From the IMG/VR virus record IMGVR_UViG_3300037231_000119, positions 64,001 through 128,000 of that record: a stretch of 64,000 nucleotides of DNA; one strand, written 5' to 3'. This DNA is from a virus. The notes beneath the pieces were generated by a model that worked only from the letters and a program-made list of their open reading frames with translations, was not told the DNA's origin and did no database searches. The position numbers and the translations under genes were made by a program. Of the stretch, positions 1 to 64,000 are shown piece by piece. How positions within the stretch are numbered: position 1 is the stretch's first letter; the number at the start of each line of letters is the position of its first letter.

Positions 1-377
1 GGAGCCCAGGAAATCTGAATACGAGCTGGCCCACAATCACAACCACAGTTACAATTCCATGTCTCATAGCCTGGAGGCAAAGCTTCGGGGAATCCGGCTA
101 CGAAACACGGCGCGTACGGATAGCCAGGAAAGCCACAATTGAAGGGGAAGATAGGGAAGTTGACTACATAGCCAAGAGGGGTAAAGTAGTTGGTCACATA
201 GGTAGAGGTCAAGAAAGGGATCATGAAGGGCTCTACCTGAGTAAGGCCATTAGCAATAGCGGCGTTGATTAGGACGGTAGCAGAAGCCACAAAAGTAGCC
301 TCAGCCGTGACCATAAGAGAGGCAACGGTGGCTTGGGAGGCGGTAAGGGCTGCGGAGGCGGTAGGGAGGGTGGGCAT
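1..377 (-). CDS. Hypothetical late protein, runs off the left edge (MPTLPTASAALTASQATV...CNCGCDCGPARIQISWA)
   Basis: Open frame read by hand from ATG at 377 to the window edge; ATG is 5 nt downstream of a CCAATCTTA motif. Not in the supplied ORF track. Confidence 0.7.
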   Translation of the reverse strand, partial: MPTLPTASAALTASQATVASLMVTAEATFVASATVLINAAIANGLTQVEPFMIPFLTSTYVTNYFTPLGYVVNFPIFPFNCGFPGYPYAPCFVAGFPEALPPGYETWNCNCGCDCGPARIQISWA

Positions 378-382
378 AAGGG

Positions 383-391
383 TAAGATTGG
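383..391 (-). promoter_or_regulatory. Putative late promoter CCAATCTTA
   Basis: Same motif recurs upstream of many structural genes (see findings). Confidence 0.7.
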
Positions 392-1486
392 CTATTGGGA
401 AAGAAAGTCGAGGCAGCGCTTAATGCAGGATTGCTTGTCTAAATCCCAGTCTTCTTCTTTGATGTGGAGGATTTTGATGCCAATTGAAAGGAAATAGAGG
501 TCCTTATCTTCGTGGTAGGTTATAATAGCGGAGTCGGACCAAAGATTTTCGTTTTTGGCCTTTCTCATATATTCAAAACTATGATAATAGCTGCCATCGT
601 ATTCTATGCTTTTACCCAGTTCAGGGACATATATGTCCAGCTCCAAGTACCTCTTTTTATTATTGGGATCATTATAAAATCTCTTTTTTATCGTACCCGG
701 ATAAATTTCAGAAACTAAAGCAAAAATCTCTCTTTCGGCAATGGATGAACCTTTCAATGTACATTTAGGACACCTTCTTCCATGCCCCTTAAAATTATAG
801 AAAGTTGTTTCGTACGGATGATTTTTGGGACAAATAAGAAGAATTTTACCTTGGGGATCATATTCTTCCGACTTTAACAAATATCCCTCTTTTTCAACAA
901 ACTCTTTTATGGATGCCAGAGAATGGGGGCGATTATGAGCGCAGTGTTGACATCTCGCTTTTGCAGACAAAAATCCATTCATCGTAAGAGTTGTTTCGTG
1001 GCCAGCCGAACAAAAAACATTAAGTTTTTGATGGGCGTTTTTGTAATTTGTAGTAATTAGCCTATAACCTTCTTTACGTAAAATGTTAGAGATATCGTCA
1101 ATAGTATATCTTTTAATGCCTCGACATTCGTTACACCCAGAGCCATGGCCGATATAATTATCTAGAGAGGTAGACACTGCGTGCCCGTTTCTACATACCA
1201 TATTAAGTTTTTGTTTCATATTACTGTATGAGATATCAGATAGCGTATACCCATCTCGTTTTAGAATGGCCCTAACACTTTCGACTGTATAGGAAGCCTT
1301 ATCGAGGCAAGTAGGGCATCGACTTTTCTGACTTGTGAAGCAATTAAGTGTAACAAACCAAGGATGTCCCTTTGGACATACGACCTCCAACTTCTTCCCA
1401 CTCCTCACATATATCTTAGATATGAGAGTGTACCCCTCCATCTCAAATATATCTTTTACTGTTTCGTAGCTAAATTTTACCGTCAT
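392..1486 (-). CDS. Free-standing homing-endonuclease-like protein: four CxxGH...CxxC zinc-ribbon repeats plus C-terminal Vsr/DUF559-like PD-(D/E)XK nuclease
   Basis: Repeats CPKGH..RCPTC, CRNGH..GCNEC, CSAGH..RCQHC, CPKNH..RCPKC; nuclease motif LELDIYVPELGKSIEYDGSYYH. Confidence 0.75.
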   Translation of the reverse strand: MTVKFSYETVKDIFEMEGYTLISKIYVRSGKKLEVVCPKGHPWFVTLNCFTSQKSRCPTCLDKASYTVESVRAILKRDGYTLSDISYSNMKQKLNMVCRNGHAVSTSLDNYIGHGSGCNECRGIKRYTIDDISNILRKEGYRLITTNYKNAHQKLNVFCSAGHETTLTMNGFLSAKARCQHCAHNRPHSLASIKEFVEKEGYLLKSEEYDPQGKILLICPKNHPYETTFYNFKGHGRRCPKCTLKGSSIAEREIFALVSEIYPGTIKKRFYNDPNNKKRYLELDIYVPELGKSIEYDGSYYHSFEYMRKAKNENLWSDSAIITYHEDKDLYFLSIGIKILHIKEEDWDLDKQSCIKRCLDFLSQ

Positions 1487-1490
1487 ACAA

Positions 1491-1521
1491 TAAGATTACG
1501 ACACTAATTTTGTTCGGTCAA
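1491..1521 (-). promoter_or_regulatory. Sigma70-type promoter TTGACC-N17-TAATCT, ATG 6 nt after the -10 (probable leaderless mRNA)
   Basis: Minus strand ttgaccgaacaaaattagtgtcgtaatcttattgtATG; no Shine-Dalgarno. Confidence 0.6.
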
Positions 1522-1522
1522 T

Positions 1523-1557
1523 AAAAAACCCCACATAAACTCAATTATATGGGGTTT
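1523..1557 (-). terminator. Intrinsic terminator after the tail tube gene
   Basis: Inverted repeat AAACCCC...GGGGTTT followed by a U-tract on the minus strand. Confidence 0.75.
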
Positions 1558-1587
1558 GATAGAATAAATTGACTTATTTTTTGATAA

Positions 1588-2103
1588 TTAAGGAAGCGAA
1601 ACCGCCCCTGCTTCCGCATCGTTAGGCGAACTTTCGTCGGTGAGGGCTAATGCTTTGTATGTGATATTTATTTTAGATGTAGCTCGTGACTGGAAATTAT
1701 TGCTATTGGTATCAGGCAATGCACCGATAAGGGTAGCCATTGGAGGACCGGTAGGATTCTCACGATCAGCAACAGTAATCGTAACTGGACCTAGTCCAAG
1801 TAGTTGATTTAATGTAGGAAATTGACCCAAAGCTTTGACGCCAAATCCATATACACGGAATCCGGTGCATTGGACAGTAACCGCATTATAAGCGGTAAGT
1901 GTTATCTCATCAGCGGAATAGCGGCCCAAGAGATGAATATCTTCGCTCGAGATCGATTCACTAATACTGCACGAATCGAAAATACCGATTACGACTGGAG
2001 ATCCACCAGCGCCCTGAATACTTACGACGGATCTACCACCCGTAATAACTTTGGATGCAGCTGGACTAATTCCGCCTCTGCCACTATCATCGATAATTGC
2101 CAT
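1588..2103 (-). CDS. Tail tube protein
   Basis: 171 aa beta-rich protein directly after the sheath gene, good SD (GGGAGA), followed by a terminator. Confidence 0.75.
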   Translation of the reverse strand: MAIIDDSGRGGISPAASKVITGGRSVVSIQGAGGSPVVIGIFDSCSISESISSEDIHLLGRYSADEITLTAYNAVTVQCTGFRVYGFGVKALGQFPTLNQLLGLGPVTITVADRENPTGPPMATLIGALPDTNSNNFQSRATSKINITYKALALTDESSPNDAEAGAVSLP

Positions 2104-2126
2104 ATAATTTCTCCCTTAAATCTTTC

Positions 2127-4877
2127 TTAGCTTGCTGACTGTTGAACCGCACTGAGAGCCAAATTAATTGCTACAAAGTATATGCTCGTAGTCAATTTTG
2201 CTTCAACATTCACAGTCATAGTGGGTGCCGAAAGTGTAATGCTGGCATTTTTATATCCAAGAGGTGCATCATTCGACGTAGTCACCATCTTAAGCTTCTT
2301 GTAGAAGTCGAATCTCTGTTGCAAGAAGCTCAGAGCAGAAGCTGCAGTGACATCGGCCACAGATCTTCCAACAATTGCACTCTGAAAACTTTGCGCGAGG
2401 TCAAGAGCTAAAATGTCAGATAGATATACGGCCTGAATCGAATTATAAACGAAGCTCGAATTTAGGCCAAATGAGGTCTGATCGGATACCCACAGGATTC
2501 CACTTGTATTTTGAGTTAGAACCAAAAGGCCCGCAATGATCGCCTCACTCACATCCGCTGGATCACCAGAGTCATATCCAACTGGGTCCTGGAACGAAAC
2601 GATATTGGCCAAGTGGTTACAAATAGATTTGTAGAAACCGCCGCACTGTGTGCCAGCCGCTACTGCCGCCGCATACCAAGGCAAGAACAACTGATTCACA
2701 CCAGCCGAATTTACCTGAGTCACTTGCTGACACGTCAGAGAGCAACGATAGCTTGCCAAGCTCTGAGCTTGTGCCCTAGCATTAGCAAACGTGTCATTGA
2801 TGGACAGAATCGCCATACGATTATGTTTCAGGGTAGGGGTTGAGAACTGAATGCAATGTGACTTAAGAAGCTCATTGATGGCGTCGATCGTATAAGTCGA
2901 ACTTGGATCCGTATTACCGGCCGTAATATCTTTACTCGCATCCTGAGAGAACAAAGGAACAATGATATTGACCTGGATACCGCCCATTTGAGCGATCGCA
3001 TTTACAATGTCATTCGCAGACGTTCCACCCAAAGCGCCACCAGTCAAGAACACCATAGAGCCTGGTACTGGAAGACCGGAAGTAGCCGTAGGAGTAAAAC
3101 CAACCGCCGTAGAAGTATTCAATTGATTCTGGAATGTAAACAGGGAATTCTTCACACGTCCTGGTTGATCTCCGTCCGTAGAAGCAATCCCGATAGCCGT
3201 AACATGATCCAGAGAAGAGGTTGGATTCGAAGTAGCAGAGCTTCCAACCGTTGCCGTATACCCTGGCTGCGTGTTAATGAATGCCGCCAACTGGCCAACC
3301 GTAGTATACTGAGAAAGAACGATTGAGAGATTAGCGCCAGTTCCACCCGTGACGGTCGTTGTCAGCATGGTTGAGTTAATGGTCATCGTTCCGGTCGTTC
3401 CAGCGTACCCAACACTCAAGGCAATAGCTGGAGCAATATTGAACGTCTCATTAATCTGCGCAGTCGTATTGATAATCGAGACTTCAACCGCTGGCTCTTC
3501 GCTAGAAGTAATAAGTCCAGCCGTCATACCAAGAGCGGCCAAATCACCAGGAGTAGAATCGATCAACTCAAAGCTTTGTCCAAATCCACTCGCGTATGGT
3601 GTACCTTCAGCAGCCATCGTGAACACCAGAGTATTCATCGCAGACCCAGCAGATGCCGTAATACCAGCAGGGAGAAGAAGATTCAGCTCCGTAATCAACT
3701 CAGCAATATTGGAATGCGCAGCTCCGACGATAGTTCCAGGTGGAAAGCCAGTGACCGAATTGGTAGGGCTTGATCCCACGTTTCCAGTTACAACCGAAGA
3801 CCCAGTATTGGTAACCCCGGAAGAACCCAAAAGACCGAATGAACCAGCATAGTTAAGAAGAGGGGAATTCTGAGCATTGACAACCGTTGCGGCACTGAGA
3901 GTAACTGCGCCCGTAAGAGCAATCAGGGAACCGTTAACAGTTCCACCCAAAGTATCTGTAATGCTATCTTCCGCAATGACGTTACCAGCGAAGGTTCCGC
4001 TAAAGCCAGAATTGATCGTAGCCGAAGATCCAACTACCCAGTAGATGTTAGCAGCTGTCGCACCACCGGTCAGCGTCATGGTCGGGATACCACCAGAACC
4101 GGTAACCAGAGTGCTAGAGGTCTTGATAACATACACCCCAGCGCCATTGAAGGTTAGGGTTCCAGCTCCAGAAGCTGCCAAGCTAGCTGCGCCCGTGCTA
4201 TAAACACCGGGAGTCAACGTTTGGCCGTCGAGAGTCGCAGAGATCGGAGTAGCGGTCATACCGGTCAGGCTAGTATAGGCAGACATGGCGGCAGATTGAC
4301 CAGCGGCCGATTCAGTAGGAGTAACAGGGCTAGAAGATCCGGAACTGAGTGTAATTACGTGAGATGCTCCACCGTTCACACGAATAGAGAACGTATCGCC
4401 ATCCAGAGCGGTACCAAAAGCAGGGACCGTATTCCCAGTAACTTGTGGAGAAACTTCGTTACTGATGGAGGTAACCGTGTAGTTGAAGAGATTTCCAGCT
4501 ACACCGAAGTTAAGCGCCGTGAGAGTTCCATAACCAGGAACGGAAGCGGTCGCCTGTGTACCCTCGTTGGTTTTGAGGATATAGATGGAAGTAGCCGTTC
4601 CGGAAATGTCTGGATCGTTACTAGGAGCCGAAAGAGCAGCAAAGGCGTCAACGATTGGACCCGAGCCGTAAATAGCTCTTACTTGGTTGTAAGCGCTAGG
4701 CCCGAAGAAGTTGTTAGCCAACGTAACTTCAGAGTAGTTAGGGCCTTGAGCAGCTTCACCCATGATAAGAACAACCCCTGAACTCGCAAGTCCGGAAGCT
4801 GTTGAAATTACAGTGGTATTTACGTAGGCGCCAGGGATTGGGGTAGAAATCCAGGGAGTATTTAAAAATTGTGCCAT
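2127..4877 (-). CDS. Contractile tail sheath protein with an inserted DUF3494 (ice-binding-like) domain
   Basis: Sheath N-terminus IPGAY..VLIMGEAAQGP..YGSGPIVDA; C-terminal sheath region LTGGALG, IIVPL, GLLVL, DQTS; upstream of the tube gene. Confidence 0.9.
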   Translation of the reverse strand: MAQFLNTPWISTPIPGAYVNTTVISTASGLASSGVVLIMGEAAQGPNYSEVTLANNFFGPSAYNQVRAIYGSGPIVDAFAALSAPSNDPDISGTATSIYILKTNEGTQATASVPGYGTLTALNFGVAGNLFNYTVTSISNEVSPQVTGNTVPAFGTALDGDTFSIRVNGGASHVITLSSGSSSPVTPTESAAGQSAAMSAYTSLTGMTATPISATLDGQTLTPGVYSTGAASLAASGAGTLTFNGAGVYVIKTSSTLVTGSGGIPTMTLTGGATAANIYWVVGSSATINSGFSGTFAGNVIAEDSITDTLGGTVNGSLIALTGAVTLSAATVVNAQNSPLLNYAGSFGLLGSSGVTNTGSSVVTGNVGSSPTNSVTGFPPGTIVGAAHSNIAELITELNLLLPAGITASAGSAMNTLVFTMAAEGTPYASGFGQSFELIDSTPGDLAALGMTAGLITSSEEPAVEVSIINTTAQINETFNIAPAIALSVGYAGTTGTMTINSTMLTTTVTGGTGANLSIVLSQYTTVGQLAAFINTQPGYTATVGSSATSNPTSSLDHVTAIGIASTDGDQPGRVKNSLFTFQNQLNTSTAVGFTPTATSGLPVPGSMVFLTGGALGGTSANDIVNAIAQMGGIQVNIIVPLFSQDASKDITAGNTDPSSTYTIDAINELLKSHCIQFSTPTLKHNRMAILSINDTFANARAQAQSLASYRCSLTCQQVTQVNSAGVNQLFLPWYAAAVAAGTQCGGFYKSICNHLANIVSFQDPVGYDSGDPADVSEAIIAGLLVLTQNTSGILWVSDQTSFGLNSSFVYNSIQAVYLSDILALDLAQSFQSAIVGRSVADVTAASALSFLQQRFDFYKKLKMVTTSNDAPLGYKNASITLSAPTMTVNVEAKLTTSIYFVAINLALSAVQQSAS
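3711..4326 (-). other. Circularly permuted DUF3494 ice-binding-like beta-solenoid within the sheath (aa ~185-388)
   Basis: SAY..L, LDGQTLTPGVY, LTFNG, LTGGATAANIYWVVGSSATI, FAGNVIA..SIT, GSLIALTGAVTL, then the normally N-terminal segment AGSFGLLGSSGVTNTG..VTGNVGSSP..SVTGFPPG. Confidence 0.85.
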
Positions 4878-4890
4878 ATACTATCTCCTA

Positions 4891-5202
4891 TTACTTAACT
4901 TTTTTGAGTCCAAAATTGAACAAACCGTCGTGAAATTGTTCTGGACTATCCATTCCAATAGCCTTAAGATGCAACCAAAGGGCATGCTCAAGATACTTAG
5001 ATTTTCCGTACTTTGCCCTATTGCCGACCCAGAATTTTCTAAATTCTTCTCTTTTTTGAGCATCGGTGAGAGGCTTAACTTGCGGCTTATGTAGAGAAGC
5101 TCTGTAAGCTTTAGCTTGTTCCAAGGTCATAGCAATAGCTTCAGCCGCCGTTTGGGGCTTAGGTTCCACTTTAACTTGCTTGGTTTTTTGGGGTTTAGCC
5201 AT
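4891..5202 (-). CDS. Hypothetical protein (morphogenesis operon)
   Basis: 103 aa ORF packed between head-protein genes and the sheath gene. Confidence 0.7.
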   Translation of the reverse strand: MAKPQKTKQVKVEPKPQTAAEAIAMTLEQAKAYRASLHKPQVKPLTDAQKREEFRKFWVGNRAKYGKSKYLEHALWLHLKAIGMDSPEQFHDGLFNFGLKKVK

Positions 5203-5207
5203 TTTTG

Positions 5208-5780
5208 TTATCCAGGAAGCTTCGGTTTTGGTTGGGCCTTGATTCCTTCAAGACGTTCTTTATGGGCATCTTTGGAGCCTTCTTTTGCGATCATTTCGCC
5301 AATACCATCGCCAGATTTTCCGTAACCAACAGCGCGTTTTGCACGATCACCGGCAATAGGATTTAGAGGATCCTCGCCTTTATCCATTTCCTTAGCCTTA
5401 GACCCCTTTTTCATTTCCATTTTGCCCATAAATTTAGCCAGCTTATAAGAGCCCTTTTCATGATGCTTAGGATCTTGATTCGTAGCTTCATGCTGCTGAA
5501 CGTCTTGTTCAACCTTTTCACCAAGATCGGCATCGGCTTTAGCATCTGGGTTCTGTTCAGACATTCCCATTTTCTTCATAGGATCTTCAGATTTGCCCAT
5601 CTTAGCTTTAATGGCGCCGTCGATCTTATCAGCAGACTTTTCAGAATAGCCTTCTTTTTTGAGCTTAGAATGAATTTTAGCCCAATCGCCTTTAGCCAAC
5701 GTAGAGTTTTTATACATCTCTTCCGCTTTCTTCAAAACGGCGATGGCGGCTTCGGCTGGTGTAAATTTTTTATCAGACAT
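5208..5780 (-). CDS. Putative internal head protein with multiple K|S/A/G motifs
   Basis: LKKAE, LAKGD, MGKSE, MDKGE; late motif at 5801-5809 and SD GGAG. Confidence 0.65.
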   Translation of the reverse strand: MSDKKFTPAEAAIAVLKKAEEMYKNSTLAKGDWAKIHSKLKKEGYSEKSADKIDGAIKAKMGKSEDPMKKMGMSEQNPDAKADADLGEKVEQDVQQHEATNQDPKHHEKGSYKLAKFMGKMEMKKGSKAKEMDKGEDPLNPIAGDRAKRAVGYGKSGDGIGEMIAKEGSKDAHKERLEGIKAQPKPKLPG

Positions 5781-5800
5781 AGGTAGTCTCCATATAGGTC

Positions 5801-5809
5801 TAAGATTGG
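5801..5809 (-). promoter_or_regulatory. Putative late promoter CCAATCTTA
   Basis: Exact motif ~20 nt upstream of the ATG at 5780. Confidence 0.7.
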
Positions 5810-5816
5810 ATTAAAG

Positions 5817-6137
5817 CTATTTCTTAGCCCCTTGTTTCGATAAGAAGCTATGGAGCGCCTGTATACTCGGCTTCTTAAACTCTTGATTTTGTTCACTTTT
5901 ATAGAATTGGCTCGGTTTGTCAGTAGCTTGGCCTGGTTTTTTAGCCTTGGCGGTCTTTACGACTGCTTGAGCGCCAACCCTGGTAGGGCTAGCCGTATTG
6001 GACTGAGTGGGCGATATTACACCAGCTACAGGGGTCAGTTTTGTAGGGGTAAGTCCAGCCATAGCAGCTTTGGCCAGAACTTCAGTCTTTTGAAGGACTA
6101 GGATTGCAACTTGTTGAGGGGTAAAGATTTTGGCCAT
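5817..6137 (-). CDS. Putative internal head protein; N-terminus similar to 5208..5780
   Basis: FTPQQVAILVLQKTE vs FTPAEAAIAVLKKAE; FYKSE; motif variant CCAATCTTT at 6145-6153. Confidence 0.65.
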   Translation of the reverse strand: MAKIFTPQQVAILVLQKTEVLAKAAMAGLTPTKLTPVAGVISPTQSNTASPTRVGAQAVVKTAKAKKPGQATDKPSQFYKSEQNQEFKKPSIQALHSFLSKQGAKK

Positions 6138-6154
6138 ATAGGGTAAAGATTGGA

Positions 6155-7144
6155 CTAATCTTCGTCAGCGTAAGCCAGATCTTGAAGCGTGGACCAATTA
6201 ACGGTCGAGAGGTCTTCTTGGCTATCCGTGATATTGGACAGGATCTTTAGGCCGCCCGTAAACCCATCAGCATTGCCGAGAGATAAGTTCTCAATGTATC
6301 TATGTGGTTGTTCAATCCACCTTGATTCGGTTTGCAAGCTTAGATTTACGTCCCTGCTCCAGATCACTTGACCCGAATCACTATAATCTGGGTTCGGATA
6401 CATTCCTGTAGACTTAAGAACACTTTCAGTGCCTCCTCCCGCCTCCAAAAGTTTCTGTCTATATCTAAGTAGTACGTATACGGTTATGGTATGTAGCCAG
6501 AGTAGAGTCTGTTGGTCCATCGCATGGCAGGATATTTTATAATTCTCTTGCATGAAGGTATGGCCGACTCGAGCTTGATAGGTCTGGAAGTGGGGGATGA
6601 TTCCATAGAGTGCTGGAGTGAAAGTGAGGCCAGGAAGGAGATTAACTTGATTAGCAGTAGTAACTGACTGGATGACGAAACCTGTTCCAGTAGCCGGATC
6701 TACCAATACCATTTCGGGAGCAACAGCATTCAGGTTCACATCCGCATTGAACGAGAAGACACCAGTAACTGAATTATAGGTTCCTCCACTAATAGGTTTT
6801 AAAACAAAAGGGATCGGCTTATTGATGTCATTGGGGTAGAGTGTTACCTTTTCCGTACTTAGGTCGGCCATATGACGCATGTCCATTTTTTCGTCATTTG
6901 ATCCGAGTTCAACAACTATGGCGGGGAATTCAACCTTATCCTCCCTAAGAGACATAAGGATATTTATTCTGTTATTGGTAATCCATTGCTTACATGAGGA
7001 TATTTGACTCCCATAAAGCCTTCTCATGTACTCATTTGACACCGTATCGCCTAAAATATCGTCGATTAACCATAGATTTTTGGTTATATCCTCTAAACCC
7101 AATATTAATGCAGCTTTTACGCGAAGATCGCCAAGGTAGACCAT
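6155..7144 (-). CDS. Putative tail-completion/neck protein
   Basis: Position upstream of the sheath; FPAIVVEL and YKISCHA..LLWLHT..YVL pattern resembles tail-terminator-like proteins. Confidence 0.5.
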   Translation of the reverse strand: MVYLGDLRVKAALILGLEDITKNLWLIDDILGDTVSNEYMRRLYGSQISSCKQWITNNRINILMSLREDKVEFPAIVVELGSNDEKMDMRHMADLSTEKVTLYPNDINKPIPFVLKPISGGTYNSVTGVFSFNADVNLNAVAPEMVLVDPATGTGFVIQSVTTANQVNLLPGLTFTPALYGIIPHFQTYQARVGHTFMQENYKISCHAMDQQTLLWLHTITVYVLLRYRQKLLEAGGGTESVLKSTGMYPNPDYSDSGQVIWSRDVNLSLQTESRWIEQPHRYIENLSLGNADGFTGGLKILSNITDSQEDLSTVNWSTLQDLAYADED

Positions 7145-7148
7145 TTAC

Positions 7149-7964
7149 TTACCCCTTATATTTCTGCAAGATCGCTGGAAGGACACTATTATTCCATTCA
7201 TTTTGGGCCCACTCTGCGGCATCTGGGAAAAATCCCTTAGCGTTTTGAGCCGGATATTGCCACTTCCCATCATCGCCTTCTATGACAGTTCTGAAGGTAG
7301 TCATTACTTTCTTAGCGTTACCATTCTTATTCAAAACCTGATATATGTGGAGCCTTGCGAGTTGCTCGGTATTTCCACGCCCCGGTATCTTACTTGGAAT
7401 GTCAAAAACATGTAAGGGGAGAGGATGTCCATTAGGCCCCATTTTACTTATTCTCGGGCTCCCATTAGAATCCTTTTCAATTCCGCTCCACGAAAGCTTT
7501 TGACCTTTTAGAAAACCTTTGATACTTCCAATAAGCTCCTCATTCTTAGCAAGAGTCTTAATATTCAAACTGTCGGATTCTTTACCTTGTGGCATTGGAA
7601 TAATTTTGTAATGCTTGCCTTTATTAGGGCCATTCTTAACAGTCTCAGAATCTTTCAAGAGACCGTATTCTCCAGGCTTACCCTTCATATCCCACGGCTT
7701 ACCTTCTTCGATAGGAACTGCCGGTTCATTTAACGTGATCTCCCAAAGAAAGTCGCTGATTTGTACGGCTTGGCTTAGACTAGCTAGATATTTTTTTGCA
7801 ATCTGAGTATTTAGCTTTTGTCCCACCTCTTTTACCATGTTGGCGTGGGTAGCTTCCGCAAGCCCCTTAATACCTTTTTGAACATCCTTCGCGATTTCTT
7901 TTGCAAAGTTATTCAGGTATTGGGTTAAAGAGGAGATGTCTAGGTTGACTTTGATATCGCTCAT
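7149..7964 (-). CDS. Putative neck/head-tail protein
   Basis: IEEG..WDMK..LL, IIP, TFRTV..KWQYP pattern and synteny. Confidence 0.5.
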   Translation of the reverse strand: MSDIKVNLDISSLTQYLNNFAKEIAKDVQKGIKGLAEATHANMVKEVGQKLNTQIAKKYLASLSQAVQISDFLWEITLNEPAVPIEEGKPWDMKGKPGEYGLLKDSETVKNGPNKGKHYKIIPMPQGKESDSLNIKTLAKNEELIGSIKGFLKGQKLSWSGIEKDSNGSPRISKMGPNGHPLPLHVFDIPSKIPGRGNTEQLARLHIYQVLNKNGNAKKVMTTFRTVIEGDDGKWQYPAQNAKGFFPDAAEWAQNEWNNSVLPAILQKYKG

Positions 7965-9151
7965 AGAATACCCATCATCTTCAATTTAGGCTCATTCCAA
8001 AGCTCAGCATTAGGAAATTGTGTAAGAAACCAATCCCATTTAATTTGGGAATGAGGTCTCATATACCCCTTAATTTCGACCCAAGTATTAGGCTCTATAA
8101 GAAATAGATCTGGGCGATATGTCTTAGCTGTCCCAGATTTGGTAAAAAGGGGCGTCGTGAATGTTTGGGGTTGCCACAAAAAATCAATCTTTTTGGAATT
8201 AAGGTAATCCACTACTTTGGGTTCGTAACCGGCCTGACAAATAAGTTCCTCCCCAGTTTTCCAGTGTATTTTTAGGGTAGTATTTTGTAGTTTTTTAGCG
8301 TGCGTTAATGCATATGAGGGATCCTGAGATAGATGTTCTACCCCATACCTCTCCAGATTAGTTTTCCTTATCTTATCTAGTTTTCTTTTGGGATGACCTA
8401 TAAATTCCGCTCTAGGGAGTGACCAGAATTCACCGTGGTCCTTGTCAACGAAACGTGCCGTTTCATTCAGCCCCGTGTAGGTAGTTTCGTCTAAAATAAA
8501 TTCGTCCCCGAACTTCTTTAATTTTAATCTTACCTCCTCAATATTCAATTTCTTACCCTCATTTGCCCTATCGGGATGCCCATGGCCATCCATAACTCTA
8601 GCTGGGGTAGAAATCCATTCTCCGTAATCTACATCCATAAATGAACATTCGCTACGAACTTTCGTATGAGTAGAATCTATTATAGAGACAGTATTGCCAT
8701 GTTTCTCAAAAATGATTTTTTTGATATTTCTCAAGGGGGTTTTTGTTCTGTCATACCCTCTTTGAGGATGACCTCTCCCCCTCAAAACACCAATAACTGT
8801 CGCGGGCCATTCCCCATAGTCGCTATCCACAAAAATAGCCTTCTTGTTTACATTTACATAAGATGTTCGCACAATACGTACCGTATCACCATGTACGCCC
8901 TGAATGCGCTTCTCGATATCATCCACAGAAAGTCTTTTCCCGCTAAACGCATACCTTTTTCTCTTTGGATGGCCCTTGCCGTCCCTATAAAGCGCTGCCG
9001 GAATTGCAGTGAAATTACCAAAAGCCTCATCTATAAAGACAGCGGTAGTTTTTACGTCTACGTAGGAGGATTCTTCCATCCCAATAACGTATGGAAGTCT
9101 TCCCTGGACTCTTTCTAGAACTTCCTTACATGTAAGCTTTTTAATACCCAT
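7961..9151 (-). CDS. Homing-endonuclease-like protein: D..G.F/W...GHP repeats plus PD-(D/E)XK nuclease
   Basis: Four repeats ending GHP; TNLERYGVE motif; YRPDLF..WVEIKG; TTGACA at 9181-9186 upstream. Confidence 0.75.
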   Translation of the reverse strand: MGIKKLTCKEVLERVQGRLPYVIGMEESSYVDVKTTAVFIDEAFGNFTAIPAALYRDGKGHPKRKRYAFSGKRLSVDDIEKRIQGVHGDTVRIVRTSYVNVNKKAIFVDSDYGEWPATVIGVLRGRGHPQRGYDRTKTPLRNIKKIIFEKHGNTVSIIDSTHTKVRSECSFMDVDYGEWISTPARVMDGHGHPDRANEGKKLNIEEVRLKLKKFGDEFILDETTYTGLNETARFVDKDHGEFWSLPRAEFIGHPKRKLDKIRKTNLERYGVEHLSQDPSYALTHAKKLQNTTLKIHWKTGEELICQAGYEPKVVDYLNSKKIDFLWQPQTFTTPLFTKSGTAKTYRPDLFLIEPNTWVEIKGYMRPHSQIKWDWFLTQFPNAELWNEPKLKMMGIL

Positions 9152-9187
9152 ATACTTATAATTTCATATACTTGAATATGTGTCAAG

Positions 9188-9415
9188 TTAATTCTTTGGG
9201 GGTTTTACTGGAGCGCCTGATTGAGGGTCCTTCACTCTGCCTTCCAACATGGAGACGAACCTGATATCTTCTGGATCGTTCGGATTTACCCATTTCATTT
9301 GCGACTTACTTGATAATCCGCCCGGTGGGATAGGGGTTTTTGCAACATGGACAGTAGTATGTTTGGAGGGTAATTTAGCTGCTGAGGGTAGTCCTGCTAC
9401 CCCACCGCTTTTGGG
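9188..9415 (-). other. Probable programmed -1 frameshift (C CCA AAA, 9409-9415) giving a 73-aa C-terminal extension to 9397..11775
   Basis: In-frame X XXY YYZ heptamer; hairpin GGGGTAG-cagga-CTACCCT 5 nt downstream; -1 frame closed by TGA just before the heptamer and open to TAA at 9188-9190. Confidence 0.75.
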
Positions 9416-11775
9416 TCACTCTGACCCTCCGCTTTCGGTCCATCTGGCGCACCGGATTGTGTAGCTTCCGCGACCGCACCCGGATCCTGAGGTGCATCTG
9501 AACTCATCTTAGGCTCGAGACCTAAGAGTTTGCACAGCTCGATCATGGCCTTAAGCATCTGGATCGTGCTTTGGTAAAGTCCGGGACTTTGATCTTTAGC
9601 CTCTTCTAGGAATGCCTTATTTGCCTTAAATCCCTGTAACGTTTGGGATACTTGATCTATAACCTGCGCCCTCTTTTGTTCCTGCGCGTGGTCATCTAAA
9701 CCACCCTGGAGAACTCCAGCCATATCTGGTTCATCCTGGCCATCTTCAGCCATCGGATCTTGTCCCGATTCTTGTCCCAATTCTCCATTTTGTCCCGATT
9801 CCTGAGCCATCTGATCCGCATCGCCCTGTGTACCTTGATAGTCTGGAGAGGCCATACGATCGATCGGACCTTCTTCTCCGCCTTGACTTCCAGGGCAATC
9901 TGGACAGTTACATTCATGGTCGCTATTCTGCATGTCCTTTTCAGCATCTGAAACGTTATTCTTTTGCTTATCGCCAAAGTTTTCGGGGACAGAGGCCCCC
10001 TCTTCCATCTCGTCGCCTTGAGGAAGTTCAGTATTGTCAATCTTTTTAGCTTCAGCCTCAGGAGTTTGGTCACCCTCTCCTGGCTTCTGATCCAATAGGT
10101 CTAAAACTTCTTCAGCCGTTTCATGTCCTTGTAGATTGGGATCTTCTTGGCCAGTTTGATCTGGCTGCTCTTCGATAGCGTCCCCATACATCTCTTGGCA
10201 CTGCGGACAGTTGTCTGGTTGCTCGGCAGACATATCTTGGACACCCAAAGCGGTCGCATCATGTTTTGGGCAATTCGGGCAGTTACAAATATGGTCTACG
10301 TCTTGTCCTTCGGGAGTCCCAGCTTGAGCTTCTCCAACGGTTTCGGATTCACAATAAGGGCAACCATCTACGCCGCCAGCCTCATCGGGAGTATCTTGGC
10401 AGTATGGGCAGTCATCCTCTTCCGAACTTTCCTGACAATATGGACAATCATCCGTATCTATCCCACCAGTATTTTGCTGGGAAGCATCGTATTCCTTACA
10501 AGCATCACAATCATGCATCCCAGCCGAACCATCCGCATTTTCTTGAGCATCCAAATCTTGGCAATAAGCACAGTCGTCCGTACGGTTATCTTCTTGATCA
10601 GGATTCTGAAAACCCTTGTCTTCTTTGTCGGCAGCTCCGTTATGGAAGCCCTCTTCATGCTTATGAAGATTATGGGTATGTTCAGACTTATACATCTCGG
10701 GCTTAGACATCCCCGCCTTGGAATCAGATCGTAGTTCTGATGCTGGATCGCTGTGTTGGTACGCAGCTCGACTATGTTGGTCAGCTATTTTAGAATGGAT
10801 ATCTCTATGTGCGGGATCCTTAGCTCTTTCTTTGCTACCGAACGCTCCTTGTTTTCCTTGATGAAAACGCCCCAGATCATTGTGAATTTTGGCCGCGTCG
10901 GCATGATCTTGCGGAGTGTATTTTAAAGTATTGGCAAACGCTTCAGATCGAAAATGAACCGGTTTCTTAGATTGGGTATGCCCCACAATATCGGAATCCT
11001 TGGGATGAACTGGTGCCGCATCCGAATCTGATTTATGAAGACCGCATGTATGTTCATACTTTACCATAGGCGCTGTAGTAGGTGCTGGGACTACGGTTAC
11101 CACGTGCCTCATTATGGCGCCATGTTTCTGATCTCTTTTATCCGCAGCACTATGTAAGCCCTTTTTACTTCCCACCGTTCCTTTATAGTGAAGAGTGCCG
11201 GTAGTGGGGCTATGAGAAGCTAAATGATATTTTTCGCCAGGCTTTAGATCTGGGGCGCCATAGAGACCGTGTTCACCTTCAGCTTTATGTAAATCGCACT
11301 TCATATTTTCGCTCTTTTCCAGATAAGCATCCGCAAGCTTCATCTCTTCTTGATTGGCAGTTTTAGCCTTAACTTTTTCGCGCATTTTATCAATGCCCTT
11401 TTCTACTTTAGGTCCATACCAAACCGTCTTATTCTTACCTGTAGCTTTGGCGTAGAGGAGACTTCTACCCGCTTCAGACAAGTCCTTACCAATACCAACT
11501 GAAATATTTAAGTCGGTGGCCTCGTAGTACTTACTTCTTAGCTCTTCCACATCTTTAGCGGCTTCAAACGGGATGCGAAAACTCCCCTCATCTCCACCAC
11601 CAGAAATTCTTTTACCACCACGCTCTGATACCCACTGATTAACGATCTCGTGACCCAAATCGATCTTGGCCGAGATATTGTGGAGAGCCTTCTCATCATT
11701 TGCAATGATGGCCTTACCGCACTGGCGACCAGCACCGTCCGCATCATAAGTAAGTCTGAGCATGGGCTTACTCAT
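9397..11775 (-). CDS. Putative head polyprotein: N-terminal mCpol (minimal CRISPR polymerase)-like domain, His-rich modules, acidic CxxC-repeat region
   Basis: YDADGAG...GGKRISGGGDEG...ISVGIG...A..SLLYAKATGKN; LEKSE, LHKAE, LHKSD, MYKSE; eight CxxC units. Confidence 0.7.
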   Translation of the reverse strand: MSKPMLRLTYDADGAGRQCGKAIIANDEKALHNISAKIDLGHEIVNQWVSERGGKRISGGGDEGSFRIPFEAAKDVEELRSKYYEATDLNISVGIGKDLSEAGRSLLYAKATGKNKTVWYGPKVEKGIDKMREKVKAKTANQEEMKLADAYLEKSENMKCDLHKAEGEHGLYGAPDLKPGEKYHLASHSPTTGTLHYKGTVGSKKGLHSAADKRDQKHGAIMRHVVTVVPAPTTAPMVKYEHTCGLHKSDSDAAPVHPKDSDIVGHTQSKKPVHFRSEAFANTLKYTPQDHADAAKIHNDLGRFHQGKQGAFGSKERAKDPAHRDIHSKIADQHSRAAYQHSDPASELRSDSKAGMSKPEMYKSEHTHNLHKHEEGFHNGAADKEDKGFQNPDQEDNRTDDCAYCQDLDAQENADGSAGMHDCDACKEYDASQQNTGGIDTDDCPYCQESSEEDDCPYCQDTPDEAGGVDGCPYCESETVGEAQAGTPEGQDVDHICNCPNCPKHDATALGVQDMSAEQPDNCPQCQEMYGDAIEEQPDQTGQEDPNLQGHETAEEVLDLLDQKPGEGDQTPEAEAKKIDNTELPQGDEMEEGASVPENFGDKQKNNVSDAEKDMQNSDHECNCPDCPGSQGGEEGPIDRMASPDYQGTQGDADQMAQESGQNGELGQESGQDPMAEDGQDEPDMAGVLQGGLDDHAQEQKRAQVIDQVSQTLQGFKANKAFLEEAKDQSPGLYQSTIQMLKAMIELCKLLGLEPKMSSDAPQDPGAVAEATQSGAPDGPKAEGQSDPKAVG

Positions 11776-12689
11776 TTACGCCCTCTCAATACTTCTAGCA
11801 ACATTTCGATATTAGATTCATCCCAGCCACGACTAAAACGGAGCTGTACGCCATCCTGAGATTTTTTAAGCCAAATCTTTCTATGCTGATCCTGACCGAA
11901 ACATAGACAGCCGCTGTAGCCCGCAGTCTCACCGAATATGGTTTGTCCGCAGTCATTACAGGAAATCATTTCCGATTTGGCCATTTCAACTTTGAACTCT
12001 CTTGGTTTCTTCTTCCGTTCCAAGAACCCTTTGAGGGGAGATCCCTTTTTAGGGGACTCTTCTTTTTTGGTAATGTCGGAAGGCTTAACTTCGAGTGGCT
12101 TCGTCGTAATAGGGGGAATTGCGACGGAAGGTGTCGCAATACTAGGAGCTTTCATAGCCTCATTCAACTTAGCCATCATTAACTTATGAATAGCTTCTCT
12201 CTGCGCCATCTTATCTTCAACCACCCTGTTAACCAAAGAGTGAAGTTCCATACGTTCATCGATCAGCTTCTGAACCTTACGATCAATATCCTCTTCAACC
12301 TTCTTAGGCTTCGAGAGATCTTCCATGTCATAAAGCTCAAATGTTGAGAGTAGGATTAACCCCAATCCAGGGATAGAACGATTTTTAAAATCATATACCA
12401 ACTTATTATTATCGTAAACAGAGCCAGTGAAGTTGTCTGCGGAGTTTTTGTTAGCACTAACGTAAGCATTGGTACCAAATGGTAAGTGGATATCCTTATG
12501 AGAGTTTAGTTCCATTGGTTCCAGCTCAGAGATCAACATGGACATGACCGCTCTTGGTACGACCTTAAGACCAATCATGATCTCCATCGGATCCAAAACG
12601 GAATTGGACCCAATTTTATAGAGATCTGCCGACTTAGCGAGAGTCTCCAAAAACTGGTCATCTAAGATGTTAAGGAGATCGTTTTTCAT
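11772..12689 (-). CDS. Putative head-associated protein with C-terminal Cys cluster
   Basis: LAKSA, MAKSE, LKKSQ; CNDC..CLC; 4-nt overlap with the next gene. Confidence 0.6.
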   Translation of the reverse strand: MKNDLLNILDDQFLETLAKSADLYKIGSNSVLDPMEIMIGLKVVPRAVMSMLISELEPMELNSHKDIHLPFGTNAYVSANKNSADNFTGSVYDNNKLVYDFKNRSIPGLGLILLSTFELYDMEDLSKPKKVEEDIDRKVQKLIDERMELHSLVNRVVEDKMAQREAIHKLMMAKLNEAMKAPSIATPSVAIPPITTKPLEVKPSDITKKEESPKKGSPLKGFLERKKKPREFKVEMAKSEMISCNDCGQTIFGETAGYSGCLCFGQDQHRKIWLKKSQDGVQLRFSRGWDESNIEMLLEVLRGRK

Positions 12690-12692
12690 AGA

Positions 12693-13172
12693 TTATGAAT
12701 TGACAGGAGGAACAAACGATGGAAGAGGCTTTTGATTAATGAAGGCGCCGGTTTCTTGAATCAAGCGAGTTGGATCTTCCATTGCGTATACGAGTAGGGT
12801 AGCAGCCGAAGTGAATACGTACTGGTTGTTACCTGCCGAGATATATGTCCAGGCATTCGGGGGGCAGGCCACGCCAACATTACCATTCGCATCGGTAGCT
12901 CCAACTGCCAGAGAGGTAGTGGCTGAACCACCGATTGTAATCGATCCAACCGCTCCAGCATTATTGTAAATAGCTAGAATCATTCCCAATTGAGGCAAAA
13001 TCAACCCGGCCGATGCATTCGTTGTATACCCTCCGGAGATCTGAATTGGCAGGTATCTTGGCCCAACTATTAGGGATTTTTGTGCGCCCGAGGCTGGATT
13101 ATATAAAATCGATACAATATCGAGTCCAGAATTCAGGGAGTCATTGTTTACGACACGTTGATTTTTTGGCAT
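12693..13172 (-). CDS. Putative virion structural protein
   Basis: Beta-rich G/A/T/S composition; late motif at 13202-13210. Confidence 0.55.
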   Translation of the reverse strand: MPKNQRVVNNDSLNSGLDIVSILYNPASGAQKSLIVGPRYLPIQISGGYTTNASAGLILPQLGMILAIYNNAGAVGSITIGGSATTSLAVGATDANGNVGVACPPNAWTYISAGNNQYVFTSAATLLVYAMEDPTRLIQETGAFINQKPLPSFVPPVNS

Positions 13173-13201
13173 ATTTTATTCCTTAAGTACCTATATCACT
13201 A

Positions 13202-13210
13202 TAAGATTGG
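13202..13210 (-). promoter_or_regulatory. Putative late promoter CCAATCTTA(T)
   Basis: Exact motif upstream of the ATG at 13172. Confidence 0.7.
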
Positions 13211-13215
13211 AGGGG

Positions 13216-14172
13216 TTAATCGCCTGGTAGGCCATCCTCAGCGAATGAGGTCATATCGACTGAGATGGCACCTGGGCCCGGTTTGATGTTATCTAAGGGG
13301 GTTTGGACGGCCCTATTGGGAGTTGTGGACTGAGAGGTATTCTTAGGATCCCCTCTGTTTTGGCTATGCCACACGTACTCACGCTGAATAACGGCATAGT
13401 AGGCCAGTCTCTCTGGAACTCTAGCGCCACCTTCCGTAACATTCGTCATTCTGACCTCCTTCGGCAAAGAGACAACATAGTGAAACGCTTTATATAGGTA
13501 ACGTATTGAATATACTCGACCTTTTCCCGTCTGTGGGTTTATGCCAGGATTTGATCCACCTGGGAGCCAATTGATATTACCAAGCGCGTCAATGCAAAAA
13601 TCTAATCCCTGTACATACGAAATGTTTCGACTATCGATAATCGGCAATTCTAGTTCAACTACCGGAAACATGGTTACATTTGGACCCACTTCGTAGGTCA
13701 TTTTTTGACTCCAGGAGACCTTGACGTTTGCATTTGGATCCGACACGTAGAAACGATCGCCTACATCCAAATAGATACGCTTCCCGTCATTTACTGAATT
13801 GGTATTCAAAGATCCTGCCACCGATTTTGTCGTATTGTAAAAACGAGGCAAAATAAGCCTACTTACAGAGGGGTCTACTTGGCCGCCCTCACTTCTATGC
13901 CTATCCGTAGTATTGTCGGTCTCACAACCAGTAAAAACACCAGCACAAATGTAGAGCATTCCGTTAGCAGTAAGAACGTCCAATCCGTCTCTCCTATAAT
14001 CGCCACGATCGTTTAGGCCAATAGGAGAGGGGATGGACTTCCAATGAGTATAGTCTATACCGGAACTAGTTACAAAGAAGTCATCTTTATTAATGTCAAA
14101 AGAGTGCTGCCCTACTGGGCAATAGGAGGAGATGTCTTGAATTTGTTCCCCGACAGGAGTTCTATTACTCAT
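13216..14172 (-). CDS. Putative head-closure/neck protein
   Basis: DRF, Y.QG.DF, INWL, YSIRY..HYVV.LPKEVR pattern resembling neck proteins of large myoviruses; synteny. Confidence 0.55.
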   Translation of the reverse strand: MSNRTPVGEQIQDISSYCPVGQHSFDINKDDFFVTSSGIDYTHWKSIPSPIGLNDRGDYRRDGLDVLTANGMLYICAGVFTGCETDNTTDRHRSEGGQVDPSVSRLILPRFYNTTKSVAGSLNTNSVNDGKRIYLDVGDRFYVSDPNANVKVSWSQKMTYEVGPNVTMFPVVELELPIIDSRNISYVQGLDFCIDALGNINWLPGGSNPGINPQTGKGRVYSIRYLYKAFHYVVSLPKEVRMTNVTEGGARVPERLAYYAVIQREYVWHSQNRGDPKNTSQSTTPNRAVQTPLDNIKPGPGAISVDMTSFAEDGLPGD

Positions 14173-14521
14173 TTGACCGTCCTAAACATAGTTCGGATAG
14201 CTCCGATAGCCTATTATCAGTGTTGGAATGGAGTCTAGCCAAACCCTTAATCACCTCATTGATATTGAGCGCCTTCTTTATCTTTTCGACTCGTCTTTCG
14301 AATTTGAGACCATCGAGTCTATTATTTGGATTGACGTGAATATCACCACTAAAGCCCTGACCCATTACAGCCATGATCTCTATCTGTTTCAAAAACGAAG
14401 CGATCTTTGGATCAAGAGGGTCATAGTTAACTTGAATCTTAGTAGCCCCCTCGATCTGCCTTACTAATGGCTTATCGATATTAAACTCAATCTCTTCGTT
14501 TCCAATGATCTTAATGCACAT
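14165..14521 (-). CDS. Hypothetical protein
   Basis: 118 aa, overlapping both neighbours. Confidence 0.65.
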   Translation of the reverse strand: MCIKIIGNEEIEFNIDKPLVRQIEGATKIQVNYDPLDPKIASFLKQIEIMAVMGQGFSGDIHVNPNNRLDGLKFERRVEKIKKALNINEVIKGLARLHSNTDNRLSELSELCLGRSNE

Positions 14522-15015
14522 TACGAGATCCTAGCTTTCTTGAGACCTGAAGAGAGGGCTTTCTCGGAAACCGCACCACTCATAGCATGGACGAACTCTT
14601 TAGGGACTTCCAAAGACTGAAGGCAGAGAGAATTACCATGGATAGCGCCATTAGCAGATCCAACTTTGATATTCTGCTTGGTGATATAGAAATCGACATT
14701 TGCACCGTTTTGTACACTATATATGTCGTGACCAGACTTACGAAGATCATCTGAAAGAAAATGGGAATGACTCTCAGCTTGAAGCTTCAGACCTTCCGAT
14801 TTCATGATGGCTGGCTGGAAAGAATTATAGCGCTGTTCAATCGTATAGCATAGTATAGCCTGATGCGAAGCTGCTCCAAGAACCTCTTCCTCACCCTTAG
14901 CCCCAACTTTGGTTGCTAGGCAAAGCCCACCCTTCAATTTTATGAGGCTTACCTGCTTACCGTCCATAACTCCAAAAGGCTCTTTTGATGCAATCTGATC
15001 GTCTTCTATTTTCAT
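14521..15015 (-). CDS. Hypothetical head-associated protein (start revised to ATG 15015)
   Basis: MKIEDDQ start lies right after the upstream stop; IMKSE and LRKSG motifs. Confidence 0.6.
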   Translation of the reverse strand: MKIEDDQIASKEPFGVMDGKQVSLIKLKGGLCLATKVGAKGEEEVLGAASHQAILCYTIEQRYNSFQPAIMKSEGLKLQAESHSHFLSDDLRKSGHDIYSVQNGANVDFYITKQNIKVGSANGAIHGNSLCLQSLEVPKEFVHAMSGAVSEKALSSGLKKARIS

Positions 15016-15016
15016 A

Positions 15017-16660
15017 TTATTTCTCTTTTCCGTAGGCTTCTCTGACTTTTGCAACGTGCCAGTGATTTTTGATATCCTGTTTATTTTTTAAAGCGCCTTT
15101 TGTTCCCTGAATTCCATTCAGCCACCCATAGGCTAAATTGTCTGGATTGTTACCCAATACATGCTCCATATGGGATAGGTGCCTATCAGCGATGGTGTTT
15201 TCGAGACCCTTATGGTCGTTCATATAATTATGAAGCTGTTGACCCTTAAGCGCTAAAGCCTTGCCATGTTTTGAGGCCAAATCTTTATGGCCTTTGATAG
15301 TCTCTCTAATAGTTTCTGGCATCAATCCATAGGCGCCATACGCATGCTCAGCCCCATGAATTGGTCCACCACCTGCGGCATGATTCGTGTTTTTTCCACC
15401 ACTCGACTCAACAGAGGCGATAGCCCTAAGCATCTTAGCGTGGTCATAGTTTGATTTAGGTTGGGCGTGTTGAATGCTGGCAGGAGACCGATTTCCAGCA
15501 TCTGTTTGAGGAGCAGATCCAGCTAAGGCGCCAGCCATACCAAGTGCAATACCGGCATTTTTGAGTGCGCCTTTTTCCAAAGACTCGCTTTTATCAAAAT
15601 CTGGATTGTTAAGTCTAGCTCTAGCCTCTGAAAGATAGTTCGGACTTCCAGGCTTAGATTTCATTTTATTCTTTATTGGAGCCATTCTTTCAGCTTCGAG
15701 ATGCTCTAATTGCTGTCCCGACTCTCTCTTTATATCTTTAGCATGGCTGATATTTTTTGATCTGGATTGTTGAGAAGCCATCACGGAATTAAGCTCATCA
15801 CCTGCATTACCGGCCTTCGCTTTATTGGGACTAAGAGCGGCTATGCCCATAAGAGCGCCAGCGGTTTTTTCTTTCCAGCCCTTGTGGAGTTCACATTCTC
15901 CCTTACTCACTTTCTCAGGCAACTTCTTTCCCTTGGTCGCCTCATCCCATTCATGGACACCAGCTTCACCACCTAGAGCTTTTTCTCCATTAGGGGTGTG
16001 CGCCCATCTCTCTTGTGCTAGACTTTCGTAAGGCTTGGCCAATGGCTTCTTACCGAGAACATTTTCAGCTTTAGTAACCGGCACATTCACCTTAGCCGTA
16101 AAATCCGAATGATCCGGAAACTTGGGTTCGGCAGTATCGGCTTCGTGATGGTAAGTTTTGATAGTTTTGGGGCCCTTATTGAGAACTGCATTTCCAAAAG
16201 ACAATCCGGCTTCATGGGCCGTTTTTGCACCGGAAGATTTAATTTTATCCCAAGTACCTTTATCAACACTCACATGCGGAGACCATTCAAATTTTGAAGG
16301 GTGGCCCATATGAGCAAACTTTCCATTGTGCTCCTTCATCTTATCGGCCGAGTTCCCCTTTAATTTGACGACAAATACGTCGTTCCCATTACGATCTTTA
16401 AACTGGGCAGGCTCTATTTGCGTATTTTTAGCATCAGGGGGATTTAGTGGGAGATGTTGGGCCAAATCATGAATGGAGTGAAGATGGTCCTTTTCTTTAT
16501 TGAATTCTTTCAGACTAGCGTGATATCCAATGTTATTATCGGGCCTGTGAGTTTGGCCGTTGATCTTTACGGGATAGCCAAGAAGGATTCCCTCTGAGGC
16601 TAGTTTCGCATAACCGGCAGGATCTTCTTTTTTGTGGAGGTTAGGCGCATTTTTTGACAT
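15017..16660 (-). CDS. Putative head polyprotein: Acb1-like 2H phosphodiesterase, small modules, two hydrophobic segments, lytic transglycosylase (SLT-like)
   Basis: YHASL and PHVSV 82 aa apart; AIASVESSGG..AYGAYGLMPET..AYGWLNG; VTKAE, VSKGE, LHKGW, FDKSE, LEKGA. Confidence 0.75.
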   Translation of the reverse strand: MSKNAPNLHKKEDPAGYAKLASEGILLGYPVKINGQTHRPDNNIGYHASLKEFNKEKDHLHSIHDLAQHLPLNPPDAKNTQIEPAQFKDRNGNDVFVVKLKGNSADKMKEHNGKFAHMGHPSKFEWSPHVSVDKGTWDKIKSSGAKTAHEAGLSFGNAVLNKGPKTIKTYHHEADTAEPKFPDHSDFTAKVNVPVTKAENVLGKKPLAKPYESLAQERWAHTPNGEKALGGEAGVHEWDEATKGKKLPEKVSKGECELHKGWKEKTAGALMGIAALSPNKAKAGNAGDELNSVMASQQSRSKNISHAKDIKRESGQQLEHLEAERMAPIKNKMKSKPGSPNYLSEARARLNNPDFDKSESLEKGALKNAGIALGMAGALAGSAPQTDAGNRSPASIQHAQPKSNYDHAKMLRAIASVESSGGKNTNHAAGGGPIHGAEHAYGAYGLMPETIRETIKGHKDLASKHGKALALKGQQLHNYMNDHKGLENTIADRHLSHMEHVLGNNPDNLAYGWLNGIQGTKGALKNKQDIKNHWHVAKVREAYGKEK

Positions 16661-17648
16661 CTGCCCCTCCTAAGAAATCTAGGCAACGTTGAATGCAGGA
16701 TTGTTTATCTAAATCCCAGTCCACCTCTTTGATATGGAGGATTTTAATGTCCTTAGTCGCAAAATGAGCATCCTTAAGGTCGTGGTAATTATAGACGTCT
16801 TCGTCTGGCCAATGTTTACGCGACCTTTTTAGGCCCTTAAAGGAATGATGATAGGTGCCATCAAATTCTATGCCAAGTTTTAGCTCTGGAACGTAGATAT
16901 CTATATCAAAACGTTTAATATGAGGTTTCCCCTCTATGCTAACTTTAGAACGTAACGTATTAGCGGTAGGAAAAAACGCTTTGACGTTATCCGAAAGCTC
17001 TTTCTCTTTAAGGGAAATGCTTCTTGATTTTTTCATATGTGAACATACAATATCCAGTATACCCAAATTTCTCGCTGCATCCCAGGCACCCGCCCCATAT
17101 TTTTTAAATTCCCCACGACTATTGTATTTTAGAGCCTCTTGATGGATCTTTTCTACCGTATCCCATTTGACTTCCCACAGGGGGGTCATATGAACACAAA
17201 AATCTTCTATTATTCCCTGCCTGTGCATCGCGCTATAAACACCCGGATGTAAATCTCTAAGTTGCTCTTTACTATTGCAAGTAAGTGCTATGCGCTTAAG
17301 ATCTTCTAGGGAATAAGCCTCATTGCACTTTTCGCCCATAAAGGCGCAAATATCGTCAAGCCACCCCATTCTTTGAGCTTTGTCGTAAGCTCCTGCACTG
17401 CCCCTAGCAAAAGAAGTTCTATCGGCATAATTATATGCTTCTTTTTGTACTTCCTCAAAAGTCTCCCATTTAGGTTCCCATAAGACTTCCATATGGGAGC
17501 AAATCCTGTCTAAAAATTCGGGACCTTTTCGCCAAGCTGCCTTATAAGCCGCATTACTATATTTTTGAAAATCAATACGGCTAAGATATTTGAGAGCTTC
17601 CGCCCTCAATTCTTCTGGTGTCCATCTGTGCCGTTTTTTAACGCTCAT
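16641..17648 (-). CDS. Homing-endonuclease-like protein: helical repeats plus Vsr-like nuclease
   Basis: W..E...EALKY.SR..F....AY..A...LD.ICSHM repeats; FDIDIYVPELKLGIEFDGTYHH; upstream TTGTAA-N17-TAGTAT. Confidence 0.75.
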   Translation of the reverse strand: MSVKKRHRWTPEELRAEALKYLSRIDFQKYSNAAYKAAWRKGPEFLDRICSHMEVLWEPKWETFEEVQKEAYNYADRTSFARGSAGAYDKAQRMGWLDDICAFMGEKCNEAYSLEDLKRIALTCNSKEQLRDLHPGVYSAMHRQGIIEDFCVHMTPLWEVKWDTVEKIHQEALKYNSRGEFKKYGAGAWDAARNLGILDIVCSHMKKSRSISLKEKELSDNVKAFFPTANTLRSKVSIEGKPHIKRFDIDIYVPELKLGIEFDGTYHHSFKGLKRSRKHWPDEDVYNYHDLKDAHFATKDIKILHIKEVDWDLDKQSCIQRCLDFLGGADVKKCA

Positions 17649-17667
17649 ATAGCAAATACTACCATAG

Positions 17668-18606
17668 TTATACGTTAGTTACAAGCATTCGTGTAGAAAA
17701 CGCAGTTTTTATTTTGCCAACCAAAACGTCCCTTTTCTTTTCTAGGAGTTCAATATATGGCAAATAAATCCTCGTGCCTGGACCGCTGCTGCTCTGACTT
17801 ATACCGTCTCTGCTTTGTGATTGGCTAGTATTAATGAACAAGTTCATAATAGCAGAAAGCATATTTATTGCTGCTATGGTACCGATCAAATCGTTAATAA
17901 TTACGGGGTATTGGCCCTCTATCTTAGAGGTGCCCGTCTGATAAGAAATTTGCCAGAATCCGGGTAAAAAATTAATTTGGGAAAACGATAACAGATACGG
18001 AACTCCACCATAGTTACTAAATGCCGCCGATCCAGATGCGACCGAAAAGGCTCCCAAAATCGGTATAATGTTCACGATGCCTTTAGCGAAGTTGCTCGAT
18101 TCTATCCATTCATGAGGTATGGTGAACACTTTATAGCCGTCATTGCTCACAATAGATACGTCTTGAACGGCTAACACCGGATTCTGCTCCGTTTTTAAAT
18201 GAATATAGGTTTTATATAGGTTTGAATCCCATGGAACCCTATCTGTAAACTGCTCTCTATTTATGGTAATTCTGCAAAGTAGTTCTGCCTCATTGGTAGC
18301 CAAAACAATTTGATCTTTGAGATCTTCCGAACTGAAACTATCCCCGTTAGGGAATGCTAGCGGAATTCCCTTTAGATATCGCGATACTAGCAGTGATGGA
18401 GTGAGAATTGGCTCACAGCGCTTCAATAACCCAGAAGACTGGGTCATGTGTACGGGGTAGCCCGCACTGAAAAATTCCGTATTTTTCTCAAAATTTGCCG
18501 GTCTAGGAGTCCCGTTCAGATCACCAACAGGAGCACCGTCGCGAAAATTCGGCTCATAGGGCGCCCCCTGCTCTGTAAACGGAGGTCCTGGCTTACGATT
18601 ACTCAT
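17668..18606 (-). CDS. Putative head-tail adaptor protein
   Basis: RYLKGIPL, ISYQTG, LIGTIAAI, SQSQSRDGISQSSS pattern; position after the capsid region. Confidence 0.6.
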   Translation of the reverse strand: MSNRKPGPPFTEQGAPYEPNFRDGAPVGDLNGTPRPANFEKNTEFFSAGYPVHMTQSSGLLKRCEPILTPSLLVSRYLKGIPLAFPNGDSFSSEDLKDQIVLATNEAELLCRITINREQFTDRVPWDSNLYKTYIHLKTEQNPVLAVQDVSIVSNDGYKVFTIPHEWIESSNFAKGIVNIIPILGAFSVASGSAAFSNYGGVPYLLSFSQINFLPGFWQISYQTGTSKIEGQYPVIINDLIGTIAAINMLSAIMNLFINTSQSQSRDGISQSSSGPGTRIYLPYIELLEKKRDVLVGKIKTAFSTRMLVTNV

Positions 18607-19083
18607 TTAGCAACTCCCGCAATTCGTCATTTCGACCGCCAACATGTTAATTACGGTCCAGGTCCAAGTATTGATCCCTTGAGTTAGCGTAAATACGACA
18701 TTACCGCTAGAAGGAGCAACTCCAACATTCGCATATCCAGGTATACTAAATGACCAAACCGAAGAGTCATTGGGATTAGGGGTAGCTACAAAAGTCAAGG
18801 TATTTCCAACATTTAGGCTAGGGAAGGTCACGGTCATGGTAAACGGTTGATTCGAACTCCCAACCCCCGCCAAATACCTTTGAGGCGCAGTTTGTATGGC
18901 AGCATTGAAAAAACCCCCATTAAGAGGGAAAAATGATGCGGGAGATGCCGTATTTTGATTGTCCAAGTCAAATAGTTGATAATACAGGGTATTTGGATCG
19001 CTAGCGCGTATGGTCCATTGACTTGCGGTTTGGAAGTCATTGATATTACTAAAGTTTATGATTGCTTGGGAGGTCAGTCTCAT
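18607..19083 (-). CDS. Putative virion structural protein
   Basis: Beta-rich; late motif at 19111-19119. Confidence 0.55.
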   Translation of the reverse strand: MRLTSQAIINFSNINDFQTASQWTIRASDPNTLYYQLFDLDNQNTASPASFFPLNGGFFNAAIQTAPQRYLAGVGSSNQPFTMTVTFPSLNVGNTLTFVATPNPNDSSVWSFSIPGYANVGVAPSSGNVVFTLTQGINTWTWTVINMLAVEMTNCGSC

Positions 19084-19110
19084 TTTATACCCCTAAAATA
19101 GTTCTCTAAG

Positions 19111-19119
19111 TAAGATTGG
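19111..19119 (-). promoter_or_regulatory. Putative late promoter CCAATCTTA
   Basis: Exact motif heading the neck/head-protein operon. Confidence 0.7.
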
Positions 19120-19166
19120 CTTAAATTTTACTTGAAATGGTGCCAGATAGGCCCTATAGTCAGGTA

Positions 19167-19622
19167 ATGAAGCTTAAGATGACCAAAAGGGAAGTTATTC
19201 AAAAAGCAAAGAGGGTCCTGGAGCAAGAAGGGGTCACCTATGAGATTAAAGCCGAAGAGGCCTGTGGGTGGGCTTATCCCAAAGATAGCCATGTTATAGT
19301 CGGCACTCTAGGATACGACACTGATCAGTTGGCCTCAGTTTTTTGTCACGAACTAGCGCACGTATTGAATTTTAGGAATAGGAAGTACTTCAGATACCAT
19401 AATGGCGGTTTCGATTTTGATCTTTCTCCCGAATTGTGTAAAATGCGTATTCAAATCGGACTTAAAGCTGAAATATACACCGATATGGTAGCCAAAAAGC
19501 TTATGAGGAAGTATTACCCTGGCATGAAATTTATTCCCAGCTATTCAAAGAAATGGCAGCGCGATTGGTATCATAAAAATATCTTGGGTCAATGTAGAGA
19601 GTTTTTGGAGGGCGTGAAATGA
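19167..19622 (+). CDS. Zn metallopeptidase-like protein (HExxH, ImmA/IrrE-like); start revised to 19167
   Basis: FCHELAH..E; promoter TTGAAA-N17-TATAGT (19132-19160) with ATG 6 nt downstream. Confidence 0.65.
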   Translation: MKLKMTKREVIQKAKRVLEQEGVTYEIKAEEACGWAYPKDSHVIVGTLGYDTDQLASVFCHELAHVLNFRNRKYFRYHNGGFDFDLSPELCKMRIQIGLKAEIYTDMVAKKLMRKYYPGMKFIPSYSKKWQRDWYHKNILGQCREFLEGVK

Positions 19623-20470
19623 GTAAGTCTGTTGAATGTAATATTCCCTGTAAGCTATGTGGAAGTTTAGACATAGCGGTCGTATATAGGGAATGTAGCC
19701 ATATTAAGCCCTCCTATCATTGCAATAAGTGTGGCCATAGTAAAACCGTAGATGAGTGGATTAGTGCCCAATCCCATGAGGATTTAGGTAAGTGGGCGAA
19801 ACCACATATCTCCGCTATGGAAGAGATAATAAAAGAGCTAGCTACGGAAAAGTCAAATAAGGAACCCCGTATTAGTCCAGAAGACGTTGCATTTTTAAGA
19901 TCTTTTAATAAGAAAATTGAAGATCTAAATAAGGAAGAGAACGATAGGATAATCGGTTCAGTATCTCACGAGGCAATGATGGAGTGTTTAGCTACGGACG
20001 ACCCAAATAGGGTTACCCCAGAAACCGTTCTCGGGGCAATGAAAGAGGAGTCTGAAGCGATTAAAGAATATTATGAGGGGGTTAAAGGTGACCGAAATGC
20101 CTTCTACGACTCCACTCGGGCCATCCGCCACGATCAAAATAAGCCCCATATGGACCTTTTGAGTCCGATCGCCATGTTTGGAACTGCTCAAGTGTTGACT
20201 AAGGGATTGGAGAAATATCCTGGGAGTCAGTGGAAAAAGGGAATGGCGTGGTCCAAAGTTATTGCTTCTCTGTTAAGACACGCCTTTAAATTTATGGCAG
20301 GGGAAGACTTGGATTACGATCCAAAGTGCGTAGGGTGCCAAAATAAGAGCTGTAAGGAGCACACAGGGCTGCCTCATATAGACTGTATGGCCGTAAATGT
20401 GATGTTTTTACAGGAATATTACAGGAAGCACAAGAATTTGGATGATCGGATTAAGACGGGGTTGGAATGA
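19619..20470 (+). CDS. Zn ribbon plus DUF5664-like dATP/dGTP diphosphohydrolase domain
   Basis: HDQNKPHMDLL..VLTKGLEKY..WKKGM..SLLRH..GEDLD..TGLPH. Confidence 0.75.
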   Translation: MSKSVECNIPCKLCGSLDIAVVYRECSHIKPSYHCNKCGHSKTVDEWISAQSHEDLGKWAKPHISAMEEIIKELATEKSNKEPRISPEDVAFLRSFNKKIEDLNKEENDRIIGSVSHEAMMECLATDDPNRVTPETVLGAMKEESEAIKEYYEGVKGDRNAFYDSTRAIRHDQNKPHMDLLSPIAMFGTAQVLTKGLEKYPGSQWKKGMAWSKVIASLLRHAFKFMAGEDLDYDPKCVGCQNKSCKEHTGLPHIDCMAVNVMFLQEYYRKHKNLDDRIKTGLE

Positions 20471-20499
20471 GTTCTGAAGCCTTTGTACTGACGGTAACA

Positions 20500-21006
20500 C
20501 TATCTGTTGCTTTTTCTCATCTCAATTAGAAGATTCGTTATAGCTATCATTTCAATATAAGATATGGAATTATTTTTAATTAGATTGCATGTGGAACAAC
20601 AAGGAACCACATTGTCAGCATAGTAGTCTTTACTGTTATCTTTTCTGTCTAGGCCGTGCCCTGTTTCTGGGAGTCTTCCCTTGCAGTAATGGCAGGAGTC
20701 ATCTTCCACTATGGAAATCCATTCATCCAAAGTAATGTGCCAGCTATAGCCCCTATCTTTGGCAGCTATTATACCTCTTTTGAATCTACTTTTGTTCTTT
20801 CTAGCATGCCCATACGATTTTGCTCGTCTTTCATCTCTATTCGCTAAGTAGTATTTTTTAGATTGAGCGTTCAATTCTTCCCTATTAGAGTTGTTGCGCT
20901 CTATCGTACATTTTTGACAATAAGTCTGAACACCGTCTTTTCGGGCCTTATTTTTTTGGAAATCCCCGATATCTTTTTCTAAATTGCATCCTTTACAGAT
21001 TTTCAT
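20500..21006 (-). CDS. HNH homing endonuclease
   Basis: KICKGC..F..YC..C; CHYC..GLDRKDNSKDY..NVVPCCSTCN; upstream TTGACT-N16-TAATCT. Confidence 0.8.
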   Translation of the reverse strand: MKICKGCNLEKDIGDFQKNKARKDGVQTYCQKCTIERNNSNREELNAQSKKYYLANRDERRAKSYGHARKNKSRFKRGIIAAKDRGYSWHITLDEWISIVEDDSCHYCKGRLPETGHGLDRKDNSKDYYADNVVPCCSTCNLIKNNSISYIEMIAITNLLIEMRKSNR

Positions 21007-21060
21007 ATATACTCCTGACTATAAGATTACCTCATGTATTCTGGCAGTCAAGATAAAAAT

Positions 21061-21095
21061 AAAAATCCCCCGGTAAGCATTGCCTACCGAGGGAC
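21061..21095 (-). terminator. Intrinsic terminator after the major capsid gene
   Basis: TCCCCCGGTA...TACCGAGGGA hairpin with a minus-strand U-tract. Confidence 0.75.
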
Positions 21096-21121
21096 TTGAA
21101 TTATCTAACTATTGCTAACTA

Positions 21122-22525
21122 TTAGGTAAACAATTGTCCTTGCAAATTCTCGACGATTGCATTTTTCCGTGGCGCCTCTACTGCGAGCGTAGTCCACCTG
21201 TAAAAAGCATTGTTAATGCTCAATTGAGAGATACCGAGCTGAAGCTTTTTAAAGCCACTCAGTTCGCCCATGTGTCCCGTATCCTTCTGAATCAGGAAAC
21301 CCGTGAGAGCGCCAGGAGCCATGTTGCCAAGGTCCGTGAACGTCGCACCACTTGGGGCCGCCGCGATATTCCCGATGAAGAGAACACCCGGAGAAACCGT
21401 AGCTGCCACACCGGCCGCCGTACGATACACACGGTAGTAGAGAGCGCCAGCAGCCGCACCGATCGTCAGAGTGACCTTGTTACCAGCGAGAGCAGGCGTA
21501 ACGGTCGAAACGGCCGAGAGAGGCCCTTCACCGTAGGCGTTAACCGCAGCAACAGCGTACGTATACGCAGCAGCCTGAAGGAGAGACCCAGCGGCCCCGC
21601 CGTCAGCAGAAGCCAACGTAGGCTGAGCAGGAGCGCCCTGAATCTGGACGTTGATCGGATTGATCTGTTTACGCAAATATTGCGACATTTCCATACTGAC
21701 GGCACCTGAGCTAGTCCACTGCGTGCGAAGATGCGCGCCAGTAGCTTCCTGAGGTGAACCAGCGAGAACGATACGTTCCTTAGCCTGGCTGATCTTGTTA
21801 TAAGCAGAGAGGCTGGAAGGATCCAACATCAGCTTGTCCGCGCGACCCATGTTAAGGGCAGAACGAACCGAGATATCTTCGATCAGGGACTGCGTAAGAG
21901 CAGCGCCACCAGCCGAGAACACAACCGTTGCGCTCGAACCGTACGAAGCGAACATCAGATCCTGTCCATTGCGCTCGAAATCCGAGGCGCGAACCTGGAG
22001 ATCCCAACCACGCATATTGGCGAGAGCAGGAACTAGGGCAGGATTGCCATCGAAGACTCCGTTGTTTGAGAAATCAGAGTTACCAGAGAACAGGTCGAAC
22101 TCGATGTCCTGAGCAAGGTTAAGGGCCGCATCCTGAGCTTGGCGCTCTTCAGCAGTCACCTTGTCAAACGTTTCAACAGCGTTCGCAACGAGCGAATGTT
22201 CGCGTGTATCGACGTAGTACGCCATTGGGACCACGAGACGAGCAGCTTGGCCAGTCTTTTTCGCGCCCAGCATACCTTCGTAAGCCGCTGATCCGCCGAA
22301 ACGGCCGACAGACAATTTACGATTGTACTGATAGAGATTCGACTTCGTATTACGAACATCGAGCATCTTCTGCAGTTTGATGGTCTCTTCGGCAGCCGTG
22401 ACATTGATCATCACTGGAGCCAGATCTTCGATTTGATAAGCAGCGCCCTGTACGAGGGTAGAAGGGGCGGCATTATATGAACCCGCTTCGAGTGCCTTCA
22501 TCAGAGTTTGGAGTTGGTCTAACAT
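21122..22525 (-). CDS. Major capsid protein (SPO1/Twort-like type, FN3-like insertion)
   Basis: KALEAG..GAAYQIEDL N-terminus; IEFDLFSG; YTYAVAAVNAYGEG..YYRVYR; follows the scaffold; strong terminator. Confidence 0.9.
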   Translation of the reverse strand: MLDQLQTLMKALEAGSYNAAPSTLVQGAAYQIEDLAPVMINVTAAEETIKLQKMLDVRNTKSNLYQYNRKLSVGRFGGSAAYEGMLGAKKTGQAARLVVPMAYYVDTREHSLVANAVETFDKVTAEERQAQDAALNLAQDIEFDLFSGNSDFSNNGVFDGNPALVPALANMRGWDLQVRASDFERNGQDLMFASYGSSATVVFSAGGAALTQSLIEDISVRSALNMGRADKLMLDPSSLSAYNKISQAKERIVLAGSPQEATGAHLRTQWTSSGAVSMEMSQYLRKQINPINVQIQGAPAQPTLASADGGAAGSLLQAAAYTYAVAAVNAYGEGPLSAVSTVTPALAGNKVTLTIGAAAGALYYRVYRTAAGVAATVSPGVLFIGNIAAAPSGATFTDLGNMAPGALTGFLIQKDTGHMGELSGFKKLQLGISQLSINNAFYRWTTLAVEAPRKNAIVENLQGQLFT

Positions 22526-22556
22526 ATTGATTTTCCTTTTCTAAAAATTGCCAGTA

Positions 22557-23462
22557 CTACTTAAGTAGATGGCGGACAGATTCGACATTTTTACTAAAAT
22601 AGTAACTGTTAATGGCATCACGATCGGACTTAGTCAGAGAAACATCTTTTGCTTTAGCCAGAAGCTTCGCATCGATTTCACTCTTAGTAAGAGGTTTTTC
22701 GTTTTGGCCGCTTTCGGTCTTAGCGATGATATCCAGGGATGTAATCGCTTTACCGGCAGGAGCAGTTTTCTCAACGAATTTTTTCAGGAAGGCAGCAACA
22801 GCGGCAGTCTCAGCCTTAGCAGCTTCGAGTTCCGACTTAAGCATGCTAATTTCCATAGAAGGTTCTGATTTTTCGAGAGCTTGAGCACCGGTAGAAGCGG
22901 GACCTTTGCCTTCTTTTTCAGATTGACCGTCTTTAGGGCCACCGTTAGGACGGTAACCTTCAGCATCTTTAGCGCAATCTTCCATCTCAGCTTTAGCCAT
23001 GCCATCTTCGCATTTAGCCATGCCCATGCCTTCTAGGCACTTTCTCACAGCGTCATGATGAGCCTTCAGTTCAGGCTTAGACATCGAAGAGTACATCGAG
23101 TGCATGTGACCCATATCTTCGTCGTCGTAACCATGATCTTCATCGGCAGGCGCAGCACCATCTTTGGCCGCCATACCTGGCTGTTCTTGATCGTTTTCGC
23201 CTGGCTTATCTTCAGATTGCTGATCTTGATCCTTGACGCCCTTATCTTCGGGCTTTTCGGTTTCCATCGGCTTCTTTTCTTCGCCACTTGATTCGCTAGA
23301 AGCCTTCTTCTCGTCCTCTTTCTTAGATTCATCCTTTTTGGGAGGAAACTCGGATTTGGCGAGACCAAAACTTTTTTCAGCTTTGGCAAGATGCTTCGAA
23401 AATTCTTTTTCCACATCGGCCATCAGGCTTGAAAGTTGTTGTTCGTCGTACATGATTTTCAT
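22557..23462 (-). CDS. Capsid scaffolding protein
   Basis: Charged low-complexity protein directly upstream of MCP, with about nine (L/M/I)xK(S/A/C/T)(E/D) motifs. Confidence 0.75.
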   Translation of the reverse strand: MKIMYDEQQLSSLMADVEKEFSKHLAKAEKSFGLAKSEFPPKKDESKKEDEKKASSESSGEEKKPMETEKPEDKGVKDQDQQSEDKPGENDQEQPGMAAKDGAAPADEDHGYDDEDMGHMHSMYSSMSKPELKAHHDAVRKCLEGMGMAKCEDGMAKAEMEDCAKDAEGYRPNGGPKDGQSEKEGKGPASTGAQALEKSEPSMEISMLKSELEAAKAETAAVAAFLKKFVEKTAPAGKAITSLDIIAKTESGQNEKPLTKSEIDAKLLAKAKDVSLTKSDRDAINSYYFSKNVESVRHLLK

Positions 23463-23497
23463 AATCAGATCCTCTATGTTTGATAGCTATCCGATTC

Positions 23498-24220
23498 TTA
23501 GGTGTTGCCTTTGAAGCCCCAGTCAATATCTTTGAGCTGTTGAACAGGACCCGTGCCAGCCGTAACTTGAGCGTTAACAGCAGCTTCATTAGCCGCCGAA
23601 CCGTTCGCGATACCGAACTGCTGAACAACCATGCCCGTGCGAGCAATTTCGAACAAGCAAGTCGAATAATCCGAACTGCCAGGAATCAGGTTAGCGCCAG
23701 AGAAAGCGGAGTACGTGATCGTCGCATCGCCCGTTCCACTTACCTTGGTAAGCGTTCCGGAAGCAGCCGAAACATACGTGGTGTTGCTGGTCGCCAGCGT
23801 GGTACCAGAAGCAATCGTGCTCTGCACCGTGAAGCTCTGACCGGCAGCGCTAGTATAAACTGCACCCGCCGTGGCAGAAGCAGAACTGACCGTAAACGAA
23901 CCAGCCGTCAACTCGTAAGCGATCTGACAAACGGTTGGCGTGAAAGGAAGCGTGGCATTGCCAAACACGTCCACTGGACTTCCGGCAGGGCTAACACCAG
24001 CGATTTGCTCGAAGAGGTTTGTAATTCTCATCCAAATTACCGGATTGCCTTCGGTAGCGGTGCCACCGTGCGAAACGATAATCAGAGGATAGCCAAATTC
24101 GTCTTGCGACTGAGTGACGGTGTTGAGAGCCGTGGGAAACGTTTGCTGGCTCAAACGCAGATTGAGACGGTCGGTGAGGTCGCGTGCGATCCCTACACTA
24201 TGGTCATTCGAGTAAAGCAT
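23498..24220 (-). CDS. Putative capsid decoration/virion protein with a 64-aa mobile beta module
   Basis: First gene of the scaffold-MCP operon; module shared with 35608..36405. Confidence 0.6.
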   Translation of the reverse strand: MLYSNDHSVGIARDLTDRLNLRLSQQTFPTALNTVTQSQDEFGYPLIIVSHGGTATEGNPVIWMRITNLFEQIAGVSPAGSPVDVFGNATLPFTPTVCQIAYELTAGSFTVSSASATAGAVYTSAAGQSFTVQSTIASGTTLATSNTTYVSAASGTLTKVSGTGDATITYSAFSGANLIPGSSDYSTCLFEIARTGMVVQQFGIANGSAANEAAVNAQVTAGTGPVQQLKDIDWGFKGNT

Positions 24221-24388
24221 TGAAATTCTCCTTGGAAATTTGTCTTTTTACGTAAAAACCATTTCAAACATTGAATATGGCGAACCCTTGGGTTTCAGCT
24301 ATTTAGATTGCCGTGTTAAGAAAAAACTCAATAAATTCAAATAGTTAACCATAAGCATTATTGGAATAAGCATGATCTATACCCTTTG

Positions 24389-24398
24389 CCAATCTTAT
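24389..24398 (+). promoter_or_regulatory. Putative late promoter CCAATCTTAT (probable leaderless HNH transcript)
   Basis: Motif 4 nt before the ATG at 24403. Confidence 0.65.
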
Positions 24399-24402
24399 TA
24401 GT

Positions 24403-24903
24403 ATGAAAACATGCACAAATCCGATATGCGATCAAATAAACCCCCAACCCTTAACGCAATTTTATAAAAAGAAGAGTGGGAGAGATGGACTAAATGGTAG
24501 GTGTGTAAAGTGTACCAATAAGCAAACAGATGCTTGGTGTGCCCGTAATACCGAAAAGGTGAAGGTTACCAAAAACAAATGGACGACCAACAATACAGAA
24601 AAAGTTAGGGAAAATGGCCAAAAATGGGATAAATTAAATCCAGGTAAAAAAGCCGCTCAAGTTCGTAAGTATCAGGCTTCTAAGCTTAATGCGACTCCCA
24701 AATGGCTTACTAAAGAACAACTTAAGGAAATGCAGGCCCTATATGTTGAAGCGGCCCTAAAAACCAGAGAAACTGGAATCCCCCATGAAGTCGATCATGA
24801 GGAGCCCCTACAGGGTAAGAATATCTGCGGATTGCACGTACCATGGAATCTGAAGGTGGTTACGAGGACCGAAAACCGTAAAAAGAGCAATACGGGTAAA
24901 TAG
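24403..24903 (+). CDS. HNH homing endonuclease
   Basis: ATPKW..Y..HEVDHEEPLQGKNICGLHVPWNL..EN..KSN. Confidence 0.85.
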   Translation: MKTCTNPICDQINPQPLTQFYKKKSGRDGLNGRCVKCTNKQTDAWCARNTEKVKVTKNKWTTNNTEKVRENGQKWDKLNPGKKAAQVRKYQASKLNATPKWLTKEQLKEMQALYVEAALKTRETGIPHEVDHEEPLQGKNICGLHVPWNLKVVTRTENRKKSNTGK

Positions 24904-24904
24904 T

Positions 24905-24914
24905 CCAATCTTAT
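24905..24914 (+). promoter_or_regulatory. Putative late promoter CCAATCTTAT
   Basis: Motif then SD AGGAG upstream of the protease ATG. Confidence 0.7.
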
Positions 24915-24931
24915 CCCTTAGGAGTGCTTAA

Positions 24932-26791
24932 ATGTCAACTTATATTTCGGGCGTAGCTAGTTGTTCCGCAATTGATACCGCTGGGGAAATTGTAGATATT
25001 AGCGGTCTCGACATAACCTCCTTAGCTCGTAGCGGTACTTGTAACTGGGAACACAAAGCCGACACCCCGGCACAAACAGTTGGCAAAATACTAAAGGCAA
25101 AAAAGATCTTTAGTGAAAAAGACTGTGAAGATTCCAATCAAAAACACTTTTGGGATAAAACCAAACTACCGTTCGTATATATAGTTGCGGAGCTTTTGGA
25201 TGATTATACGGCTAGTGCAAAAGAATGTGCTGGTCAGATGAGGTACAGTAAGGACCATCCCGAACTATCGGCAATTTTAGGATTTTCCGTTGAAGGAAGT
25301 GAAATACCCGGAACCAGGAAAAATTCCATGCTGATCACACGATCGATTGCAAGAAAGGTTACGCTTACCGTATCTCCAGCAAATAAGTTATGTATTGCTC
25401 AAATTTTCGAGAACCCAGAACAAAAATCCCAAGTCAAAGATGATTTTGAAGAATTGTTTCGTTCTGACCAAGAAGCTATCACTCTCTTCAAGTCAGGTGA
25501 AGGCGAAAAGATTTACGAATCCTATTTGGCCAAAAAAGAGCATGAGCCTAAGAAGCCGTGTAAACATAAGAAAATGAAAAAAGATGAATTTGGTTATCCA
25601 GATTCCCCTAAAACTTCAGCGCCCCCTCCAGAACCAAATAAAGCAAACGCCCAAGCTATGCAAAATGGCGCTGAATCAGGCGGTCCAAGTTTCTCTCAGG
25701 GCCTATCTAACCTGGCCAATGGCTTAATGGGTAAAAGTGAAAACTTCGGATGGTCTAAGGGTAAAGTGGATAAGGATAAAAAGGCAGTTCACTACGAACA
25801 CCCAACTCATGGCACGGTTTCCGTAATCAGACACGATAATGGCGATTTCCACGTAAAGCATCGTGGGGCTTTGGCTGGTGTTGGTGGAGTTAAGGGCTCT
25901 TTCCCTACTTCTGGAGAAGCCGGTACTCACGCTAAGAAATATATGTCTTCCTTAAGCCAGGGTAAAACTTTGGCACCACAAATGCATAATATTTCATCAA
26001 CGGACGTTGCGAGCAAAAAACATCTTAAAAAAGCCATCGATGCCGGTTCCTACAATGCCGCCCCCTCTACCCTAGCTTCCGGTGCCGCTTATCAACGCGA
26101 AAGTCTTGGTTCAAAGCCTGCAACTACTGGGGCTGAAGACCATAACTTTCAGGGGACTAAGAAGAAGGACTGGAATAAGAGATCGAAAGAAGATTACGAG
26201 AATTGGCCCCAAAAAGAGAAGTTTGAGAAGTTTATGTCTGCTAGAATGCCTCATTTGGCATTAGGCGAGATAAAAGCTCTGGGCCGGGCGATATGCTTGA
26301 AAAAGAACATCGAGGCGGAGAAAGCTCTTGGTAATTTGGTTTTGGGTAAGTCTGAAGAGGACCCCAAACTCGGCAATCATTTTCTTTTCAGTGCTGAAAA
26401 TCCAATGCATCCCCATAAAAATGAAAGCAGGATGGACCATAAACAGACCCTGGTACACTTAAAAAGTAAGGGTTTTGATGCCAATGAAGTTAAGGGGCAT
26501 TATGGCGCTCCGGAGACCTCGATCATGGTCCACAATGTTAATCCCAAACAGGCAGAGCATCTTCACGGAATAGCCTCCAAACTTGGTCAGGATAGTTCGA
26601 TCTATAGTAATAATGGCAAGCATGAGATGCGCTACCATCACGGTGAAAAGGCAGGAAAGTCCCATTTAGGTTCTGGTACCGAATTCCATAAAGAAAAGCC
26701 TAAGGATTTCTATACTACTCTACCTAATGGAAAACACTTCACTCACAATTTTGATTTTGATCAATTACATAATAGTAAAAAGAAAAAATAG
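24932..26791 (+). CDS. Prohead protease polyprotein: HK97/U35-like protease, internal copy of the MCP N-terminus, C-terminal SAM lyase-like domain
   Basis: ISGVAS..IDTAGEIV..G.D..NWEH..GFSVEG..VTLT.SPAN; KAIDAGSYNAAPSTL; FSAENP..GHYG..ETS..GQDS. Confidence 0.85.
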   Translation: MSTYISGVASCSAIDTAGEIVDISGLDITSLARSGTCNWEHKADTPAQTVGKILKAKKIFSEKDCEDSNQKHFWDKTKLPFVYIVAELLDDYTASAKECAGQMRYSKDHPELSAILGFSVEGSEIPGTRKNSMLITRSIARKVTLTVSPANKLCIAQIFENPEQKSQVKDDFEELFRSDQEAITLFKSGEGEKIYESYLAKKEHEPKKPCKHKKMKKDEFGYPDSPKTSAPPPEPNKANAQAMQNGAESGGPSFSQGLSNLANGLMGKSENFGWSKGKVDKDKKAVHYEHPTHGTVSVIRHDNGDFHVKHRGALAGVGGVKGSFPTSGEAGTHAKKYMSSLSQGKTLAPQMHNISSTDVASKKHLKKAIDAGSYNAAPSTLASGAAYQRESLGSKPATTGAEDHNFQGTKKKDWNKRSKEDYENWPQKEKFEKFMSARMPHLALGEIKALGRAICLKKNIEAEKALGNLVLGKSEEDPKLGNHFLFSAENPMHPHKNESRMDHKQTLVHLKSKGFDANEVKGHYGAPETSIMVHNVNPKQAEHLHGIASKLGQDSSIYSNNGKHEMRYHHGEKAGKSHLGSGTEFHKEKPKDFYTTLPNGKHFTHNFDFDQLHNSKKKK

Positions 26792-26792
26792 T

Positions 26793-26820
26793 TTGACCGT
26801 ACAAATTCTCATGATATAGT
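26793..26820 (+). promoter_or_regulatory. Promoter TTGACC-N16-TATAGT with extended -10 (ATGATATAGT)
   Basis: Consensus-like elements directly ahead of the candidate RNA. Confidence 0.65.
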
Positions 26821-26824
26821 AGGT

Positions 26825-26998
26825 ATGAGAGTTTCTGCAAATGCGCAACCGGGCTAAACAACGTTCTTTCAGTAACGTGCGCGATGTCGAAAGGGCTGCT
26901 TTGAAAGAAGTAGAGGACTGTCGATTTACGACAGCGTGAGCTTTGCCGTTATGCCTGCAAAATCATGGGCCTTAGTAGGACTTAGTGGAAACTCTCAT
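26825..26998 (+). ncRNA. Candidate structured non-coding RNA (~175 nt), family unknown
   Basis: Ends pair perfectly over 11 bp (ATGAGAGTTTC/GAAACTCTCAT); internal stems TTCTTTCAG/TTGAAAGAA, CTGTCG/CGACAG, TTTGC/GCAAA, GCGCA/TGCGC; own promoter. Confidence 0.55.
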
Positions 26999-27007
26999 TT
27001 CAAATTT

Positions 27008-27253
27008 ATGAATAGTCCAAAACCATATAGAGTAGCCGAAATAGCTTACGACCCATCCAATCCAGATTTCCCCTGGTATGTGCGTCGAAGCGGAACTATC
27101 GCCGAACAGGGCGGATTGGGATGGGGCTACGAATCCCTATCTTTTGAGACCATCGAAGCCGCATGCGAAGATTTGGCCCAAATGATCACCGAAGATTTAG
27201 ATGCGATTAAGGCCAATATTGAGAAAAGGGAACTGTCTGGAGAGACCGGATAG
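27008..27253 (+). CDS. Hypothetical protein (start revised to ATG 27008)
   Basis: The supplied GTG start would overlap the candidate RNA. Confidence 0.55.
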   Translation: MNSPKPYRVAEIAYDPSNPDFPWYVRRSGTIAEQGGLGWGYESLSFETIEAACEDLAQMITEDLDAIKANIEKRELSGETG

Positions 27254-27254
27254 T

Positions 27255-27851
27255 TCAGGGATTGAAATATCTATATGCTATTACTGGAGCGCAGTCGTTG
27301 TGAACCCAGTTTCCACCTGGCATTTTCTCCATCCTGATCTGCCACTCCTCCAACTTTGACTCCAACCGACTTCTTACATCGTCACAATTAAGCCCACTCG
27401 CGTCGTAATCTGTAGCTAACCCTATCTTATGGGCTGAATTTTTAGCCCCTTTAACCAAGGCATTGTAGTCTTGGCCATTATGCTCAGATTCCGGATTATT
27501 CAAAATTGGCCTGATCCAACAATGGATATTTATGGGGACATTCAAAAAATCCCTAATAAGGTCCATCTTAGAGGCCTGCCTTAAAATATTCTGTTTTTCT
27601 TCTTCAGATGGTATATGCATTACTTTCCAAGATGGAAGCCAGCAGGTCTCTTTTACACTAAAGTGTTTACTCACCATGGAATCCCCATTAGTCCAATCAA
27701 TGTACGGTGGAACTCCAACATCCGGCACGGATTCCACCTTTGGAGCCTCAACTGTCGCCCCATCAAAAGGAATCTGGGCCTTAATCTCCGCCACTGGTTT
27801 TTTGCCCAAAAGACCAATAACAAATTCTGCCAAAGTGCTTAAAAAATCCAT
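27255..27851 (-). CDS. Peptidase M15-family endolysin
   Basis: HFSVKE..IRDFL..PINI..IRP..YN..V.GAKNSAHKIGLATD..WVH.D; variant late motif GAATCTTAT at 27883-27891. Confidence 0.8.
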   Translation of the reverse strand: MDFLSTLAEFVIGLLGKKPVAEIKAQIPFDGATVEAPKVESVPDVGVPPYIDWTNGDSMVSKHFSVKETCWLPSWKVMHIPSEEEKQNILRQASKMDLIRDFLNVPINIHCWIRPILNNPESEHNGQDYNALVKGAKNSAHKIGLATDYDASGLNCDDVRSRLESKLEEWQIRMEKMPGGNWVHNDCAPVIAYRYFNP

Positions 27852-27895
27852 AAAGACCTCTTGATATTTTGCCCTGTCTAATATAAGATTCTCGC

Positions 27896-28219
27896 ATGAG
27901 ACTTAAGATCAATATCGGGTCTACGGACACCAAGACTATCACCTGGAATAGTCGGATGGATGATTTCCCTAAAATTTTTAAGTACTTCGGTAAGCCCTAT
28001 GAATGGTTTTATTATGATAAGGATCTCACGGGCCAAGTGGATATGATCCTTCATTTTGCTGAACTTGCTAGCTATGACCCTAATTTTTACGCCGATTCGC
28101 CACATTGGCACGAAATTTTCCTAGTAAACAGTGAAATTGACTTGTGCGAATGTGGTGCAAAATTCTCTAGCTTTTCTTGGGATCATATGAGATATTGTCC
28201 TTACTGGAGTAAATGGTAG
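27896..28219 (+). CDS. Hypothetical protein with C-terminal CECG..H..CP.W Zn motif
   Basis: ORF in a tightly packed plus-strand run. Confidence 0.6.
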   Translation: MRLKINIGSTDTKTITWNSRMDDFPKIFKYFGKPYEWFYYDKDLTGQVDMILHFAELASYDPNFYADSPHWHEIFLVNSEIDLCECGAKFSSFSWDHMRYCPYWSKW

Positions 28220-28223
28220 AAAT

Positions 28224-28442
28224 ATGATTGATTCAGAAGAAGATAAATATCTATTCGTCACAATAGCAACGGCCGCTTTCGTTGGGACTTGTTTGAGATG
28301 TAAACAGCCTACTACTGGAAGTTACGATTCGGATTACGACGCTTATTTAAGAATGGAATGCGTGAATTGTGGCTTTAAGCAGCACTTGCTTATGGACGAT
28401 GGCGACAATGGATTAGAGCTGTTGTTGACATCTTCAGGATAA
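28224..28442 (+). CDS. Small zinc-ribbon protein
   Basis: CLRC..CVNC. Confidence 0.6.
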   Translation: MIDSEEDKYLFVTIATAAFVGTCLRCKQPTTGSYDSDYDAYLRMECVNCGFKQHLLMDDGDNGLELLLTSSG

Positions 28443-28446
28443 AAAT

Positions 28447-28776
28447 ATGGCCAAAAAGAAACCCCAACTACTATCTGATGAGGCCTATGCCGCCCTAATA
28501 CTAGAGGCTACGAGGCCTAAGGCCGATAAAGAGAAGAAATTCATTAATCTAGGTTGGAAACTTATGGAAGCTAAGTTCCAGTATTACAAGTTGGATGCAC
28601 CTCTTCTCGAGGACTACCAATACGACCTACTCGAGAGAGAATACGACTCCCTAGCTAAAGAACTTGGGGTAGTGCCTACCGCGACCGATATGGTTGGATT
28701 TGACCAAGTTAGATCTAGTGGAGTCCTAGTGGCCGATAAGATTCAGCAAAGAGATCCCCCAAAGGAGCCCGTATGA
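28447..28776 (+). CDS. Stand-alone NAD+-dependent DNA ligase subdomain Ia-like protein
   Basis: QYYKLDAPLLEDYQYDLLERE..L matches the LigA YY..D.P...D.EYD motif; no ligase catalytic domain. Confidence 0.7.
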   Translation: MAKKKPQLLSDEAYAALILEATRPKADKEKKFINLGWKLMEAKFQYYKLDAPLLEDYQYDLLEREYDSLAKELGVVPTATDMVGFDQVRSSGVLVADKIQQRDPPKEPV

Positions 28777-29057
28777 CCAATAAGATTCCTACGTATACCT
28801 TTAAGTTCGATGGGACAGTTTATTTCTTCCATTCTCTTTCAGGAGTTCGCTATTACTCGAGGAGAGTTTGGTGGAAGCCATGGAGAAAGCTGTGGTTCGT
28901 TGAGATGAGCCTATTCAATATCTTCAATTTTCCTAGCGCTCTTTGTGACGGCAGTTACAAATTTATATCTCACGGTCTAAAGACAGAAGGGGAGGCTAAA
29001 GTAGCCTCAGATAGCACTCGCGATACAATTTTGGAATTAATGAGGAGACAAAAATGA
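28773..29057 (+). CDS. Hypothetical protein
   Basis: ATGA coupling, SD GGAG. Confidence 0.6.
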   Translation: MTNKIPTYTFKFDGTVYFFHSLSGVRYYSRRVWWKPWRKLWFVEMSLFNIFNFPSALCDGSYKFISHGLKTEGEAKVASDSTRDTILELMRRQK

Positions 29058-29230
29058 ACGACTCCTTCCCCAAATACGTCCTCACCTTCTTAGCCCTAAT
29101 TTACTTGCTTTCTGGAGTAGCCGAAGTTATTATGGTTAAGGGTGGAACTGAAGCGGTATTTGAATCAGTCAAAACCTTAGTTCCACATATCTCGATGTTT
29201 TTATTGGGATTTTATTTCTCTAAGAAGTGA
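29054..29230 (+). CDS. Small 2-TM membrane protein (holin-like), 58 aa
   Basis: Hand-translated MNDSFPKYVLTFLALIYLLSGV...ISMFLLGFYFSKK; SD GAGGAG; below the track cutoff. Confidence 0.6.
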   Translation: MNDSFPKYVLTFLALIYLLSGVAEVIMVKGGTEAVFESVKTLVPHISMFLLGFYFSKK

Positions 29231-29430
29231 GTATGAATAATCTCAACCCTCCAACCAAATCAATAGACATCTCTACTCAGGAAGGCCTAGATCTACTTAG
29301 GATAAAGGCTAAGTATTATGGACACTACGCGGAATTCTTAAAGGTAGTTGAATTAATAGATGAAATTGAATCCCTAAGAGCGGATCCAGAATTAGCTTTA
29401 CACGAAGCAAACAAATTGTTAGGATGGTAA
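29227..29430 (+). CDS. Hypothetical protein
   Basis: Coupled ORF. Confidence 0.5.
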   Translation: MSMNNLNPPTKSIDISTQEGLDLLRIKAKYYGHYAEFLKVVELIDEIESLRADPELALHEANKLLGW

Positions 29431-29891
29431 ATATGGGTGACTATACCGGTTTTCAAATTAAAGTTCTTCTTAAGCCAGATACTCCAATGGAGGTTATCAA
29501 TGTGCTCCGCTGTTGGACAATGCAAGCCGACAATCTGCCCTCAGAAATATCTATTTGCGCAGATCTCGTAAACATAATTGACAGGGCTTCCGTATTGTCT
29601 ATGCAAAGTGCGTACCAAGAAGAGTACAGAAAAGATCAACCCGATGTTGAGGAACGTTTTGCAAAATTCGGAGATTATTGGCTCTTAAATACCAGCAGCG
29701 GTCCTAAATGGGGCACAGGAATACCAGAATTTCTGGAGTATATTTGGCCTTTTGTAGACCAATCGGAATACGGCAAAGAAGTGGCGAACTATAAGTCTGA
29801 ATATACGAACAATAAAACGTGGGTTCGTTTTACGGCCTCCGGACATAATGAAAGACAGGATACTTGTAATGAAGAGGATGATTGGTACTAA
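29424..29891 (+). CDS. Hypothetical phage protein
   Basis: MGDYT..LKPDTP.EVI..L and I.EFL..I.PF pattern. Confidence 0.65.
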   Translation: MVNMGDYTGFQIKVLLKPDTPMEVINVLRCWTMQADNLPSEISICADLVNIIDRASVLSMQSAYQEEYRKDQPDVEERFAKFGDYWLLNTSSGPKWGTGIPEFLEYIWPFVDQSEYGKEVANYKSEYTNNKTWVRFTASGHNERQDTCNEEDDWY

Positions 29892-30367
29892 TTATGAAAA
29901 AAACTAAAAAAGAAGAACTTACTCTAACCAAAACTCAGCTCTCCCACCTAATAGATTCCACTGTTAGGAATCTGAACTCCCTCCAAAGCTATGAGACCAA
30001 GAAGGGCAACTACAAATTCCTTCTAATGCCAGACCCAATGTGGGAAGATGGCTGTGTTCCTGCAAATCAACCTCCTGAGACCGATGAGGAGACTTGGGAT
30101 ATCGGATTGGTCCATGGAGTTTTTGAGCTTTACGATTTCTTTGCAAATATAGGGTCTATGAGAGCGGAAACTCCTGGAGGAGACACCTTTTTCAGATTTT
30201 TCGAAACCGTAGAAATCAATAGTAAGAACGTTGGGGCTTTCGTGAAGGCCCTATCTGAAATCGATGAAGTCTGGGCTCAAAGCGATATGGAGATGGAACA
30301 GGAAGAGGATTTGAAGAGTAAGACTGAGGGTAAGAACTTGGTCGATGGGAACGATACGGTGAATTAG
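29882..30367 (+). CDS. Hypothetical acidic protein
   Basis: ORF in the plus-strand run; start may be 29894. Confidence 0.6.
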   Translation: MVLIMKKTKKEELTLTKTQLSHLIDSTVRNLNSLQSYETKKGNYKFLLMPDPMWEDGCVPANQPPETDEETWDIGLVHGVFELYDFFANIGSMRAETPGGDTFFRFFETVEINSKNVGAFVKALSEIDEVWAQSDMEMEQEEDLKSKTEGKNLVDGNDTVN

Positions 30368-30376
30368 ATATTGACT

Positions 30377-30386
30377 CCAATCTTAT
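30377..30386 (+). promoter_or_regulatory. Putative late promoter CCAATCTTAT
   Basis: Exact motif ahead of a two-gene membrane module. Confidence 0.65.
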
Positions 30387-30405
30387 TATCTGATACAACT
30401 TATAT

Positions 30406-30588
30406 ATGGGTCTTTTAAGTAAAAGATTTGCCTCCTGGCTACACGAAGTATCGGTATTGACTTGTGTTTTCGGTATCTTAGAGGGACATCTAAATCCACA
30501 ATACAGTGTGAAATGGTATTGGCCAGTAGTATTTTTGGTAACAATAATGTCTTTTCTAGGAAGCATTATCATGGACAATCGGGAGTAA
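30406..30588 (+). CDS. Small 2-TM membrane protein, paralog of 46353..46544
   Basis: E.SVL..VFG.L core and terminal (D/E)NR shared. Confidence 0.65.
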   Translation: MGLLSKRFASWLHEVSVLTCVFGILEGHLNPQYSVKWYWPVVFLVTIMSFLGSIIMDNRE

Positions 30589-30591
30589 AAT

Positions 30592-30687
30592 ATGGAATTA
30601 GCTTATTTTGTTGGAACTGTAGCCGTAATGATCGTGTCTGGGATAGTCGTCACCAGTCCTAAGAAAAAGGTAAATAACGGGCCCTAA
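30592..30687 (+). CDS. 31-aa single-TM peptide MELAYFVGTVAVMIVSGIVVTSPKKKVNNGP
   Basis: SD GGGAG; positional and compositional counterpart of 46553..46666. Confidence 0.6.
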   Translation: MELAYFVGTVAVMIVSGIVVTSPKKKVNNGP

Positions 30688-31451
30688 TCCAATCCGCGCT
30701 GAGCCCTATATTCATCGTGTCCAAGCTTGACGAACGATACGTAGCCAGCCTTAAAGCCCCAATCGGAACTTAACATTGTTAAGGAACATCTACAGAATGG
30801 GTGATTTCCGCAAGCGGAGGGTCTATCTTCCCCACGTTTGTGCCAACCCATTGAAAGCTCCGACATCTTAAATACTCGTGGTGTAATTCCGTCTTCCAAT
30901 AGATGAAGCCTCTTACATTCCGAACATAGGCTACCATCCCTAACCACAATAAAGAATACGGTCGGATCTTCAATTCCAGCATTCCCAGACTTATTCGAGA
31001 TATCCATCACGTGACCAAAATTCCGAGTTTTGGTAGTTTCAGCTTCAGCTATTAGCTTCATGTGGCCGCGAGCTTTTTCCATTTCGTTAGAAATCAACTC
31101 GTTTACCTGTGATGATGAGACTTGTTCACCCTTAAGCTTGGACTCCTTAACTAGGGCATCGATAGATTCAACCACATTGGAAGAGGTCTTGTGTTTCAGG
31201 CTTTCAATATACCCAAAGGATGAGGTTAAGATACTTAAAAGAACATCGCGCTCAAAATGATTAGGCTCCCTGTTTGATAGGGCTTGGATGAAGATGTGGG
31301 CCAAACTAAACTTAGGCTGCGAACCAAAAAACTCCATCTTCTTATTACGGAGCTTCGGGATATTGCCCAATAGATGGTATGCGAGTCTATCGAACATGGT
31401 CGAGACTGCTATAGAGATCGATTCTTTTCCGCTGGAGCTTATGCCGTACAT
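30684..31451 (-). CDS. MuF-like minor head protein
   Basis: IAEAET..G, CSECKRLHL, PRVFKMSEL, HPFCRCSL; near the portal. Confidence 0.8.
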   Translation of the reverse strand: MYGISSSGKESISIAVSTMFDRLAYHLLGNIPKLRNKKMEFFGSQPKFSLAHIFIQALSNREPNHFERDVLLSILTSSFGYIESLKHKTSSNVVESIDALVKESKLKGEQVSSSQVNELISNEMEKARGHMKLIAEAETTKTRNFGHVMDISNKSGNAGIEDPTVFFIVVRDGSLCSECKRLHLLEDGITPRVFKMSELSMGWHKRGEDRPSACGNHPFCRCSLTMLSSDWGFKAGYVSFVKLGHDEYRAQRGLD

Positions 31452-32155
31452 CTTTTCTCCAGATCTTTAATGGTTTTAGCTACATGATCATGATGCCAAA
31501 GCGGTTGCAGATTCGTGTAATGGCACGCAATAAGAAGTTGGTCCCTATTCGTTAAATCAAATAGGCATAGAGCTTCTTTATGATCTATTTCCCATTTTCC
31601 AGGCCCATTACCGTAATTATCCCAAGACATAATTTCTCCCGTTAGGCTATTTGGGTAAAACATCGATTCCAAATATGTAATCAGCCCTTCCACACTGCAA
31701 CCCAAATCCCTCACATGTGATCCGACTTTACGAGAAGGGTCTTTCAATATCCCCCACAACCTATGTCTCAAATTGTTGGCCACCCTAAAACTGGGATCTT
31801 TCCTGCTTCTATTTTTATAATATTCTCTAGAAGTTTTCTTTATTTGTTCCTTATTTTCTAGCCGATATTTTTCTATATATATGGAGTACTTATCCTTGTT
31901 TGCTATCCTACCCCTCTTTTGAGTTTCTCGGGCCTTAGGAGTACTACTATTCTTGCGTAGATTTTCTTTCCCTTTAGGGGTCTGATGGTACGCCTTTTTA
32001 CTTTTTGCTATTTTTTCTTTGTTGTCAGCCACATATTTACTGTCCCGTACAATTCTGCAACTCTTACAAACATAGCCACGTCCATCTCTAGACTTCCTGT
32101 CTATTACAAAGTCCAAGAGAGGAAATTCTTTTTTGCAGTGGCTACAATTTTTCAT
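31439..32155 (-). CDS. HNH-type homing endonuclease
   Basis: KNCSHCK..CKSC; LGCS..L..YLE..MSWDNYG..WEIDH..HYTNLQPLW. Confidence 0.8.
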   Translation of the reverse strand: MKNCSHCKKEFPLLDFVIDRKSRDGRGYVCKSCRIVRDSKYVADNKEKIAKSKKAYHQTPKGKENLRKNSSTPKARETQKRGRIANKDKYSIYIEKYRLENKEQIKKTSREYYKNRSRKDPSFRVANNLRHRLWGILKDPSRKVGSHVRDLGCSVEGLITYLESMFYPNSLTGEIMSWDNYGNGPGKWEIDHKEALCLFDLTNRDQLLIACHYTNLQPLWHHDHVAKTIKDLEKRCTA

Positions 32156-32163
32156 ACCGCTTC

Positions 32164-32769
32164 TCAGTTTTTAAGAAGCTGTTCAAAATTCAACGTTTTC
32201 GTTATGGATTCGGAGGTCTTCTGTTCTTCCTCTGCCATCGATTTTAAAAGATCGGCGACGATCTGTTCCTGCATATTGAGAGCTTTTTTGCCAGATTCAC
32301 TTAGGTTCTTAGTAGCCGTTTTGCCCAAGGTGAACTTAGGTTGCATGGCCTTTTGAATTGACTTTAAAGTCATTTCAGATACTTTATGGTCATGGGCCTT
32401 TTTGAGGTTAGACTGGAAGGATTTAATACCGTCCAGGGACTTTTTGAGGTTCATGTATTCCAGAGAGCCGGTTTCGGTCTTACCAAGCATGGATTCGAGT
32501 TGTGAGATGTGGGAGTCCAATTCTGATCCATTTGGAGACTCTTGTCCTGGCATTTGACCTTCTTGGGAAGGATCCGCATTAGGGTCTTGTCCGGGTTGCC
32601 CTGCCATAGCGGCTTGCTGTGCCTGTGCGTCAGCCTGTTGTTGCTGAGCCTGTTGAACTTGTGCCGATTGGAGGCCATTTTCGTAACCCAATCTAAATGA
32701 AACGTCCAAACAGTCCTGAAAACGAACTTTCAAATCTTGGTATTTTAACTTCCAGTCCTGATTCTTCAT
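32164..32769 (-). CDS. Putative head-assembly protein (Gln-rich)
   Basis: Between portal and MuF; LKKSL, LKKAH, IQKAM, LLKSM motifs. Confidence 0.6.
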   Translation of the reverse strand: MKNQDWKLKYQDLKVRFQDCLDVSFRLGYENGLQSAQVQQAQQQQADAQAQQAAMAGQPGQDPNADPSQEGQMPGQESPNGSELDSHISQLESMLGKTETGSLEYMNLKKSLDGIKSFQSNLKKAHDHKVSEMTLKSIQKAMQPKFTLGKTATKNLSESGKKALNMQEQIVADLLKSMAEEEQKTSESITKTLNFEQLLKN

Positions 32770-32771
32770 AA

Positions 32772-33785
32772 TTATGCTACCTTATCGTTTTCATGCAATG
32801 GATTTGTGATATTTAAAAACTCTAAACATCTCTGTACACAGTCTTCCTTATTTGCTTTCCACTCTTTTTCCGTAATATGTAAAATCTGAATTCCTTTAGT
32901 CTCAAACCACTTATCTTTTAAATCATGGTAATTACGAATATCTTCGTCGGGCCAATGTTTTCTGCCTCTCTTAAGACCTTTGAAAGAGTGATGATAGGTT
33001 CCATCAAATTCAATCCCCTTCATTAGTAGACCACTAAAAATATCTATGTCAAACCCGTGAATATGTGGCCTACCTTCAATTTTAACTTTCATGTCTCTAA
33101 TGGATCGAACATCGGAGCAATACGATTTAACTCTAGATAAAAGTTCTTTCTCAAAAGAGGATATTCCTCCCGATCTCCTCATATGGGAACATAAGAGATC
33201 TAAAAAAATCCGACCTCTTTTGCTAGCGGCTTGATAGGCGCTTGGATCCATTTCTCTAAAATTTCCCCTGCTTGTATATTTAAGTGCTTCCACAGAGATT
33301 TCCTCGTCTAGCCACATTTCTCTGAGAGAGGGCCCCATATGAATAAAAAATTTACTTCCCTTTCTAAGGGCGGCCCTATATTGTCCAGGACTCCCGGCCA
33401 AAAAATCGTAACGGGAGGTGTATTTTTTAGATTCCTCCCCCACTTCTTCGTCCGTATACGGTCTCCACAATACGTCCATATGGCTACAAATATTGCTTAG
33501 GAAGTCTCCACCCTTTCTCCAAGCGGCCTCGTACGCTAAAGAATTGTTTTTCACAAAATCTTTTCTTGAGGCGTATTTAAGCGCCTCAGCGGCCATTTCT
33601 TCTTCCGACCAAGCTATATTGTGGGAGGGGGCCATATGACCACAAATCTTATCCAGAAAAGCTCTTCCCTTTCTTTTCGCAGCATTGTACGCATTGCGAT
33701 TACCCAATCGAAATTCTTGTCTTTTTGAATAAGGATTCGCAGCTACTTGAAGTAGGTCATCGGTCCAAATAAATCTTTTACTCAT
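32772..33785 (-). CDS. Homing-endonuclease-like protein, paralog of 16641..17648 (start revised to 33785)
   Basis: Same helical repeats; KVKIEGRPHIHGFDIDI..GIEFDGTYHHSFKGLKRGRKHWPDED. Confidence 0.75.
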   Translation of the reverse strand: MSKRFIWTDDLLQVAANPYSKRQEFRLGNRNAYNAAKRKGRAFLDKICGHMAPSHNIAWSEEEMAAEALKYASRKDFVKNNSLAYEAAWRKGGDFLSNICSHMDVLWRPYTDEEVGEESKKYTSRYDFLAGSPGQYRAALRKGSKFFIHMGPSLREMWLDEEISVEALKYTSRGNFREMDPSAYQAASKRGRIFLDLLCSHMRRSGGISSFEKELLSRVKSYCSDVRSIRDMKVKIEGRPHIHGFDIDIFSGLLMKGIEFDGTYHHSFKGLKRGRKHWPDEDIRNYHDLKDKWFETKGIQILHITEKEWKANKEDCVQRCLEFLNITNPLHENDKVA

Positions 33786-35604
33786 CTGCTTCCTCATCTT
33801 CACAAAGCATATCATCAACTTCCATGTGAAGCAAGTCCATAGCGTGTGGACGTGGGGCGAACATTGCAAGAAGAGTATTGGGGGCTGTTGTTGCCATAAG
33901 TTGGTAGAATTGCAAGCTAAAAGGATCACGCTTAAACCTGAGCATCGGGTCTACGAAAGCAGCAGGGCTATTAAAAAATCTTCCCTTGACCTGTCCCACA
34001 TCTAAATATTTGTCCCAAATTAACTGGAGTCTTTCTGAAAACTGCACTTCCCCGCCCATTGCAATACCAATAGGATCCTTATCTACATGCTGAAGAACCT
34101 CATCCATCGTCATATGCGTTGGCATATTTTGCTGAAGCTGAGTAGATTCCTGTTCTTTGCTTTCAGCGTCCAGACCAGCAAATTTCAACACGACCATTTT
34201 AGATAAGATCGGATCGATGATCGGAATTAGACGCTGATTAAAGAAAGTTTCGAAATGAAGTAGAAGTGGAACGAGACCTGAATCTCTAGCGGCTTCCATT
34301 TTGAATTCGTTGTTTGACTCACTCAACGTTTGCGAGTTTGAGCCCTTACTTAAATGTCCGTAGCCAGGAATTTCATCAGGGCTCATTTGGAATGTAGCTA
34401 GAATATTTCTCGCCAGTTGGTCGTAAACATAAGTGAAGCTGTCATCTGCGCGATCGTTAGCGAATGACAACCACTTAATGTCTTCCGTGGGAGAAATGCC
34501 CATCAAAGGGGTACGAAAAGAATTCTGAACACCATTAATTGACGCTTGGAATTCCTGTCTGAATTTTTCAAGAGTGGGGGAATCAACATCATCACTCTTA
34601 ATAACTAATGCCCCACGAGTGGCTCGTCCATTTTGAAAATATAGACGCATCCACGTATCAATACTTATGTGTGATGTGATACTCGAAATAGCAGTTTCTA
34701 TTGGTGGAATAGGATATCCATTTTTTTCCACGTCCGTAGACGGGTAGAAAATGTGCATCAGAAGTTCCTTATGGGTAAAATACTGCTTAGCAATTCCCTC
34801 TACCTGCTGGCACCAAGCATACTTGTCTTCTCTGAGCTTGTCGTAGTCAATTTTGATTTTATCGCCAGTGATGCGCTCAAGTTCTTTAATGGCTAAAATA
34901 CGACTATTGGTTCCTGCACTTTCACCATTTCGTACCGTTTTGTAGATGGTTCCAGAGTCAATCGGCCTAAAACGGTTGAATGGGAATTCCCCGTCCTTAT
35001 CTGGATCGGATTCACGATCATAAATGATTTCAGTGCCCATCCAACCAAAAGTGCAGGCGTTCTCTACCTGTGTACTTAGATATTGACTAAGGGTCATCTT
35101 CTGTTGATTTTCAAGACCCTCTGTATGACCGCAGTTCAGCAAAACGGTCTCTAGCCGCTTAATTCTTTCCACTACTTTTTCGTACTGTTCGGTATTAAGA
35201 AGTTTCATGAATTCCGGCAGGATTTCAATCGACATTCCCTTGTCGAATCGGTCAGCACGCTTCTTACCAAATTGACTAAGCTGTCCGCCACGAGTACGGA
35301 GGATGGCAGCAATCAAATGATCCTGGGTTCGGACCATCTTCAAAATACTATCTGGGATCTCATTTCTTTTAGCCTTAACAACGCCCGCATAAGCATCATT
35401 ATAATTCGGGCTCTCCATAAAGGTAAGAGCGGGAGCACGTTCCGTAGCCTTACCGGTCGCGTCATTCAATGCTTTTTGGAGCGGAGCAAGATCCATCTTG
35501 TTCTTATTTAGTTCTTCTAGAGGCCCCATCTTGGACGACTCAGAAAGAGTCAAAGACATCTTGCTGGGCTTAATGGCAGATTTAGGCTTTGTGTCATCAG
35601 TCAT
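33778..35604 (-). CDS. Portal protein
   Basis: RFRPIDSGTI, GYPIPPIE, YFQNGRATRGAL, ILATFQMSPDEI, RDSGLVPLL. Confidence 0.9.
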   Translation of the reverse strand: MTDDTKPKSAIKPSKMSLTLSESSKMGPLEELNKNKMDLAPLQKALNDATGKATERAPALTFMESPNYNDAYAGVVKAKRNEIPDSILKMVRTQDHLIAAILRTRGGQLSQFGKKRADRFDKGMSIEILPEFMKLLNTEQYEKVVERIKRLETVLLNCGHTEGLENQQKMTLSQYLSTQVENACTFGWMGTEIIYDRESDPDKDGEFPFNRFRPIDSGTIYKTVRNGESAGTNSRILAIKELERITGDKIKIDYDKLREDKYAWCQQVEGIAKQYFTHKELLMHIFYPSTDVEKNGYPIPPIETAISSITSHISIDTWMRLYFQNGRATRGALVIKSDDVDSPTLEKFRQEFQASINGVQNSFRTPLMGISPTEDIKWLSFANDRADDSFTYVYDQLARNILATFQMSPDEIPGYGHLSKGSNSQTLSESNNEFKMEAARDSGLVPLLLHFETFFNQRLIPIIDPILSKMVVLKFAGLDAESKEQESTQLQQNMPTHMTMDEVLQHVDKDPIGIAMGGEVQFSERLQLIWDKYLDVGQVKGRFFNSPAAFVDPMLRFKRDPFSLQFYQLMATTAPNTLLAMFAPRPHAMDLLHMEVDDMLCEDEEADE

Positions 35605-35607
35605 AGA

Positions 35608-36405
35608 TTAGCCCATCGAAGCAAAGAAGATATTGGCCGTAGTTAAACTCAAATTGTTCACCGTAAGGGAGTATACTGGACCTGCCATAAAAAATACCGC
35701 TGGTTGAGTCAGGCCATTAACCGTAAAGGGATTCAGGACCATCGCCGTCCCATTGTTATATATCACGGAGATCTGTTGGTCCGATTCCATATAGATGAAG
35801 GAGGCTGGCTGATAGAAACTAACCCCTACAGTCCCAGAAGAGGTGGCAGCCTGGGACATCGTAAGGGTAGGAGCGACACTGGACGCGAATGTGATGGTCG
35901 CATCTCCAGTTCCGCTCACTAAGGTCAAAGTTCCTGAAGAGGTTGGCGCTCCAGTTTGGATGGTAGGGAGGGTTGTACCGGCCACAATGGTGCTTTGGGC
36001 CGTAAAGTTATGTCCATTGTTGGAATAAACGGCTCCAGCGGTAGCATTAGCTGAAGTTACAGTAAATACGGTATTTGGGGATATGGCCGTGACCGTCGTT
36101 CCTACTGGGATACTGCTTCCAACGATTAGATTCCCCACAGCTATGCCCGTTGGAGAGGCCAGGATGGTCATCGTCGTAGTACTACTTACTGAATTGCTAC
36201 CGGCATTCGTGGTTACTGAAAAGGGGTACGGGACGATGTTGGGGGTAGTAATTCCTGGAAGTACTTGAATTTGTTGATCATTTTCCGTATTGAACGGGAT
36301 TCCGTTTATCTCTCTTAGCCATTTGAAGTTGCTCCTAGATGGCGTGGTAGTTGGCAGTAAGTCGTTGTAAGTATTGAGAAATACCTGAATATTGGTCCGC
36401 ATCAT
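35608..36405 (-). CDS. Putative virion protein with nested beta modules
   Basis: Thr/Ser-rich; 62-aa module shared with 23498..24220; late motif at 36425-36433. Confidence 0.6.
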   Translation of the reverse strand: MMRTNIQVFLNTYNDLLPTTTPSRSNFKWLREINGIPFNTENDQQIQVLPGITTPNIVPYPFSVTTNAGSNSVSSTTTMTILASPTGIAVGNLIVGSSIPVGTTVTAISPNTVFTVTSANATAGAVYSNNGHNFTAQSTIVAGTTLPTIQTGAPTSSGTLTLVSGTGDATITFASSVAPTLTMSQAATSSGTVGVSFYQPASFIYMESDQQISVIYNNGTAMVLNPFTVNGLTQPAVFFMAGPVYSLTVNNLSLTTANIFFASMG

Positions 36406-36424
36406 AATAGAAACCCCTTAAAGA

Positions 36425-36433
36425 TAAGATTGG
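36425..36433 (-). promoter_or_regulatory. Putative late promoter CCAATCTTA(T)
   Basis: Exact motif heading the portal operon. Confidence 0.7.
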
Positions 36434-36440
36434 CTTCAGA

Positions 36441-39400
36441 TCAAAACGAAAAATGGAAAGACCCCTTCTTCCCTGTTCCACCTTTAGATACGGGCCCACC
36501 AATAGCCTTAGCTAGCTCTTTTTGCATCATTTCATGCTGTTCCTGGGTGTGTCTTTGCGCTTCAGGGATTGGATTGGGGAGACTAGGATCTATCATTGAA
36601 ATATTGGGTCTTTGGGGTCCACTTACCGGGAACATATTTTGACCTAAATATCTCAAACTATCGCATATGTCGGCAATACCAGGAGTGTCATCTGGGGTGG
36701 AAGTAACCTGTCCCTGACCATCTAGAACAAACCTATGCTTCATTATGGCAGTTCTGACTTTTTTGGTATTTTCTGTCTCTAGTACTTTTAGGAGCCTTTG
36801 TCCAGTTGCAGTCATAATTTTTGATCTAACTGACCCGATACCGCCCATAACATCTTTGGTAAATTTTGGACAAGGACATCCATTTCTCACAAAAGCTTTG
36901 ATATATGCTGGAGCCGAAGTATCTGCGTACCACTTCATAACACTATATTTTTCTTTGAAATTGACAGCTACCGGTATTAAGTCCTGAATTTCTAATTTTG
37001 GACTAGCAAAACAATCGATAATCCAAACCTCTCCACTTGGTAGTTTGGCCATTACTAAAATAACACTATCGTGGGTATGACCCCAGTCAACACCGCAGTA
37101 GATTGGGATGTCCAGAGATTTTAGGATCCCCATAATCGTATGTTCCGCAACATTAGAGGGGGCCGGATTTCCAGTCAAATCCTCAAAAGCTTGTTTTAGA
37201 GAAAGTAGATTACCTTCTTTATATCTATCCACGTATCTGGGGTAGACGAGACCTTCAGAACCAGGGCGCCAGCACATTAACTCAGCAGAGGCAATGTCCG
37301 CATCGTTATCCGCAAATTTTTGGATTACGGACGAGATCGGTTTATAGAAACCACCGGTAGCTGTTTGCGGTTTTTGGGACAATCTGGTTCTACATACCGG
37401 CAAGAGCTTACATCCAACACACCCACCATGGACATTAGTGAGCATGTCGTATTTGGGCTTCTCGACATCGGGGAGTCCATTGAACTCCTCCCCGCTGATT
37501 TGTTTTAGGGGGAGATCTTTTACTACGAAGACATCTTGCTTAGGGAGATCCGGCTTATGTCTAGATGGGGGACAAGCTTCCGTAACGTCTAAAATATTCC
37601 AGGAAAGTATGGTCGAATTGGTCCCTTCGGCCTTATCGATTGCGGCCTGCATGTTACCAAAGTTGTATTTTCTGGTTGAAAGGTATACCTTGATACCGTG
37701 AAACCCTCTACTGAAACCCGCGATGTTCTTTCCCTGCTTGATAGCTGCTGGATCGGCCAAGTCCAATTCGTCCAAAAACAGGAAGTTTGCATGTAGGGAG
37801 TTCATTCCCTTAGGTGTGCAGACCAATATTTTAATAAAAGGGTTTTTACCATCAGGAGTTTTGTATCTGGTAGTTCTCTTGTTTTTAGTCATATTGATCC
37901 AACCGCTGATCTCTAGCAGAGGGGCAATATTGGTCAAGAAATCATCGATATAAGACATAGCGACTAGAGATTGTTCTTCGGTCGCTGCTGCATGGGCAAC
38001 AGTTCTGGAAAAATGCAACATGATTAGAAGCTCTAGAATCGAGACAGAAACGGTATTGTGACTAATGAGCCCATTAGACCAATACGAATGTTCATTCTCT
38101 ACGGTTAGGTCATAAAAATACTGAGGTCCTGGATCTTCTACGGAGAACTTTTTCCACTTATTGAGCAAGATCTTTTCATATCTACGGACTATTTGAATAT
38201 CGTCTTCTGAGACGTATCCATGTTCGTAGTTTTCGTTCATCCAGAGACATAGGCGGTTGAGCTTATCAAAAGTGACACCTTTGTAGTAGGCGGCTTGATC
38301 CGTGCGATCTTTCTTGACCCTCCTATTTTTTATTTTTGCATGTCCGTATCTGTTGCACACATCTAAAAAATCTTTTATGTGAGCGATAGGAAGAGAGTCC
38401 TTGCAGTTGGGAATCTGATTTTTTTTATATCCTTGGGCTTTCTTAGCCTTAAATATGATTCCAAGTTTCTCAAACTTAGCAGACTCCGTTTGACCTATAG
38501 TCAATCTACTAACGAGATGTTTTTGAATCCCATAGAGTTTTTTATTATGACGCACTCTAGACTCTATACCCATTGCTGCCAAGGCGATCTGCATTTGGTC
38601 TAAAAGTGGACCGGCAGTCATTTCGAAAAACGAATCGCCTTTCTTATCCCAGCAACCGTCCGTATCAAATACGCCCGCGATAAAGCCCTTCATGGCATCG
38701 ATATCGGAATAGGCGTAAGAAGGAATTGTCTTTTCCCAAGAATAGGAATTGGTGAGACCCCATTCTCTTATCTGGTCCAAAGCCCTTCTATTGGTTATTG
38801 TATAGCTTAAGTTGGTTCCTCCATAACATATATGGGAATCATGGAGGTGTTTTTCGGCAAAATAGTAAAAAAACTCTTTCGTATGACTGTCTATCGTTGT
38901 AAGTGAGAACCTACAGTATTCGTCCATTAAACTGAGACCGCCGTCACCAACAAGCAGTCCCAAAAAATACCCGATCTCGTATTTTTCTCGATTCTTAACT
39001 ACTGAATCCTTAAATCCAGTATTTACATTAACACAAATAAGGTCCGTCCCAACATTCAAATCTTTTCCGGCTACCCATTGTTCCGTACCATTTCTCAAAC
39101 ACCAGTATCTATGGATAGGAGTTCCGGTGGACTTAAACCCTCCGTCCAATCGGACCTCGAGTGCCGGTTTCATTCCCTCATCAAAAGTCTCCGTAACTTT
39201 TTGCCATGAGAATCCAGTCCATACAATATCTCCCCTTTTAACATCCTCGATCTTTTTAAACCCATCATAGGTCATTATAATTGTTGACTTTTTCGTACAC
39301 TTCATCCCTTCTCTGCACGACATGAGAATGAAATTTGGGGTTACGTCCCCAGTATTATTTTTGGCAGCATTGTAGACCTGCCAGATTGCGTCCAGAGGAG

Positions 39401-39554
39401 ATGAAGTAGATCCTGGATCTGTAATTTCCAGTGGCAGCTCAAGATCCAAAAAACAACGTGCCCAGTCTTTTATTTCCTCTGAAGACTCAAGAGGGGTAAA
39501 AAGAAGTTCGGCAAATTCTTTCTTTTGATCATCTGTTAGGGATTTAAAATCCAT
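36441..39554 (-). CDS. terL: Terminase large subunit with intein
   Basis: Walker A CREGMK|T split by an intein; Walker B LFLDELD; coupling motif YLST; nuclease GVDWG..HDS, DICDSLRY. Confidence 0.9.
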   Translation of the reverse strand: MDFKSLTDDQKKEFAELLFTPLESSEEIKDWARCFLDLELPLEITDPGSTSSPLDAIWQVYNAAKNNTGDVTPNFILMSCREGMKCTKKSTIIMTYDGFKKIEDVKRGDIVWTGFSWQKVTETFDEGMKPALEVRLDGGFKSTGTPIHRYWCLRNGTEQWVAGKDLNVGTDLICVNVNTGFKDSVVKNREKYEIGYFLGLLVGDGGLSLMDEYCRFSLTTIDSHTKEFFYYFAEKHLHDSHICYGGTNLSYTITNRRALDQIREWGLTNSYSWEKTIPSYAYSDIDAMKGFIAGVFDTDGCWDKKGDSFFEMTAGPLLDQMQIALAAMGIESRVRHNKKLYGIQKHLVSRLTIGQTESAKFEKLGIIFKAKKAQGYKKNQIPNCKDSLPIAHIKDFLDVCNRYGHAKIKNRRVKKDRTDQAAYYKGVTFDKLNRLCLWMNENYEHGYVSEDDIQIVRRYEKILLNKWKKFSVEDPGPQYFYDLTVENEHSYWSNGLISHNTVSVSILELLIMLHFSRTVAHAAATEEQSLVAMSYIDDFLTNIAPLLEISGWINMTKNKRTTRYKTPDGKNPFIKILVCTPKGMNSLHANFLFLDELDLADPAAIKQGKNIAGFSRGFHGIKVYLSTRKYNFGNMQAAIDKAEGTNSTILSWNILDVTEACPPSRHKPDLPKQDVFVVKDLPLKQISGEEFNGLPDVEKPKYDMLTNVHGGCVGCKLLPVCRTRLSQKPQTATGGFYKPISSVIQKFADNDADIASAELMCWRPGSEGLVYPRYVDRYKEGNLLSLKQAFEDLTGNPAPSNVAEHTIMGILKSLDIPIYCGVDWGHTHDSVILVMAKLPSGEVWIIDCFASPKLEIQDLIPVAVNFKEKYSVMKWYADTSAPAYIKAFVRNGCPCPKFTKDVMGGIGSVRSKIMTATGQRLLKVLETENTKKVRTAIMKHRFVLDGQGQVTSTPDDTPGIADICDSLRYLGQNMFPVSGPQRPNISMIDPSLPNPIPEAQRHTQEQHEMMQKELAKAIGGPVSKGGTGKKGSFHFSF
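38055..39299 (-). mobile_element. Intein (415 aa) with LAGLIDADG endonuclease in the TerL P-loop
   Basis: Starts CTKKSTII, ends YDLTVENEHSYWSNGLISHN|T; LGLLVGDG and IAGVFDTDG. Confidence 0.92.
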
Positions 39555-39564
39555 ATGGGTGACC

Positions 39565-40173
39565 CTATTCTTGTGAAATTTCTGGAAGCGGAATAATGCG
39601 TGTCGTTAGAATTTCGTAAGAAATACCAATACTTTTAAAGTAATTTGAGACCACGGATTCATCAAATGGGGCTGGCACTATCTCTATAATTTCAGCATAA
39701 CTTTCATGACATTGATAAATATACGTCCAAGTACCGTCCCCGAGCTTAGACCTACCATCTATATATTTAGTAGTTAGATGTTCGTTTGATTTTGGATGAA
39801 GTATGTCTATCGTTCCGCCATTAAAAGGAAGCAGGCTAATATGGCTAATACGATATGTGTAATCTGAAAAATATCCAGTAAAACTAACATTAGGAATCAG
39901 CCTACGCAGGTCGTCTCTTATTCTCTCTCCCGTTTCCTTTAGGTCCATAGTCAATGGAAATCTTATTTTTGAAAAAAGATCCTTTTCCGAAAATTGGAAA
40001 CCTCTATAAATTTCTTCCCTAACCACTGCTGACAATCTTTCATCGTTTAAAATTTTTCTTAATTCCTTATCTATAATCCGCTCACTACAACTGAAGGATA
40101 AGCACTGATCGCTAGAGAATTTTTCCCCCAGTTCCGATAAGGAGATGGATATTTTAAGTTTTAAATCGCGCAT
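39565..40173 (-). CDS. Hypothetical protein
   Basis: 202 aa between the chaperonin and TerL. Confidence 0.6.
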   Translation of the reverse strand: MRDLKLKISISLSELGEKFSSDQCLSFSCSERIIDKELRKILNDERLSAVVREEIYRGFQFSEKDLFSKIRFPLTMDLKETGERIRDDLRRLIPNVSFTGYFSDYTYRISHISLLPFNGGTIDILHPKSNEHLTTKYIDGRSKLGDGTWTYIYQCHESYAEIIEIVPAPFDESVVSNYFKSIGISYEILTTRIIPLPEISQE

Positions 40174-40179
40174 TAAGAT

Positions 40180-41958
40180 TTATTTCCTATTTAGGGCCGG
40201 ATTTTGATAGCTATCCGGATTGTTGCTTACCTTCCGCCACTCCTCATCCAAACTGGCCTCTTTGCGCTCAAATTCAGAATCCCTAGGATGACATACGATT
40301 CCACCCAAGGTTCCAAGAACCCCAGCGATTTCGACAGAATTTCTAAGAGCTTCGGAAACGGCCCTGCAAGCATCAAAAAGTCCCAACTCTTCGGCATTCC
40401 CGAATACTTGATTTTCAATGTCGTAGACTTCATTTGGGTTTTCGATCAGGTAATTCAAAACTTGACTAGAATCTTCCTGATTGTAGCCCGCATTATCCAA
40501 TAATCTATTAAATAGCGCGATCAAGGAGGGCATCAACACCTCCCTAGCAGGGTCTCCCACTTCAAGTTCTTCTGAAATTTTAAGAGCTAGATTCAGCATT
40601 ACACGGCCACCACCTGGCAAGACTCCGTGAGTAATACTGCTTCTGACAGAACAAATTCCGTCTTCAGCTCGATCGCAGCGCTCCTTAACACTTGCAGGGC
40701 TGCACCCAATAACGGTCAACTTGGCGATACCGGATGTAATTTTGGCAACGCGCTCTTCTAGCCAACTAGCCTCGGCCTTAGATTCCGCACGCTTGAGTTG
40801 CTTCCTAAGATCTTCAGCACGGTATTCGATGTTCACTGGGTCAGGATTACCGCTTAGAGTGCTACGGAAACGAGTCGATTCAAAGCTTTCCATACCGGTT
40901 CCAAGATCTTCGATTGTGGCTTCCGAAATCTGATACTTTAGGCCGAAAACTTTCGACCCAGTAAAGGCGGCCAAATCGGCCAACCAGTGAGACTGACCGT
41001 TCATAAACTGAACCATTGGACTTCTGATTGGCACAATCCTTAGAGTATTTTGCTGTTCAAAATTGAAAGATAGGGTATTTATGACAGTTTCTGAAAACCC
41101 ATTAGCTACCAGAACTATACTCTTCAGTTCTTTAGCGGCATTTGGATCTTCTTGAATACGGGACTCGATAGCATTAAAGAGAGGTGCTAGAGAGATAAGG
41201 TCTTGCAGAGTGCCATCATACAAGATAAACTTGGGCTTCTCGAGATAGCACCTCTGATTGCCTTGATCATTAATGAAACTGGGGTGGTACTTCCCTGAAG
41301 ATTCTTCGAGCCCTATTGAAAAAGGGTATCCTTCTATCAGCTCGACAGAATATCCGCCAGGACCAGGAAGCTCCCTGATCGTAACATGGCTAGATTCGCC
41401 GTAGCCTACAGCATCGAAACAGTCCAAAATCGCCTTGGCGAGTTCACTCTCACCGTTAGCGCTAATGGTAGCTACATTGAGAAGTAGGACCTTGGATTCC
41501 TCTGTAACTTTAATACTTTGGGAGTCAATATAAGGTAAAAGACTTTCTTCCACGACCTTTTTGATCCTACGGATAGTCTTCTGGGGTGATTCCTTAGGAT
41601 TTTTATCGCAGAAATCAAAGATATTCTTGATTAATTCATTGGCCAGTACGGCCGTAGTCGTTGTGCCATCTCCAGCTTGCGTTGCGGTCCTGAGAGAACA
41701 GGCTCTGGCCACATCGATAATAGAATGCTTAAATGGATTCTGGCTGGCCATCGCAGAGAAGACTCCGATACCGTCCTTACTGATACGATCGTCCAAGTCT
41801 TGATGATCGCTCTCCAGGAGAACTACCTTGCCTCCGGGCCCCATTGTAGCTCCAACAAGATCACTAATATCCCCCATAGTTTCAAGTACTAAGGCTTGAA
41901 TTTTAGTTTTGTTACTGAGGTAAACTTTCGGGGCAGTTTTGCATTTTCTGTAGGACAC
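40180..41958 (-). CDS. groEL: Phage GroEL-like chaperonin
   Basis: TMGPGG, KDG, AGDGTTTTAVLA, ATISANG, LEERVAK, GVLPGGG, DNAG. Confidence 0.92.
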   Translation of the reverse strand: MSYRKCKTAPKVYLSNKTKIQALVLETMGDISDLVGATMGPGGKVVLLESDHQDLDDRISKDGIGVFSAMASQNPFKHSIIDVARACSLRTATQAGDGTTTTAVLANELIKNIFDFCDKNPKESPQKTIRRIKKVVEESLLPYIDSQSIKVTEESKVLLLNVATISANGESELAKAILDCFDAVGYGESSHVTIRELPGPGGYSVELIEGYPFSIGLEESSGKYHPSFINDQGNQRCYLEKPKFILYDGTLQDLISLAPLFNAIESRIQEDPNAAKELKSIVLVANGFSETVINTLSFNFEQQNTLRIVPIRSPMVQFMNGQSHWLADLAAFTGSKVFGLKYQISEATIEDLGTGMESFESTRFRSTLSGNPDPVNIEYRAEDLRKQLKRAESKAEASWLEERVAKITSGIAKLTVIGCSPASVKERCDRAEDGICSVRSSITHGVLPGGGRVMLNLALKISEELEVGDPAREVLMPSLIALFNRLLDNAGYNQEDSSQVLNYLIENPNEVYDIENQVFGNAEELGLFDACRAVSEALRNSVEIAGVLGTLGGIVCHPRDSEFERKEASLDEEWRKVSNNPDSYQNPALNRK

Positions 41959-41987
41959 GGTTAATCTCCTTGGATATTGTTACCCCT

Positions 41988-41996
41988 TTATATCAT
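41988..41996 (-). promoter_or_regulatory. Extended -10 motif ATGATATAA upstream of the chaperonin
   Basis: Same ATGATATA core at 26811, 46790, 51211, 60440. Confidence 0.5.
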
Positions 41997-41997
41997 A

Positions 41998-42031
41998 GGA
42001 CTTGCCAACATCCCCAATCCATGAGACCGTA
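41998..42031 (+). promoter_or_regulatory. Putative early promoter GGACTTGCCAAC...TGAGACCGTA (copy 1)
   Basis: TTGCCA-N17-GACCGT, ATG 6 nt later; matching copy at 42522. Confidence 0.55.
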
Positions 42032-42036
42032 TCCCT

Positions 42037-42516
42037 ATGAACATCTTCGTCTCCTCATTCAACGCTAAAGAATCCGCTCAAGCCCTAGACGACAAAAGAC
42101 TAATTAAGATGATTTTGGAAACCGCTCAGATTTTATCCACCAATATTAACTTGGCCGGTCTTAGACTTGGTCCCTACAAAACAACCCATCAAAATCACCC
42201 ATGCACAATTTGGGCCAGAGGATCTCACGACAACTATCTTTGGCTAGTAGGTCATTTCGTACATCTGTGCAATGAATACGAGAAAAGATTTCATAGAGTC
42301 CATAAATGTCAGCAGTATACCCAACTATTTTATGATTGTTCTACTGACTTGGCATATCTAAAGGAAGGATTGACAACTTTCCCAAATTGTACTACATTTA
42401 AGGATATTAAGGAAACCACTAGAGCTTATAGACTATATTTGAATGAAAAGTGGAAAAGGGATAAGAGAGTTCCTAAGTGGACCAATTCTAGGGCGCCTGA
42501 ATGGATTGTGGCCTAA
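42037..42516 (+). CDS. Pyrimidine-dimer DNA glycosylase / endonuclease V-like
   Basis: MNIF..A..LDDKRLIKMILETAQILST..YK.TH.NHPC.IW. Confidence 0.85.
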   Translation: MNIFVSSFNAKESAQALDDKRLIKMILETAQILSTNINLAGLRLGPYKTTHQNHPCTIWARGSHDNYLWLVGHFVHLCNEYEKRFHRVHKCQQYTQLFYDCSTDLAYLKEGLTTFPNCTTFKDIKETTRAYRLYLNEKWKRDKRVPKWTNSRAPEWIVA

Positions 42517-42521
42517 AATTG

Positions 42522-42555
42522 GGACTTGCCAACGCTCCCGATATGTGAGACTGTA
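42522..42555 (+). promoter_or_regulatory. Putative early promoter GGACTTGCCAAC...TGAGACTGTA (copy 2)
   Basis: TTGCCA-N17-GACTGT. Confidence 0.55.
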
Positions 42556-42572
42556 ATAAAAAGGACGTATTT

Positions 42573-42734
42573 ATGAAAACCAGGGCTATAACGAATACAG
42601 ACGCCAAAAAGTTTCAAATGGAAGTAGACAGTATATTAAATCAATTTTCTGATTTTTCTAAATTTAAGGTATTTTATTCTACAGAACTTGCGAATGGACA
42701 CATTTTTTATTGCGCCCTGATTATTTGGAATTAA
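42573..42734 (+). CDS. 53-aa hypothetical protein (MKTRAITNTDAKKFQMEVDSILNQF...YCALIIWN)
   Basis: SD AAGGA; hand-translated. Confidence 0.6.
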   Translation: MKTRAITNTDAKKFQMEVDSILNQFSDFSKFKVFYSTELANGHIFYCALIIWN

Positions 42735-42802
42735 TCCCCCCCCGCGTCACCTGCAAAGTGGTGAGGCTGACCCGGCTTGGGGTCTTTTAAGGAAGAGAAG
42801 GT

Positions 42803-43069
42803 ATGAGTCGCTTTGTATTTTTTGAAAATGGGGTGAGAATCGGACCAGTTTTGTCATGGACATATATAGATAGGAGCAAAAATGATCAGCTGGATCAATG
42901 CCAATTCGAGCTTAAGAAATTGCCCAGATTCAACTCTTTAAATACTATCGTATTTGATAATTCTACAGAGTTTGTGCTGGATATAGAGGCCATAAATGGT
43001 AATTTTGTATTGGCTAATATTGTAGCAAAGAATGATATAAGCGCTAAGGTGAATAGGTTCTCTACTTAA
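42803..43069 (+). CDS. Hypothetical protein
   Basis: ORF with purine-rich leader. Confidence 0.55.
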   Translation: MSRFVFFENGVRIGPVLSWTYIDRSKNDQLDQCQFELKKLPRFNSLNTIVFDNSTEFVLDIEAINGNFVLANIVAKNDISAKVNRFST

Positions 43070-43080
43070 GGACAAATCGC

Positions 43081-43452
43081 TTGACAAATGACGCCTTTAT
43101 GGGGCAAGATGGAGAAATGAGATATATCGAAGAATTGATTCTTGTTGTGGAGAAGGCACAAAAAGTTATACTTGTCGAGTGTGAAAAGGAACTATTCTTA
43201 TTTCACTTCAATATTGGCAATATAGCTCTAGTTCTTAAGGCAAAGTCCAGTAGCTGGATGACATACAACGGCCTTAAAAATGAAATAAGTATTATATTAA
43301 AAGAAGAGAACGGTAACACCGTAGAGGACTGGTCATTCTATAAGAATGAGGATTTGGGCGTATGTCTTCAAACATTAATGAAATTACACGAAAAGTCCGA
43401 TAGGAATACTCCCTCTCTAACAGAAATATTAGATCCAGACCAAAATAAATGA
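43081..43452 (+). CDS. Hypothetical protein (start may be 43117)
   Basis: Coupled to the helicase; SD GGAG precedes 43117. Confidence 0.55.
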   Translation: MTNDAFMGQDGEMRYIEELILVVEKAQKVILVECEKELFLFHFNIGNIALVLKAKSSSWMTYNGLKNEISIILKEENGNTVEDWSFYKNEDLGVCLQTLMKLHEKSDRNTPSLTEILDPDQNK

Positions 43453-46028
43453 AACTCACCCTCCTCTCCCCAACACGGGCCTTCCTCTCCAACTACACCC
43501 CAGACGAACTCCACGATCTGAGGAAGGCCCTAACCTATACTAACACCTCAGTAAAACATTTAATCAAACGTCACTACAGTAATGTCTTCTTTAAGAGTAG
43601 GAATTTGGAAGCCTGGACTGAACACCTACAAGGCCTCCAGAAAGATCTCAAGAAAACTTTGGTTTTCGAAGAAGATGGCCAACTCTATATTAGGCCCGGT
43701 TCAATCCCCTATCTTCAAGGTTTCGATCTCGAGATAGAGAATTTGATCCAGTATCCCAAAATTAAGAAGATGGCTTGGTGGAAACCTCTTCCATTTAAGC
43801 TTCACGATTATCAGGAAGAGTCTTGGGCTAAACTCATAGCGGAAAAACATGGAAACATTAGTCTTACTACTGGATGTCACGCTAAAGGAACTCCCATTCT
43901 AATGTATGGGGGCACCCTTAAAAACGTGGAAGATATAGTAGTAGGCGATCAAATAATGGGTCCAGATTCCAAGCCAAGGAACGTCCTTAACCTTTATACG
44001 GGTATTGAGGATATGCTTAAAATTTCCCCTATCAAGGGGGAATCTTTTATTGTTAATAGGTCCCATATTTTATCCCTACAGCGAACTAATAGGGGAAATA
44101 CCTACCTTAGGAAGGATGGAACTAGGGCCAGTCAGGAAAATGGCCCCAACCCTATCCTAAACATATCTGTTAGCGACTACTTAGATCTATCTAAAAATAG
44201 AAAACATGTATATAAACTTTATAGGCCAAATTCAATTAGTTTCTATAGAAAAAATGATTTGAGGATACCGCCCTATATATTAGGCGCTTGGCTTGGAGAC
44301 GGTGCTAGCGCTAATTGCTCCATTACTACTATGGACAAGGAGATACGGCAAGAGTGGTGCCAATACGTAACATCTCTCGGACTGAATATCAGTATAGATG
44401 TGAGGTTGAACAATCGTGCGTGTACGTACAGAGGCAGATTGAAAGATAGAGCGGGATTAGGCAGGGATAGGCCAACTAAAAATCCCTTCCATTTGCTTCT
44501 GGAGAGTTACAGCCTAAAAAACAACAAACATATTCCATTAGAATATCTTACCGCCTCAAGAGAGGACAGACTTCAGGTATTGGCTGGTTTAATTGATACG
44601 GATGGGTATTACTCTCATGGAAGTTTTGAAATTATACAAAAAAATCGAGTTCTGGCTGACAATATCTTATTTTTGGCTAGATCTTTGGGATTCTGTGCCA
44701 CAAAAAGAGATAAAATAAGTCGTGATCAGAATGGAACGGAGGGCCTATATGTAAGAATTTCCATAATAGGAGATTTGTCGTCTGTTCCCACCCGATTACG
44801 TAGAAAACAGGCGGAACCTAGAAAACAAATCAAGGATGTTCTAAGAACGGGATTTAAAGTAGAGCCTATTGGCAGGGGAGAATATTTCGGGTTTGAGCTG
44901 GATGGGGATCATCTATACGTGATGGGAGACTTTACGATCACCCACAACAGTGGTAAGTCTGCGATTATATTGAAGCTTTGTCAGGAGATGGGTCTTAATA
45001 CTTGCATTGTGGCTCCCGGTAAAGGCATCTTTAATGAGCTTATCGAAAAGCTGGAGTTCCATTTTGGTAAGGGAAGGATCGGAGCCTTTGGGGATGGAAA
45101 GAAAAAGTTAAAGCAAATTAATGTTTGTATCGGAGATTCTCTAGCCAATATTAAGATCGATAGCCCAGAATACGAGTTTTTCTCCAATCTGGATGTCCTT
45201 ATTGTAGATGAGTCCCATACTTTTGCTGCTGAATCCCTGGAAACGATCTGCCACGGAGTCTTGGCCAAAATCCCATATAGATTTTTCATGTCGGCAACTC
45301 AATTTCGAAACGACGGAAGTTTACCTCTTCTGCAGTCTATTATTGGTAAGACCGTATGTGAGTTGGGAACCGAGGAAGCTGTCCAGAAGGGTTACATCTG
45401 CCAACACGAGTTCCGCATAGTTTCAGTAGAGTCATCTAATCCAGATTCTGAGGAGTCGGATCCCCTAGCCCAGAAGAGAGCCCATTTTCTAAATAATACC
45501 AATATTGCGAAGTTCATAGCTAAGTTGTCCAATGCTATGGCTGAAACTCATGGAAAACAGACCCTGGTCTTATGTGAGGAATTAAGCCAATTGGCCATGT
45601 TAGTTCCTATGTTGACTGTTCCTTACGCTATAGCCCATTCTGAGAAAAGAGCGGCCAGGTTGGAAGAGCTTGGGTTAAGTAAAGTGGATGTATCGGAATC
45701 TATTGAGAAATTTAACAAAAATGAGGCCAAGGTTCTTATTACTACCAGCTGCTGTCACGTTGGCGTAAATTTATTCCCCACGCACAACACCTTTAATTGG
45801 GTGGGGGGAGCCAGCGTTATTAAGACAAAGCAATCTAGTATTGGCCGTTCAGTCAGACATGGCCATTCTAATCCCTGGGCATCCAAGTGTGTCCCTAAAG
45901 AGAAAGCAATTATCTACGACTTCGATATTACTGGCAATTTCACCATGGAAAGGCATTTGGAGGCTAGGATCGGTTGCTATATGGAATCTGGTCCTGGATT
46001 GATTAAATATATTAGAATTAAGAGTTGA
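43449..46028 (+). CDS. SF2 DNA helicase (UvsW-like) with intein
   Basis: LHDYQ; Walker A TTG|SGKS; IVDESH; MSAT; QSSIGRSVR. Confidence 0.9.
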   Translation: MKLTLLSPTRAFLSNYTPDELHDLRKALTYTNTSVKHLIKRHYSNVFFKSRNLEAWTEHLQGLQKDLKKTLVFEEDGQLYIRPGSIPYLQGFDLEIENLIQYPKIKKMAWWKPLPFKLHDYQEESWAKLIAEKHGNISLTTGCHAKGTPILMYGGTLKNVEDIVVGDQIMGPDSKPRNVLNLYTGIEDMLKISPIKGESFIVNRSHILSLQRTNRGNTYLRKDGTRASQENGPNPILNISVSDYLDLSKNRKHVYKLYRPNSISFYRKNDLRIPPYILGAWLGDGASANCSITTMDKEIRQEWCQYVTSLGLNISIDVRLNNRACTYRGRLKDRAGLGRDRPTKNPFHLLLESYSLKNNKHIPLEYLTASREDRLQVLAGLIDTDGYYSHGSFEIIQKNRVLADNILFLARSLGFCATKRDKISRDQNGTEGLYVRISIIGDLSSVPTRLRRKQAEPRKQIKDVLRTGFKVEPIGRGEYFGFELDGDHLYVMGDFTITHNSGKSAIILKLCQEMGLNTCIVAPGKGIFNELIEKLEFHFGKGRIGAFGDGKKKLKQINVCIGDSLANIKIDSPEYEFFSNLDVLIVDESHTFAAESLETICHGVLAKIPYRFFMSATQFRNDGSLPLLQSIIGKTVCELGTEEAVQKGYICQHEFRIVSVESSNPDSEESDPLAQKRAHFLNNTNIAKFIAKLSNAMAETHGKQTLVLCEELSQLAMLVPMLTVPYAIAHSEKRAARLEELGLSKVDVSESIEKFNKNEAKVLITTSCCHVGVNLFPTHNTFNWVGGASVIKTKQSSIGRSVRHGHSNPWASKCVPKEKAIIYDFDITGNFTMERHLEARIGCYMESGPGLIKYIRIKS
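43875..44948 (+). mobile_element. Intein (358 aa) with LAGLIDADG endonuclease in the helicase P-loop
   Basis: Starts CHAKGTPILM, ends HLYVMGDFTITHN|S; LGAWLGDG and LAGLIDTDG. Confidence 0.93.
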
Positions 46029-46071
46029 CTTCCCTATCATATTACTATATTGTCTTATTTAGGAGATAAAT

Positions 46072-46272
46072 ATGAATAATGATGAAGTGACCACCCCAGA
46101 AGAAGATTTTGACCTTAAATTTGCAGGAGCCCATCTAGCCATGATGGACCAATATTTAGAGATAGACTTTCCGGAAATGGACGTATCTAAAATGTCCTAT
46201 CAGGAAAAGAATGAATTTATCCTAGATTCAGATAAACCAAAATACAGATCGCTAGGTTTGCTGCCTCCGTAA
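46072..46272 (+). CDS. Small acidic hypothetical protein
   Basis: SD AGGAG; TTGACT..TATATT-like promoter upstream. Confidence 0.6.
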   Translation: MNNDEVTTPEEDFDLKFAGAHLAMMDQYLEIDFPEMDVSKMSYQEKNEFILDSDKPKYRSLGLLPP

Positions 46273-46344
46273 TCGAATATGTGGCTCTCCAACGTATTGA
46301 AATTGAACGTCTAGAAGCCAAGTTGGCGGGATTGAACAACTAAT

Positions 46345-46354
46345 CCAATCTTAT
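46345..46354 (+). promoter_or_regulatory. Late-motif copy CCAATCTTAT overlapping the ORF start
   Basis: Exact motif; precedes the second membrane module. Confidence 0.5.
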
Positions 46355-46544
46355 GAGTGATAAATTCAAGAGAATCTTAAGACGTAATTTTATAGGATAT
46401 TTTAAGGAAGCTTCAGTACTTATAGCGGTATTTGGAACCCTAGATCAATTAACCAGAAATGCTCTTAGTATAAAATCTCTTATTTTTATATCTTTTCTCA
46501 GCCTTTCGATCTTAGCATTAGCCACTTTACTGGAAAATAGATAG
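46353..46544 (+). CDS. Small 2-TM membrane protein, paralog of 30406..30588
   Basis: KEASVLIAVFGTLD..SIK..LENR. Confidence 0.65.
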   Translation: MSDKFKRILRRNFIGYFKEASVLIAVFGTLDQLTRNALSIKSLIFISFLSLSILALATLLENR

Positions 46545-46552
46545 GAACTAAT

Positions 46553-46666
46553 ATGAATCTTTTTGCAATTACCTTCATCATGACCTTTATGGCCATCGCA
46601 TCCATTATTTTGAGCCCCGCGCCTAAGACTAAATCTGATAGCGAGACTACTCAAAAGGCCTCCTGA
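46553..46666 (+). CDS. 37-aa single-TM peptide MNLFAITFIMTFMAIASIILSPAPKTKSDSETTQKAS
   Basis: SD AGGA; counterpart of 30592..30687. Confidence 0.6.
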   Translation: MNLFAITFIMTFMAIASIILSPAPKTKSDSETTQKAS

Positions 46667-46750
46667 TACCACCTAAAGATGGTCTATAAGCGTATCGACC
46701 TTAAATGTTCGCTTTGGTCTCACCGAACATCGGGTGGGTGAACATGATGT

Positions 46751-46785
46751 AGGAAGGGGTGGGGTAATTCCCGCCCCTTTCTTTT
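46751..46785 (+). terminator. Intrinsic terminator
   Basis: AAGGGGTGGG-gtaatt-CCCGCCCCTT followed by TCTTTT. Confidence 0.7.
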
Positions 46786-46831
46786 CCCCATGATATAATC
46801 CCTGTGAACTCACGCAGTTCAGAGGATTTAT

Positions 46832-47866
46832 ATGGCAAAGAAACCCAAAGCTTTTCAAACCGGTCACGATCCCATGTTCGCCACCCTTGCGCAAGAGATT
46901 GCTCGGGCTATTGAAAAGAACAAGGATGGCAGTTCCCAAAAGCAGCAATTTGAAGAGCTTGTAGAAGCAGAGGAGCTGTTTAAAGACACTCTTTTAACCT
47001 ATAAGATCCATAGGGAGCTTTATAAACGCTTTATTCTCCATATTCGAGTTATTCAAAACAATATTCTGGGGGCTAGACCTTTCTTCAGAGAGAACTCTGA
47101 AACTTTTAGCGCCAAAATCACGCCAGCCCTAAAAGCCAAAAATCCAGATGCTCTGACCCAATTTCGGATAAATTTCCATCTTATTAAGTTTTTTAAGGAT
47201 AATTTCATTGGTTTGTGGCCGAAAAAGTTGGAAGCTATTTACCAAAGAGTGGAAAAGGCTAGAACTATACTCATTACTAATAACCTACCTTTGGCCATCA
47301 ATAGGGCTAAGATCTTCCAAAGAAAAACTTCCAATAACCACCTAACATTTTTGGATCTTGTAGAAGTTTCGTCTATGGGACTATGCGCAGCAGTAGATAA
47401 GTATAACCCCCCGTATTTAAAGAACTTTTGTGGTGTCATTATTGGAAGGGCGGTCGGAAATTTAATTGACCTTAACACAGAAACGGCTCTCCACTTTTAC
47501 CCCGGCGACCGCCGCATCCTCTACCGAGCCAATTCAATTCGTGGTCGTCAAGGAATTACCGATATTGCTGAACTCGCTAAAGCCGTTAATGACTCCTTCG
47601 CCATTGATTTGGCTGAAGGTCGTACGGCCCCTAAAAGAACAGATGTAAACGAGCTTTCTAACCTCCTAGCAGCCGCTTCCTTGCTCTCTGCAGACTCTAA
47701 TGAGGGAGAGGAGGGGTATGGGGTCTATAACTTTACCCCTGACGCTACAGAGGGCGTAGAGAGCCAATTAGGTAGGAAGCAGGAGCTGGCCCAAGTAGCT
47801 AAGTTAGCCCGTAAGCTCCCATTGATCAACCAAAAGATCCTGAGACTTAAGGGAATTGAAATTTGA
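46832..47866 (+). CDS. Phage sigma70-family RNA polymerase sigma factor
   Basis: Region 2: LITNNLPLAINRAK..FLDLVE..MGLCAAVDKYNP; region 4-like LP...QKILRLK; CATGATATAAT upstream. Confidence 0.8.
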   Translation: MAKKPKAFQTGHDPMFATLAQEIARAIEKNKDGSSQKQQFEELVEAEELFKDTLLTYKIHRELYKRFILHIRVIQNNILGARPFFRENSETFSAKITPALKAKNPDALTQFRINFHLIKFFKDNFIGLWPKKLEAIYQRVEKARTILITNNLPLAINRAKIFQRKTSNNHLTFLDLVEVSSMGLCAAVDKYNPPYLKNFCGVIIGRAVGNLIDLNTETALHFYPGDRRILYRANSIRGRQGITDIAELAKAVNDSFAIDLAEGRTAPKRTDVNELSNLLAAASLLSADSNEGEEGYGVYNFTPDATEGVESQLGRKQELAQVAKLARKLPLINQKILRLKGIEI

Positions 47867-47913
47867 GTTGACTTTTCATTGGATCTAGTGTTAGGGTTTA
47901 GGTAGGAGATTTT

Positions 47914-48222
47914 ATGACTGAATCCGAGAAAGCTATAAGGGAAAATATTGCCGAGCCGGGAGCGGTCTACTTTGGAGCTATTAAAGATCTTATAGATGAG
48001 ATTGACTCCCTCAGACAGTCTGTCAATGACTGGAAAGGCGTCGTAAAACTGGTAAGCAACGAACGTGATCAGGCCCAATTAGAGGCAGCCAGTGTTTTTG
48101 AAGAACGGGCCGATCTCATCACTCAACTCAATCAAGCCCTAGACGCTCTCACCGTAACCCGAGAAGAATGGCTTCTTAGGGTAAAGTTTTTGGAAAAGGA
48201 ACTGTACGATGCTCGAAAATGA
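47914..48222 (+). CDS. Coiled-coil hypothetical protein
   Basis: SD AGGAG. Confidence 0.65.
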   Translation: MTESEKAIRENIAEPGAVYFGAIKDLIDEIDSLRQSVNDWKGVVKLVSNERDQAQLEAASVFEERADLITQLNQALDALTVTREEWLLRVKFLEKELYDARK

Positions 48223-48364
48223 AAGTCCTATAGTTGTAGGCTTCGATTTCACTTTATGCCAATGCGGCCAAGAATCTGACTTTGGTTGCCACGGAGTTCG
48301 TGATATGGAAGTGTATTCCGAGTTCTTTTGTAAGAAGTGCTATCATAAAAAGGAAAAGGTATGA
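48209..48364 (+). CDS. 51-aa Cys-containing protein
   Basis: CQCG..C..CKKC; fills the gap with coupled ends. Confidence 0.5.
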   Translation: MLENESPIVVGFDFTLCQCGQESDFGCHGVRDMEVYSEFFCKKCYHKKEKV

Positions 48365-48684
48365 GTTTTTCACTGAATAATCGTTTGGTTCTAGAAGTTT
48401 ACGTCAAAGAAGGTCTCAAAGCCAAGGTCTCCGGGGGTATTGCAACTCCAGGACAACGTGATGGAGTTAAGGGCCTCAGGGTTCTCATGGACGCGCATCT
48501 TAGTGATGGGCGACTTATTCCTAAGTACTCAGTTGCCTATATTAGGGAAGAAGTCCTTCATACACATCCTTGGGCCTCAAAACCTCTCTCCAGCGACTTC
48601 CTGCCAGTTAAGTTTCTTCTGGTAGAATCGTCCTATGTTGAATTTTTTGAGATACCTCTTTCGTTTCCAGAGGAAAGTGCATGA
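48361..48684 (+). CDS. GroES-like co-chaperonin (divergent)
   Basis: LNNRLVLE..KVSGGIATP..GLRVL resembles GroES PL.DRV..T.GGI..P..G.V; 107 aa. Confidence 0.6.
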   Translation: MSFSLNNRLVLEVYVKEGLKAKVSGGIATPGQRDGVKGLRVLMDAHLSDGRLIPKYSVAYIREEVLHTHPWASKPLSSDFLPVKFLLVESSYVEFFEIPLSFPEESA

Positions 48685-48802
48685 GCTTCCTAGATTTTGG
48701 ACTGAACTTCTGTCTGTGGTTTATCATCTTTAACGCCTTTGAATTGGCTTTGTGGAGTATTCTTAGAGGGGTGTTTCACGAATCCGGAAAGAAATTTCTC
48801 AA

Positions 48803-49030
48803 ATGAGAATTGGAAGGCTTGAATTTGGCAAAGTATCGGGTCAATACCATTGGGGATTCTCCAAGGGATCTTGCAAATGTGCGATGTTGGATATTGGGCC
48901 ATTCTACGTTACCTTCTTGGATAGGGACTGTAAGTGTTCGGAGTGTAATGAGTATACTTGTAAGTGTGTAGATGTGTTTTGTACAGATTGTCAGGAATTC
49001 GATAACGACTGTTGCTGTGAGGTTTGGTAA
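48803..49030 (+). CDS. Cys-rich small protein (12 Cys in 75 aa)
   Basis: CKC, CKCSEC, CKC, CTDC, CCC. Confidence 0.55.
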   Translation: MRIGRLEFGKVSGQYHWGFSKGSCKCAMLDIGPFYVTFLDRDCKCSECNEYTCKCVDVFCTDCQEFDNDCCCEVW

Positions 49031-49246
49031 ATGACCCATCTAGATGGCTGCAGTAAAGAAAATATCATGAGGAAAAAGTTAGAATTTCCTGAGGATCAGA
49101 GGGATATGATCAAATCGCGAGGTTTTTGGGCCCCTTTCTCACATCATGTAATGTTTTGTATGGAATGCTCCCGTATCGTTGCACAAGAGGATAATTCTGC
49201 AAGAAAGTCTCTTAGTTACGCTGTTCAACAGGGGTTTGGGAAATGA
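49031..49246 (+). CDS. Hypothetical protein
   Basis: Coupled ORF, H..CMEC. Confidence 0.55.
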   Translation: MTHLDGCSKENIMRKKLEFPEDQRDMIKSRGFWAPFSHHVMFCMECSRIVAQEDNSARKSLSYAVQQGFGK

Positions 49247-50217
49247 AGATTCTTCGATTAGGAGACATGCACGTAAAAGTTTCAAATCTCGAGGAGTCGG
49301 AAAGGCTCCTCAAATTCGTATTGGATACGGCTCTAGAACGCAAAGTTGATCGTTTGGAAATTCTTGGCGATTTGTTCGACACCCACTCTATCATCAGGCT
49401 TGAGGTTATGGAGTTTTGGGACCGATGGCTCCATATGCTAGCAAAACAAACCTTTGACACCCGAGTTTTAGTAGGAAACCATGATATTACAGGTAACTTC
49501 AGTTCTACTTATTCTGCTCTGTCTACTTTTCGCGATCTAGATATCGTGGTTTACGAACCAGAAGTTACGGGCCCATTTGGATATCTACCCTATATTCACG
49601 ACAATAGTGAATTTGTTAAAGAGGCCAATAACTTAGCCAATTTGGGGGCACGTTTCCTAGTTTCCCATAATACCTATCAAGGATCTAAATATGACAATGG
49701 AATGTATGCTCCTGACGGTGTTGATCCTGACCTTATTGATAGCCGCATTCACACGCTTCTTTCTGGCCATGTCCACACAGCCCAAGACTTTGGACGCGTC
49801 ATCTATCCTGGAACTGCTCGTTGGGCAAGCCAATCAGACGCTAATAGGGCAAAAGGAATTTCATTATTCACTCATGCCAAGCATGACGGGACCATTCTTG
49901 ATAGAGAATTTATCTCAACCGCAGGAGTTTGTGTACCCCTTATCAGCATTGAGCTTAGAGAGGGCGGAGTTTTACCAGAATTTCCAGATAATGGGCGAGT
50001 TAGTGTCCAGTTAATTGGTTCTTCGGATTGGATCGCTCGGACTAAACTCGAGCTTAAGGGAACTTGCAGTATTACTACTAAGATCACGGATTCTAAGAAG
50101 TCCAAAGAACGTAAGAGTGGTCGTAGTTTGCATGAGTTTTTGACCAATCACTACCAAGCCGAACCAGAAAAGAAAGTTAAGCTTCTGAAGTATATGGAGG
50201 GACTATACCTTGTCTGA
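49243..50217 (+). CDS. SbcD/Mre11-like nuclease
   Basis: GDMH, LGDLFD, VGNHD, SH, SGHVH, YPGT. Confidence 0.9.
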   Translation: MKILRLGDMHVKVSNLEESERLLKFVLDTALERKVDRLEILGDLFDTHSIIRLEVMEFWDRWLHMLAKQTFDTRVLVGNHDITGNFSSTYSALSTFRDLDIVVYEPEVTGPFGYLPYIHDNSEFVKEANNLANLGARFLVSHNTYQGSKYDNGMYAPDGVDPDLIDSRIHTLLSGHVHTAQDFGRVIYPGTARWASQSDANRAKGISLFTHAKHDGTILDREFISTAGVCVPLISIELREGGVLPEFPDNGRVSVQLIGSSDWIARTKLELKGTCSITTKITDSKKSKERKSGRSLHEFLTNHYQAEPEKKVKLLKYMEGLYLV

Positions 50218-50527
50218 TCAACCCTCCCTCCAAGACCTGACCAAATTGGTCCTCTTTAGCGGCAGATTAAGTGAAGTACATGTCAAAAATCTAGAAGCGT
50301 TCCCCTTCATATTCTTTAATGGGGTTGAAGAGGCTAAGATAGAGCATGACATTTCTACCGTTAAGGATATTCCAAGTACTGTATTTTACGATCTTACCCT
50401 AAATGAGGACAATGATCATATAGAGTACCGGTGTAAGACTCTTGAAGACGCAGTCAGAAGCTTATTTTGGAACGAAGTTAAGCTGAAGATATCGATTAAT
50501 TCCGAAGAGGTATATAAAAGTGAGTGA
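50210..50527 (+). CDS. Hypothetical protein
   Basis: Overlapping ORF in the operon. Confidence 0.6.
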   Translation: MSDQPSLQDLTKLVLFSGRLSEVHVKNLEAFPFIFFNGVEEAKIEHDISTVKDIPSTVFYDLTLNEDNDHIEYRCKTLEDAVRSLFWNEVKLKISINSEEVYKSE

Positions 50528-51272
50528 TAGAAATACAAAAATAAGTGATGGGCAAGAAATTTCCATTATTCCTAAATTTGATTTTACGATGAAAGATATG
50601 GAAATGATTAATAAATTTAAGGATGACGGTATGTTGGGGATCGCGAGTCTGGATACGACCAATGTCGAGAGAAGTATGGCGCTCTACCTAGATGGCAAGA
50701 CCTACCGCCAGATAGCCAACGTCCTAAAGATAAATAAGTCCATAATCCTATTTTTGGCCCACAAGTACTCTTGGTATGAACTTAGAGAACAATATCTGGA
50801 AGAATTGAAGGTGACTATACCCAATAAGATTCTGGAGCATAAACTTCAGTCCCAAGAGTTTCTACTAGAATTAAGTCAGGCTTACAGAAAGAAAATTGCC
50901 AAGAACGTTCATCAATATCTTAGAACGGACGATCCTAAGTATTTTGAAAAAAATGACGCTAAGGACGTGACTTCATGGCTAAAAATTGAAGAAATGATCT
51001 ACTCGACTGCGGAACATATTAGTAGGCAGAGCGAAAAATCCATGGTTGGGCTGAATGGTCTCGGAGAAGGTATGACCATTACTAAGACTGGCGCCAATTC
51101 CATAGAAATCACCCCTAAGGGCCCAAGTCCCTTCGGATCCAAGCTTAAGGCCTTCGCTGAACTCAAACGTGAGCAGGAACGCGCTAATGCGCCAGAGCCC
51201 AAACCCGCTCATGATATAGTCAAAGAGAATGAAAACCCAACAAAGAAAGAGAAAGAAGATGAAGTTAAATAA
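50520..51272 (+). CDS. HTH protein, possible terminase small subunit
   Basis: ALYLDGKTYRQIANVLKI..KYSW..R followed by a helical region. Confidence 0.45.
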   Translation: MSDRNTKISDGQEISIIPKFDFTMKDMEMINKFKDDGMLGIASLDTTNVERSMALYLDGKTYRQIANVLKINKSIILFLAHKYSWYELREQYLEELKVTIPNKILEHKLQSQEFLLELSQAYRKKIAKNVHQYLRTDDPKYFEKNDAKDVTSWLKIEEMIYSTAEHISRQSEKSMVGLNGLGEGMTITKTGANSIEITPKGPSPFGSKLKAFAELKREQERANAPEPKPAHDIVKENENPTKKEKEDEVK

Positions 51273-52104
51273 AATTGCGGCTGGATTCGCGGTTGTTTTG
51301 GCAGTTGTCCTTATCCCACTCGTATCGGTGTCCAAGGATAGTAGTCCAGAAGTGCTTACTTTGGATAAGAGCAACCTCCTAGTCCTTAATTCCGAAGTGA
51401 ACGGTGATTCTGTAGGGCCGCTCATTACTAAGGCTCAGCAGATGGACTCCACTTTAGGTCGTGGAAAACACATCCTTCTCTATCTCAATACGCCCGGTGG
51501 CAGCGTCTCTAGCGGTCTTGAGCTTATCGAGGCTATGAAGGGCCTTAGCCATCCTGTTGATACGGTTACATCTTTTGCGGCATCTATGGGCTGGCAGATC
51601 GCTCAGGGGCTAGATACCAGATATATCCTGCAGAGCGGTATCTTGATGAGCCATCGTGCGGCTGGCGAATTTCAGGGATCTTTCGGCGGAACATCACCAA
51701 GCCAATTGGATCAAAGGATTCATCTGTGGGTTCAGATGACTAAAGAAATGGATATGCAAACGGTGAAGAGAACGAATGGTCGTCAAACACTCGAATCATA
51801 CCAAAAAGCTTACGCGGAGGAGCTTTGGCTGACTTCTCAAGAGTCTATTTCGGGTGGTTATGCCGATTCCATCGTGAGAGTTAAGTGCGGTGCCGATTTG
51901 TCAGGCACCTCGACACATTCAGTCGAATTCTTGGGAATGCAAATCCAGTATGAGCTTTCCGACTGCCCCATTAATACGGCGCCCATGAACGTAAAGGTCG
52001 GCGGATCCACCGTAATGAGTACGGAATACACTAAGGCGGTCAAGGCCCAATTCCTTTCCGGATATGAGATGAAAGCTTCTAAGCCACTCCCAATGAGTTA
52101 CTGA
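51259..52104 (+). CDS. ClpP-like serine protease with N-terminal signal/membrane anchor (start revised to 51259)
   Basis: LYLNTPGGSV..G, FAASMG, MSHRA, WLT..E..GYAD; MKLNK plus a hydrophobic stretch. Confidence 0.8.
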   Translation: MKLNKIAAGFAVVLAVVLIPLVSVSKDSSPEVLTLDKSNLLVLNSEVNGDSVGPLITKAQQMDSTLGRGKHILLYLNTPGGSVSSGLELIEAMKGLSHPVDTVTSFAASMGWQIAQGLDTRYILQSGILMSHRAAGEFQGSFGGTSPSQLDQRIHLWVQMTKEMDMQTVKRTNGRQTLESYQKAYAEELWLTSQESISGGYADSIVRVKCGADLSGTSTHSVEFLGMQIQYELSDCPINTAPMNVKVGGSTVMSTEYTKAVKAQFLSGYEMKASKPLPMSY

Positions 52105-52216
52105 ATATGCAATTTCTATTTTTGTTAGGTTTTATTGGGTTAGCCGTGTTCGTACAGTATAAGATAAACAGCAGTAGATATCCCAATTCGTCTATATGGA
52201 CACGGTTCTTTAAATA

Positions 52217-52465
52217 ATGCCCCTTATTGCCTATCCCTGCTCTTGCGGACTAGTAGCTAAAAAGTATGTTAAGGTGGCCAAGGATGCGGCTGCCTTCATA
52301 ACTTGTTCGTGCGGTAAAGAGGCTAAGAGGGGATTTGGAAGCACAAGTTCGAACCATTTGGTAAAAATCGACAATGGGCTCATGGCAAGATCTATAGAAA
52401 TCTCTCCCGATATCATGGAAGTGAATGACGAAAGATCCCAAAAAGATTACAGTGAAGAGGATTGA
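52217..52465 (+). CDS. FmdB-like zinc-ribbon protein
   Basis: MPL..Y.CSCG..CSCG..AKR. Confidence 0.7.
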   Translation: MPLIAYPCSCGLVAKKYVKVAKDAAAFITCSCGKEAKRGFGSTSSNHLVKIDNGLMARSIEISPDIMEVNDERSQKDYSEED

Positions 52466-52490
52466 CAATAGAAGTTAGTTGGGGTATCGT
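52462..52490 (+). promoter_or_regulatory. Sigma70 promoter TTGACA-N17-TATCGT, ATG 6 nt downstream
   Basis: Perfect -35; no SD. Confidence 0.65.
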
Positions 52491-52496
52491 CTATTT

Positions 52497-54836
52497 ATGC
52501 TCACTCTAAAATCGCTCGAGTTTCAAAATATAGGCCTGTTCACAGAAGAGCCTCAAGTCATTGATTTCACTAAATTAAGTAACCTGAATCAACTTGAGGG
52601 GAAGAATAATAACACCGGAGGCTCTTCAGGAGCTGCCAAAAGCACCGTCTTACGGGTTCTCCCCTGGCTACTAGGTCTTGATGGCTTACCAACTACAGAA
52701 CTACAGTCTAGGTCCACGAAAGACAATATCTGGGCCATAGGTGTGTTCGATCTCGATGGCCAAGTATTGAAGATAGAAAGAAATAAAAAACTATCTATTG
52801 ATATTGACGGTCATATTACAACGGGGTCCTCTAAAATTACAGACGAGAAATTAGATGAAATATTGGGTATGCCAAGAAGTCTCTTCTCTAAGATTCTGCA
52901 TAAGAAGCAGGGGGAGGGGGGTTTTTTTCTAAACATGAAAGGGGCGGATACATTCAAATTCCTAACCTCATGTCTCGGATTGGAAAAAGAACAAGCTAAG
53001 ATCCTTACCCTGGATACTAAGCTTAAAGATCTTGAAAAACAGGAAATTGCCCTTAAGTCCGCCTACGATTCCCATCAGTCCGCTCTGCAAGCCACTCAAA
53101 ACGCTATTTCCTCTATTGGCCACCCTCCAGTACTAGATACTGGACCCAATTCAATCATTGATCTGTATAGACAGCATGTGGTCGCCAAAGAATCTCACGA
53201 CTTTCTTAAAACCCTTCATAGACAAGAATTGACCGATCTGGAAATTGCAAGGCCCGTATACACCTCTATCCCATTCGACCGTTCAGCCATCCTCTTTACC
53301 GAGGGCGAGATTCGTAAAATTCAGGAAAAGATCTCTGAACTTAATAGGAGTGAAGAGGAGCGTCAGCTAGCCCTAAAGTCCAAAATATCGGATCTTCGCA
53401 TTGAAGCCAGTAAGTTAGAGAATGCCGAACTTACTAGACAAAGTGAAGTTAGAGCTAAAATCCAGGAATTACAGATTTCAATCAGCAATATTAAGAATTC
53501 TGAACAATCTAGAATCTCTGACGTTAAGCATAAGATTTTATCCAATCGTGGAGAGTATGCCAGATTAATGTCGTCCGTAGATACTGGCAATAAGGCTAAA
53601 GAACAAGCCTCCGCGCTAATGAAGGAACTTCAAAAAGTTCGTGCATCTATGTGCCCAACGTGCGAACAAAGTTGGATTACCGATGCTGCCAAAATCAAGG
53701 AAGGTACGATCCTAACCGAGCTAGGGTTTCTCAAGAAGCAAGTTGTGACTGGAATGGAATCCCAGGAAGTTCTAAAAACTATCGATCTGGACCACGAACG
53801 ACTACTTTTGGATAGTATACCGATCAATTCGCCCAAAATTGATCACCTTAATATACAGATCGAGCAACTCAAGTCCCAAGAACTGTCGGTTCTCAATCCC
53901 GAACTTACTGGACTTAATGTACATATAAGCCATCTCAGAGTAGAATCTCAACCACAAGTAGTCCCTGAAGTTCTAGAATATAAGCTCGAGATCGATTTTA
54001 AGACCTCTATTCTGAACAATCTTCGTAAGGATGAGGCAGATCACCAGTTTAAGATAAGTGCCGAACAACAACTTATGGTTGTTAATCACACCGAAAAACA
54101 AACCAAACTTAGGGAGTCTCATGAAGTTGCTATCAATTCTGCTAGGACTAAAGAGAATCAGGCTCTCCAGGATCTCCAGGCTGCTCAGAATAAGGTTCGG
54201 TCTTTTGAAGAGGCGAAGTTAAGGTTTGACGAATCTCACGGAAAACTCTCTATGCAATTAATTTTGCATAGGGATAAGTCCGACCTTACCCATAAAGAAC
54301 TACTGGCTATTCAAGAAGAAATCGAGCTTGCCACTGAAGCTAAAAAGGTAATAAAATCATATCTTTCGTGTTCCTTCGAAGACGCCTTGGACGGTATTGG
54401 AGATGCGGCCACTAAAAGGATCCGGATTATTCCTAATACAGCTACTGCCACTATAGAATTTGAGGGATTGAAAGAAAATGCTGATGGAAAAGTAAAAGAA
54501 GAAATAAACGCCATGATTAGCATGAATGGGGAAATTGGAATCCCCATTAGAACTCTTTGCGGAGGAGAGCGCTCGAGCGCAGATTTGTCCGTAGACCTTT
54601 CCGTTATCCAGTTTATAGAAGAGCGCACCGGTAAGGGCATAGACGTAATGCAGCTCGACGAGTGTTTTCTTGGGCAAGATACGGTTTGTATTCAGGAAGC
54701 TATTGAAATGATCAGATCTTACGCCACCGAAAAGAAGGTTATTCTGATCGACCACAATCCAATTATCGCCCAAACCATAGAAAGTAAAATAACCGTTATT
54801 CGTGATGGACAAACCAGCAAAGTGGTGCAACAATAA
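52497..54836 (+). CDS. SbcC/Rad50-like ATPase (start revised to 52497)
   Basis: Walker A GSSGAAKST; Q-loop; coiled coil with CPTC hook; LCGGE; LDE; IDH. Confidence 0.9.
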   Translation: MLTLKSLEFQNIGLFTEEPQVIDFTKLSNLNQLEGKNNNTGGSSGAAKSTVLRVLPWLLGLDGLPTTELQSRSTKDNIWAIGVFDLDGQVLKIERNKKLSIDIDGHITTGSSKITDEKLDEILGMPRSLFSKILHKKQGEGGFFLNMKGADTFKFLTSCLGLEKEQAKILTLDTKLKDLEKQEIALKSAYDSHQSALQATQNAISSIGHPPVLDTGPNSIIDLYRQHVVAKESHDFLKTLHRQELTDLEIARPVYTSIPFDRSAILFTEGEIRKIQEKISELNRSEEERQLALKSKISDLRIEASKLENAELTRQSEVRAKIQELQISISNIKNSEQSRISDVKHKILSNRGEYARLMSSVDTGNKAKEQASALMKELQKVRASMCPTCEQSWITDAAKIKEGTILTELGFLKKQVVTGMESQEVLKTIDLDHERLLLDSIPINSPKIDHLNIQIEQLKSQELSVLNPELTGLNVHISHLRVESQPQVVPEVLEYKLEIDFKTSILNNLRKDEADHQFKISAEQQLMVVNHTEKQTKLRESHEVAINSARTKENQALQDLQAAQNKVRSFEEAKLRFDESHGKLSMQLILHRDKSDLTHKELLAIQEEIELATEAKKVIKSYLSCSFEDALDGIGDAATKRIRIIPNTATATIEFEGLKENADGKVKEEINAMISMNGEIGIPIRTLCGGERSSADLSVDLSVIQFIEERTGKGIDVMQLDECFLGQDTVCIQEAIEMIRSYATEKKVILIDHNPIIAQTIESKITVIRDGQTSKVVQQ

Positions 54837-54840
54837 AACT

Positions 54841-55263
54841 ATGAATAAGACAATCCTACTCGAACTCACGGAAAAAGAAGCAGAAGTAGTAAGGAATGCG
54901 ATTGAAAGAGAGGTTCATTATTGGGATAAGTTCGATCGTAGAGATGTTAGTGGAATCCTTATAGAAAATACTGTTAATTCTTGCAGATCAATCCAAGATA
55001 AGATAGTATTGGCTTCGGAACCATCAAAACATGTCTTGATTAACAAAAAGGACTTCTTTAATATAATGTCTATTGCCAAAGGCGAGTATCTATATCTGAA
55101 CGGCAACATTCATATTTCTGGAGAAAAGATCGAAGAAAAGTATTTAGTTCATATTTCTATTGCAAATGCGGTAATCGTGTGGTTAAATAATAGTAGATTG
55201 CTTAAGAAACTTGCCGTATTTGACTATACGGATCATAGCTGCGACTATGAGGAAATGGAATAA
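54841..55263 (+). CDS. Hypothetical protein
   Basis: Likely start MNKTILL after the SbcC stop. Confidence 0.55.
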   Translation: MNKTILLELTEKEAEVVRNAIEREVHYWDKFDRRDVSGILIENTVNSCRSIQDKIVLASEPSKHVLINKKDFFNIMSIAKGEYLYLNGNIHISGEKIEEKYLVHISIANAVIVWLNNSRLLKKLAVFDYTDHSCDYEEME

Positions 55264-55264
55264 T

Positions 55265-55618
55265 ATGTTTGTATTTGGAAAGAAAAAGAGAACTACGAAA
55301 GAAATACTAAGCGACTACTTTATCATTACTAAGGAGGACGCCAAAAATCTTTTCGAGGGTAAAGTCCTACTAAACAAAGAATACGATTTCGATAATCTTT
55401 ATGCCTATAATGTAAAGAGCCTTGTTGAGAAAAATAACGAAATCTTGCTTACGTTATGCAAAGATAACTTGGTGGGCGAGATTCGATTTTGTGAAAATCT
55501 TGATGGAAACGAAAAATCGGAAGGCACTTACAGATTTTCACAAATTGTGAACGGTCGAGTAGTAGCCGCTCTAAAGAAAAATGAATTGCTGTTTACGGCA
55601 GATAAATTAGGAGAATAA
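55265..55618 (+). CDS. Hypothetical protein
   Basis: Likely start MFVFG after the previous stop. Confidence 0.55.
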
Positions 55619-55619
55619 T

Positions 55620-55832
55620 ATGTTTGATACGCATAAGTTGAATGAAACGGGATTTGAAGCAGTTAAGAATTTTAAGACTTTGATGTCCAAAGCGGTCCAA
55701 GAAGCGTTGACCTATCTGCCAGAAGGTCGAGAACGATCCGTTTTCGTCACCAAACTGGAAGAGGCGATGTTTTTCGGTACGAAGGCGATTGCGTCTAAGC
55801 CAGAAAACCACACTGAAATCACTAAGTACTAA
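55620..55832 (+). CDS. Acb2/Tad1-like helical-hairpin protein (possible cyclic-nucleotide sponge)
   Basis: [26 protein letters not shown] fits the P.GRE.S...TKLEEA..W...AIA signature; SD AGGAG. Confidence 0.65.
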
Positions 55833-55843
55833 AGGAGAATTAA

Positions 55844-56146
55844 ATGGGACGACCTAAGAAAGAGCCATTGACCGAGAATCAGAAACTTGCCAAACGGATC
55901 GGCCCAGATGCCGAAGACGTTCTTAAGGAACTCGAGGCCATGGATGTTGCTGACCTTAACAAACGGATCGCAGTTTCAAATACTGCAATTTCTGACACCA
56001 AAGCTGAGCTTAACGAGAATGCTGAATATACTCAAGCTAAAGAAGACGTGAAACTCCTCAGTTCAGGATTCCGAGAAGTAAAGACTCGCCAGAATGCTAT
56101 CATTGCGGTCTGCGTTCAACTTCGTAAGGATAAGGGCATTACTTGA
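55844..56146 (+). CDS. Coiled-coil hypothetical protein
   Basis: Strong SD AAGGAG. Confidence 0.7.
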   Translation: MGRPKKEPLTENQKLAKRIGPDAEDVLKELEAMDVADLNKRIAVSNTAISDTKAELNENAEYTQAKEDVKLLSSGFREVKTRQNAIIAVCVQLRKDKGIT

Positions 56147-56646
56147 TCTCCATCATAGCCTGCATGACTCAAGGCGGAGTCATTGGATCTGGCAACGCAC
56201 TTCCTTGGGATCTTCCTGAGGATATGAAGCGGTTCAGGGAACTAACTACTGGGCATCCAGTAATTATGGGCCGTAAGACTCACGAATCTATTGGGCATGT
56301 TCTTCCTAATAGAACAAATATCGTGGTCTCCAGGATTGGATATGTAGCTAAAGAGGGATTATATAATAGGGATAAGCTAGGCCCATTAGACATAAATATG
56401 GCCCTAGAAATAGCTAAGGAATCGCCTGGATCAGAAGAGATTTTCATTATCGGCGGTGGCGAAATTTACAGTCAAATCATTGATTTGGTTGACAAACTAT
56501 ATCTGACTATCATAAATAGGGACATACCGGGAGATACCTATTTTCCGGAAATTGACTACAGCCAGTTTGATATGCAAATGAAGGGATGTTTCTGGAATAG
56601 GGATTTCGAATATTATTTTTTAACTTTGGAAAGGAAAAAGTCATGA
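56143..56646 (+). CDS. folA: Dihydrofolate reductase
   Basis: GVIG..N.LPW.LPEDMKRF..T.GHPVIMGRKT.ESIG..LPNRTNIVVSR; IIGGGEIY; GDTYFP. Confidence 0.95.
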   Translation: MISIIACMTQGGVIGSGNALPWDLPEDMKRFRELTTGHPVIMGRKTHESIGHVLPNRTNIVVSRIGYVAKEGLYNRDKLGPLDINMALEIAKESPGSEEIFIIGGGEIYSQIIDLVDKLYLTIINRDIPGDTYFPEIDYSQFDMQMKGCFWNRDFEYYFLTLERKKS

Positions 56647-56933
56647 AAAGTAGAGATTTTTGTTACTGGCTTCAGGGATGGTTTGAGCTAAACGGCACAG
56701 TTGATCATAGAGACGGGGCAACGCCCGAGACGATGGCCATGATTAAGAACCACCTCGCCATGGTCTTTAAACACGACATTGATCCCTCAAATGGGGATAA
56801 GAAACACAATGAGGAACTGTCTGAGATTCATAAGGGACAAGTTCATATTCCTCGGCCTGACGGGGCTGGCGGGAGTGGCAATCCTGGTGACCGACTTGTA
56901 TCGCTAAATCCGACGCAAATACTTAATTGCTAG
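56643..56933 (+). CDS. Hypothetical phage protein
   Basis: DFCYWLQGWFEL..IKNHLAMVF. Confidence 0.7.
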   Translation: MKSRDFCYWLQGWFELNGTVDHRDGATPETMAMIKNHLAMVFKHDIDPSNGDKKHNEELSEIHKGQVHIPRPDGAGGSGNPGDRLVSLNPTQILNC

Positions 56934-56940
56934 GACCCCC

Positions 56941-57285
56941 ATGACCGAAATTACCTTAAAAGAAGTAGAGGTTTCCAAAATCAACCTTAAACCGGGCGAT
57001 ATTCTTGGAGTTACCATTAAGGACGACGATATTAACTCTATCAAGCTAGAAGAACTCAGAAACAGATTTCAGGAACTATTCCCTTATAATCAGGTTCTTA
57101 TGTTCGGCGTAGGTCCCGAAAATGAAGTTAGATTTTCAGTTATTGGTTCTCCTACAAAGAATATTGGATGTGGAACTCAATCCTACTGTTCTGACTGCAG
57201 TTGCGGTAAAAAGGAACGAAACGAAGCGACGGATCAGTTGACTGCCGAAACAGAGAAATTGGACTTATATAAAAATGATTTCTGA
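56941..57285 (+). CDS. Hypothetical protein
   Basis: LKPGDIL; CSDCSCGKKE. Confidence 0.65.
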   Translation: MTEITLKEVEVSKINLKPGDILGVTIKDDDINSIKLEELRNRFQELFPYNQVLMFGVGPENEVRFSVIGSPTKNIGCGTQSYCSDCSCGKKERNEATDQLTAETEKLDLYKNDF

Positions 57286-57940
57286 ACGTATTCTTTCAAT
57301 CGATCTCAGCTCAAAAACAGGCTGGGCCTCTATGGTCAGTTCTGATTCTGGGATCGTATTGGAAGAATACGGTACGCTTCCTCAAATACATAAGCCCGAT
57401 GGCTATTATCCCGCCGACTACGTTTTATGGGCCCATGCGGTCTTTGAGGAAATTGAGAAATTGATCTTAAGGTTCAAACCCACCATATTGGCCATCGAAG
57501 AGACCGTTGGAGGAAGTAAATCGGTATATAGCCAGAAGTTTCTCGAATGGTCGCATTTTTTACTTGCTTCTTATATAAAAAACACGAATACTAAGGCTGT
57601 GTACTTATTGACAGGTGCTTGGAGAAGCGAAGTGGGCTGTAAGATGACCAAAGAAGAGTCGCTGCATAATAAGGAAGTTAAAAAGTACAAAGAAAGTAAC
57701 AATACCAAGATAGCCCGTGATATAAACGGTAAACGTATAGGCAAACTGACAAAGAAGCACATTAACGTTAGACGAGCAAATGAAATTTTTGGCCCTTTCT
57801 TGAAAGAGCCGCTTAGGAAAAAAGACGAAGATCAGGCGGACGCCCTTTTACTTGGATTTGCGTTGCATTTACGCAGACTTAAGGGTAATGATAAATCTGA
57901 AGAAGTTAGCATGGAAGATATTATTAAGGATTCAATATGA
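57275..57940 (+). CDS. RuvC-like Holliday junction resolvase
   Basis: ILSIDLS.KTGWA; LAIEE; W; EDQADALLLG. Confidence 0.8.
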   Translation: MISERILSIDLSSKTGWASMVSSDSGIVLEEYGTLPQIHKPDGYYPADYVLWAHAVFEEIEKLILRFKPTILAIEETVGGSKSVYSQKFLEWSHFLLASYIKNTNTKAVYLLTGAWRSEVGCKMTKEESLHNKEVKKYKESNNTKIARDINGKRIGKLTKKHINVRRANEIFGPFLKEPLRKKDEDQADALLLGFALHLRRLKGNDKSEEVSMEDIIKDSI

Positions 57941-58803
57941 GCGATTTCTGGAATAAAAAAGCTACTCCGCAGCCAAAGCCATGGGAAGCCCCTGCGGTTC
58001 AGGCCCCTGCTCAAGAAGTTATTCTGGATGAAGAGGCCATGTCCGAACTCCAGGAAGATCCGGAATTGGACATATTTCAGGAAGAGGAAGATGACACTTT
58101 TGAAATAATGAGTGACGCCGGACTTCGTTTAGAACAGGGAAGGCTCTACCAGATGATTCTGCAGCATGATCTTTTTGGGGTGACCGATGCTGATCCAAAA
58201 GCCATTCGTAATGTCCAACGGGAGATTCGTAAGTTCGTAAGAGAACGAATGGAAATAATGCTTGGTATTAGGCAAGAGCAGGCTATCCAGGAAACTATCG
58301 TATCTTCCCCCTTTAATGATCTGGAAGTAACGGTCCTTAAGATGTTGGCCGATAAGATGTCTAAGGGGCAAACTAGTCAAAGTCAGCCTCCCACTCCAGC
58401 CCCAGTTCCTGTAGCGCCCAAAAAGGACGGTATTTCTTCCATTAGTGGTCAGCTTAGGCCCAATACGAATCCAGCCCCTATTGGTAAACCACTCTCTAAG
58501 ACCGGCAAGGTTATTCCCAAAGCGACCGTTCCAGCTAAACCAGCCGCCAAGCCAGTTCAAACCAAGAGCGCCCTTAAGCCTGACGAATCGGTCCTTCAGA
58601 AACCAGTGGAAGAAATGACTCAGGAAGAGCTTGCGGCTTATGAGGCAGCAGCTTTTGAGAGAAGGTCTAAAAATAAGGCAGCAATGCCAAATAACTTAGT
58701 TCCGCATCCAACACCACAGGCGCTAGAAATGCTCTACGCTTCACAAGTTCAACAAGTGTCCTCAGGCCCATTGGGCAACCTATTAGCATTAACCAGTCGA
58801 TAA
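57937..58803 (+). CDS. Hypothetical protein with Pro-rich linker
   Basis: Coupled 288-aa ORF. Confidence 0.7.
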   Translation: MSDFWNKKATPQPKPWEAPAVQAPAQEVILDEEAMSELQEDPELDIFQEEEDDTFEIMSDAGLRLEQGRLYQMILQHDLFGVTDADPKAIRNVQREIRKFVRERMEIMLGIRQEQAIQETIVSSPFNDLEVTVLKMLADKMSKGQTSQSQPPTPAPVPVAPKKDGISSISGQLRPNTNPAPIGKPLSKTGKVIPKATVPAKPAAKPVQTKSALKPDESVLQKPVEEMTQEELAAYEAAAFERRSKNKAAMPNNLVPHPTPQALEMLYASQVQQVSSGPLGNLLALTSR

Positions 58804-58818
58804 ACAAGGAGATAGTAA

Positions 58819-59517
58819 ATGTCAGAAGATAAACGTACCGCAACTCAAAAGATCGAAGACCTAGAGAAGGTCGTAACCATGCTTTACCAAAGCACCTCAC
58901 AGATCAAAAACGCTGTTGAGAATTTGCTAAAGAGTCAGGCTGAGATGGGATTAGTTAGAGATGCGTTGAAATTACTCAACAAGAAGACTGAGGCCATTAT
59001 TCAGGCTGCGGCACCAGAGACCGGTATCACAGTTGCCGCAGTGTCTAATCTGGTCATCGCCATGAATGTTGAGGATCTCAAGGCTCAGGTCGCGGGTTAT
59101 GTCGCTTCTGGTCATCTCGCCCCAACTGATGAAGTCGCCGATAATACCTATTTGGTCTGCGAAGAGTATAATGCTGACGGCACCGTCGCGAATCCTCGTA
59201 TCCAGTTCCGCCTTGATTCACAAGATCAAGAGACTGGAGAGCTTCTTAAGGGCAAGAAGGTCGGAGACGCAGTTTCCTTTGGCGAGAACAAGTTCTCAGC
59301 TAAGATCCTGGAACTCTACACCCTTACTGAACCTAAGGCTCCGGAAGCTTCTGAAGCTCCCGCAGCGGAGACTCCTCCTGCTGAGACGACCGAAGCTCCC
59401 GCTGCTGCACCTGCCGAGGCCGCTCCCGCTCCAGAAACGATCTCTCCTCCTACTGAAAGTCCAGTAGTTGTGTTCGTTCCTTCCGAGCCAGGCAATATGG
59501 TTACGGCTGCTAGCTAA
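58819..59517 (+). CDS. Hypothetical protein, coiled coil plus small beta domain and PAE-rich tail
   Basis: SD AGGAG; LKGKKVGD. Confidence 0.7.
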   Translation: MSEDKRTATQKIEDLEKVVTMLYQSTSQIKNAVENLLKSQAEMGLVRDALKLLNKKTEAIIQAAAPETGITVAAVSNLVIAMNVEDLKAQVAGYVASGHLAPTDEVADNTYLVCEEYNADGTVANPRIQFRLDSQDQETGELLKGKKVGDAVSFGENKFSAKILELYTLTEPKAPEASEAPAAETPPAETTEAPAAAPAEAAPAPETISPPTESPVVVFVPSEPGNMVTAAS

Positions 59518-59547
59518 TTTCGCCATGTGTATGGTGTGAAGGTATCT

Positions 59548-59578
59548 GAGTTACTGGCTCCTTTGGGGCTGGTAACTT
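59548..59578 (+). terminator. Possible terminator or processing hairpin
   Basis: 14-bp stem with several G-U pairs; weak U-tract. Confidence 0.4.
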
Positions 59579-59599
59579 ATGATAACTAAAGGATTTTTA

Positions 59600-60433
59600 A
59601 TGAAAAAGTTTGAAGGCCTTAAAATACTTGTCCTGGACATTGAAACCTCCCCACTTCTGGTATGGTGTTGGGGTCTTTTTGATCAGAATATTGGACTTAA
59701 CCAAATTAAGCAGGACTGGAACGTACTTAGTTTTTCTGCTAAATGGTACGAGGGTCGGAATAAGAAAGTTTATGGCCCAAACAATAAAGTAATCTACCAC
59801 AGCTTAGCCAATAAAAAGGACAAGACTGACGACAGGGATCTCCTAGAAGAAGTTTGGAAGTTGTTGGATGAGTGCGACATCCTCCTTACTCAAAATGGGG
59901 TTCGCTTTGACAATAAGAAACTCAATGCGCGGTTCGCTCTCCATGGTATGAAGCCCCCTAGTAGTTTTAAGCATATCGACACACTTCAGATCGTAAAAAG
60001 AAACTTTGCCTTAACTTCCAATAAGTTGGAGTATCTTTCGGATAAGTTCTGTACCAAATACAAGAAGATGACCGAGAGAGAGTTTGCTGGTTTCAGTCTA
60101 TGGAAGGAGTGTCTGGCTAATAATAAGCGGGCTTGGGCCGAAATGAAAAAGTATAACTCGTACGACATTTTGTCCCTAGAGGAGCTTTATCAGAAAATTG
60201 GCAATTGGGACACCTCAATTGATTTCAATGTTTATTCCGATAGCCTTGAGACCGTCTGCAAGTGTGGATCTAAAGAGTTTAAGAGCAAGGGCTACCATTA
60301 TACGTCAGTTGGTAAGTTTAGTCGATCAAAATGTGTAAAGTGTGGCGCTGAGACTCGCGGACGCAAGAACCTACTTACTAAAGAAAAGAAGGAAACTGTT
60401 AGGACTGGAACTCCAAGGAATAGCTCAAAGTAA
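59600..60433 (+). CDS. RNase H-like 3'-5' exonuclease with C-terminal Zn ribbon
   Basis: LDIET, QNG.RFD, HIDTL, NKLEYL, YN..DI; CKCG..CVKCG. Confidence 0.85.
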   Translation: MKKFEGLKILVLDIETSPLLVWCWGLFDQNIGLNQIKQDWNVLSFSAKWYEGRNKKVYGPNNKVIYHSLANKKDKTDDRDLLEEVWKLLDECDILLTQNGVRFDNKKLNARFALHGMKPPSSFKHIDTLQIVKRNFALTSNKLEYLSDKFCTKYKKMTEREFAGFSLWKECLANNKRAWAEMKKYNSYDILSLEELYQKIGNWDTSIDFNVYSDSLETVCKCGSKEFKSKGYHYTSVGKFSRSKCVKCGAETRGRKNLLTKEKKETVRTGTPRNSSK

Positions 60434-60470
60434 GAGTCCATGATATACTAGGTCTAAAGGATGGACTAAA

Positions 60471-60863
60471 ATGGCGAGTAAAAACGAACAACTAGAGCAA
60501 CTCAGTAAGGCCATTGCCGATGCCGATATTCGCCTAAAGTCCATCCAGATGAATATCGAGAAGATAAGTGCTGAAATTTCAGTACTATCCCCTAAAAAGA
60601 GCGAACTTAAACAAAATATTGAGTTTCATAAAAAAGAGGGTACTGTCCCTATTGCTCATGAATTTAAGAAGGCTCGAGCTGAACTTTCTAAGACTACGGC
60701 TAGACTTATCTTACTTACTTCAGACCTAAAGAAATCGCAAGAAGCGTGCCAACAAGTAATAGAAATAATTGATAAGTTTAAGAATGACCAGGCGGCTCTA
60801 CTTAAAACCAGCGAAAATAATGTATTGAGACCAAAGTTTGGAGCTAACCGTGGACAAGAATGA
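60471..60863 (+). CDS. Coiled-coil hypothetical protein
   Basis: CATGATATACT upstream at 60439-60449. Confidence 0.65.
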   Translation: MASKNEQLEQLSKAIADADIRLKSIQMNIEKISAEISVLSPKKSELKQNIEFHKKEGTVPIAHEFKKARAELSKTTARLILLTSDLKKSQEACQQVIEIIDKFKNDQAALLKTSENNVLRPKFGANRGQE

Positions 60864-61077
60864 AATGCAGGCTAAGATCAGGACCGTTGAGGACTTCATT
60901 CATTCCCCGAAGCATAAAAATAGCTTAGAGAATTTCCTTGCTAAAAATGAGAACTTCTTGGAGAATGGAACAATAGGGCGGCTTTTGATGATGTCGCCTG
61001 ACGAGGTAGAAGCTATCTACCAAGAGTCCATTAAAGAATTCAAGAAGGAAATGAACCAAGATGGGGAATCGGATTGA
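60838..61077 (+). CDS. Small HTH-like hypothetical protein (start uncertain)
   Basis: TIGRLLMMSPDEVEAIY. Confidence 0.5.
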   Translation: MELTVDKNEMQAKIRTVEDFIHSPKHKNSLENFLAKNENFLENGTIGRLLMMSPDEVEAIYQESIKEFKKEMNQDGESD

Positions 61078-61699
61078 GGTCTTTGCAGATGGCAGCGCCA
61101 CCACGAAAGATAATCCGGGAGGGTGGGCCAGTGTGGTCCTTTTCGATGGGATCCTTCATAAAGAACTCTCGGGGCATCTAGAATCGGCCACAAACAACGA
61201 CGCCGAGCTTCACGCTGCAATAAATGGCCTAGACTACGTAATGGACTACGTACGTGTTTTTAATGGCACCTTTCCACATTTAGATATAGAAAGCGTCACA
61301 CTAATTTCGGACTCCCAAATAATTCTGAACTGGGCTAACGGATCTTATAGGTTTAAGCAGGAAGACAAGCTCCATCTTTACAATAAGTTGCGTGATTTAG
61401 TACAAACTCTAAACGCCAAAACAAAATGGGTCAAGGGGCACAGCGGTCATGTATGGAACGAACGCTGCGATCACTTAGCCAACTTGGCCCGTAAGAAGAT
61501 CCCAGAAGCTCCTTCAGATAAGGTCATTAACATCAATCAGTCCCTCATCGGCACTAAAAAGACAGGCACCTGTTCTATTTGGTATGGCGGGGTTCTAAAG
61601 GTTATTGACTTTTCGCAAGGCTTAGTAGAGACTTATAATAGAGATGTCCACGGAAAACGTGGATCTGTAATTGAGATTAGAGAAGGGAAAGAACGATGA
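61061..61699 (+). CDS. rnhA: Ribonuclease HI
   Basis: FADGS..NPGGW, TNNDAEL.A, SDSQ, WVKGHSG..WNERCD.LA. Confidence 0.92.
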   Translation: MGNRIEVFADGSATTKDNPGGWASVVLFDGILHKELSGHLESATNNDAELHAAINGLDYVMDYVRVFNGTFPHLDIESVTLISDSQIILNWANGSYRFKQEDKLHLYNKLRDLVQTLNAKTKWVKGHSGHVWNERCDHLANLARKKIPEAPSDKVININQSLIGTKKTGTCSIWYGGVLKVIDFSQGLVETYNRDVHGKRGSVIEIREGKER

Positions 61700-61881
61700 A
61701 TATGGACGACCCCAAAGTAAAAGAATCTCTCGGTAAAAGCATCCAGGAGCTTATTATTATGCCTAGTGAAGAGTTTAGGCAATATATGGACGAAGCCACC
61801 AAGAATTTGGTTGATCTGAGCACTTATCAAGACGACAATTTCACTGGTGTTTTCTCTGCAGAATTCTTGAGGGAGACATAA
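61696..61881 (+). CDS. Hypothetical protein
   Basis: ATGA coupling. Confidence 0.5.
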   Translation: MNMDDPKVKESLGKSIQELIIMPSEEFRQYMDEATKNLVDLSTYQDDNFTGVFSAEFLRET

Positions 61882-61932
61882 GCTTATATGGGACGAACGG
61901 TGCTGAACAAGAGAGATTACATAATTTCTCAA

Positions 61933-61961
61933 TTGACATCAAACAATATACGGGTCAATAT
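61933..61961 (+). promoter_or_regulatory. Sigma70-type promoter TTGACA-N17-CAATAT, ATG 6 nt downstream
   Basis: Perfect -35; leaderless geometry. Confidence 0.6.
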
Positions 61962-61967
61962 TGGGAT

Positions 61968-62603
61968 ATGAGTGATACTTATTTTGTAGCCATGGATTCA
62001 GAAACCGGATCTCTACGCGCAAAGCAGGGCGACATTCTAAGCCTGTACATGGCTGTAGTTACTGAAGATTTTAGGGTCATTGACGAACTCGATCTTAAAC
62101 TAAAGCCAAATGATCGTTTACCTATTGCCGATCCAGGAGCTTTGGCGGTTAATAAAATCGATCTGCAGAAGCATCTTCAGGACCCAAATACCGTGACTTA
62201 TGCCGAAGCTAAGACCAAAATTGTAGCGTTTGCTAAGAAGTATCTTAAGAAGAAGGGCCGTTACAGCAACTTGATTGTTTTGGGTCAAAATGTGATGTTC
62301 GACTTGAAATTTATTTGGGAATATATCATTCCGGAAGAAGAGTGGGAAACCCTATTTAGCTACAACGTGGAAGATACAAAAACCGCGTCTCTATTCCTTA
62401 AACGTTGTGGATGGCTTCCTAAAGAAATTGGCACATTGAAGAGTCTAGTTGAATACTTCAACATCCCTCGTCGTGAAGCTCACGAAGCTAAGGGTGACGT
62501 GCATATGACAATTGACGTCTATCGTGAGCTTATTAAGCTTATGGAAAGTAAAAAAGAGAATGGTTCTAGCCAAGACATTATTAGCTTATTGGAGGCAGAA
62601 TGA
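61968..62603 (+). CDS. DEDDh 3'-5' exonuclease (DnaQ/epsilon-like)
   Basis: DSETGSL, GQNVMFD, DT, AHEAKGD. Confidence 0.88.
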   Translation: MSDTYFVAMDSETGSLRAKQGDILSLYMAVVTEDFRVIDELDLKLKPNDRLPIADPGALAVNKIDLQKHLQDPNTVTYAEAKTKIVAFAKKYLKKKGRYSNLIVLGQNVMFDLKFIWEYIIPEEEWETLFSYNVEDTKTASLFLKRCGWLPKEIGTLKSLVEYFNIPRREAHEAKGDVHMTIDVYRELIKLMESKKENGSSQDIISLLEAE

Positions 62604-62770
62604 GTCGGACTAAGAAGGGACAAAAATCTCCGGGTTATGAATATTGGAGTAAGCGTCCCAACTCTATGTCTAATCCAGGAAAAGTTTCTAAAAATATTAC
62701 CCATCGTAAAGAAAGGGCTGAATCTAAAAAGGCTGTTCATAAAGCCAAAAAAGAAGTGGAGACGGAATGA
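62600..62770 (+). CDS. 56-aa basic protein (MSRTKKGQKSPGYEYWSKRP...)
   Basis: SD GGAGG; ATGA coupling at both ends. Confidence 0.65.
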   Translation: MSRTKKGQKSPGYEYWSKRPNSMSNPGKVSKNITHRKERAESKKAVHKAKKEVETE

Positions 62771-62997
62771 AAATCCTATTTGACTACTGCCATATTATAA
62801 ATGACGATTGGGACTGCAAGATGGGCCTTGATTGGTACGGTCGCGGGCCAGTTATTGGGTCTAAGCTTCCTGGGTCCAAACTCTTTACTATAGCCCTGTA
62901 CGTAATTTGGTGGAGATTGAGCCTTACTTGGGTTCAGGATTACGCCAGTTATCGTAGAAGGATGGATTATAGGGTTTCGGATAGGTGGAAGAAATGA
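62767..62997 (+). CDS. Hypothetical protein
   Basis: Coupled ORF. Confidence 0.55.
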   Translation: MKILFDYCHIINDDWDCKMGLDWYGRGPVIGSKLPGSKLFTIALYVIWWRLSLTWVQDYASYRRRMDYRVSDRWKK

Positions 62998-63767
62998 AAA
63001 AGTGTGCAAAATGGACAAAAGAGGAGGACGACTTTTTAATAAAAAATTACCAAAGACTGTCCTATAGAGAAATAGCCAAATATTTGAATGGAGATAGAAA
63101 TACTAGGGGAGTATCGAAAAGGGCACGTAGACTTAATTTAAAAAAAATGACATTTATAAGTACTCATATAGAAAAGGGGCAAAGATTTAATAAGCTTGTC
63201 GCAGAAAAAGAGGGTAAGAGTGTTAAATCTCGAAAAGAAGTCAGGAGATACTGGATTTTTAAATGCGATTGCGGAAAAACAAAAGAAATCAATATAAGAT
63301 CGGTAATTACTGAAAAGATAAAGTCGTGTGGATGTATATGTAGGCCACCTGACAGATTTCTTTCTCAAAAACCTCCAGGTTTCATTTCTTGGACCAATCT
63401 TTTTTGCACTTCCAGAATGTCCGCCGAAGAACGAGAAATTCCCTTTAATTTAAATAAGGACCAATTCGTGCTCATCGCCTCACTACGGTGCCACTATTGT
63501 GGATGTAGCCCAAGAAAATGGAATGTGTATATCAAAAAAGATGGAACCACCAGGAATAGACAATATTGTAATATTAAGGAGGACACCATAGAAAGGGCGT
63601 GGGTGCTTACTAATGGTATTGATAGGCAAAATAACGAACTGGGATATACTATAGAAAATTGTGTTCCGTGTTGCGGAGACTGCAATGAGATGAAAATGGA
63701 TAGAACAGTTGAAGAGTTTCTTACTCATATTAAAAAAATAACCGTATTTCAGGAAAATAAAAAGTGA
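62985..63767 (+). CDS. HNH homing endonuclease with Myb-like N-terminus
   Basis: WTKEEDDFL; W.FKCDCG..KSCGC; CHYCG..NGIDRQNN..GY..ENCVPCC..CN.MK. Confidence 0.8.
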   Translation: MEEMKKCAKWTKEEDDFLIKNYQRLSYREIAKYLNGDRNTRGVSKRARRLNLKKMTFISTHIEKGQRFNKLVAEKEGKSVKSRKEVRRYWIFKCDCGKTKEINIRSVITEKIKSCGCICRPPDRFLSQKPPGFISWTNLFCTSRMSAEEREIPFNLNKDQFVLIASLRCHYCGCSPRKWNVYIKKDGTTRNRQYCNIKEDTIERAWVLTNGIDRQNNELGYTIENCVPCCGDCNEMKMDRTVEEFLTHIKKITVFQENKK

Positions 63768-64000
63768 AAATATCGACCCACTGCCATATCGAAAGCTGTT
63801 TAAGTGGTAGTCCGATTTCTTCGATGATTGGACGTGCCATCGATATTGATAGAGAATATTTCACCTATACCGACTTGGGCCATCTATCCAGTTTCCTCAA
63901 AGCTTACGGGATGGCTAAGAAATCGGGTCTGAAGTTCGCAGGAGGTATTGAGTTCTATCTGAAAGACCCCAAATGCTCATTGGTTACTGGGACTAAGGCC
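63764..64000 (+). CDS. dnaE: DNA polymerase III alpha subunit, PHP domain (partial, runs off the right edge)
   Basis: Hand-translated from GTG: STHCHIES.LSG..TYTDLG..GLKF..GIEFY. Confidence 0.75.
   Translation, partial: MKISTHCHIESCLSGSPISSMIGRAIDIDREYFTYTDLGHLSSFLKAYGMAKKSGLKFAGGIEFYLKDPKCSLVTGTKA

Follow-up and report, generated by a model that had tools for sequence, protein, structure and literature searches.

What is a nucleotide cyclase, of a fold shared with a bacterial defence enzyme, doing at the N-terminus of a protein that a phage encodes among its structural genes? The question is raised by a 64,000-nucleotide stretch of DNA (the window) from an uncultured Mx1-like myophage (a relative of Myxococcus phage Mx1 with a genome of 162 kb), in which the first-pass annotation, made from the sequence alone, had placed a domain resembling the minimal CRISPR polymerase (mCpol) at the N-terminus of a head protein. 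All the strings quoted for that call lie in a single ORF (YDADGAG at aa 10-16, GGKRISGGGDEG at aa 53-64, ISVGIG at aa 91-96, AGRSLLYAKATGKN at aa 102-115 and LEKSE at aa 152-156), an agreement well above chance, and the domain does stand at the N-terminus of a protein from the head/neck gene block. The parts of the gene that concern the cyclase are the following.

9397..11775, minus strand: carrier gene with mCpol; 0-frame ORF of 792 aa comprising the mCpol module, an acidic linker and a C-terminal carrier domain
11419..11763, minus strand: mCpol palm domain, aa 5-119, delimited from Pfam, PDB sequences, AF2, Foldseek and conservation
11305..11418, minus strand: two conserved helices, aa 122-136 and 142-157, extending the cyclase module to YLEKSE

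The ORF starts at an ATG that overlaps the stop codon of an upstream 305-aa gene (ATGA), with GAGAGGG upstream; it is translationally coupled within a co-directional block of structural genes, and promoter and terminator scans around it stayed at chance level. Neither the 792-aa protein nor seven of its neighbours could be assigned to a PHROGs family, and Pfam left the linker, the C-terminal domain and the adjoining structural genes without a match. Because the neighbouring structural genes thus belong to no recognisable Pfam or PHROGs family, the gene block may be a head or a neck module.

We conclude that the protein opens with a genuine mCpol palm domain of ~120 residues whose active site, judged from alignments and a structural model, is intact, and we predict that it is catalytic. 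The Pfam mCpol family (PF18182) matches aa 9-119 of the ORF at 42.8 bits (cut-off 26.4; E 7.7e-11), spanning positions 3-113 of the 114-position model. Restricting the query to the first 152 aa raises the score to 47.4 bits (E 2.9e-12), and the only other Pfam matches of this module at E<=1 are Cas10 palm2 (E 0.047) and one stray match, the GGDEF family (PF00990) giving none at that threshold. When PDB sequences were searched with phmmer, only the mCpol/OptS chains 9nwn and 9mnr were found (E ~5e-5), aligned over the full length without gaps and pairing D11 with D6 and D62 with D57 of OptS, the Panoptes synthase. An AF2 model of the module (pLDDT 94-98 over aa 1-150) superposes on the OptS crystal structures, and the top six Foldseek matches in the PDB are all OptS/mCpol chains (TM 0.81-0.88, rmsd 1.6-2.1 A, 116-119 columns), with GGDEF domains as the next best at rmsd 3-4.7 A. 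Both the profile search and the predicted palm fold therefore bear out the original mCpol call.

The landmarks of the domain are the catalytic residues D11 and D13, the loop G60-G-D62-E63, S35, K110 and G113-K114; the GGDE loop itself is present. Over 181 aligned domains, K110 is kept in 179, D13 and D62 in 178 each, S35 in 173, D11 in 169 and E63 in 165, and across 96 divergent sequences D13 and D62 are invariant. The catalytic aspartates, which the first-pass annotation had made a touchstone of its proposal, are thus conserved in about 180 representatives of the phage family. In KpOptS, D6 and D57 are required for product formation (PMC12657218). S35 aligns with S30 of KpOptS, the serine that contacts adenine, and the second base-contact position (N34 in KpOptS) is D, N, E or Q across the phage family. 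Conservation of the metal-binding aspartates, the GGDE loop and K110 in more than 90% of about 180 representatives, at 25-60% identity, is not expected of a domain without catalysis.

The phage mCpol family comprises 727 representatives at 50% identity, 504 of them at E<=1e-10. Pfam mCpol matches all 75 members scanned, and in nearly every one of the 150 matches listed mCpol opens a long protein or lies close to its start; no stand-alone short phage homologue was found. The copy studied here is, unlike the minimal proteins of 115-130 aa, the N-terminus of a protein of 792 or 862 aa, and a free 17-kDa cyclase would exist only if the cleavage proposed below takes place. The locus scan used alignment A1, the divergent alignment A2 being too variable. 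Against 50,697 phage records, tblastn recovered Mx1 alone; a match to the portal of Pectobacterium phage Jarilo (E 0.07) was rejected as chance. Mx1 is the sole cultured family member, and in its protein (33963-35369) the GGDE loop is replaced (LGAV) and K110 is lost, which suggests that the domain may persist without catalysis. In a relative with a complete 170.6-kb genome (G007), the orthologue lacks mCpol and none occurs elsewhere in the genome. The mCpol-less loci form one nested clade (support 99/96), and the loss of the domain in this clade indicates that the cyclase is dispensable for the particle, an accessory rather than a structural need. The distant members L004 and L005 do not obviously lie within structural blocks. 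Among 131 genomes of Myxococcota, chosen as the phylum of the one MAG holding relatives, mCpol of any kind occurs in two, one of which is a phage-type copy, so that Panoptes seems to be uncommon among the probable hosts. The phage family itself is old and spans the Mx1-like lineage. Recent capture of a host optS gene is ruled out by the ~25% identity to OptS, by the canonical GGDE loop, which is absent in OptS, and by an architecture that is fixed family-wide.

Behind the cyclase lies what we propose to be its carrier, which includes the following features.

9895..10572, minus strand: acidic disordered region with eight CxxC units (mostly D-D-C-P-Y-C-Q)
9517..9729, minus strand: conserved three-helix C-terminal domain, aa 683-753, pLDDT 81-95
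9409..9415, minus strand: slippery heptamer C_CCA_AAA, codons P788-K789, five codons 5' of the 0-frame stop
9188..9408, minus strand: rest of the -1-frame extension; first new codon AGC at 9407-9409, stop at 9188-9190

The linker (aa 157-682, ~500 aa) is acidic, CxxC-rich and disordered, with a pI of 4.6. The three-helix C-terminal domain, which we propose as the anchor or carrier part, is retained family-wide, including in the mCpol-less orthologues. When this domain and the linker were compared by BLAST with the other proteins of the phage, neither a paralogue nor a common targeting peptide emerged, and the ESM Atlas gave no match for the carrier C-terminus. From the nucleotide sequence, a 73-aa tail is predicted to be reached by a -1 frameshift at C_CCA_AAA: the -1 frame is closed by a TGA (9416-9418) directly upstream of the heptamer and open from there, which would yield a long isoform of 862 aa. 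The -1-frame peptide aligns with the C-terminus that the L038 orthologue encodes in frame (46% identity, E 2e-15), the extension is in frame in about half of the relatives, and CCCAAAA or CCCAAAG stands at the frame junction in five of them. A hairpin begins just 3' of the slippery site, with an energy no better than that of shuffles (z 0.11).

How such a carrier might let go of its cyclase is suggested by a short motif, hydrophobic-x-K-S/A/G-E/D, which occurs directly after the cyclase module and in other proteins of the window.

11308..11322, minus strand: LEKSE, aa 152-156, putative prohead-protease site closing the folded module
10681..11292, minus strand: stretch with three more copies of the motif
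11278-11292, minus strand: LHKAE, aa 162-166
11026-11040, minus strand: LHKSD, aa 246-250
10681-10695, minus strand: MYKSE, aa 361-365
22557..23462, minus strand: acidic scaffold-like protein of 301 aa adjoining the major capsid gene, with seven motif copies
24932..26791, plus strand: putative prohead protease with a C-terminal SAM-lyase domain (aa 497-603) and LGKSE at aa 471-475

The LEKSE noticed earlier shortly after mCpol is present as described, is a likely protease site, and keeps an identical offset from GGDE in most close relatives. The motif was defined post hoc, after the data had been inspected, and its support is statistical: the head-module proteins, 5,750 aa in total, contain 16 strict copies where shuffling predicts 1.1 (never more than 7 in 1000 shuffles), and the remaining 44,306 aa of proteins contain six. 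The enrichment recurs in nine relatives, and copies flank the enzyme domains: they lie immediately behind mCpol, behind the 2H domain described below and in front of the SAM-lyase domain. Its concentration in head-module proteins, with seven copies in the scaffold-like protein, suggests that the motif is probably a prohead-protease site; the putative protease itself is identified only by a 42-residue match (aa 2-43) to a protease PHROG.

Two further genes of the window had been named at the outset, one as Acb1-like and one as Acb2/Tad1-like.

15017..16660, minus strand: companion gene, 547 aa, with an N-terminal 2H phosphoesterase domain, aa 1-175 (16136-16660)
55620..55832, plus strand: 70-aa Acb2/Tad1-hairpin protein, a candidate nucleotide sponge (Pfam PF24729)

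The first of these lies ~4 kb from the mCpol gene and also carries VTKAE (aa 195-199) and, further on (aa 404-456), a region with weak SLT similarity. Its 2H fold and two HxS/T motifs (H47-A-S and H129-V-S, both histidines invariant in nine sequences) sustain part of the Acb1-like assignment, but a Pfam search of the 187-aa 2H domain gave no match at E<=1, either to Acb1 (PF23474) or otherwise. Since a profile of the domain also matched no PDB chain by sequence, its identity had to be sought through the fold: with an AF2 model (pLDDT 83.6), the top Foldseek matches are all 2H enzymes (E ~1e-3, TM 0.4-0.5), among which the Acb1 structures rank 23rd and 28th, and the ESM Atlas neighbours are viral 2H/Acb1 clusters. 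The second gene is indeed Acb2/Tad1-like, with a match to PF24729 at aa 24-58 that is marginally over threshold (27.9 bits against a cut-off of 27; 27.3 bits in the whole-genome search). The suggested co-occurrence of mCpol with such genes holds for the 2H gene, which goes with mCpol in each close relative having enough flanking sequence, but not for Acb2/Tad1, found in three of the seven complete mCpol-bearing genomes. The mCpol and 2H genes are together in 23 loci and are both missing from the mCpol-less clade; this joint absence is a single evolutionary event, and both genes sit in one inherited block. Beside the cyclase gene, where the neighbours are structural-module genes, there is no effector partner of the 2TM-beta Cap15_CD_rec or CARF-TM type, and searches of the 162-kb genome for Cap15_CD_rec and SAVED receptors (run without a positive control and confined to these two families) gave no match.

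Our preferred reading, to which we give a probability of roughly 0.45 as a whole, is that ORF 9397-11775 encodes a cargo-on-carrier protein of the head/neck module, whose mCpol part would be packaged, cleaved off, injected, and make a signal directed against host cyclic-nucleotide immunity. The carrier part would bring the protein into the procapsid, where the prohead protease would cut at the conserved Y-L-E-K-S/A-E; the cut would free a basic 17-kDa cyclase module, too large to exit the shell, which would enter the next host together with the DNA. There, the module may oligomerise like OptS and constitutively convert NTPs, probably ATP, to a cyclic di- or oligonucleotide, and this product could disturb host cyclic-nucleotide immune signalling alongside the 2H phosphodiesterase, the 2H enzyme erasing alarm signals and mCpol writing a calming or jamming one. 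Panoptes-type guards would be the most obvious target, and others are possible. The layout deduced from the genes suggests capsid loading and release by the head protease. A phage that delivers a phosphodiesterase as well might degrade the product of its own cyclase, a point that counts against this reading.

A special case of this reading, close to what the first-pass annotation had put forward, is that the cyclase, once delivered, replenishes the nucleotide (2',3'-c-di-AMP or cA3, for instance) that holds a Panoptes effector off, so that the phage could deploy its 2H phosphodiesterase and its Acb2-like sponge and yet leave the guard untripped. Panoptes is triggered by Acb1-type phosphodiesterases and by Acb2 sponges (PMC12657230, PMC12657218), and the present phage has a gene of each sort; moreover, the nearest solved structures of its cyclase are those of Panoptes OptS, the adenine-contact serine is kept in nearly all domains, and mCpol and the 2H gene are present or missing together. 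However, the sponge gene is found in a minority of the complete mCpol-bearing genomes, the joint absence of the other two counts as one event on the tree, and one of the two mCpol genes in the surveyed Myxococcota is itself a phage copy. The phage clade, old and large (727 clusters), is also distant from OptS and has a loop that OptS lacks, the position of KpOptS N34 is variable, and a sponge saturated with decoy would be weaker against CBASS. We regard this special case as unlikely, and we regard as slightly less likely still its fuller form, in which writer and eraser are both capsid-borne and injected and the writer re-supplies a Panoptes-type inhibitory ligand once the pool has been depleted by the eraser or by the Acb2-like sponge. 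It is rather improbable, too, that the cyclase is not injected at all and acts late in the producing cell, as part of the full-length protein or once released, by keeping host suicide systems quiet until lysis, by timing lysis or by excluding superinfection. The gene is expressed alongside late structural genes, OptS-type enzymes are constitutive (PMC12657218), so that any cytoplasmic copy would be active, and the distant members are not clearly in structural blocks. What speaks against late action is the invariable fusion to a conserved carrier, with an isoform ratio set by frameshifting and no stand-alone forms, which points to a need for physical incorporation; the protease-type motif lies right at the module boundary, and the 2H and SAM-lyase modules are laid out alike.

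We consider it quite improbable that the product is an ordinary second messenger of the c-di-GMP or c-di-AMP type, which would reprogramme host physiology (motility, surface polysaccharide, development or receptor display) rather than immunity. The GG(D/E)E loop is that of diguanylate cyclases, whose GGDEF domains are the next-best structural matches, and annotated GGDEF proteins occur in other phages. Myxococcota, the likely hosts, depend heavily on c-di-GMP. Against these points, mCpol and Cas10 palm are the sole relevant Pfam matches, OptS is clearly the nearest structure by rmsd, and the companions are of counter-defence type (2H phosphodiesterase, SAM lyase and Acb2-like protein). Very improbable, finally, is a non-catalytic domain that serves as the oligomerising or nucleotide-binding head of a scaffold-like assembly protein, even though KpOptS forms stable tetramers (PMC12657218), the Mx1 copy is retained without its catalytic loop, and an acidic, disordered carrier with frameshift isoforms has the hallmarks of an assembly protein. 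We rank a purely structural role low because the active site (metal-binding aspartates, GGDE loop and K110) is conserved in the great majority of representatives and because a nested clade manages without the domain.

The cargo-on-carrier reading, if correct, would matter in several ways. The mCpol experiments that we found in the 2025-2026 literature concern the bacterial Panoptes synthase only, and here it is a virus that encodes the mCpol fold with an intact active site, within a family of 700 or more sequence clusters linked to the Mx1-like lineage. Our literature search, which did not cover Burroughs et al. 2015, the work reported to have defined mCpol, found no paper on phage mCpol. No Mx1 virion proteome was found among the papers listed as naming this phage. 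If the enzyme is active and delivered, phages would write immune nucleotides at entry, besides degrading and sponging them, which would constitute a new class of counter-defence and would let one ask directly whether outside agents can pacify guard systems. If writer and eraser are injected together and the writer does pacify Panoptes-type guards, they would add a fourth layer to the nucleotide arms race and provide the first virus-delivered immune-signal synthase. The frameshift of the carrier and the lineage-specific protease motif may, in addition, explain how cyclase, 2H phosphodiesterase and SAM lyase are loaded into heads. The case is tractable: the module is small and looks soluble, solved homologues and assays exist, and Mx1 is cultured, although its copy looks catalytically dead.

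Among known systems, Panoptes OptS is the closest (KpOptS, PDB 9mnr and 9pd0; 9nwn; PMC12657218, PMC12657230, PMC13577387), with the same palm fold, D6/D57 corresponding to D11/D62 and S30 to S35. OptS, however, is a stand-alone protein of 14 kDa encoded in defence islands, whereas the phage copy is the N-terminus of an 86-kDa phage head-module protein; the two are ~25% identical, the phage copy has no adjacent 2TM-beta or CARF-TM effector, and it has kept the GGDE loop that OptS has lost. With GGDEF diguanylate cyclases and the Cas10 palm, the phage domain has in common the superfamily fold and the GG(D/E)E hairpin, but it is ~40 residues shorter than GGDEF and stands outside any Cas10 context. 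Similarly, ORF 15017-16660 shares its fold and two HxS/T motifs with viral 2H enzymes (phage Acb1, 7t26/7t27; poxvirus cGAMP PDE, 9bkq; Burkholderia phage BCSR5 PDE, 9q2g), yet differs from them in having no sequence match, a TM of 0.4-0.5 and a fusion to a long tail that includes the weak SLT-like region.

In the scheme that we propose, an accessory enzyme would be taken up by the procapsid, be trimmed by the head protease at a short motif that the scaffold also carries, and reach the host at infection; the internal head proteins of T4 follow the same logic. IPI*, IPII, IPIII and Alt are packaged in the T4 capsid, cut by the prohead protease gp21 and passed into the cell along with the DNA, where GmrSD is blocked by IPI* and RNA polymerase is ADP-ribosylated by Alt. 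In T4 the targeting peptide is short and N-terminal and the cleavage sites read L/I-x-E, whereas here we propose a C-terminal anchor and the hydrophobic-x-K-S/A/G-E/D motif. To our knowledge, no nucleotide cyclase is known among T4-type cargo. The polyvalent proteins of phages and conjugative elements described by Iyer et al. 2017 (PMC5512222) are multidomain proteins, predicted to enter with the invading DNA, in which GGDEF and 2H phosphoesterase domains had already been reported, and these authors suggested that such a cyclase, once delivered, could disturb nucleotide signalling in the host. Their account does not mention mCpol and describes strings of conflict domains on MuF or portal proteins, in contrast to the one enzyme on a lineage-specific carrier found here; that work likewise contains nothing on the Mx1-like lineage, on a protease motif of this kind or on the frameshift.

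The first-pass annotation placed an mCpol-type nucleotide cyclase at the N-terminus of the 792-aa protein encoded by ORF 9397-11775(-), hereafter the carrier, and all the sequence strings that it quoted were found in this ORF. The presence of the domain is confirmed: PF18182, the Pfam mCpol model, matches aa 9-119 (42.8 bits; cut-off, 26.4), and the only second Pfam match to the carrier N-terminus was a weak one to Cas10 palm2. In a sequence search of the PDB, the sole real matches were the mCpol/OptS chains 9nwn and 9mnr, aligned end to end without gaps; OptS is the cyclic-nucleotide synthase of Panoptes, a bacterial anti-phage guard. An AlphaFold model built from 96 homologues reached pLDDT 94-98 over aa 1-150, and a Foldseek search of the PDB ranked six OptS/mCpol chains highest (TM 0.81-0.88, rmsd 1.6-2.1 A), followed by GGDEF domains and Cas10. 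D11 and D62 align with D6 and D57 of KpOptS, a solved OptS in which mutation of D6/D57 abolishes 2',3'-c-di-AMP synthesis (PMC12657218). The adenine-contact residue S30 of KpOptS is kept as S35, and the N34 position is occupied by D39, which is variable within the phage family. The claimed integrity of the catalytic acidic residues also held, and the following conservation across 181 aligned domains argues for catalysis.

D11, kept in 169 of 181
D13, kept in 178 of 181
S35, kept in 173 of 181
D62, kept in 178 of 181
E63, kept in 165 of 181
G94, kept in 181 of 181
K110, kept in 179 of 181

The window covers bases 64001-128000 of an IMG/VR source record (162,446 bp, rated complete by CheckV), which is that of a myophage, and the carrier ORF lies within a co-directional block between the capsid gene and the sheath gene. 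Its ATG overlaps the stop codon of the upstream gene (ATGA) and is preceded by GAGAGGG. The surrounding genes are as follows.

2127-4877, minus strand, tail sheath
21122-22525, minus strand, major capsid protein
24932-26791, plus strand, protease-like gene with SAM-lyase tail
33778-35604, minus strand, portal
7961-9151, 16641-17648, 20500-21006 and 24403-24903, four HNH/endonuclease VII-type homing-endonuclease-like genes between structural genes

Some of the homing-endonuclease-like genes are absent at these positions in relatives, such as the related locus L038. Elsewhere, the phage encodes a GroEL-type chaperonin (40180-41958(-); PHROG 5725, E 5e-80), and the 1037-aa product of ORF 36441-39554(-) resembles large terminases in its C-terminal part and helicase and endonuclease PHROGs over aa 78-336, so that this may be a terminase into which another module has been inserted or to which one has been fused.

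An exhaustive HMMER search queried with aa 1-152 of the carrier returned 727 representatives at 50% identity (504 with E<=1e-10), and in nearly all of the 150 matches listed, the domain was located at the N-terminus, or close to it, in proteins 350-990 aa long; a dedicated search for stand-alone short mCpol forms gave one fragment only. All 75 scanned family members matched mCpol, and the GNAT acetyltransferase or DUF5661 domains also present in a few of them indicate that the carrier can hold other cargo. In several members (P0046, P0060, P0061, P0045 and others), mCpol follows 100-300 extra N-terminal residues or is found in two stretches. Two distant members are on phage-like contigs, and a search of 50,697 deposited phage genomes found a member in Myxococcus phage Mx1 only, the sole cultured representative (OR576727.2 33963-35369; locus L002 7947-9353). 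This protein is matched by the family's cyclase profile (3.5e-23) as well as by the profile of the C-terminal domain (2e-15), and the mCpol fold signal and carrier domain are retained; because the GGDE loop reads LGAV and K110 is replaced by Q, the Mx1 copy is probably inactive. The Mx1 gene immediately before the sheath gene has a weak internal SAM-lyase match.

In the complete relative G007 (170.6 kb), the gene at the syntenic position has a 477-aa product that begins at the CxxC region and lacks mCpol, a domain that was found nowhere in that genome, and three further loci likewise lack the domain on the carrier. A phylogeny of a conserved 318-aa protein encoded next to the carrier, for which the long-branched Mx1 served as outgroup, places the mCpol-less loci in a single clade (support 99/96) nested among mCpol-bearing loci, which means that mCpol was lost once and that the particle assembles without it. 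The cyclase is thus an accessory part of the carrier.

Downstream of the palm domain, two conserved helices end in a near-invariant Y-L-E-K-S/A-E, and an acidic (pI 4.6), disordered linker of about 500 residues with eight CxxC units leads to a confidently modelled three-helix domain (aa 685-750) kept family-wide. Five codons before the carrier stop is the canonical -1 slippery heptamer C_CCA_AAA, and a 73-codon -1 frame opens directly after a TGA; its translation shares 46% identity (E 2e-15) with the final 59 residues of an orthologue that encodes them in frame. The extension is in frame in about half of the related loci and in another frame, mostly -1, in the remainder; in several of the latter, the junction reads CCCAAAA or CCCAAAG. 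From the heptamer, the open frame, the homologous peptide and these junctions, we conclude that the gene very probably gives rise to two products, of 792 and 862 aa; the energy of a downstream hairpin was no better than that of shuffles. Two lengths in a fixed ratio are typical of assembly proteins. In loci L015, L023, L026 and L033/L036, the conserved extension is in the +1 frame, which might reflect another mode of recoding, an indel or a faulty assembly, and in the present phage, one homing-endonuclease-like gene lies directly 3' of the extension.

A motif of the form hydrophobic-x-K-S/A/G-E/D recurs in the head-module proteins. In 5,750 aa of these proteins, its strict form (hydrophobic-x-K-S-E/D), defined post hoc from the same data, was counted 16 times against a mean of 1.1 and a maximum of 7 in 1000 composition-preserving shuffles, and the other 44,306 aa of the genome contain 6 copies (Fisher p 3e-11); in nine related loci, 8-16 copies were observed versus about 3.3 expected. 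Seven copies of the looser form (S, A or G) are in the acidic scaffold-like protein adjoining the capsid gene, and single copies follow the mCpol module (aa 152) and the companion 2H domain (aa 195) and precede the SAM-lyase domain (aa 471). In most close relatives, the post-mCpol copy lies at a constant distance from GGDE, Y-L-x-K-A/S-E/D is found again in distant family members, and relatives too have a copy after the 2H domain. We infer, with good support from these patterns, that a head protease cleaves at the motif, the product of 24932-26791(+) being a weakly identified protease; a cut at K154 would release the cyclase module as a basic fragment of 17.0 kDa. The N-terminus of the capsid protein has a motif-like L-M-K-A-L-E-A-G, conserved in this phage and G007 (L038 706-2091), which may mark removal of a propeptide of ~10 residues by a cut after K. 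Unexpectedly so near tail genes, a small protein adjoining the sheath gene (5208-5780(-)) has 4-5 motif copies, a per-length density equal to that of the scaffold; in relatives, its homologues (e.g. L020 14372-15235) lie downstream of the carrier at a distance of about 4 kb.

The companion gene, ORF 15017-16660(-), had been called Acb1-like, after a phage phosphodiesterase. The 547-aa product is a 2H phosphoesterase by its fold and by two HxS/T motifs in the first ~175 aa, with both histidines invariant in nine sequences, but the Pfam Acb1 model does not match. The modelled N-terminal domain (pLDDT 83.6) retrieved only 2H phosphoesterases in a fold search (poxvirus cGAMP PDE, Burkholderia phage BCSR5 PDE, Usb1, LigT and Acb1), and the neighbours found for it in the ESM Atlas belong to viral 2H/Acb1 clusters. 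The protein also has three motif copies and, towards its C-terminus, a region with weak similarity to SLT (E 0.018); it resembles a second cargo-on-carrier protein, which may be ejected and cut the cell wall. In local profile searches, a 2H gene preceded the mCpol gene by 3-6 kb in 23 of 23 close-clade loci with enough flank and was absent from the three mCpol-less loci with enough flank, the whole gene being missing from G007; it was not found in Mx1 or in two distant loci. Since the absences form one clade, this joint absence is one event and no statistical association. The other proposed partner, a candidate Acb2/Tad1-like nucleotide sponge, is encoded by ORF 55620-55832, which matches Pfam marginally above the cut-off.

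An intact mCpol domain on a conserved carrier that can dispense with it is the established part, and all later steps we infer. Our main reading, to which we give a probability of roughly 45%, is that mCpol is an active cyclase that rides as detachable cargo on a head/neck-module carrier and would be delivered, beside the 2H phosphodiesterase, to tamper with host cyclic-nucleotide immunity.

The first-pass interpretation, which these results support in part, is a sub-case: the delivered mCpol would be an antidote to a Panoptes guard tripped by the phage's own phosphodiesterase or sponge. The closest structures are indeed Panoptes synthases, Panoptes is triggered by Acb1-type phosphodiesterases and Acb2 sponges (PMC12657230, PMC12657218), and a cyclase co-delivered with such proteins, kinds that this phage has, would be a logical antidote. 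However, other points are against this version or neutral: the coupling to Acb2/Tad1 is loose (3 of 7 complete mCpol-bearing genomes), and the phage family, which shares about 25% identity with OptS, is ancient and spans its lineage. The same goes for searches of the phage, run without a positive control, that found no effector or receptor gene, and for the occurrence of mCpol in 2 of 131 genomes of the phylum of the relatives' MAG, one being the phage copy. Only one MAG, labelled Deltaproteobacteria/Myxococcota, holds relatives; the host assignment is weak. We therefore keep the Panoptes-specific version as an unlikely sub-case.

Neither the papers on type I and type II Panoptes nor a review from 2026 mention a phage-encoded mCpol or anti-Panoptes factor, and in the literature searched we found no description of the phage mCpol family, the frameshift carrier, the protease motif or the Mx1-like lineage. 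The delivered-cyclase idea in general is not new, because Iyer et al. 2017 (PMC5512222) proposed something similar: they described 'polyvalent proteins' that enter the cell together with phage or plasmid DNA, found GGDEF and 2H domains among their parts and suggested that a delivered cyclase could disturb host nucleotide signalling.

Follow-up and report, generated by a model that had tools for sequence, protein, structure and literature searches.

To our knowledge, SAM lyases have been known only as early-gene products, so that incoming phage DNA is exposed until the enzyme has been made. The SAM lyase of phage T3 (gp0.3; PDB codes 8BB1, 7OCK) and Svi3-3 (PDB code 6ZM9) belong to the family PF23780. 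[quoted passage not shown] Another phage member of the family degrades SAM-AMP, not SAM (PMC12255297).

Phage P1 packs the Dar proteins (DarA, DarB, Hdf) into its head and injects them as anti-restriction proteins against type I systems. In phage T4, the internal proteins and Alt are targeted to the core, cut by gp21 and injected, IPI* being an anti-restriction factor. Head proteases of the T4 and phiKZ types cleave after Glu; the C-terminal propeptide of SPN3US gp245 is removed by the protein itself, and propeptides in general leave the head (PMC10052503). The ejection proteins of phiKZ and SPN3US are cut by gp175 and gp245, respectively, at S/A/G-x-E. Polyvalent proteins (Iyer et al. 2017, PMC5512222) combine several conflict-related modules with a built-in peptidase and are predicted to be packaged; in that survey, the assemblin-like peptidase stands at C-termini only.

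A 162-kb phage genome contains a T3-type SAM-lyase-family domain joined to the end of the capsid-maturation protease. The analysed window is a stretch of 64,000 nucleotides (positions 64,001 to 128,000 of IMG/VR record IMGVR_UViG_3300037231_000119), to which all coordinates refer. We consider it somewhat probable that this domain is a head-packaged SAM lyase, released by the protease and active before any phage gene expression.

The domain shares with the T3 SAMase and Svi3-3 the family PF23780 and the motif residues, and with the T3 SAMase the β-barrel with two outer helices; it resembles the monomeric T3 form rather than the Svi3-3 trimer. However, the T3 SAMase is a free early-gene product, whereas here a late head protein carries the domain as its final module, and an unrelated N-terminus stands in place of the MetK-binding tail. 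As with the T4 internal proteins and Alt and the cargo of phiKZ and SPN3US, it would enter the prohead, be cut there by a Glu-specific protease of assemblin fold and travel along with the DNA; the predicted self-cleavage can be likened to that of gp245. Unlike those cargo proteins, which are encoded by separate genes and carry N-terminal targeting propeptides, it is attached to the protease C-terminus, the motif is x-K-S/A-E, and the predicted cargo is a metabolite-destroying enzyme. The Dar proteins, similar in the proposed mode of delivery, are unrelated, are not fused to a protease and do not act on SAM. Like polyvalent proteins, the protein described here joins conflict-related domains with a processing peptidase (protease and SAM lyase, where two or more such domains plus a peptidase define the class), but here the head-maturation protease of the phage itself serves as the peptidase and stands at the N-terminus; this position was found in 121 of 121 family members with a protease domain, three of which seem N-terminally truncated.

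Architecture of the protease polyprotein

The protein is encoded by a single unbroken frame (619 aa, translation of 24932-26788), and the following parts can be distinguished in it:

24932..26791, + strand: prohead protease polyprotein, 619 aa, in the order protease, linker, module B, module C, SAM lyase
24932..25426, + strand: protease domain, residues 1-165, assemblin/T4 gp21 fold (from model, alignment and Mx1 homology)
25727..25741, + strand: putative cleavage motif 1, M266-G-K-S-E270, directly before module B; the junction is kept in relatives
25742..25981, + strand: module B, residues 271-350, conserved in the family
26009..26341, + strand: module C, residues 360-470, at or near the C-terminus in most family members
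26342..26356, + strand: putative cleavage motif 2 (cargo port), L471-G-K-S-E475, preceding the SAM-lyase domain
26357..26788, + strand: SAM-lyase-family domain, residues 476-619, 144 aa, T3-type β-barrel with two helices

Past L471-G-K-S-E475, the frame contains EDPKLGNHFLFSAENP..., VKGHYGAPETSIMV and IASKLGQDSSIY. An earlier note on this DNA had placed a SAM-lyase-like domain on the C-terminus of the prohead protease, at 26351-26791 (S474 to the stop codon); the sequence it quoted after LGKSE is identical in the translation of 24932-26788, the protease is real, and the domain assignment is confirmed by Pfam, fold and conserved residues.

Residues 2-180 share 34% identity with the annotated prohead protease of Myxococcus phage Mx1 (E-value 1e-24), and the N-terminus matches phrog_1028, head maturation protease. 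The model of the protease domain (pLDDT 87) gave a VIA Z-score of 9.2 with T4 gp21 (PDB code 5jbl, 119 residues aligned) and an equal Z-score with the VZV protease, the best 36 entries of the fold search all being capsid-maturation proteases. H41 and S119, in the order His then Ser, are invariant in an alignment of 37 protease homologs and make up the putative catalytic pair. Two genes on the opposite strand adjoin the protease gene:

22557..23462, − strand: scaffold-like acidic protein, 301 aa, with seven K[SA]E motifs (six in the extended form)
21122..22525, − strand: major capsid protein (phrog_752, 1.9e-38)

The scaffold-like protein is predicted to be the main substrate of the protease. 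Residues 363-391 of module C (26018-26104) repeat the N-terminal sequence of the major capsid protein, where the shared motif AGSYNAAPSTL..GAAYQ.E occupies residues of about 6-35; module B had no match in the Pfam scan.

The C-terminal domain

Assignment of the C-terminal domain to the SAM lyase family is supported by Pfam, fold and conserved residues. PF23780 matches residues 497-603 with 28.6 bits in the whole protein and 32 bits in the isolated domain, with a curated cut-off of 28 bits; the T3 SAMase scores 143 bits. Among 51 homologous domains, 33 match PF23780 (best 8e-13) and five match DUF3293, so the relatedness to DUF3293 suggested earlier is present, but weak. An AlphaFold (AF2) model of the domain (pLDDT 94) was matched by Foldseek to the T3 SAM lyase 8bb1_E with probability 1.0; VIA gave a Z-score of 12.1 for 8bb1_E (rmsd 3.4, 120 residues aligned) and 10.9 for 7ock, followed by PII proteins as the next family (Z-score 5.1). 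The T3 SAM lyase is the sole strong match among the matches listed, in line with the ferredoxin-like, PII-related core from which the T3-type barrel and its two helices are built. The earlier note had named both T3 SAMase and Svi3-3 as known phage SAM lyases; by fold match, the domain is of the T3 monomeric-barrel type and not of the Svi3-3 trimer type, nothing being drawn from the absence of Svi3-3 among the Foldseek and VIA matches listed.

The G-x-Y, E-x-S/T and Q-D/E-S motifs expected of SAM lyases are kept in two segments of the domain:

26495..26521, + strand: G522-H-Y524-G-A-P-E528-T-S530, aligned with T3 G55, Y57 and E68 and with Svi3-3 G56, Y58, E69 and S71
26588..26596, + strand: Q553-D554-S555, aligned with T3 Q94-D95 and with Svi3-3 Q104-E105-S106

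In the MAFFT alignment, the columns of G522, Y524, E528 and Q553 are invariant and D554 stands opposite T3 D95, the correspondence to T3 and Svi3-3 being one of aligned sequences and not of superposed coordinates; across the 51 sequences, conservation in these five ligand-residue columns is complete or no lower than 90%. The Svi3-3 counterparts G56, Y58, E69, Q104 and E105 bind SAM (PMC7877911), and the substitutions E68Q, Q94A and D95A lowered the function of the T3 SAMase (10.1101/2023.02.27.530186). The loop between Y524 and E528 comprises three residues, compared with ten in the T3 SAMase and, by the published Y58/E69 numbering (PMC7877911), also ten in Svi3-3; because of this shorter loop, the pocket of the domain may differ. 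Identity to the T3 SAMase is about 16-20%. Nothing significant was obtained by phmmer with the whole protein against solved structures, by the profile of the 51 domains against solved structures, or by hhalign of that profile against the T3 SAMase alone. By analogy with the known enzymes, the domain is expected to convert SAM to MTA and homoserine lactone and to act against type I R-M and BREX.

The same genome contains a second, stand-alone SAM lyase gene, scoring 66 bits; its product also has a short loop (four residues between Y and E), and a phmmer search with it against solved structures gave nothing significant. A search of the genome for DNA methyltransferases of three common families found none, which, together with the second SAM lyase gene, is consistent with SAM depletion.

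The nature of the substrate is the point at which the strongest competing explanation departs. The domain could be packaged and released in the same way, but with a SAM conjugate (such as SAM-AMP, the signal of type III CRISPR systems) or another sulfonium nucleotide as its substrate, which would make it a pre-loaded signal-degrading anti-defence enzyme; we consider this unlikely, though worth serious attention. The family does include a phage SAM-AMP-specific enzyme, itself fused to another domain, as here, and SAM-AMP lyase and the candidate AcrIIIB4 share with the domain the superfamily and the catalytic Glu and Gln (PMC12255297). The T-loop of SAM-AMP lyase is remodelled, since a loop like that of SAM lyases would collide with the AMP group, and only three residues, between Y524 and E528, make up the corresponding loop here. 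With a canonical stand-alone SAM lyase (66 bits) already in the genome, there is room for a division of labour, and mCpol, a neighbouring cargo module, points to conflicts over nucleotide signals. However, the best structural match is the monomeric T3 SAM lyase and not the trimeric, PII-type SAM-AMP lyases; the stand-alone copy is likewise short-looped, and the SAM-contacting residues are all kept. Among the fold matches listed there is no chain of a SAM-AMP lyase, an absence that does not exclude similarity.

Putative cleavage sites

The motif [LMFVI]-x-K-[SAG]-E is present at both junctions of the polyprotein and at nearly all module junctions in its relatives, and in 14 of 16 SAM-lyase fusions K-[SAGKT]-E lies within about 10 residues upstream of the domain. 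The density of K[SAG]E reaches 8.8 per 1000 aa in inter-module segments; the SAM-lyase domain has 1.4, and module B and the protease domain have 0.3-0.4. Genome-wide, 21 of the 31 motifs fall within the 14% of the proteome around the head genes (a 13-fold concentration in the head-gene block; binomial p 8e-12, for a region chosen after the motif was seen). The scaffold-like protein has seven motifs where 1.26 are expected, a count that none of 500 shuffles reached. Because the motif marks the module junctions of relatives and is enriched in the scaffold and the head-gene block, LGKSE is, as far as sequence can tell, a credible protease site. Cleavage there is predicted to free residues 476-619, a fragment of 144 aa, in good agreement with the approximately 145 aa proposed earlier; the 144-residue domain contains no internal cleavage site.

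Relatives and other carriers of the module

The metagenomic relative P0010 has the same architecture (58% identity over 98% of the query), and P0008, P0003 and P0005 also carry the protease with the SAM lyase. Relatives that have no cargo terminate at the port (...KSEK), and one relative, 80% identical over the aligned part, is devoid of the SAM-lyase module. In others, a GNAT or a helical module occupies this port, and relatives add up to three further modules. A Pfam scan of nine other tails and inserts of relatives yielded no named family except a weak GNAT match. In the cultured Myxococcus phage Mx1, the protease is 1239 aa in size and includes a long extension. A second head-region protein of the window is related to further carriers of the module:

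15017..16660, − strand: head-region polyprotein, 547 aa; its C-terminal ~190 aa are homologous to the SLT-matching part of P0124

The relative P0124 has a Pfam SLT match at the cut-off, and the orthologs of the 547-aa protein in relatives (P0123, P0124 and others) bear an N-terminal SAM-lyase module; at least 15 of 150 representative module carriers are such orthologs. Stand-alone proteins account for 14 of the 150, which indicates that the domain is an autonomous unit, and the subfamily is also present in proteins as long as 2570 aa that combine it with GNAT, mCpol and kinase-like modules. The protease is thus one of several interchangeable carriers of the module.

Proposed packaging and its alternatives

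We infer the cleavage, head retention, ejection and substrate of the domain from the features described above. The protease part, with modules B and C, would bring the polyprotein into the prohead, where module C would mimic the N-terminal motif of the capsid protein; during maturation, the protease would cleave after E270 and E475. The scaffold would be cut to small peptides, which would exit the head, and the folded 144-residue domain would be retained, since it lacks an internal site and is proposed to be too large to escape. Once ejected together with the DNA, the freed domain would turn SAM into methylthioadenosine and homoserine lactone from the first seconds of infection, and SAM-dependent defences (type I R-M, BREX) would be starved until the stand-alone SAM lyase gene is expressed.

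The dose of packaged enzyme may be too low for this. In T4 and HK97, the protease is present in the order of 100 copies per prohead, and the SAM pool of an E. coli cell amounts to roughly 1e5 molecules; an enzyme as fast as Svi3-3 (about 9.5 per second) would need minutes to deplete it. The T3 SAMase is present in about 10,000 copies per cell (10.1101/2023.02.27.530186). Against the main reading, it can also be observed that the Pfam score is barely above the cut-off and that identity to the T3 SAMase is low.

It is also conceivable, if unlikely, that the domain acts only in the producing cell, depleting SAM late in infection as a precursor or after release, and that the fragment is then expelled or degraded and never delivered. 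Late in infection, synthesis of head proteins is abundant. The protease of T4 is self-destroying and its fragments do not stay in the head, so that the fused domain could be lost likewise; such a fate would also agree with the general exit of propeptides (PMC10052503). On the other hand, attaching an enzyme meant for the cytoplasm to a protein of the prohead interior would be poor design, an early stand-alone copy is already present in the genome, and cleavage motifs are depleted in the domain (1.4 versus 8.8 per 1000 aa between modules). A compact 144-aa fold would be unlikely to pass through capsid pores, and in relatives the module resides on the SLT-type head-region polyprotein (P0124), which, by analogy with known virion transglycosylases, may be taken as ejected.

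A former SAM lyase could, in addition, have lost its activity and now serve a role in structure or regulation, for example as a plug for protease activation or for core spacing, which we regard as improbable. C-terminal propeptides of head proteases exist (SPN3US gp245; PMC10052503), and the Pfam score is marginal, but the ligand-binding columns are the best conserved across the 51 diverse sequences, stand-alone proteins included, and close relatives assemble without the domain, which is therefore not needed for assembly. The fusion as an artefact (two separate genes linked by a frameshift, by chimeric assembly or by an overlooked stop codon) deserves hardly any credence and was ruled out, as the frame of 24932..26791 is uninterrupted, nothing was found in support of an artefact, and the architecture recurs in many independent assemblies, in metagenomic proteins from three sources (JGI, ENA and Logan).

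Implications of a proposed head-delivered SAM lyase

The literature covered, which was partial and does not prove novelty, contained no earlier description of a virion-packaged or protease-fused SAM lyase; a term search of the polyvalent-protein paper (PMC5512222) found no mention of SAMase or S-adenosylmethionine, and no mention of SAMase was found in the jumbo-phage survey. A SAM lyase delivered by the head would join two known kinds, virion-delivered anti-defence proteins and SAM lyases. If it is indeed pre-loaded, it would close the gap of exposure at DNA entry, and capsids would deliver metabolite-depleting enzymes, beyond DNA-binding or inhibitor proteins.

The x-K-S/A-E port after module C, along with the natural swapping of cargo, suggests a general packaging rule for this phage group, under which other modules in the same position could be read as candidate anti-defence factors; as a natural design, the port could also be used to load phage heads with enzymes of choice. 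The packaging principle is directly testable, because the protease of the cultured phage Mx1 has a similar long extension. More tentatively, and as something possible rather than probable, the prohead protease and a few head-region proteins may serve throughout a clade of roughly 160-kb phages, including Mx1, as interchangeable carriers with a standard K-S/A-E port, into which swappable counter-defence enzymes are plugged so as to enter the capsid, be released by cleavage and reach the host by injection; in that case the SAM lyase, with an expressed second copy as backup, would be the first pre-packaged enzyme known to disarm host immunity through the destruction of a metabolite as the DNA enters. 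The cargo list in this broader reading comprises the SAM lyase, GNAT, the mCpol cyclase, the kinase-like module and the N-terminal module of the 15017-16660 protein.

Fusion of a SAM-lyase-family domain to a head-maturation protease

The viral contig is 162,446 bp long and complete according to CheckV; the window covers its bases 64001–128000. The earlier note described a SAM lyase-like domain fused to the C-terminus of a prohead protease, and the sequence text it quoted matches exactly the translation of the ORF 24932–26791. The head region around this ORF contains:

24932–26791, + strand, protease–SAM lyase fusion ORF, 619 aa, with the domain of interest at its end
26351–26791, + strand, stretch flagged in the earlier note, from S474 to the stop codon
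24403–24903, + strand, HNH/endonuclease VII-like gene (phrog_1035), directly 5′ of the protease gene
22557–23462, − strand, scaffold-like acidic protein, adjoining head block
21122–22525, − strand, major capsid protein (phrog_752)
20500–21006, − strand, HNH/endonuclease VII-like gene (phrog_1035)

Homology and fold identify the N-terminal part of the 619-aa ORF as a head-maturation protease, as the earlier note had it. Residues 2–180 share 34% identity (E 1e-24) with the protein annotated as prohead protease in Myxococcus phage Mx1, and the N-terminal part also matches phrog_1028. The AlphaFold model of the protease domain (37 homologs, pLDDT 87) resembles both T4 gp21 (5jbl) and the varicella-zoster protease (Z-score 9.2 each), every one of its best 36 structural matches is a capsid protease from a herpesvirus or T4, and His41 and Ser119 are invariant in the 37-homolog alignment. 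The gene faces an opposite-strand block encoding the scaffold-like acidic protein and the major capsid protein. The two HNH/endonuclease VII-like genes, which may be homing endonucleases, bracket the capsid–scaffold–protease block. A protein encoded at 19619–20470 (+) has an N-terminal dATP/dGTP diphosphohydrolase domain (PF18909, 3.8e-21), a family connected with modified-purine phages.

The SAM-lyase-family domain

The C-terminal domain belongs to the SAM lyase family, as a new member. PF23780 matches residues 497–603 with 28.6 bits in the whole protein and 32 bits in the isolated domain, the Pfam cut-off being 28 bits. Searching 1.8 billion representative proteins in full turned up 581 sequences related to the domain; 33 of the 51 aligned relatives match PF23780 (best 8e-13), and the link to DUF3293 proposed in the earlier note holds weakly, for five of these 51. 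The AlphaFold model made from the 51-sequence alignment (pLDDT 94) contains eight to nine strands and two helices, and fits the published fold of T3 SAMase, a monomeric barrel of nine strands with two helices outside (10.1101/2023.02.27.530186). T3 SAM lyase was the top Foldseek match (probability 1.0), and a second structural aligner gave Z-scores of 12.1 for 8bb1_E (120 residues) and 10.9 for 7ock; the next neighbours were PII-type proteins (Z-score 5.1), which are published as distant structural neighbours of Svi3-3 too (PMC7877911).

The genome also encodes a stand-alone SAM lyase, located some 14 kb ahead of the window, with the motifs G-V-Y...E and Q-E-S:

L004:1477–1887 (L004 being a stretch of this genome; genome 50172–50582), stand-alone SAM lyase gene, 136 aa, PF23780 66 bits

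In a MAFFT alignment of the domain, T3 SAMase and this stand-alone protein, the invariant columns include G522, Y524, E528 and Q553, which align with T3 G55, Y57, E68 and Q94, and D554 aligns with T3 D95. The corresponding residues of Svi3-3, G56, Y58, E69, Q104 and E105, bind SAM (PMC7877911), and the T3 SAMase mutants E68Q, Q94A and D95A have lowered function (10.1101/2023.02.27.530186); the columns of the ligand residues are the best conserved in the 51-sequence alignment. The Tyr-to-Glu spacing is three residues in this domain, in contrast to 10 in T3 SAMase and, by the published Y58/E69 numbering, 10 in Svi3-3 (PMC7877911). Three common families of DNA methyltransferase were looked for in the genome and none was found, which agrees with a phage able to afford the destruction of SAM.

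Putative cleavage sites at the module junctions

The 619-aa protein has two copies of the motif M/L-G-K-S-E, at residues 266–270 before module B and 471–475 before the SAM lyase domain. The latter junction looks like a protease site, in line with the autocleavage that the earlier note proposed, a reading backed by the recurrence of the motif at module junctions of relatives and its enrichment in the scaffold and head block. T4-type and phiKZ-type head proteases cleave after Glu, and SPN3US gp245 removes its own C-terminal propeptide (PMC10052503). K-[SAGKT]-E lies no more than about 10 residues before the domain in 14/16 SAM-lyase fusions of relatives; K-S-E separates the domain from any further module after it, often precedes module B, and in cargo-less family members the C-terminal end is ...K-S-E-K, shortly past module C. 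Over 121 family members, inter-module segments hold 8.8 K[SAG]E per 1000 residues, compared with 0.4 for the protease domain, 0.3 for module B and 1.4 for the SAM lyase domain; the value of 6.1 for module C is probably due to the module envelope extending into the junction. Of the 31 [LMFVI]-x-K-[SAG]-E motifs in the proteins of the genome, 21 are in those encoded at window positions 5000–27000; these make up 14% of the proteome, which gives a 13-fold enrichment (binomial p 8e-12, a generous value since the region was picked after the motif was seen). The scaffold-like protein contains seven K[SA]E versus 1.3 expected, a count reached in none of 500 shuffles.

Residues 363–391 of module C (26018–26104, +) copy the N-terminus of the capsid protein (21122–22525, −), with 38% identity over 72 residues and a nearly identical 25-residue core. 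The common motif, AGSYNAAPSTL..GAAYQ.E, is also present in the Mx1 protease and in no other protein of this genome; it could be a common docking element or a common cut site.

Exchangeable cargo

Across relatives, the SAM lyase module behaves as exchangeable cargo. The 121 closest relatives have the protease, linker, module B and module C in common, and the SAM lyase comes next in 17 of them. One relative, with 80% identity in the aligned part, ends after module C, with HSP20 as the next gene; others carry GNAT (relative P0047) or a helical module, or have additional modules between module C and the lyase. Two further head-region proteins are relevant here:

15017–16660, − strand, 547-aa head-region protein that has three cleavage-type motifs and a C-terminal stretch of ~190 aa homologous to the SLT-matching region of P0124
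9397–11775, − strand, 792-aa head-region protein beginning with mCpol (minimal CRISPR polymerase; PF18182, 7.7e-11, residues 9–119), followed by LEKSE

The nearest SAM-lyase domains not on a protease (64% identity) belong to the proteins P0123 and P0124, where the domain is N-terminal on orthologs of the 547-aa protein and is followed by K-S-E. The C-terminal ~190 aa of the 547-aa protein are 43–48% identical to P0123/P0124, and P0124 matches Pfam SLT there, at cut-off. The N-terminal module of the 547-aa protein has no Pfam match; in orthologs from other phages the SAM lyase module precedes it. Of 150 representative carriers, five have the domain on the protease, at least 15 have it on the 547-aa-type protein and 14 are stand-alone; the remainder are multidomain, up to 2570 aa, some additionally with GNAT, kinase-like or mCpol modules.

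After LEKSE, the 792-aa protein runs on in a long tail, acidic and rich in Cys, in which C-P-x-C motifs recur; the protein contains four K[SA]E versus 0.8 expected. A short C-x-L-H-K motif recurs near or just before K-S/A-E sites in several head-region polyproteins (9397–11775, 15017–16660, and the linkers of the relatives P0008, P0010, P0020 and P0047). In the relative with P0008 (L007:8611–11292), the protease–SAM lyase gene is directly followed by genes for phosphoribosyltransferase-like, NAPRTase and Macro domain proteins, which look like an NAD-salvage or ADP-ribose counter-defence set.

Proposed delivery and comparison with known systems

The identities of both domains, their fusion and the motif pattern are demonstrated. 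Beyond these, the polyprotein may enter the prohead together with the protease and be cut after E270 and E475; the 144-residue fold would stay in the head, be ejected and cleave SAM in the new host. The dose of a packaged SAM lyase is a concern. Our estimates from T4, HK97 and E. coli put ~100 copies of the protease in one head and ~1e5 molecules of SAM in one cell, and with a lyase turnover of ~9.5 per second (Svi3-3) SAM would be depleted in minutes. T3 SAMase is made in ~10,000 copies (10.1101/2023.02.27.530186). The substrate may be SAM or a SAM conjugate: one phage member of the family cleaves SAM-AMP only (PMC12255297), and the short Tyr–Glu loop might widen the pocket.

Such delivery would be akin to that of T4 internal proteins, P1 Dar, the phiKZ/SPN3US ejection proteins and the polyvalent proteins of Iyer et al. 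(PMC5512222). In that survey, assemblin-like peptidases are placed at C-termini only, and no mention of SAMase or S-adenosylmethionine was found. A literature search found no description of a virion-borne or protease-fused SAM lyase.

A related architecture occurs in a cultured phage, Mx1:

L009:3959–7678 (L009 being Myxococcus phage Mx1; OR576727.2 13002–16721), annotated prohead protease, 1239 aa

In this protein the protease and the capsid-like motif are followed by another ~900 residues, and towards the end of this extension there is a weak PI3/PI4-kinase-like match (E 0.008). Two genes downstream lies a gene annotated as a nucleotide cyclase.
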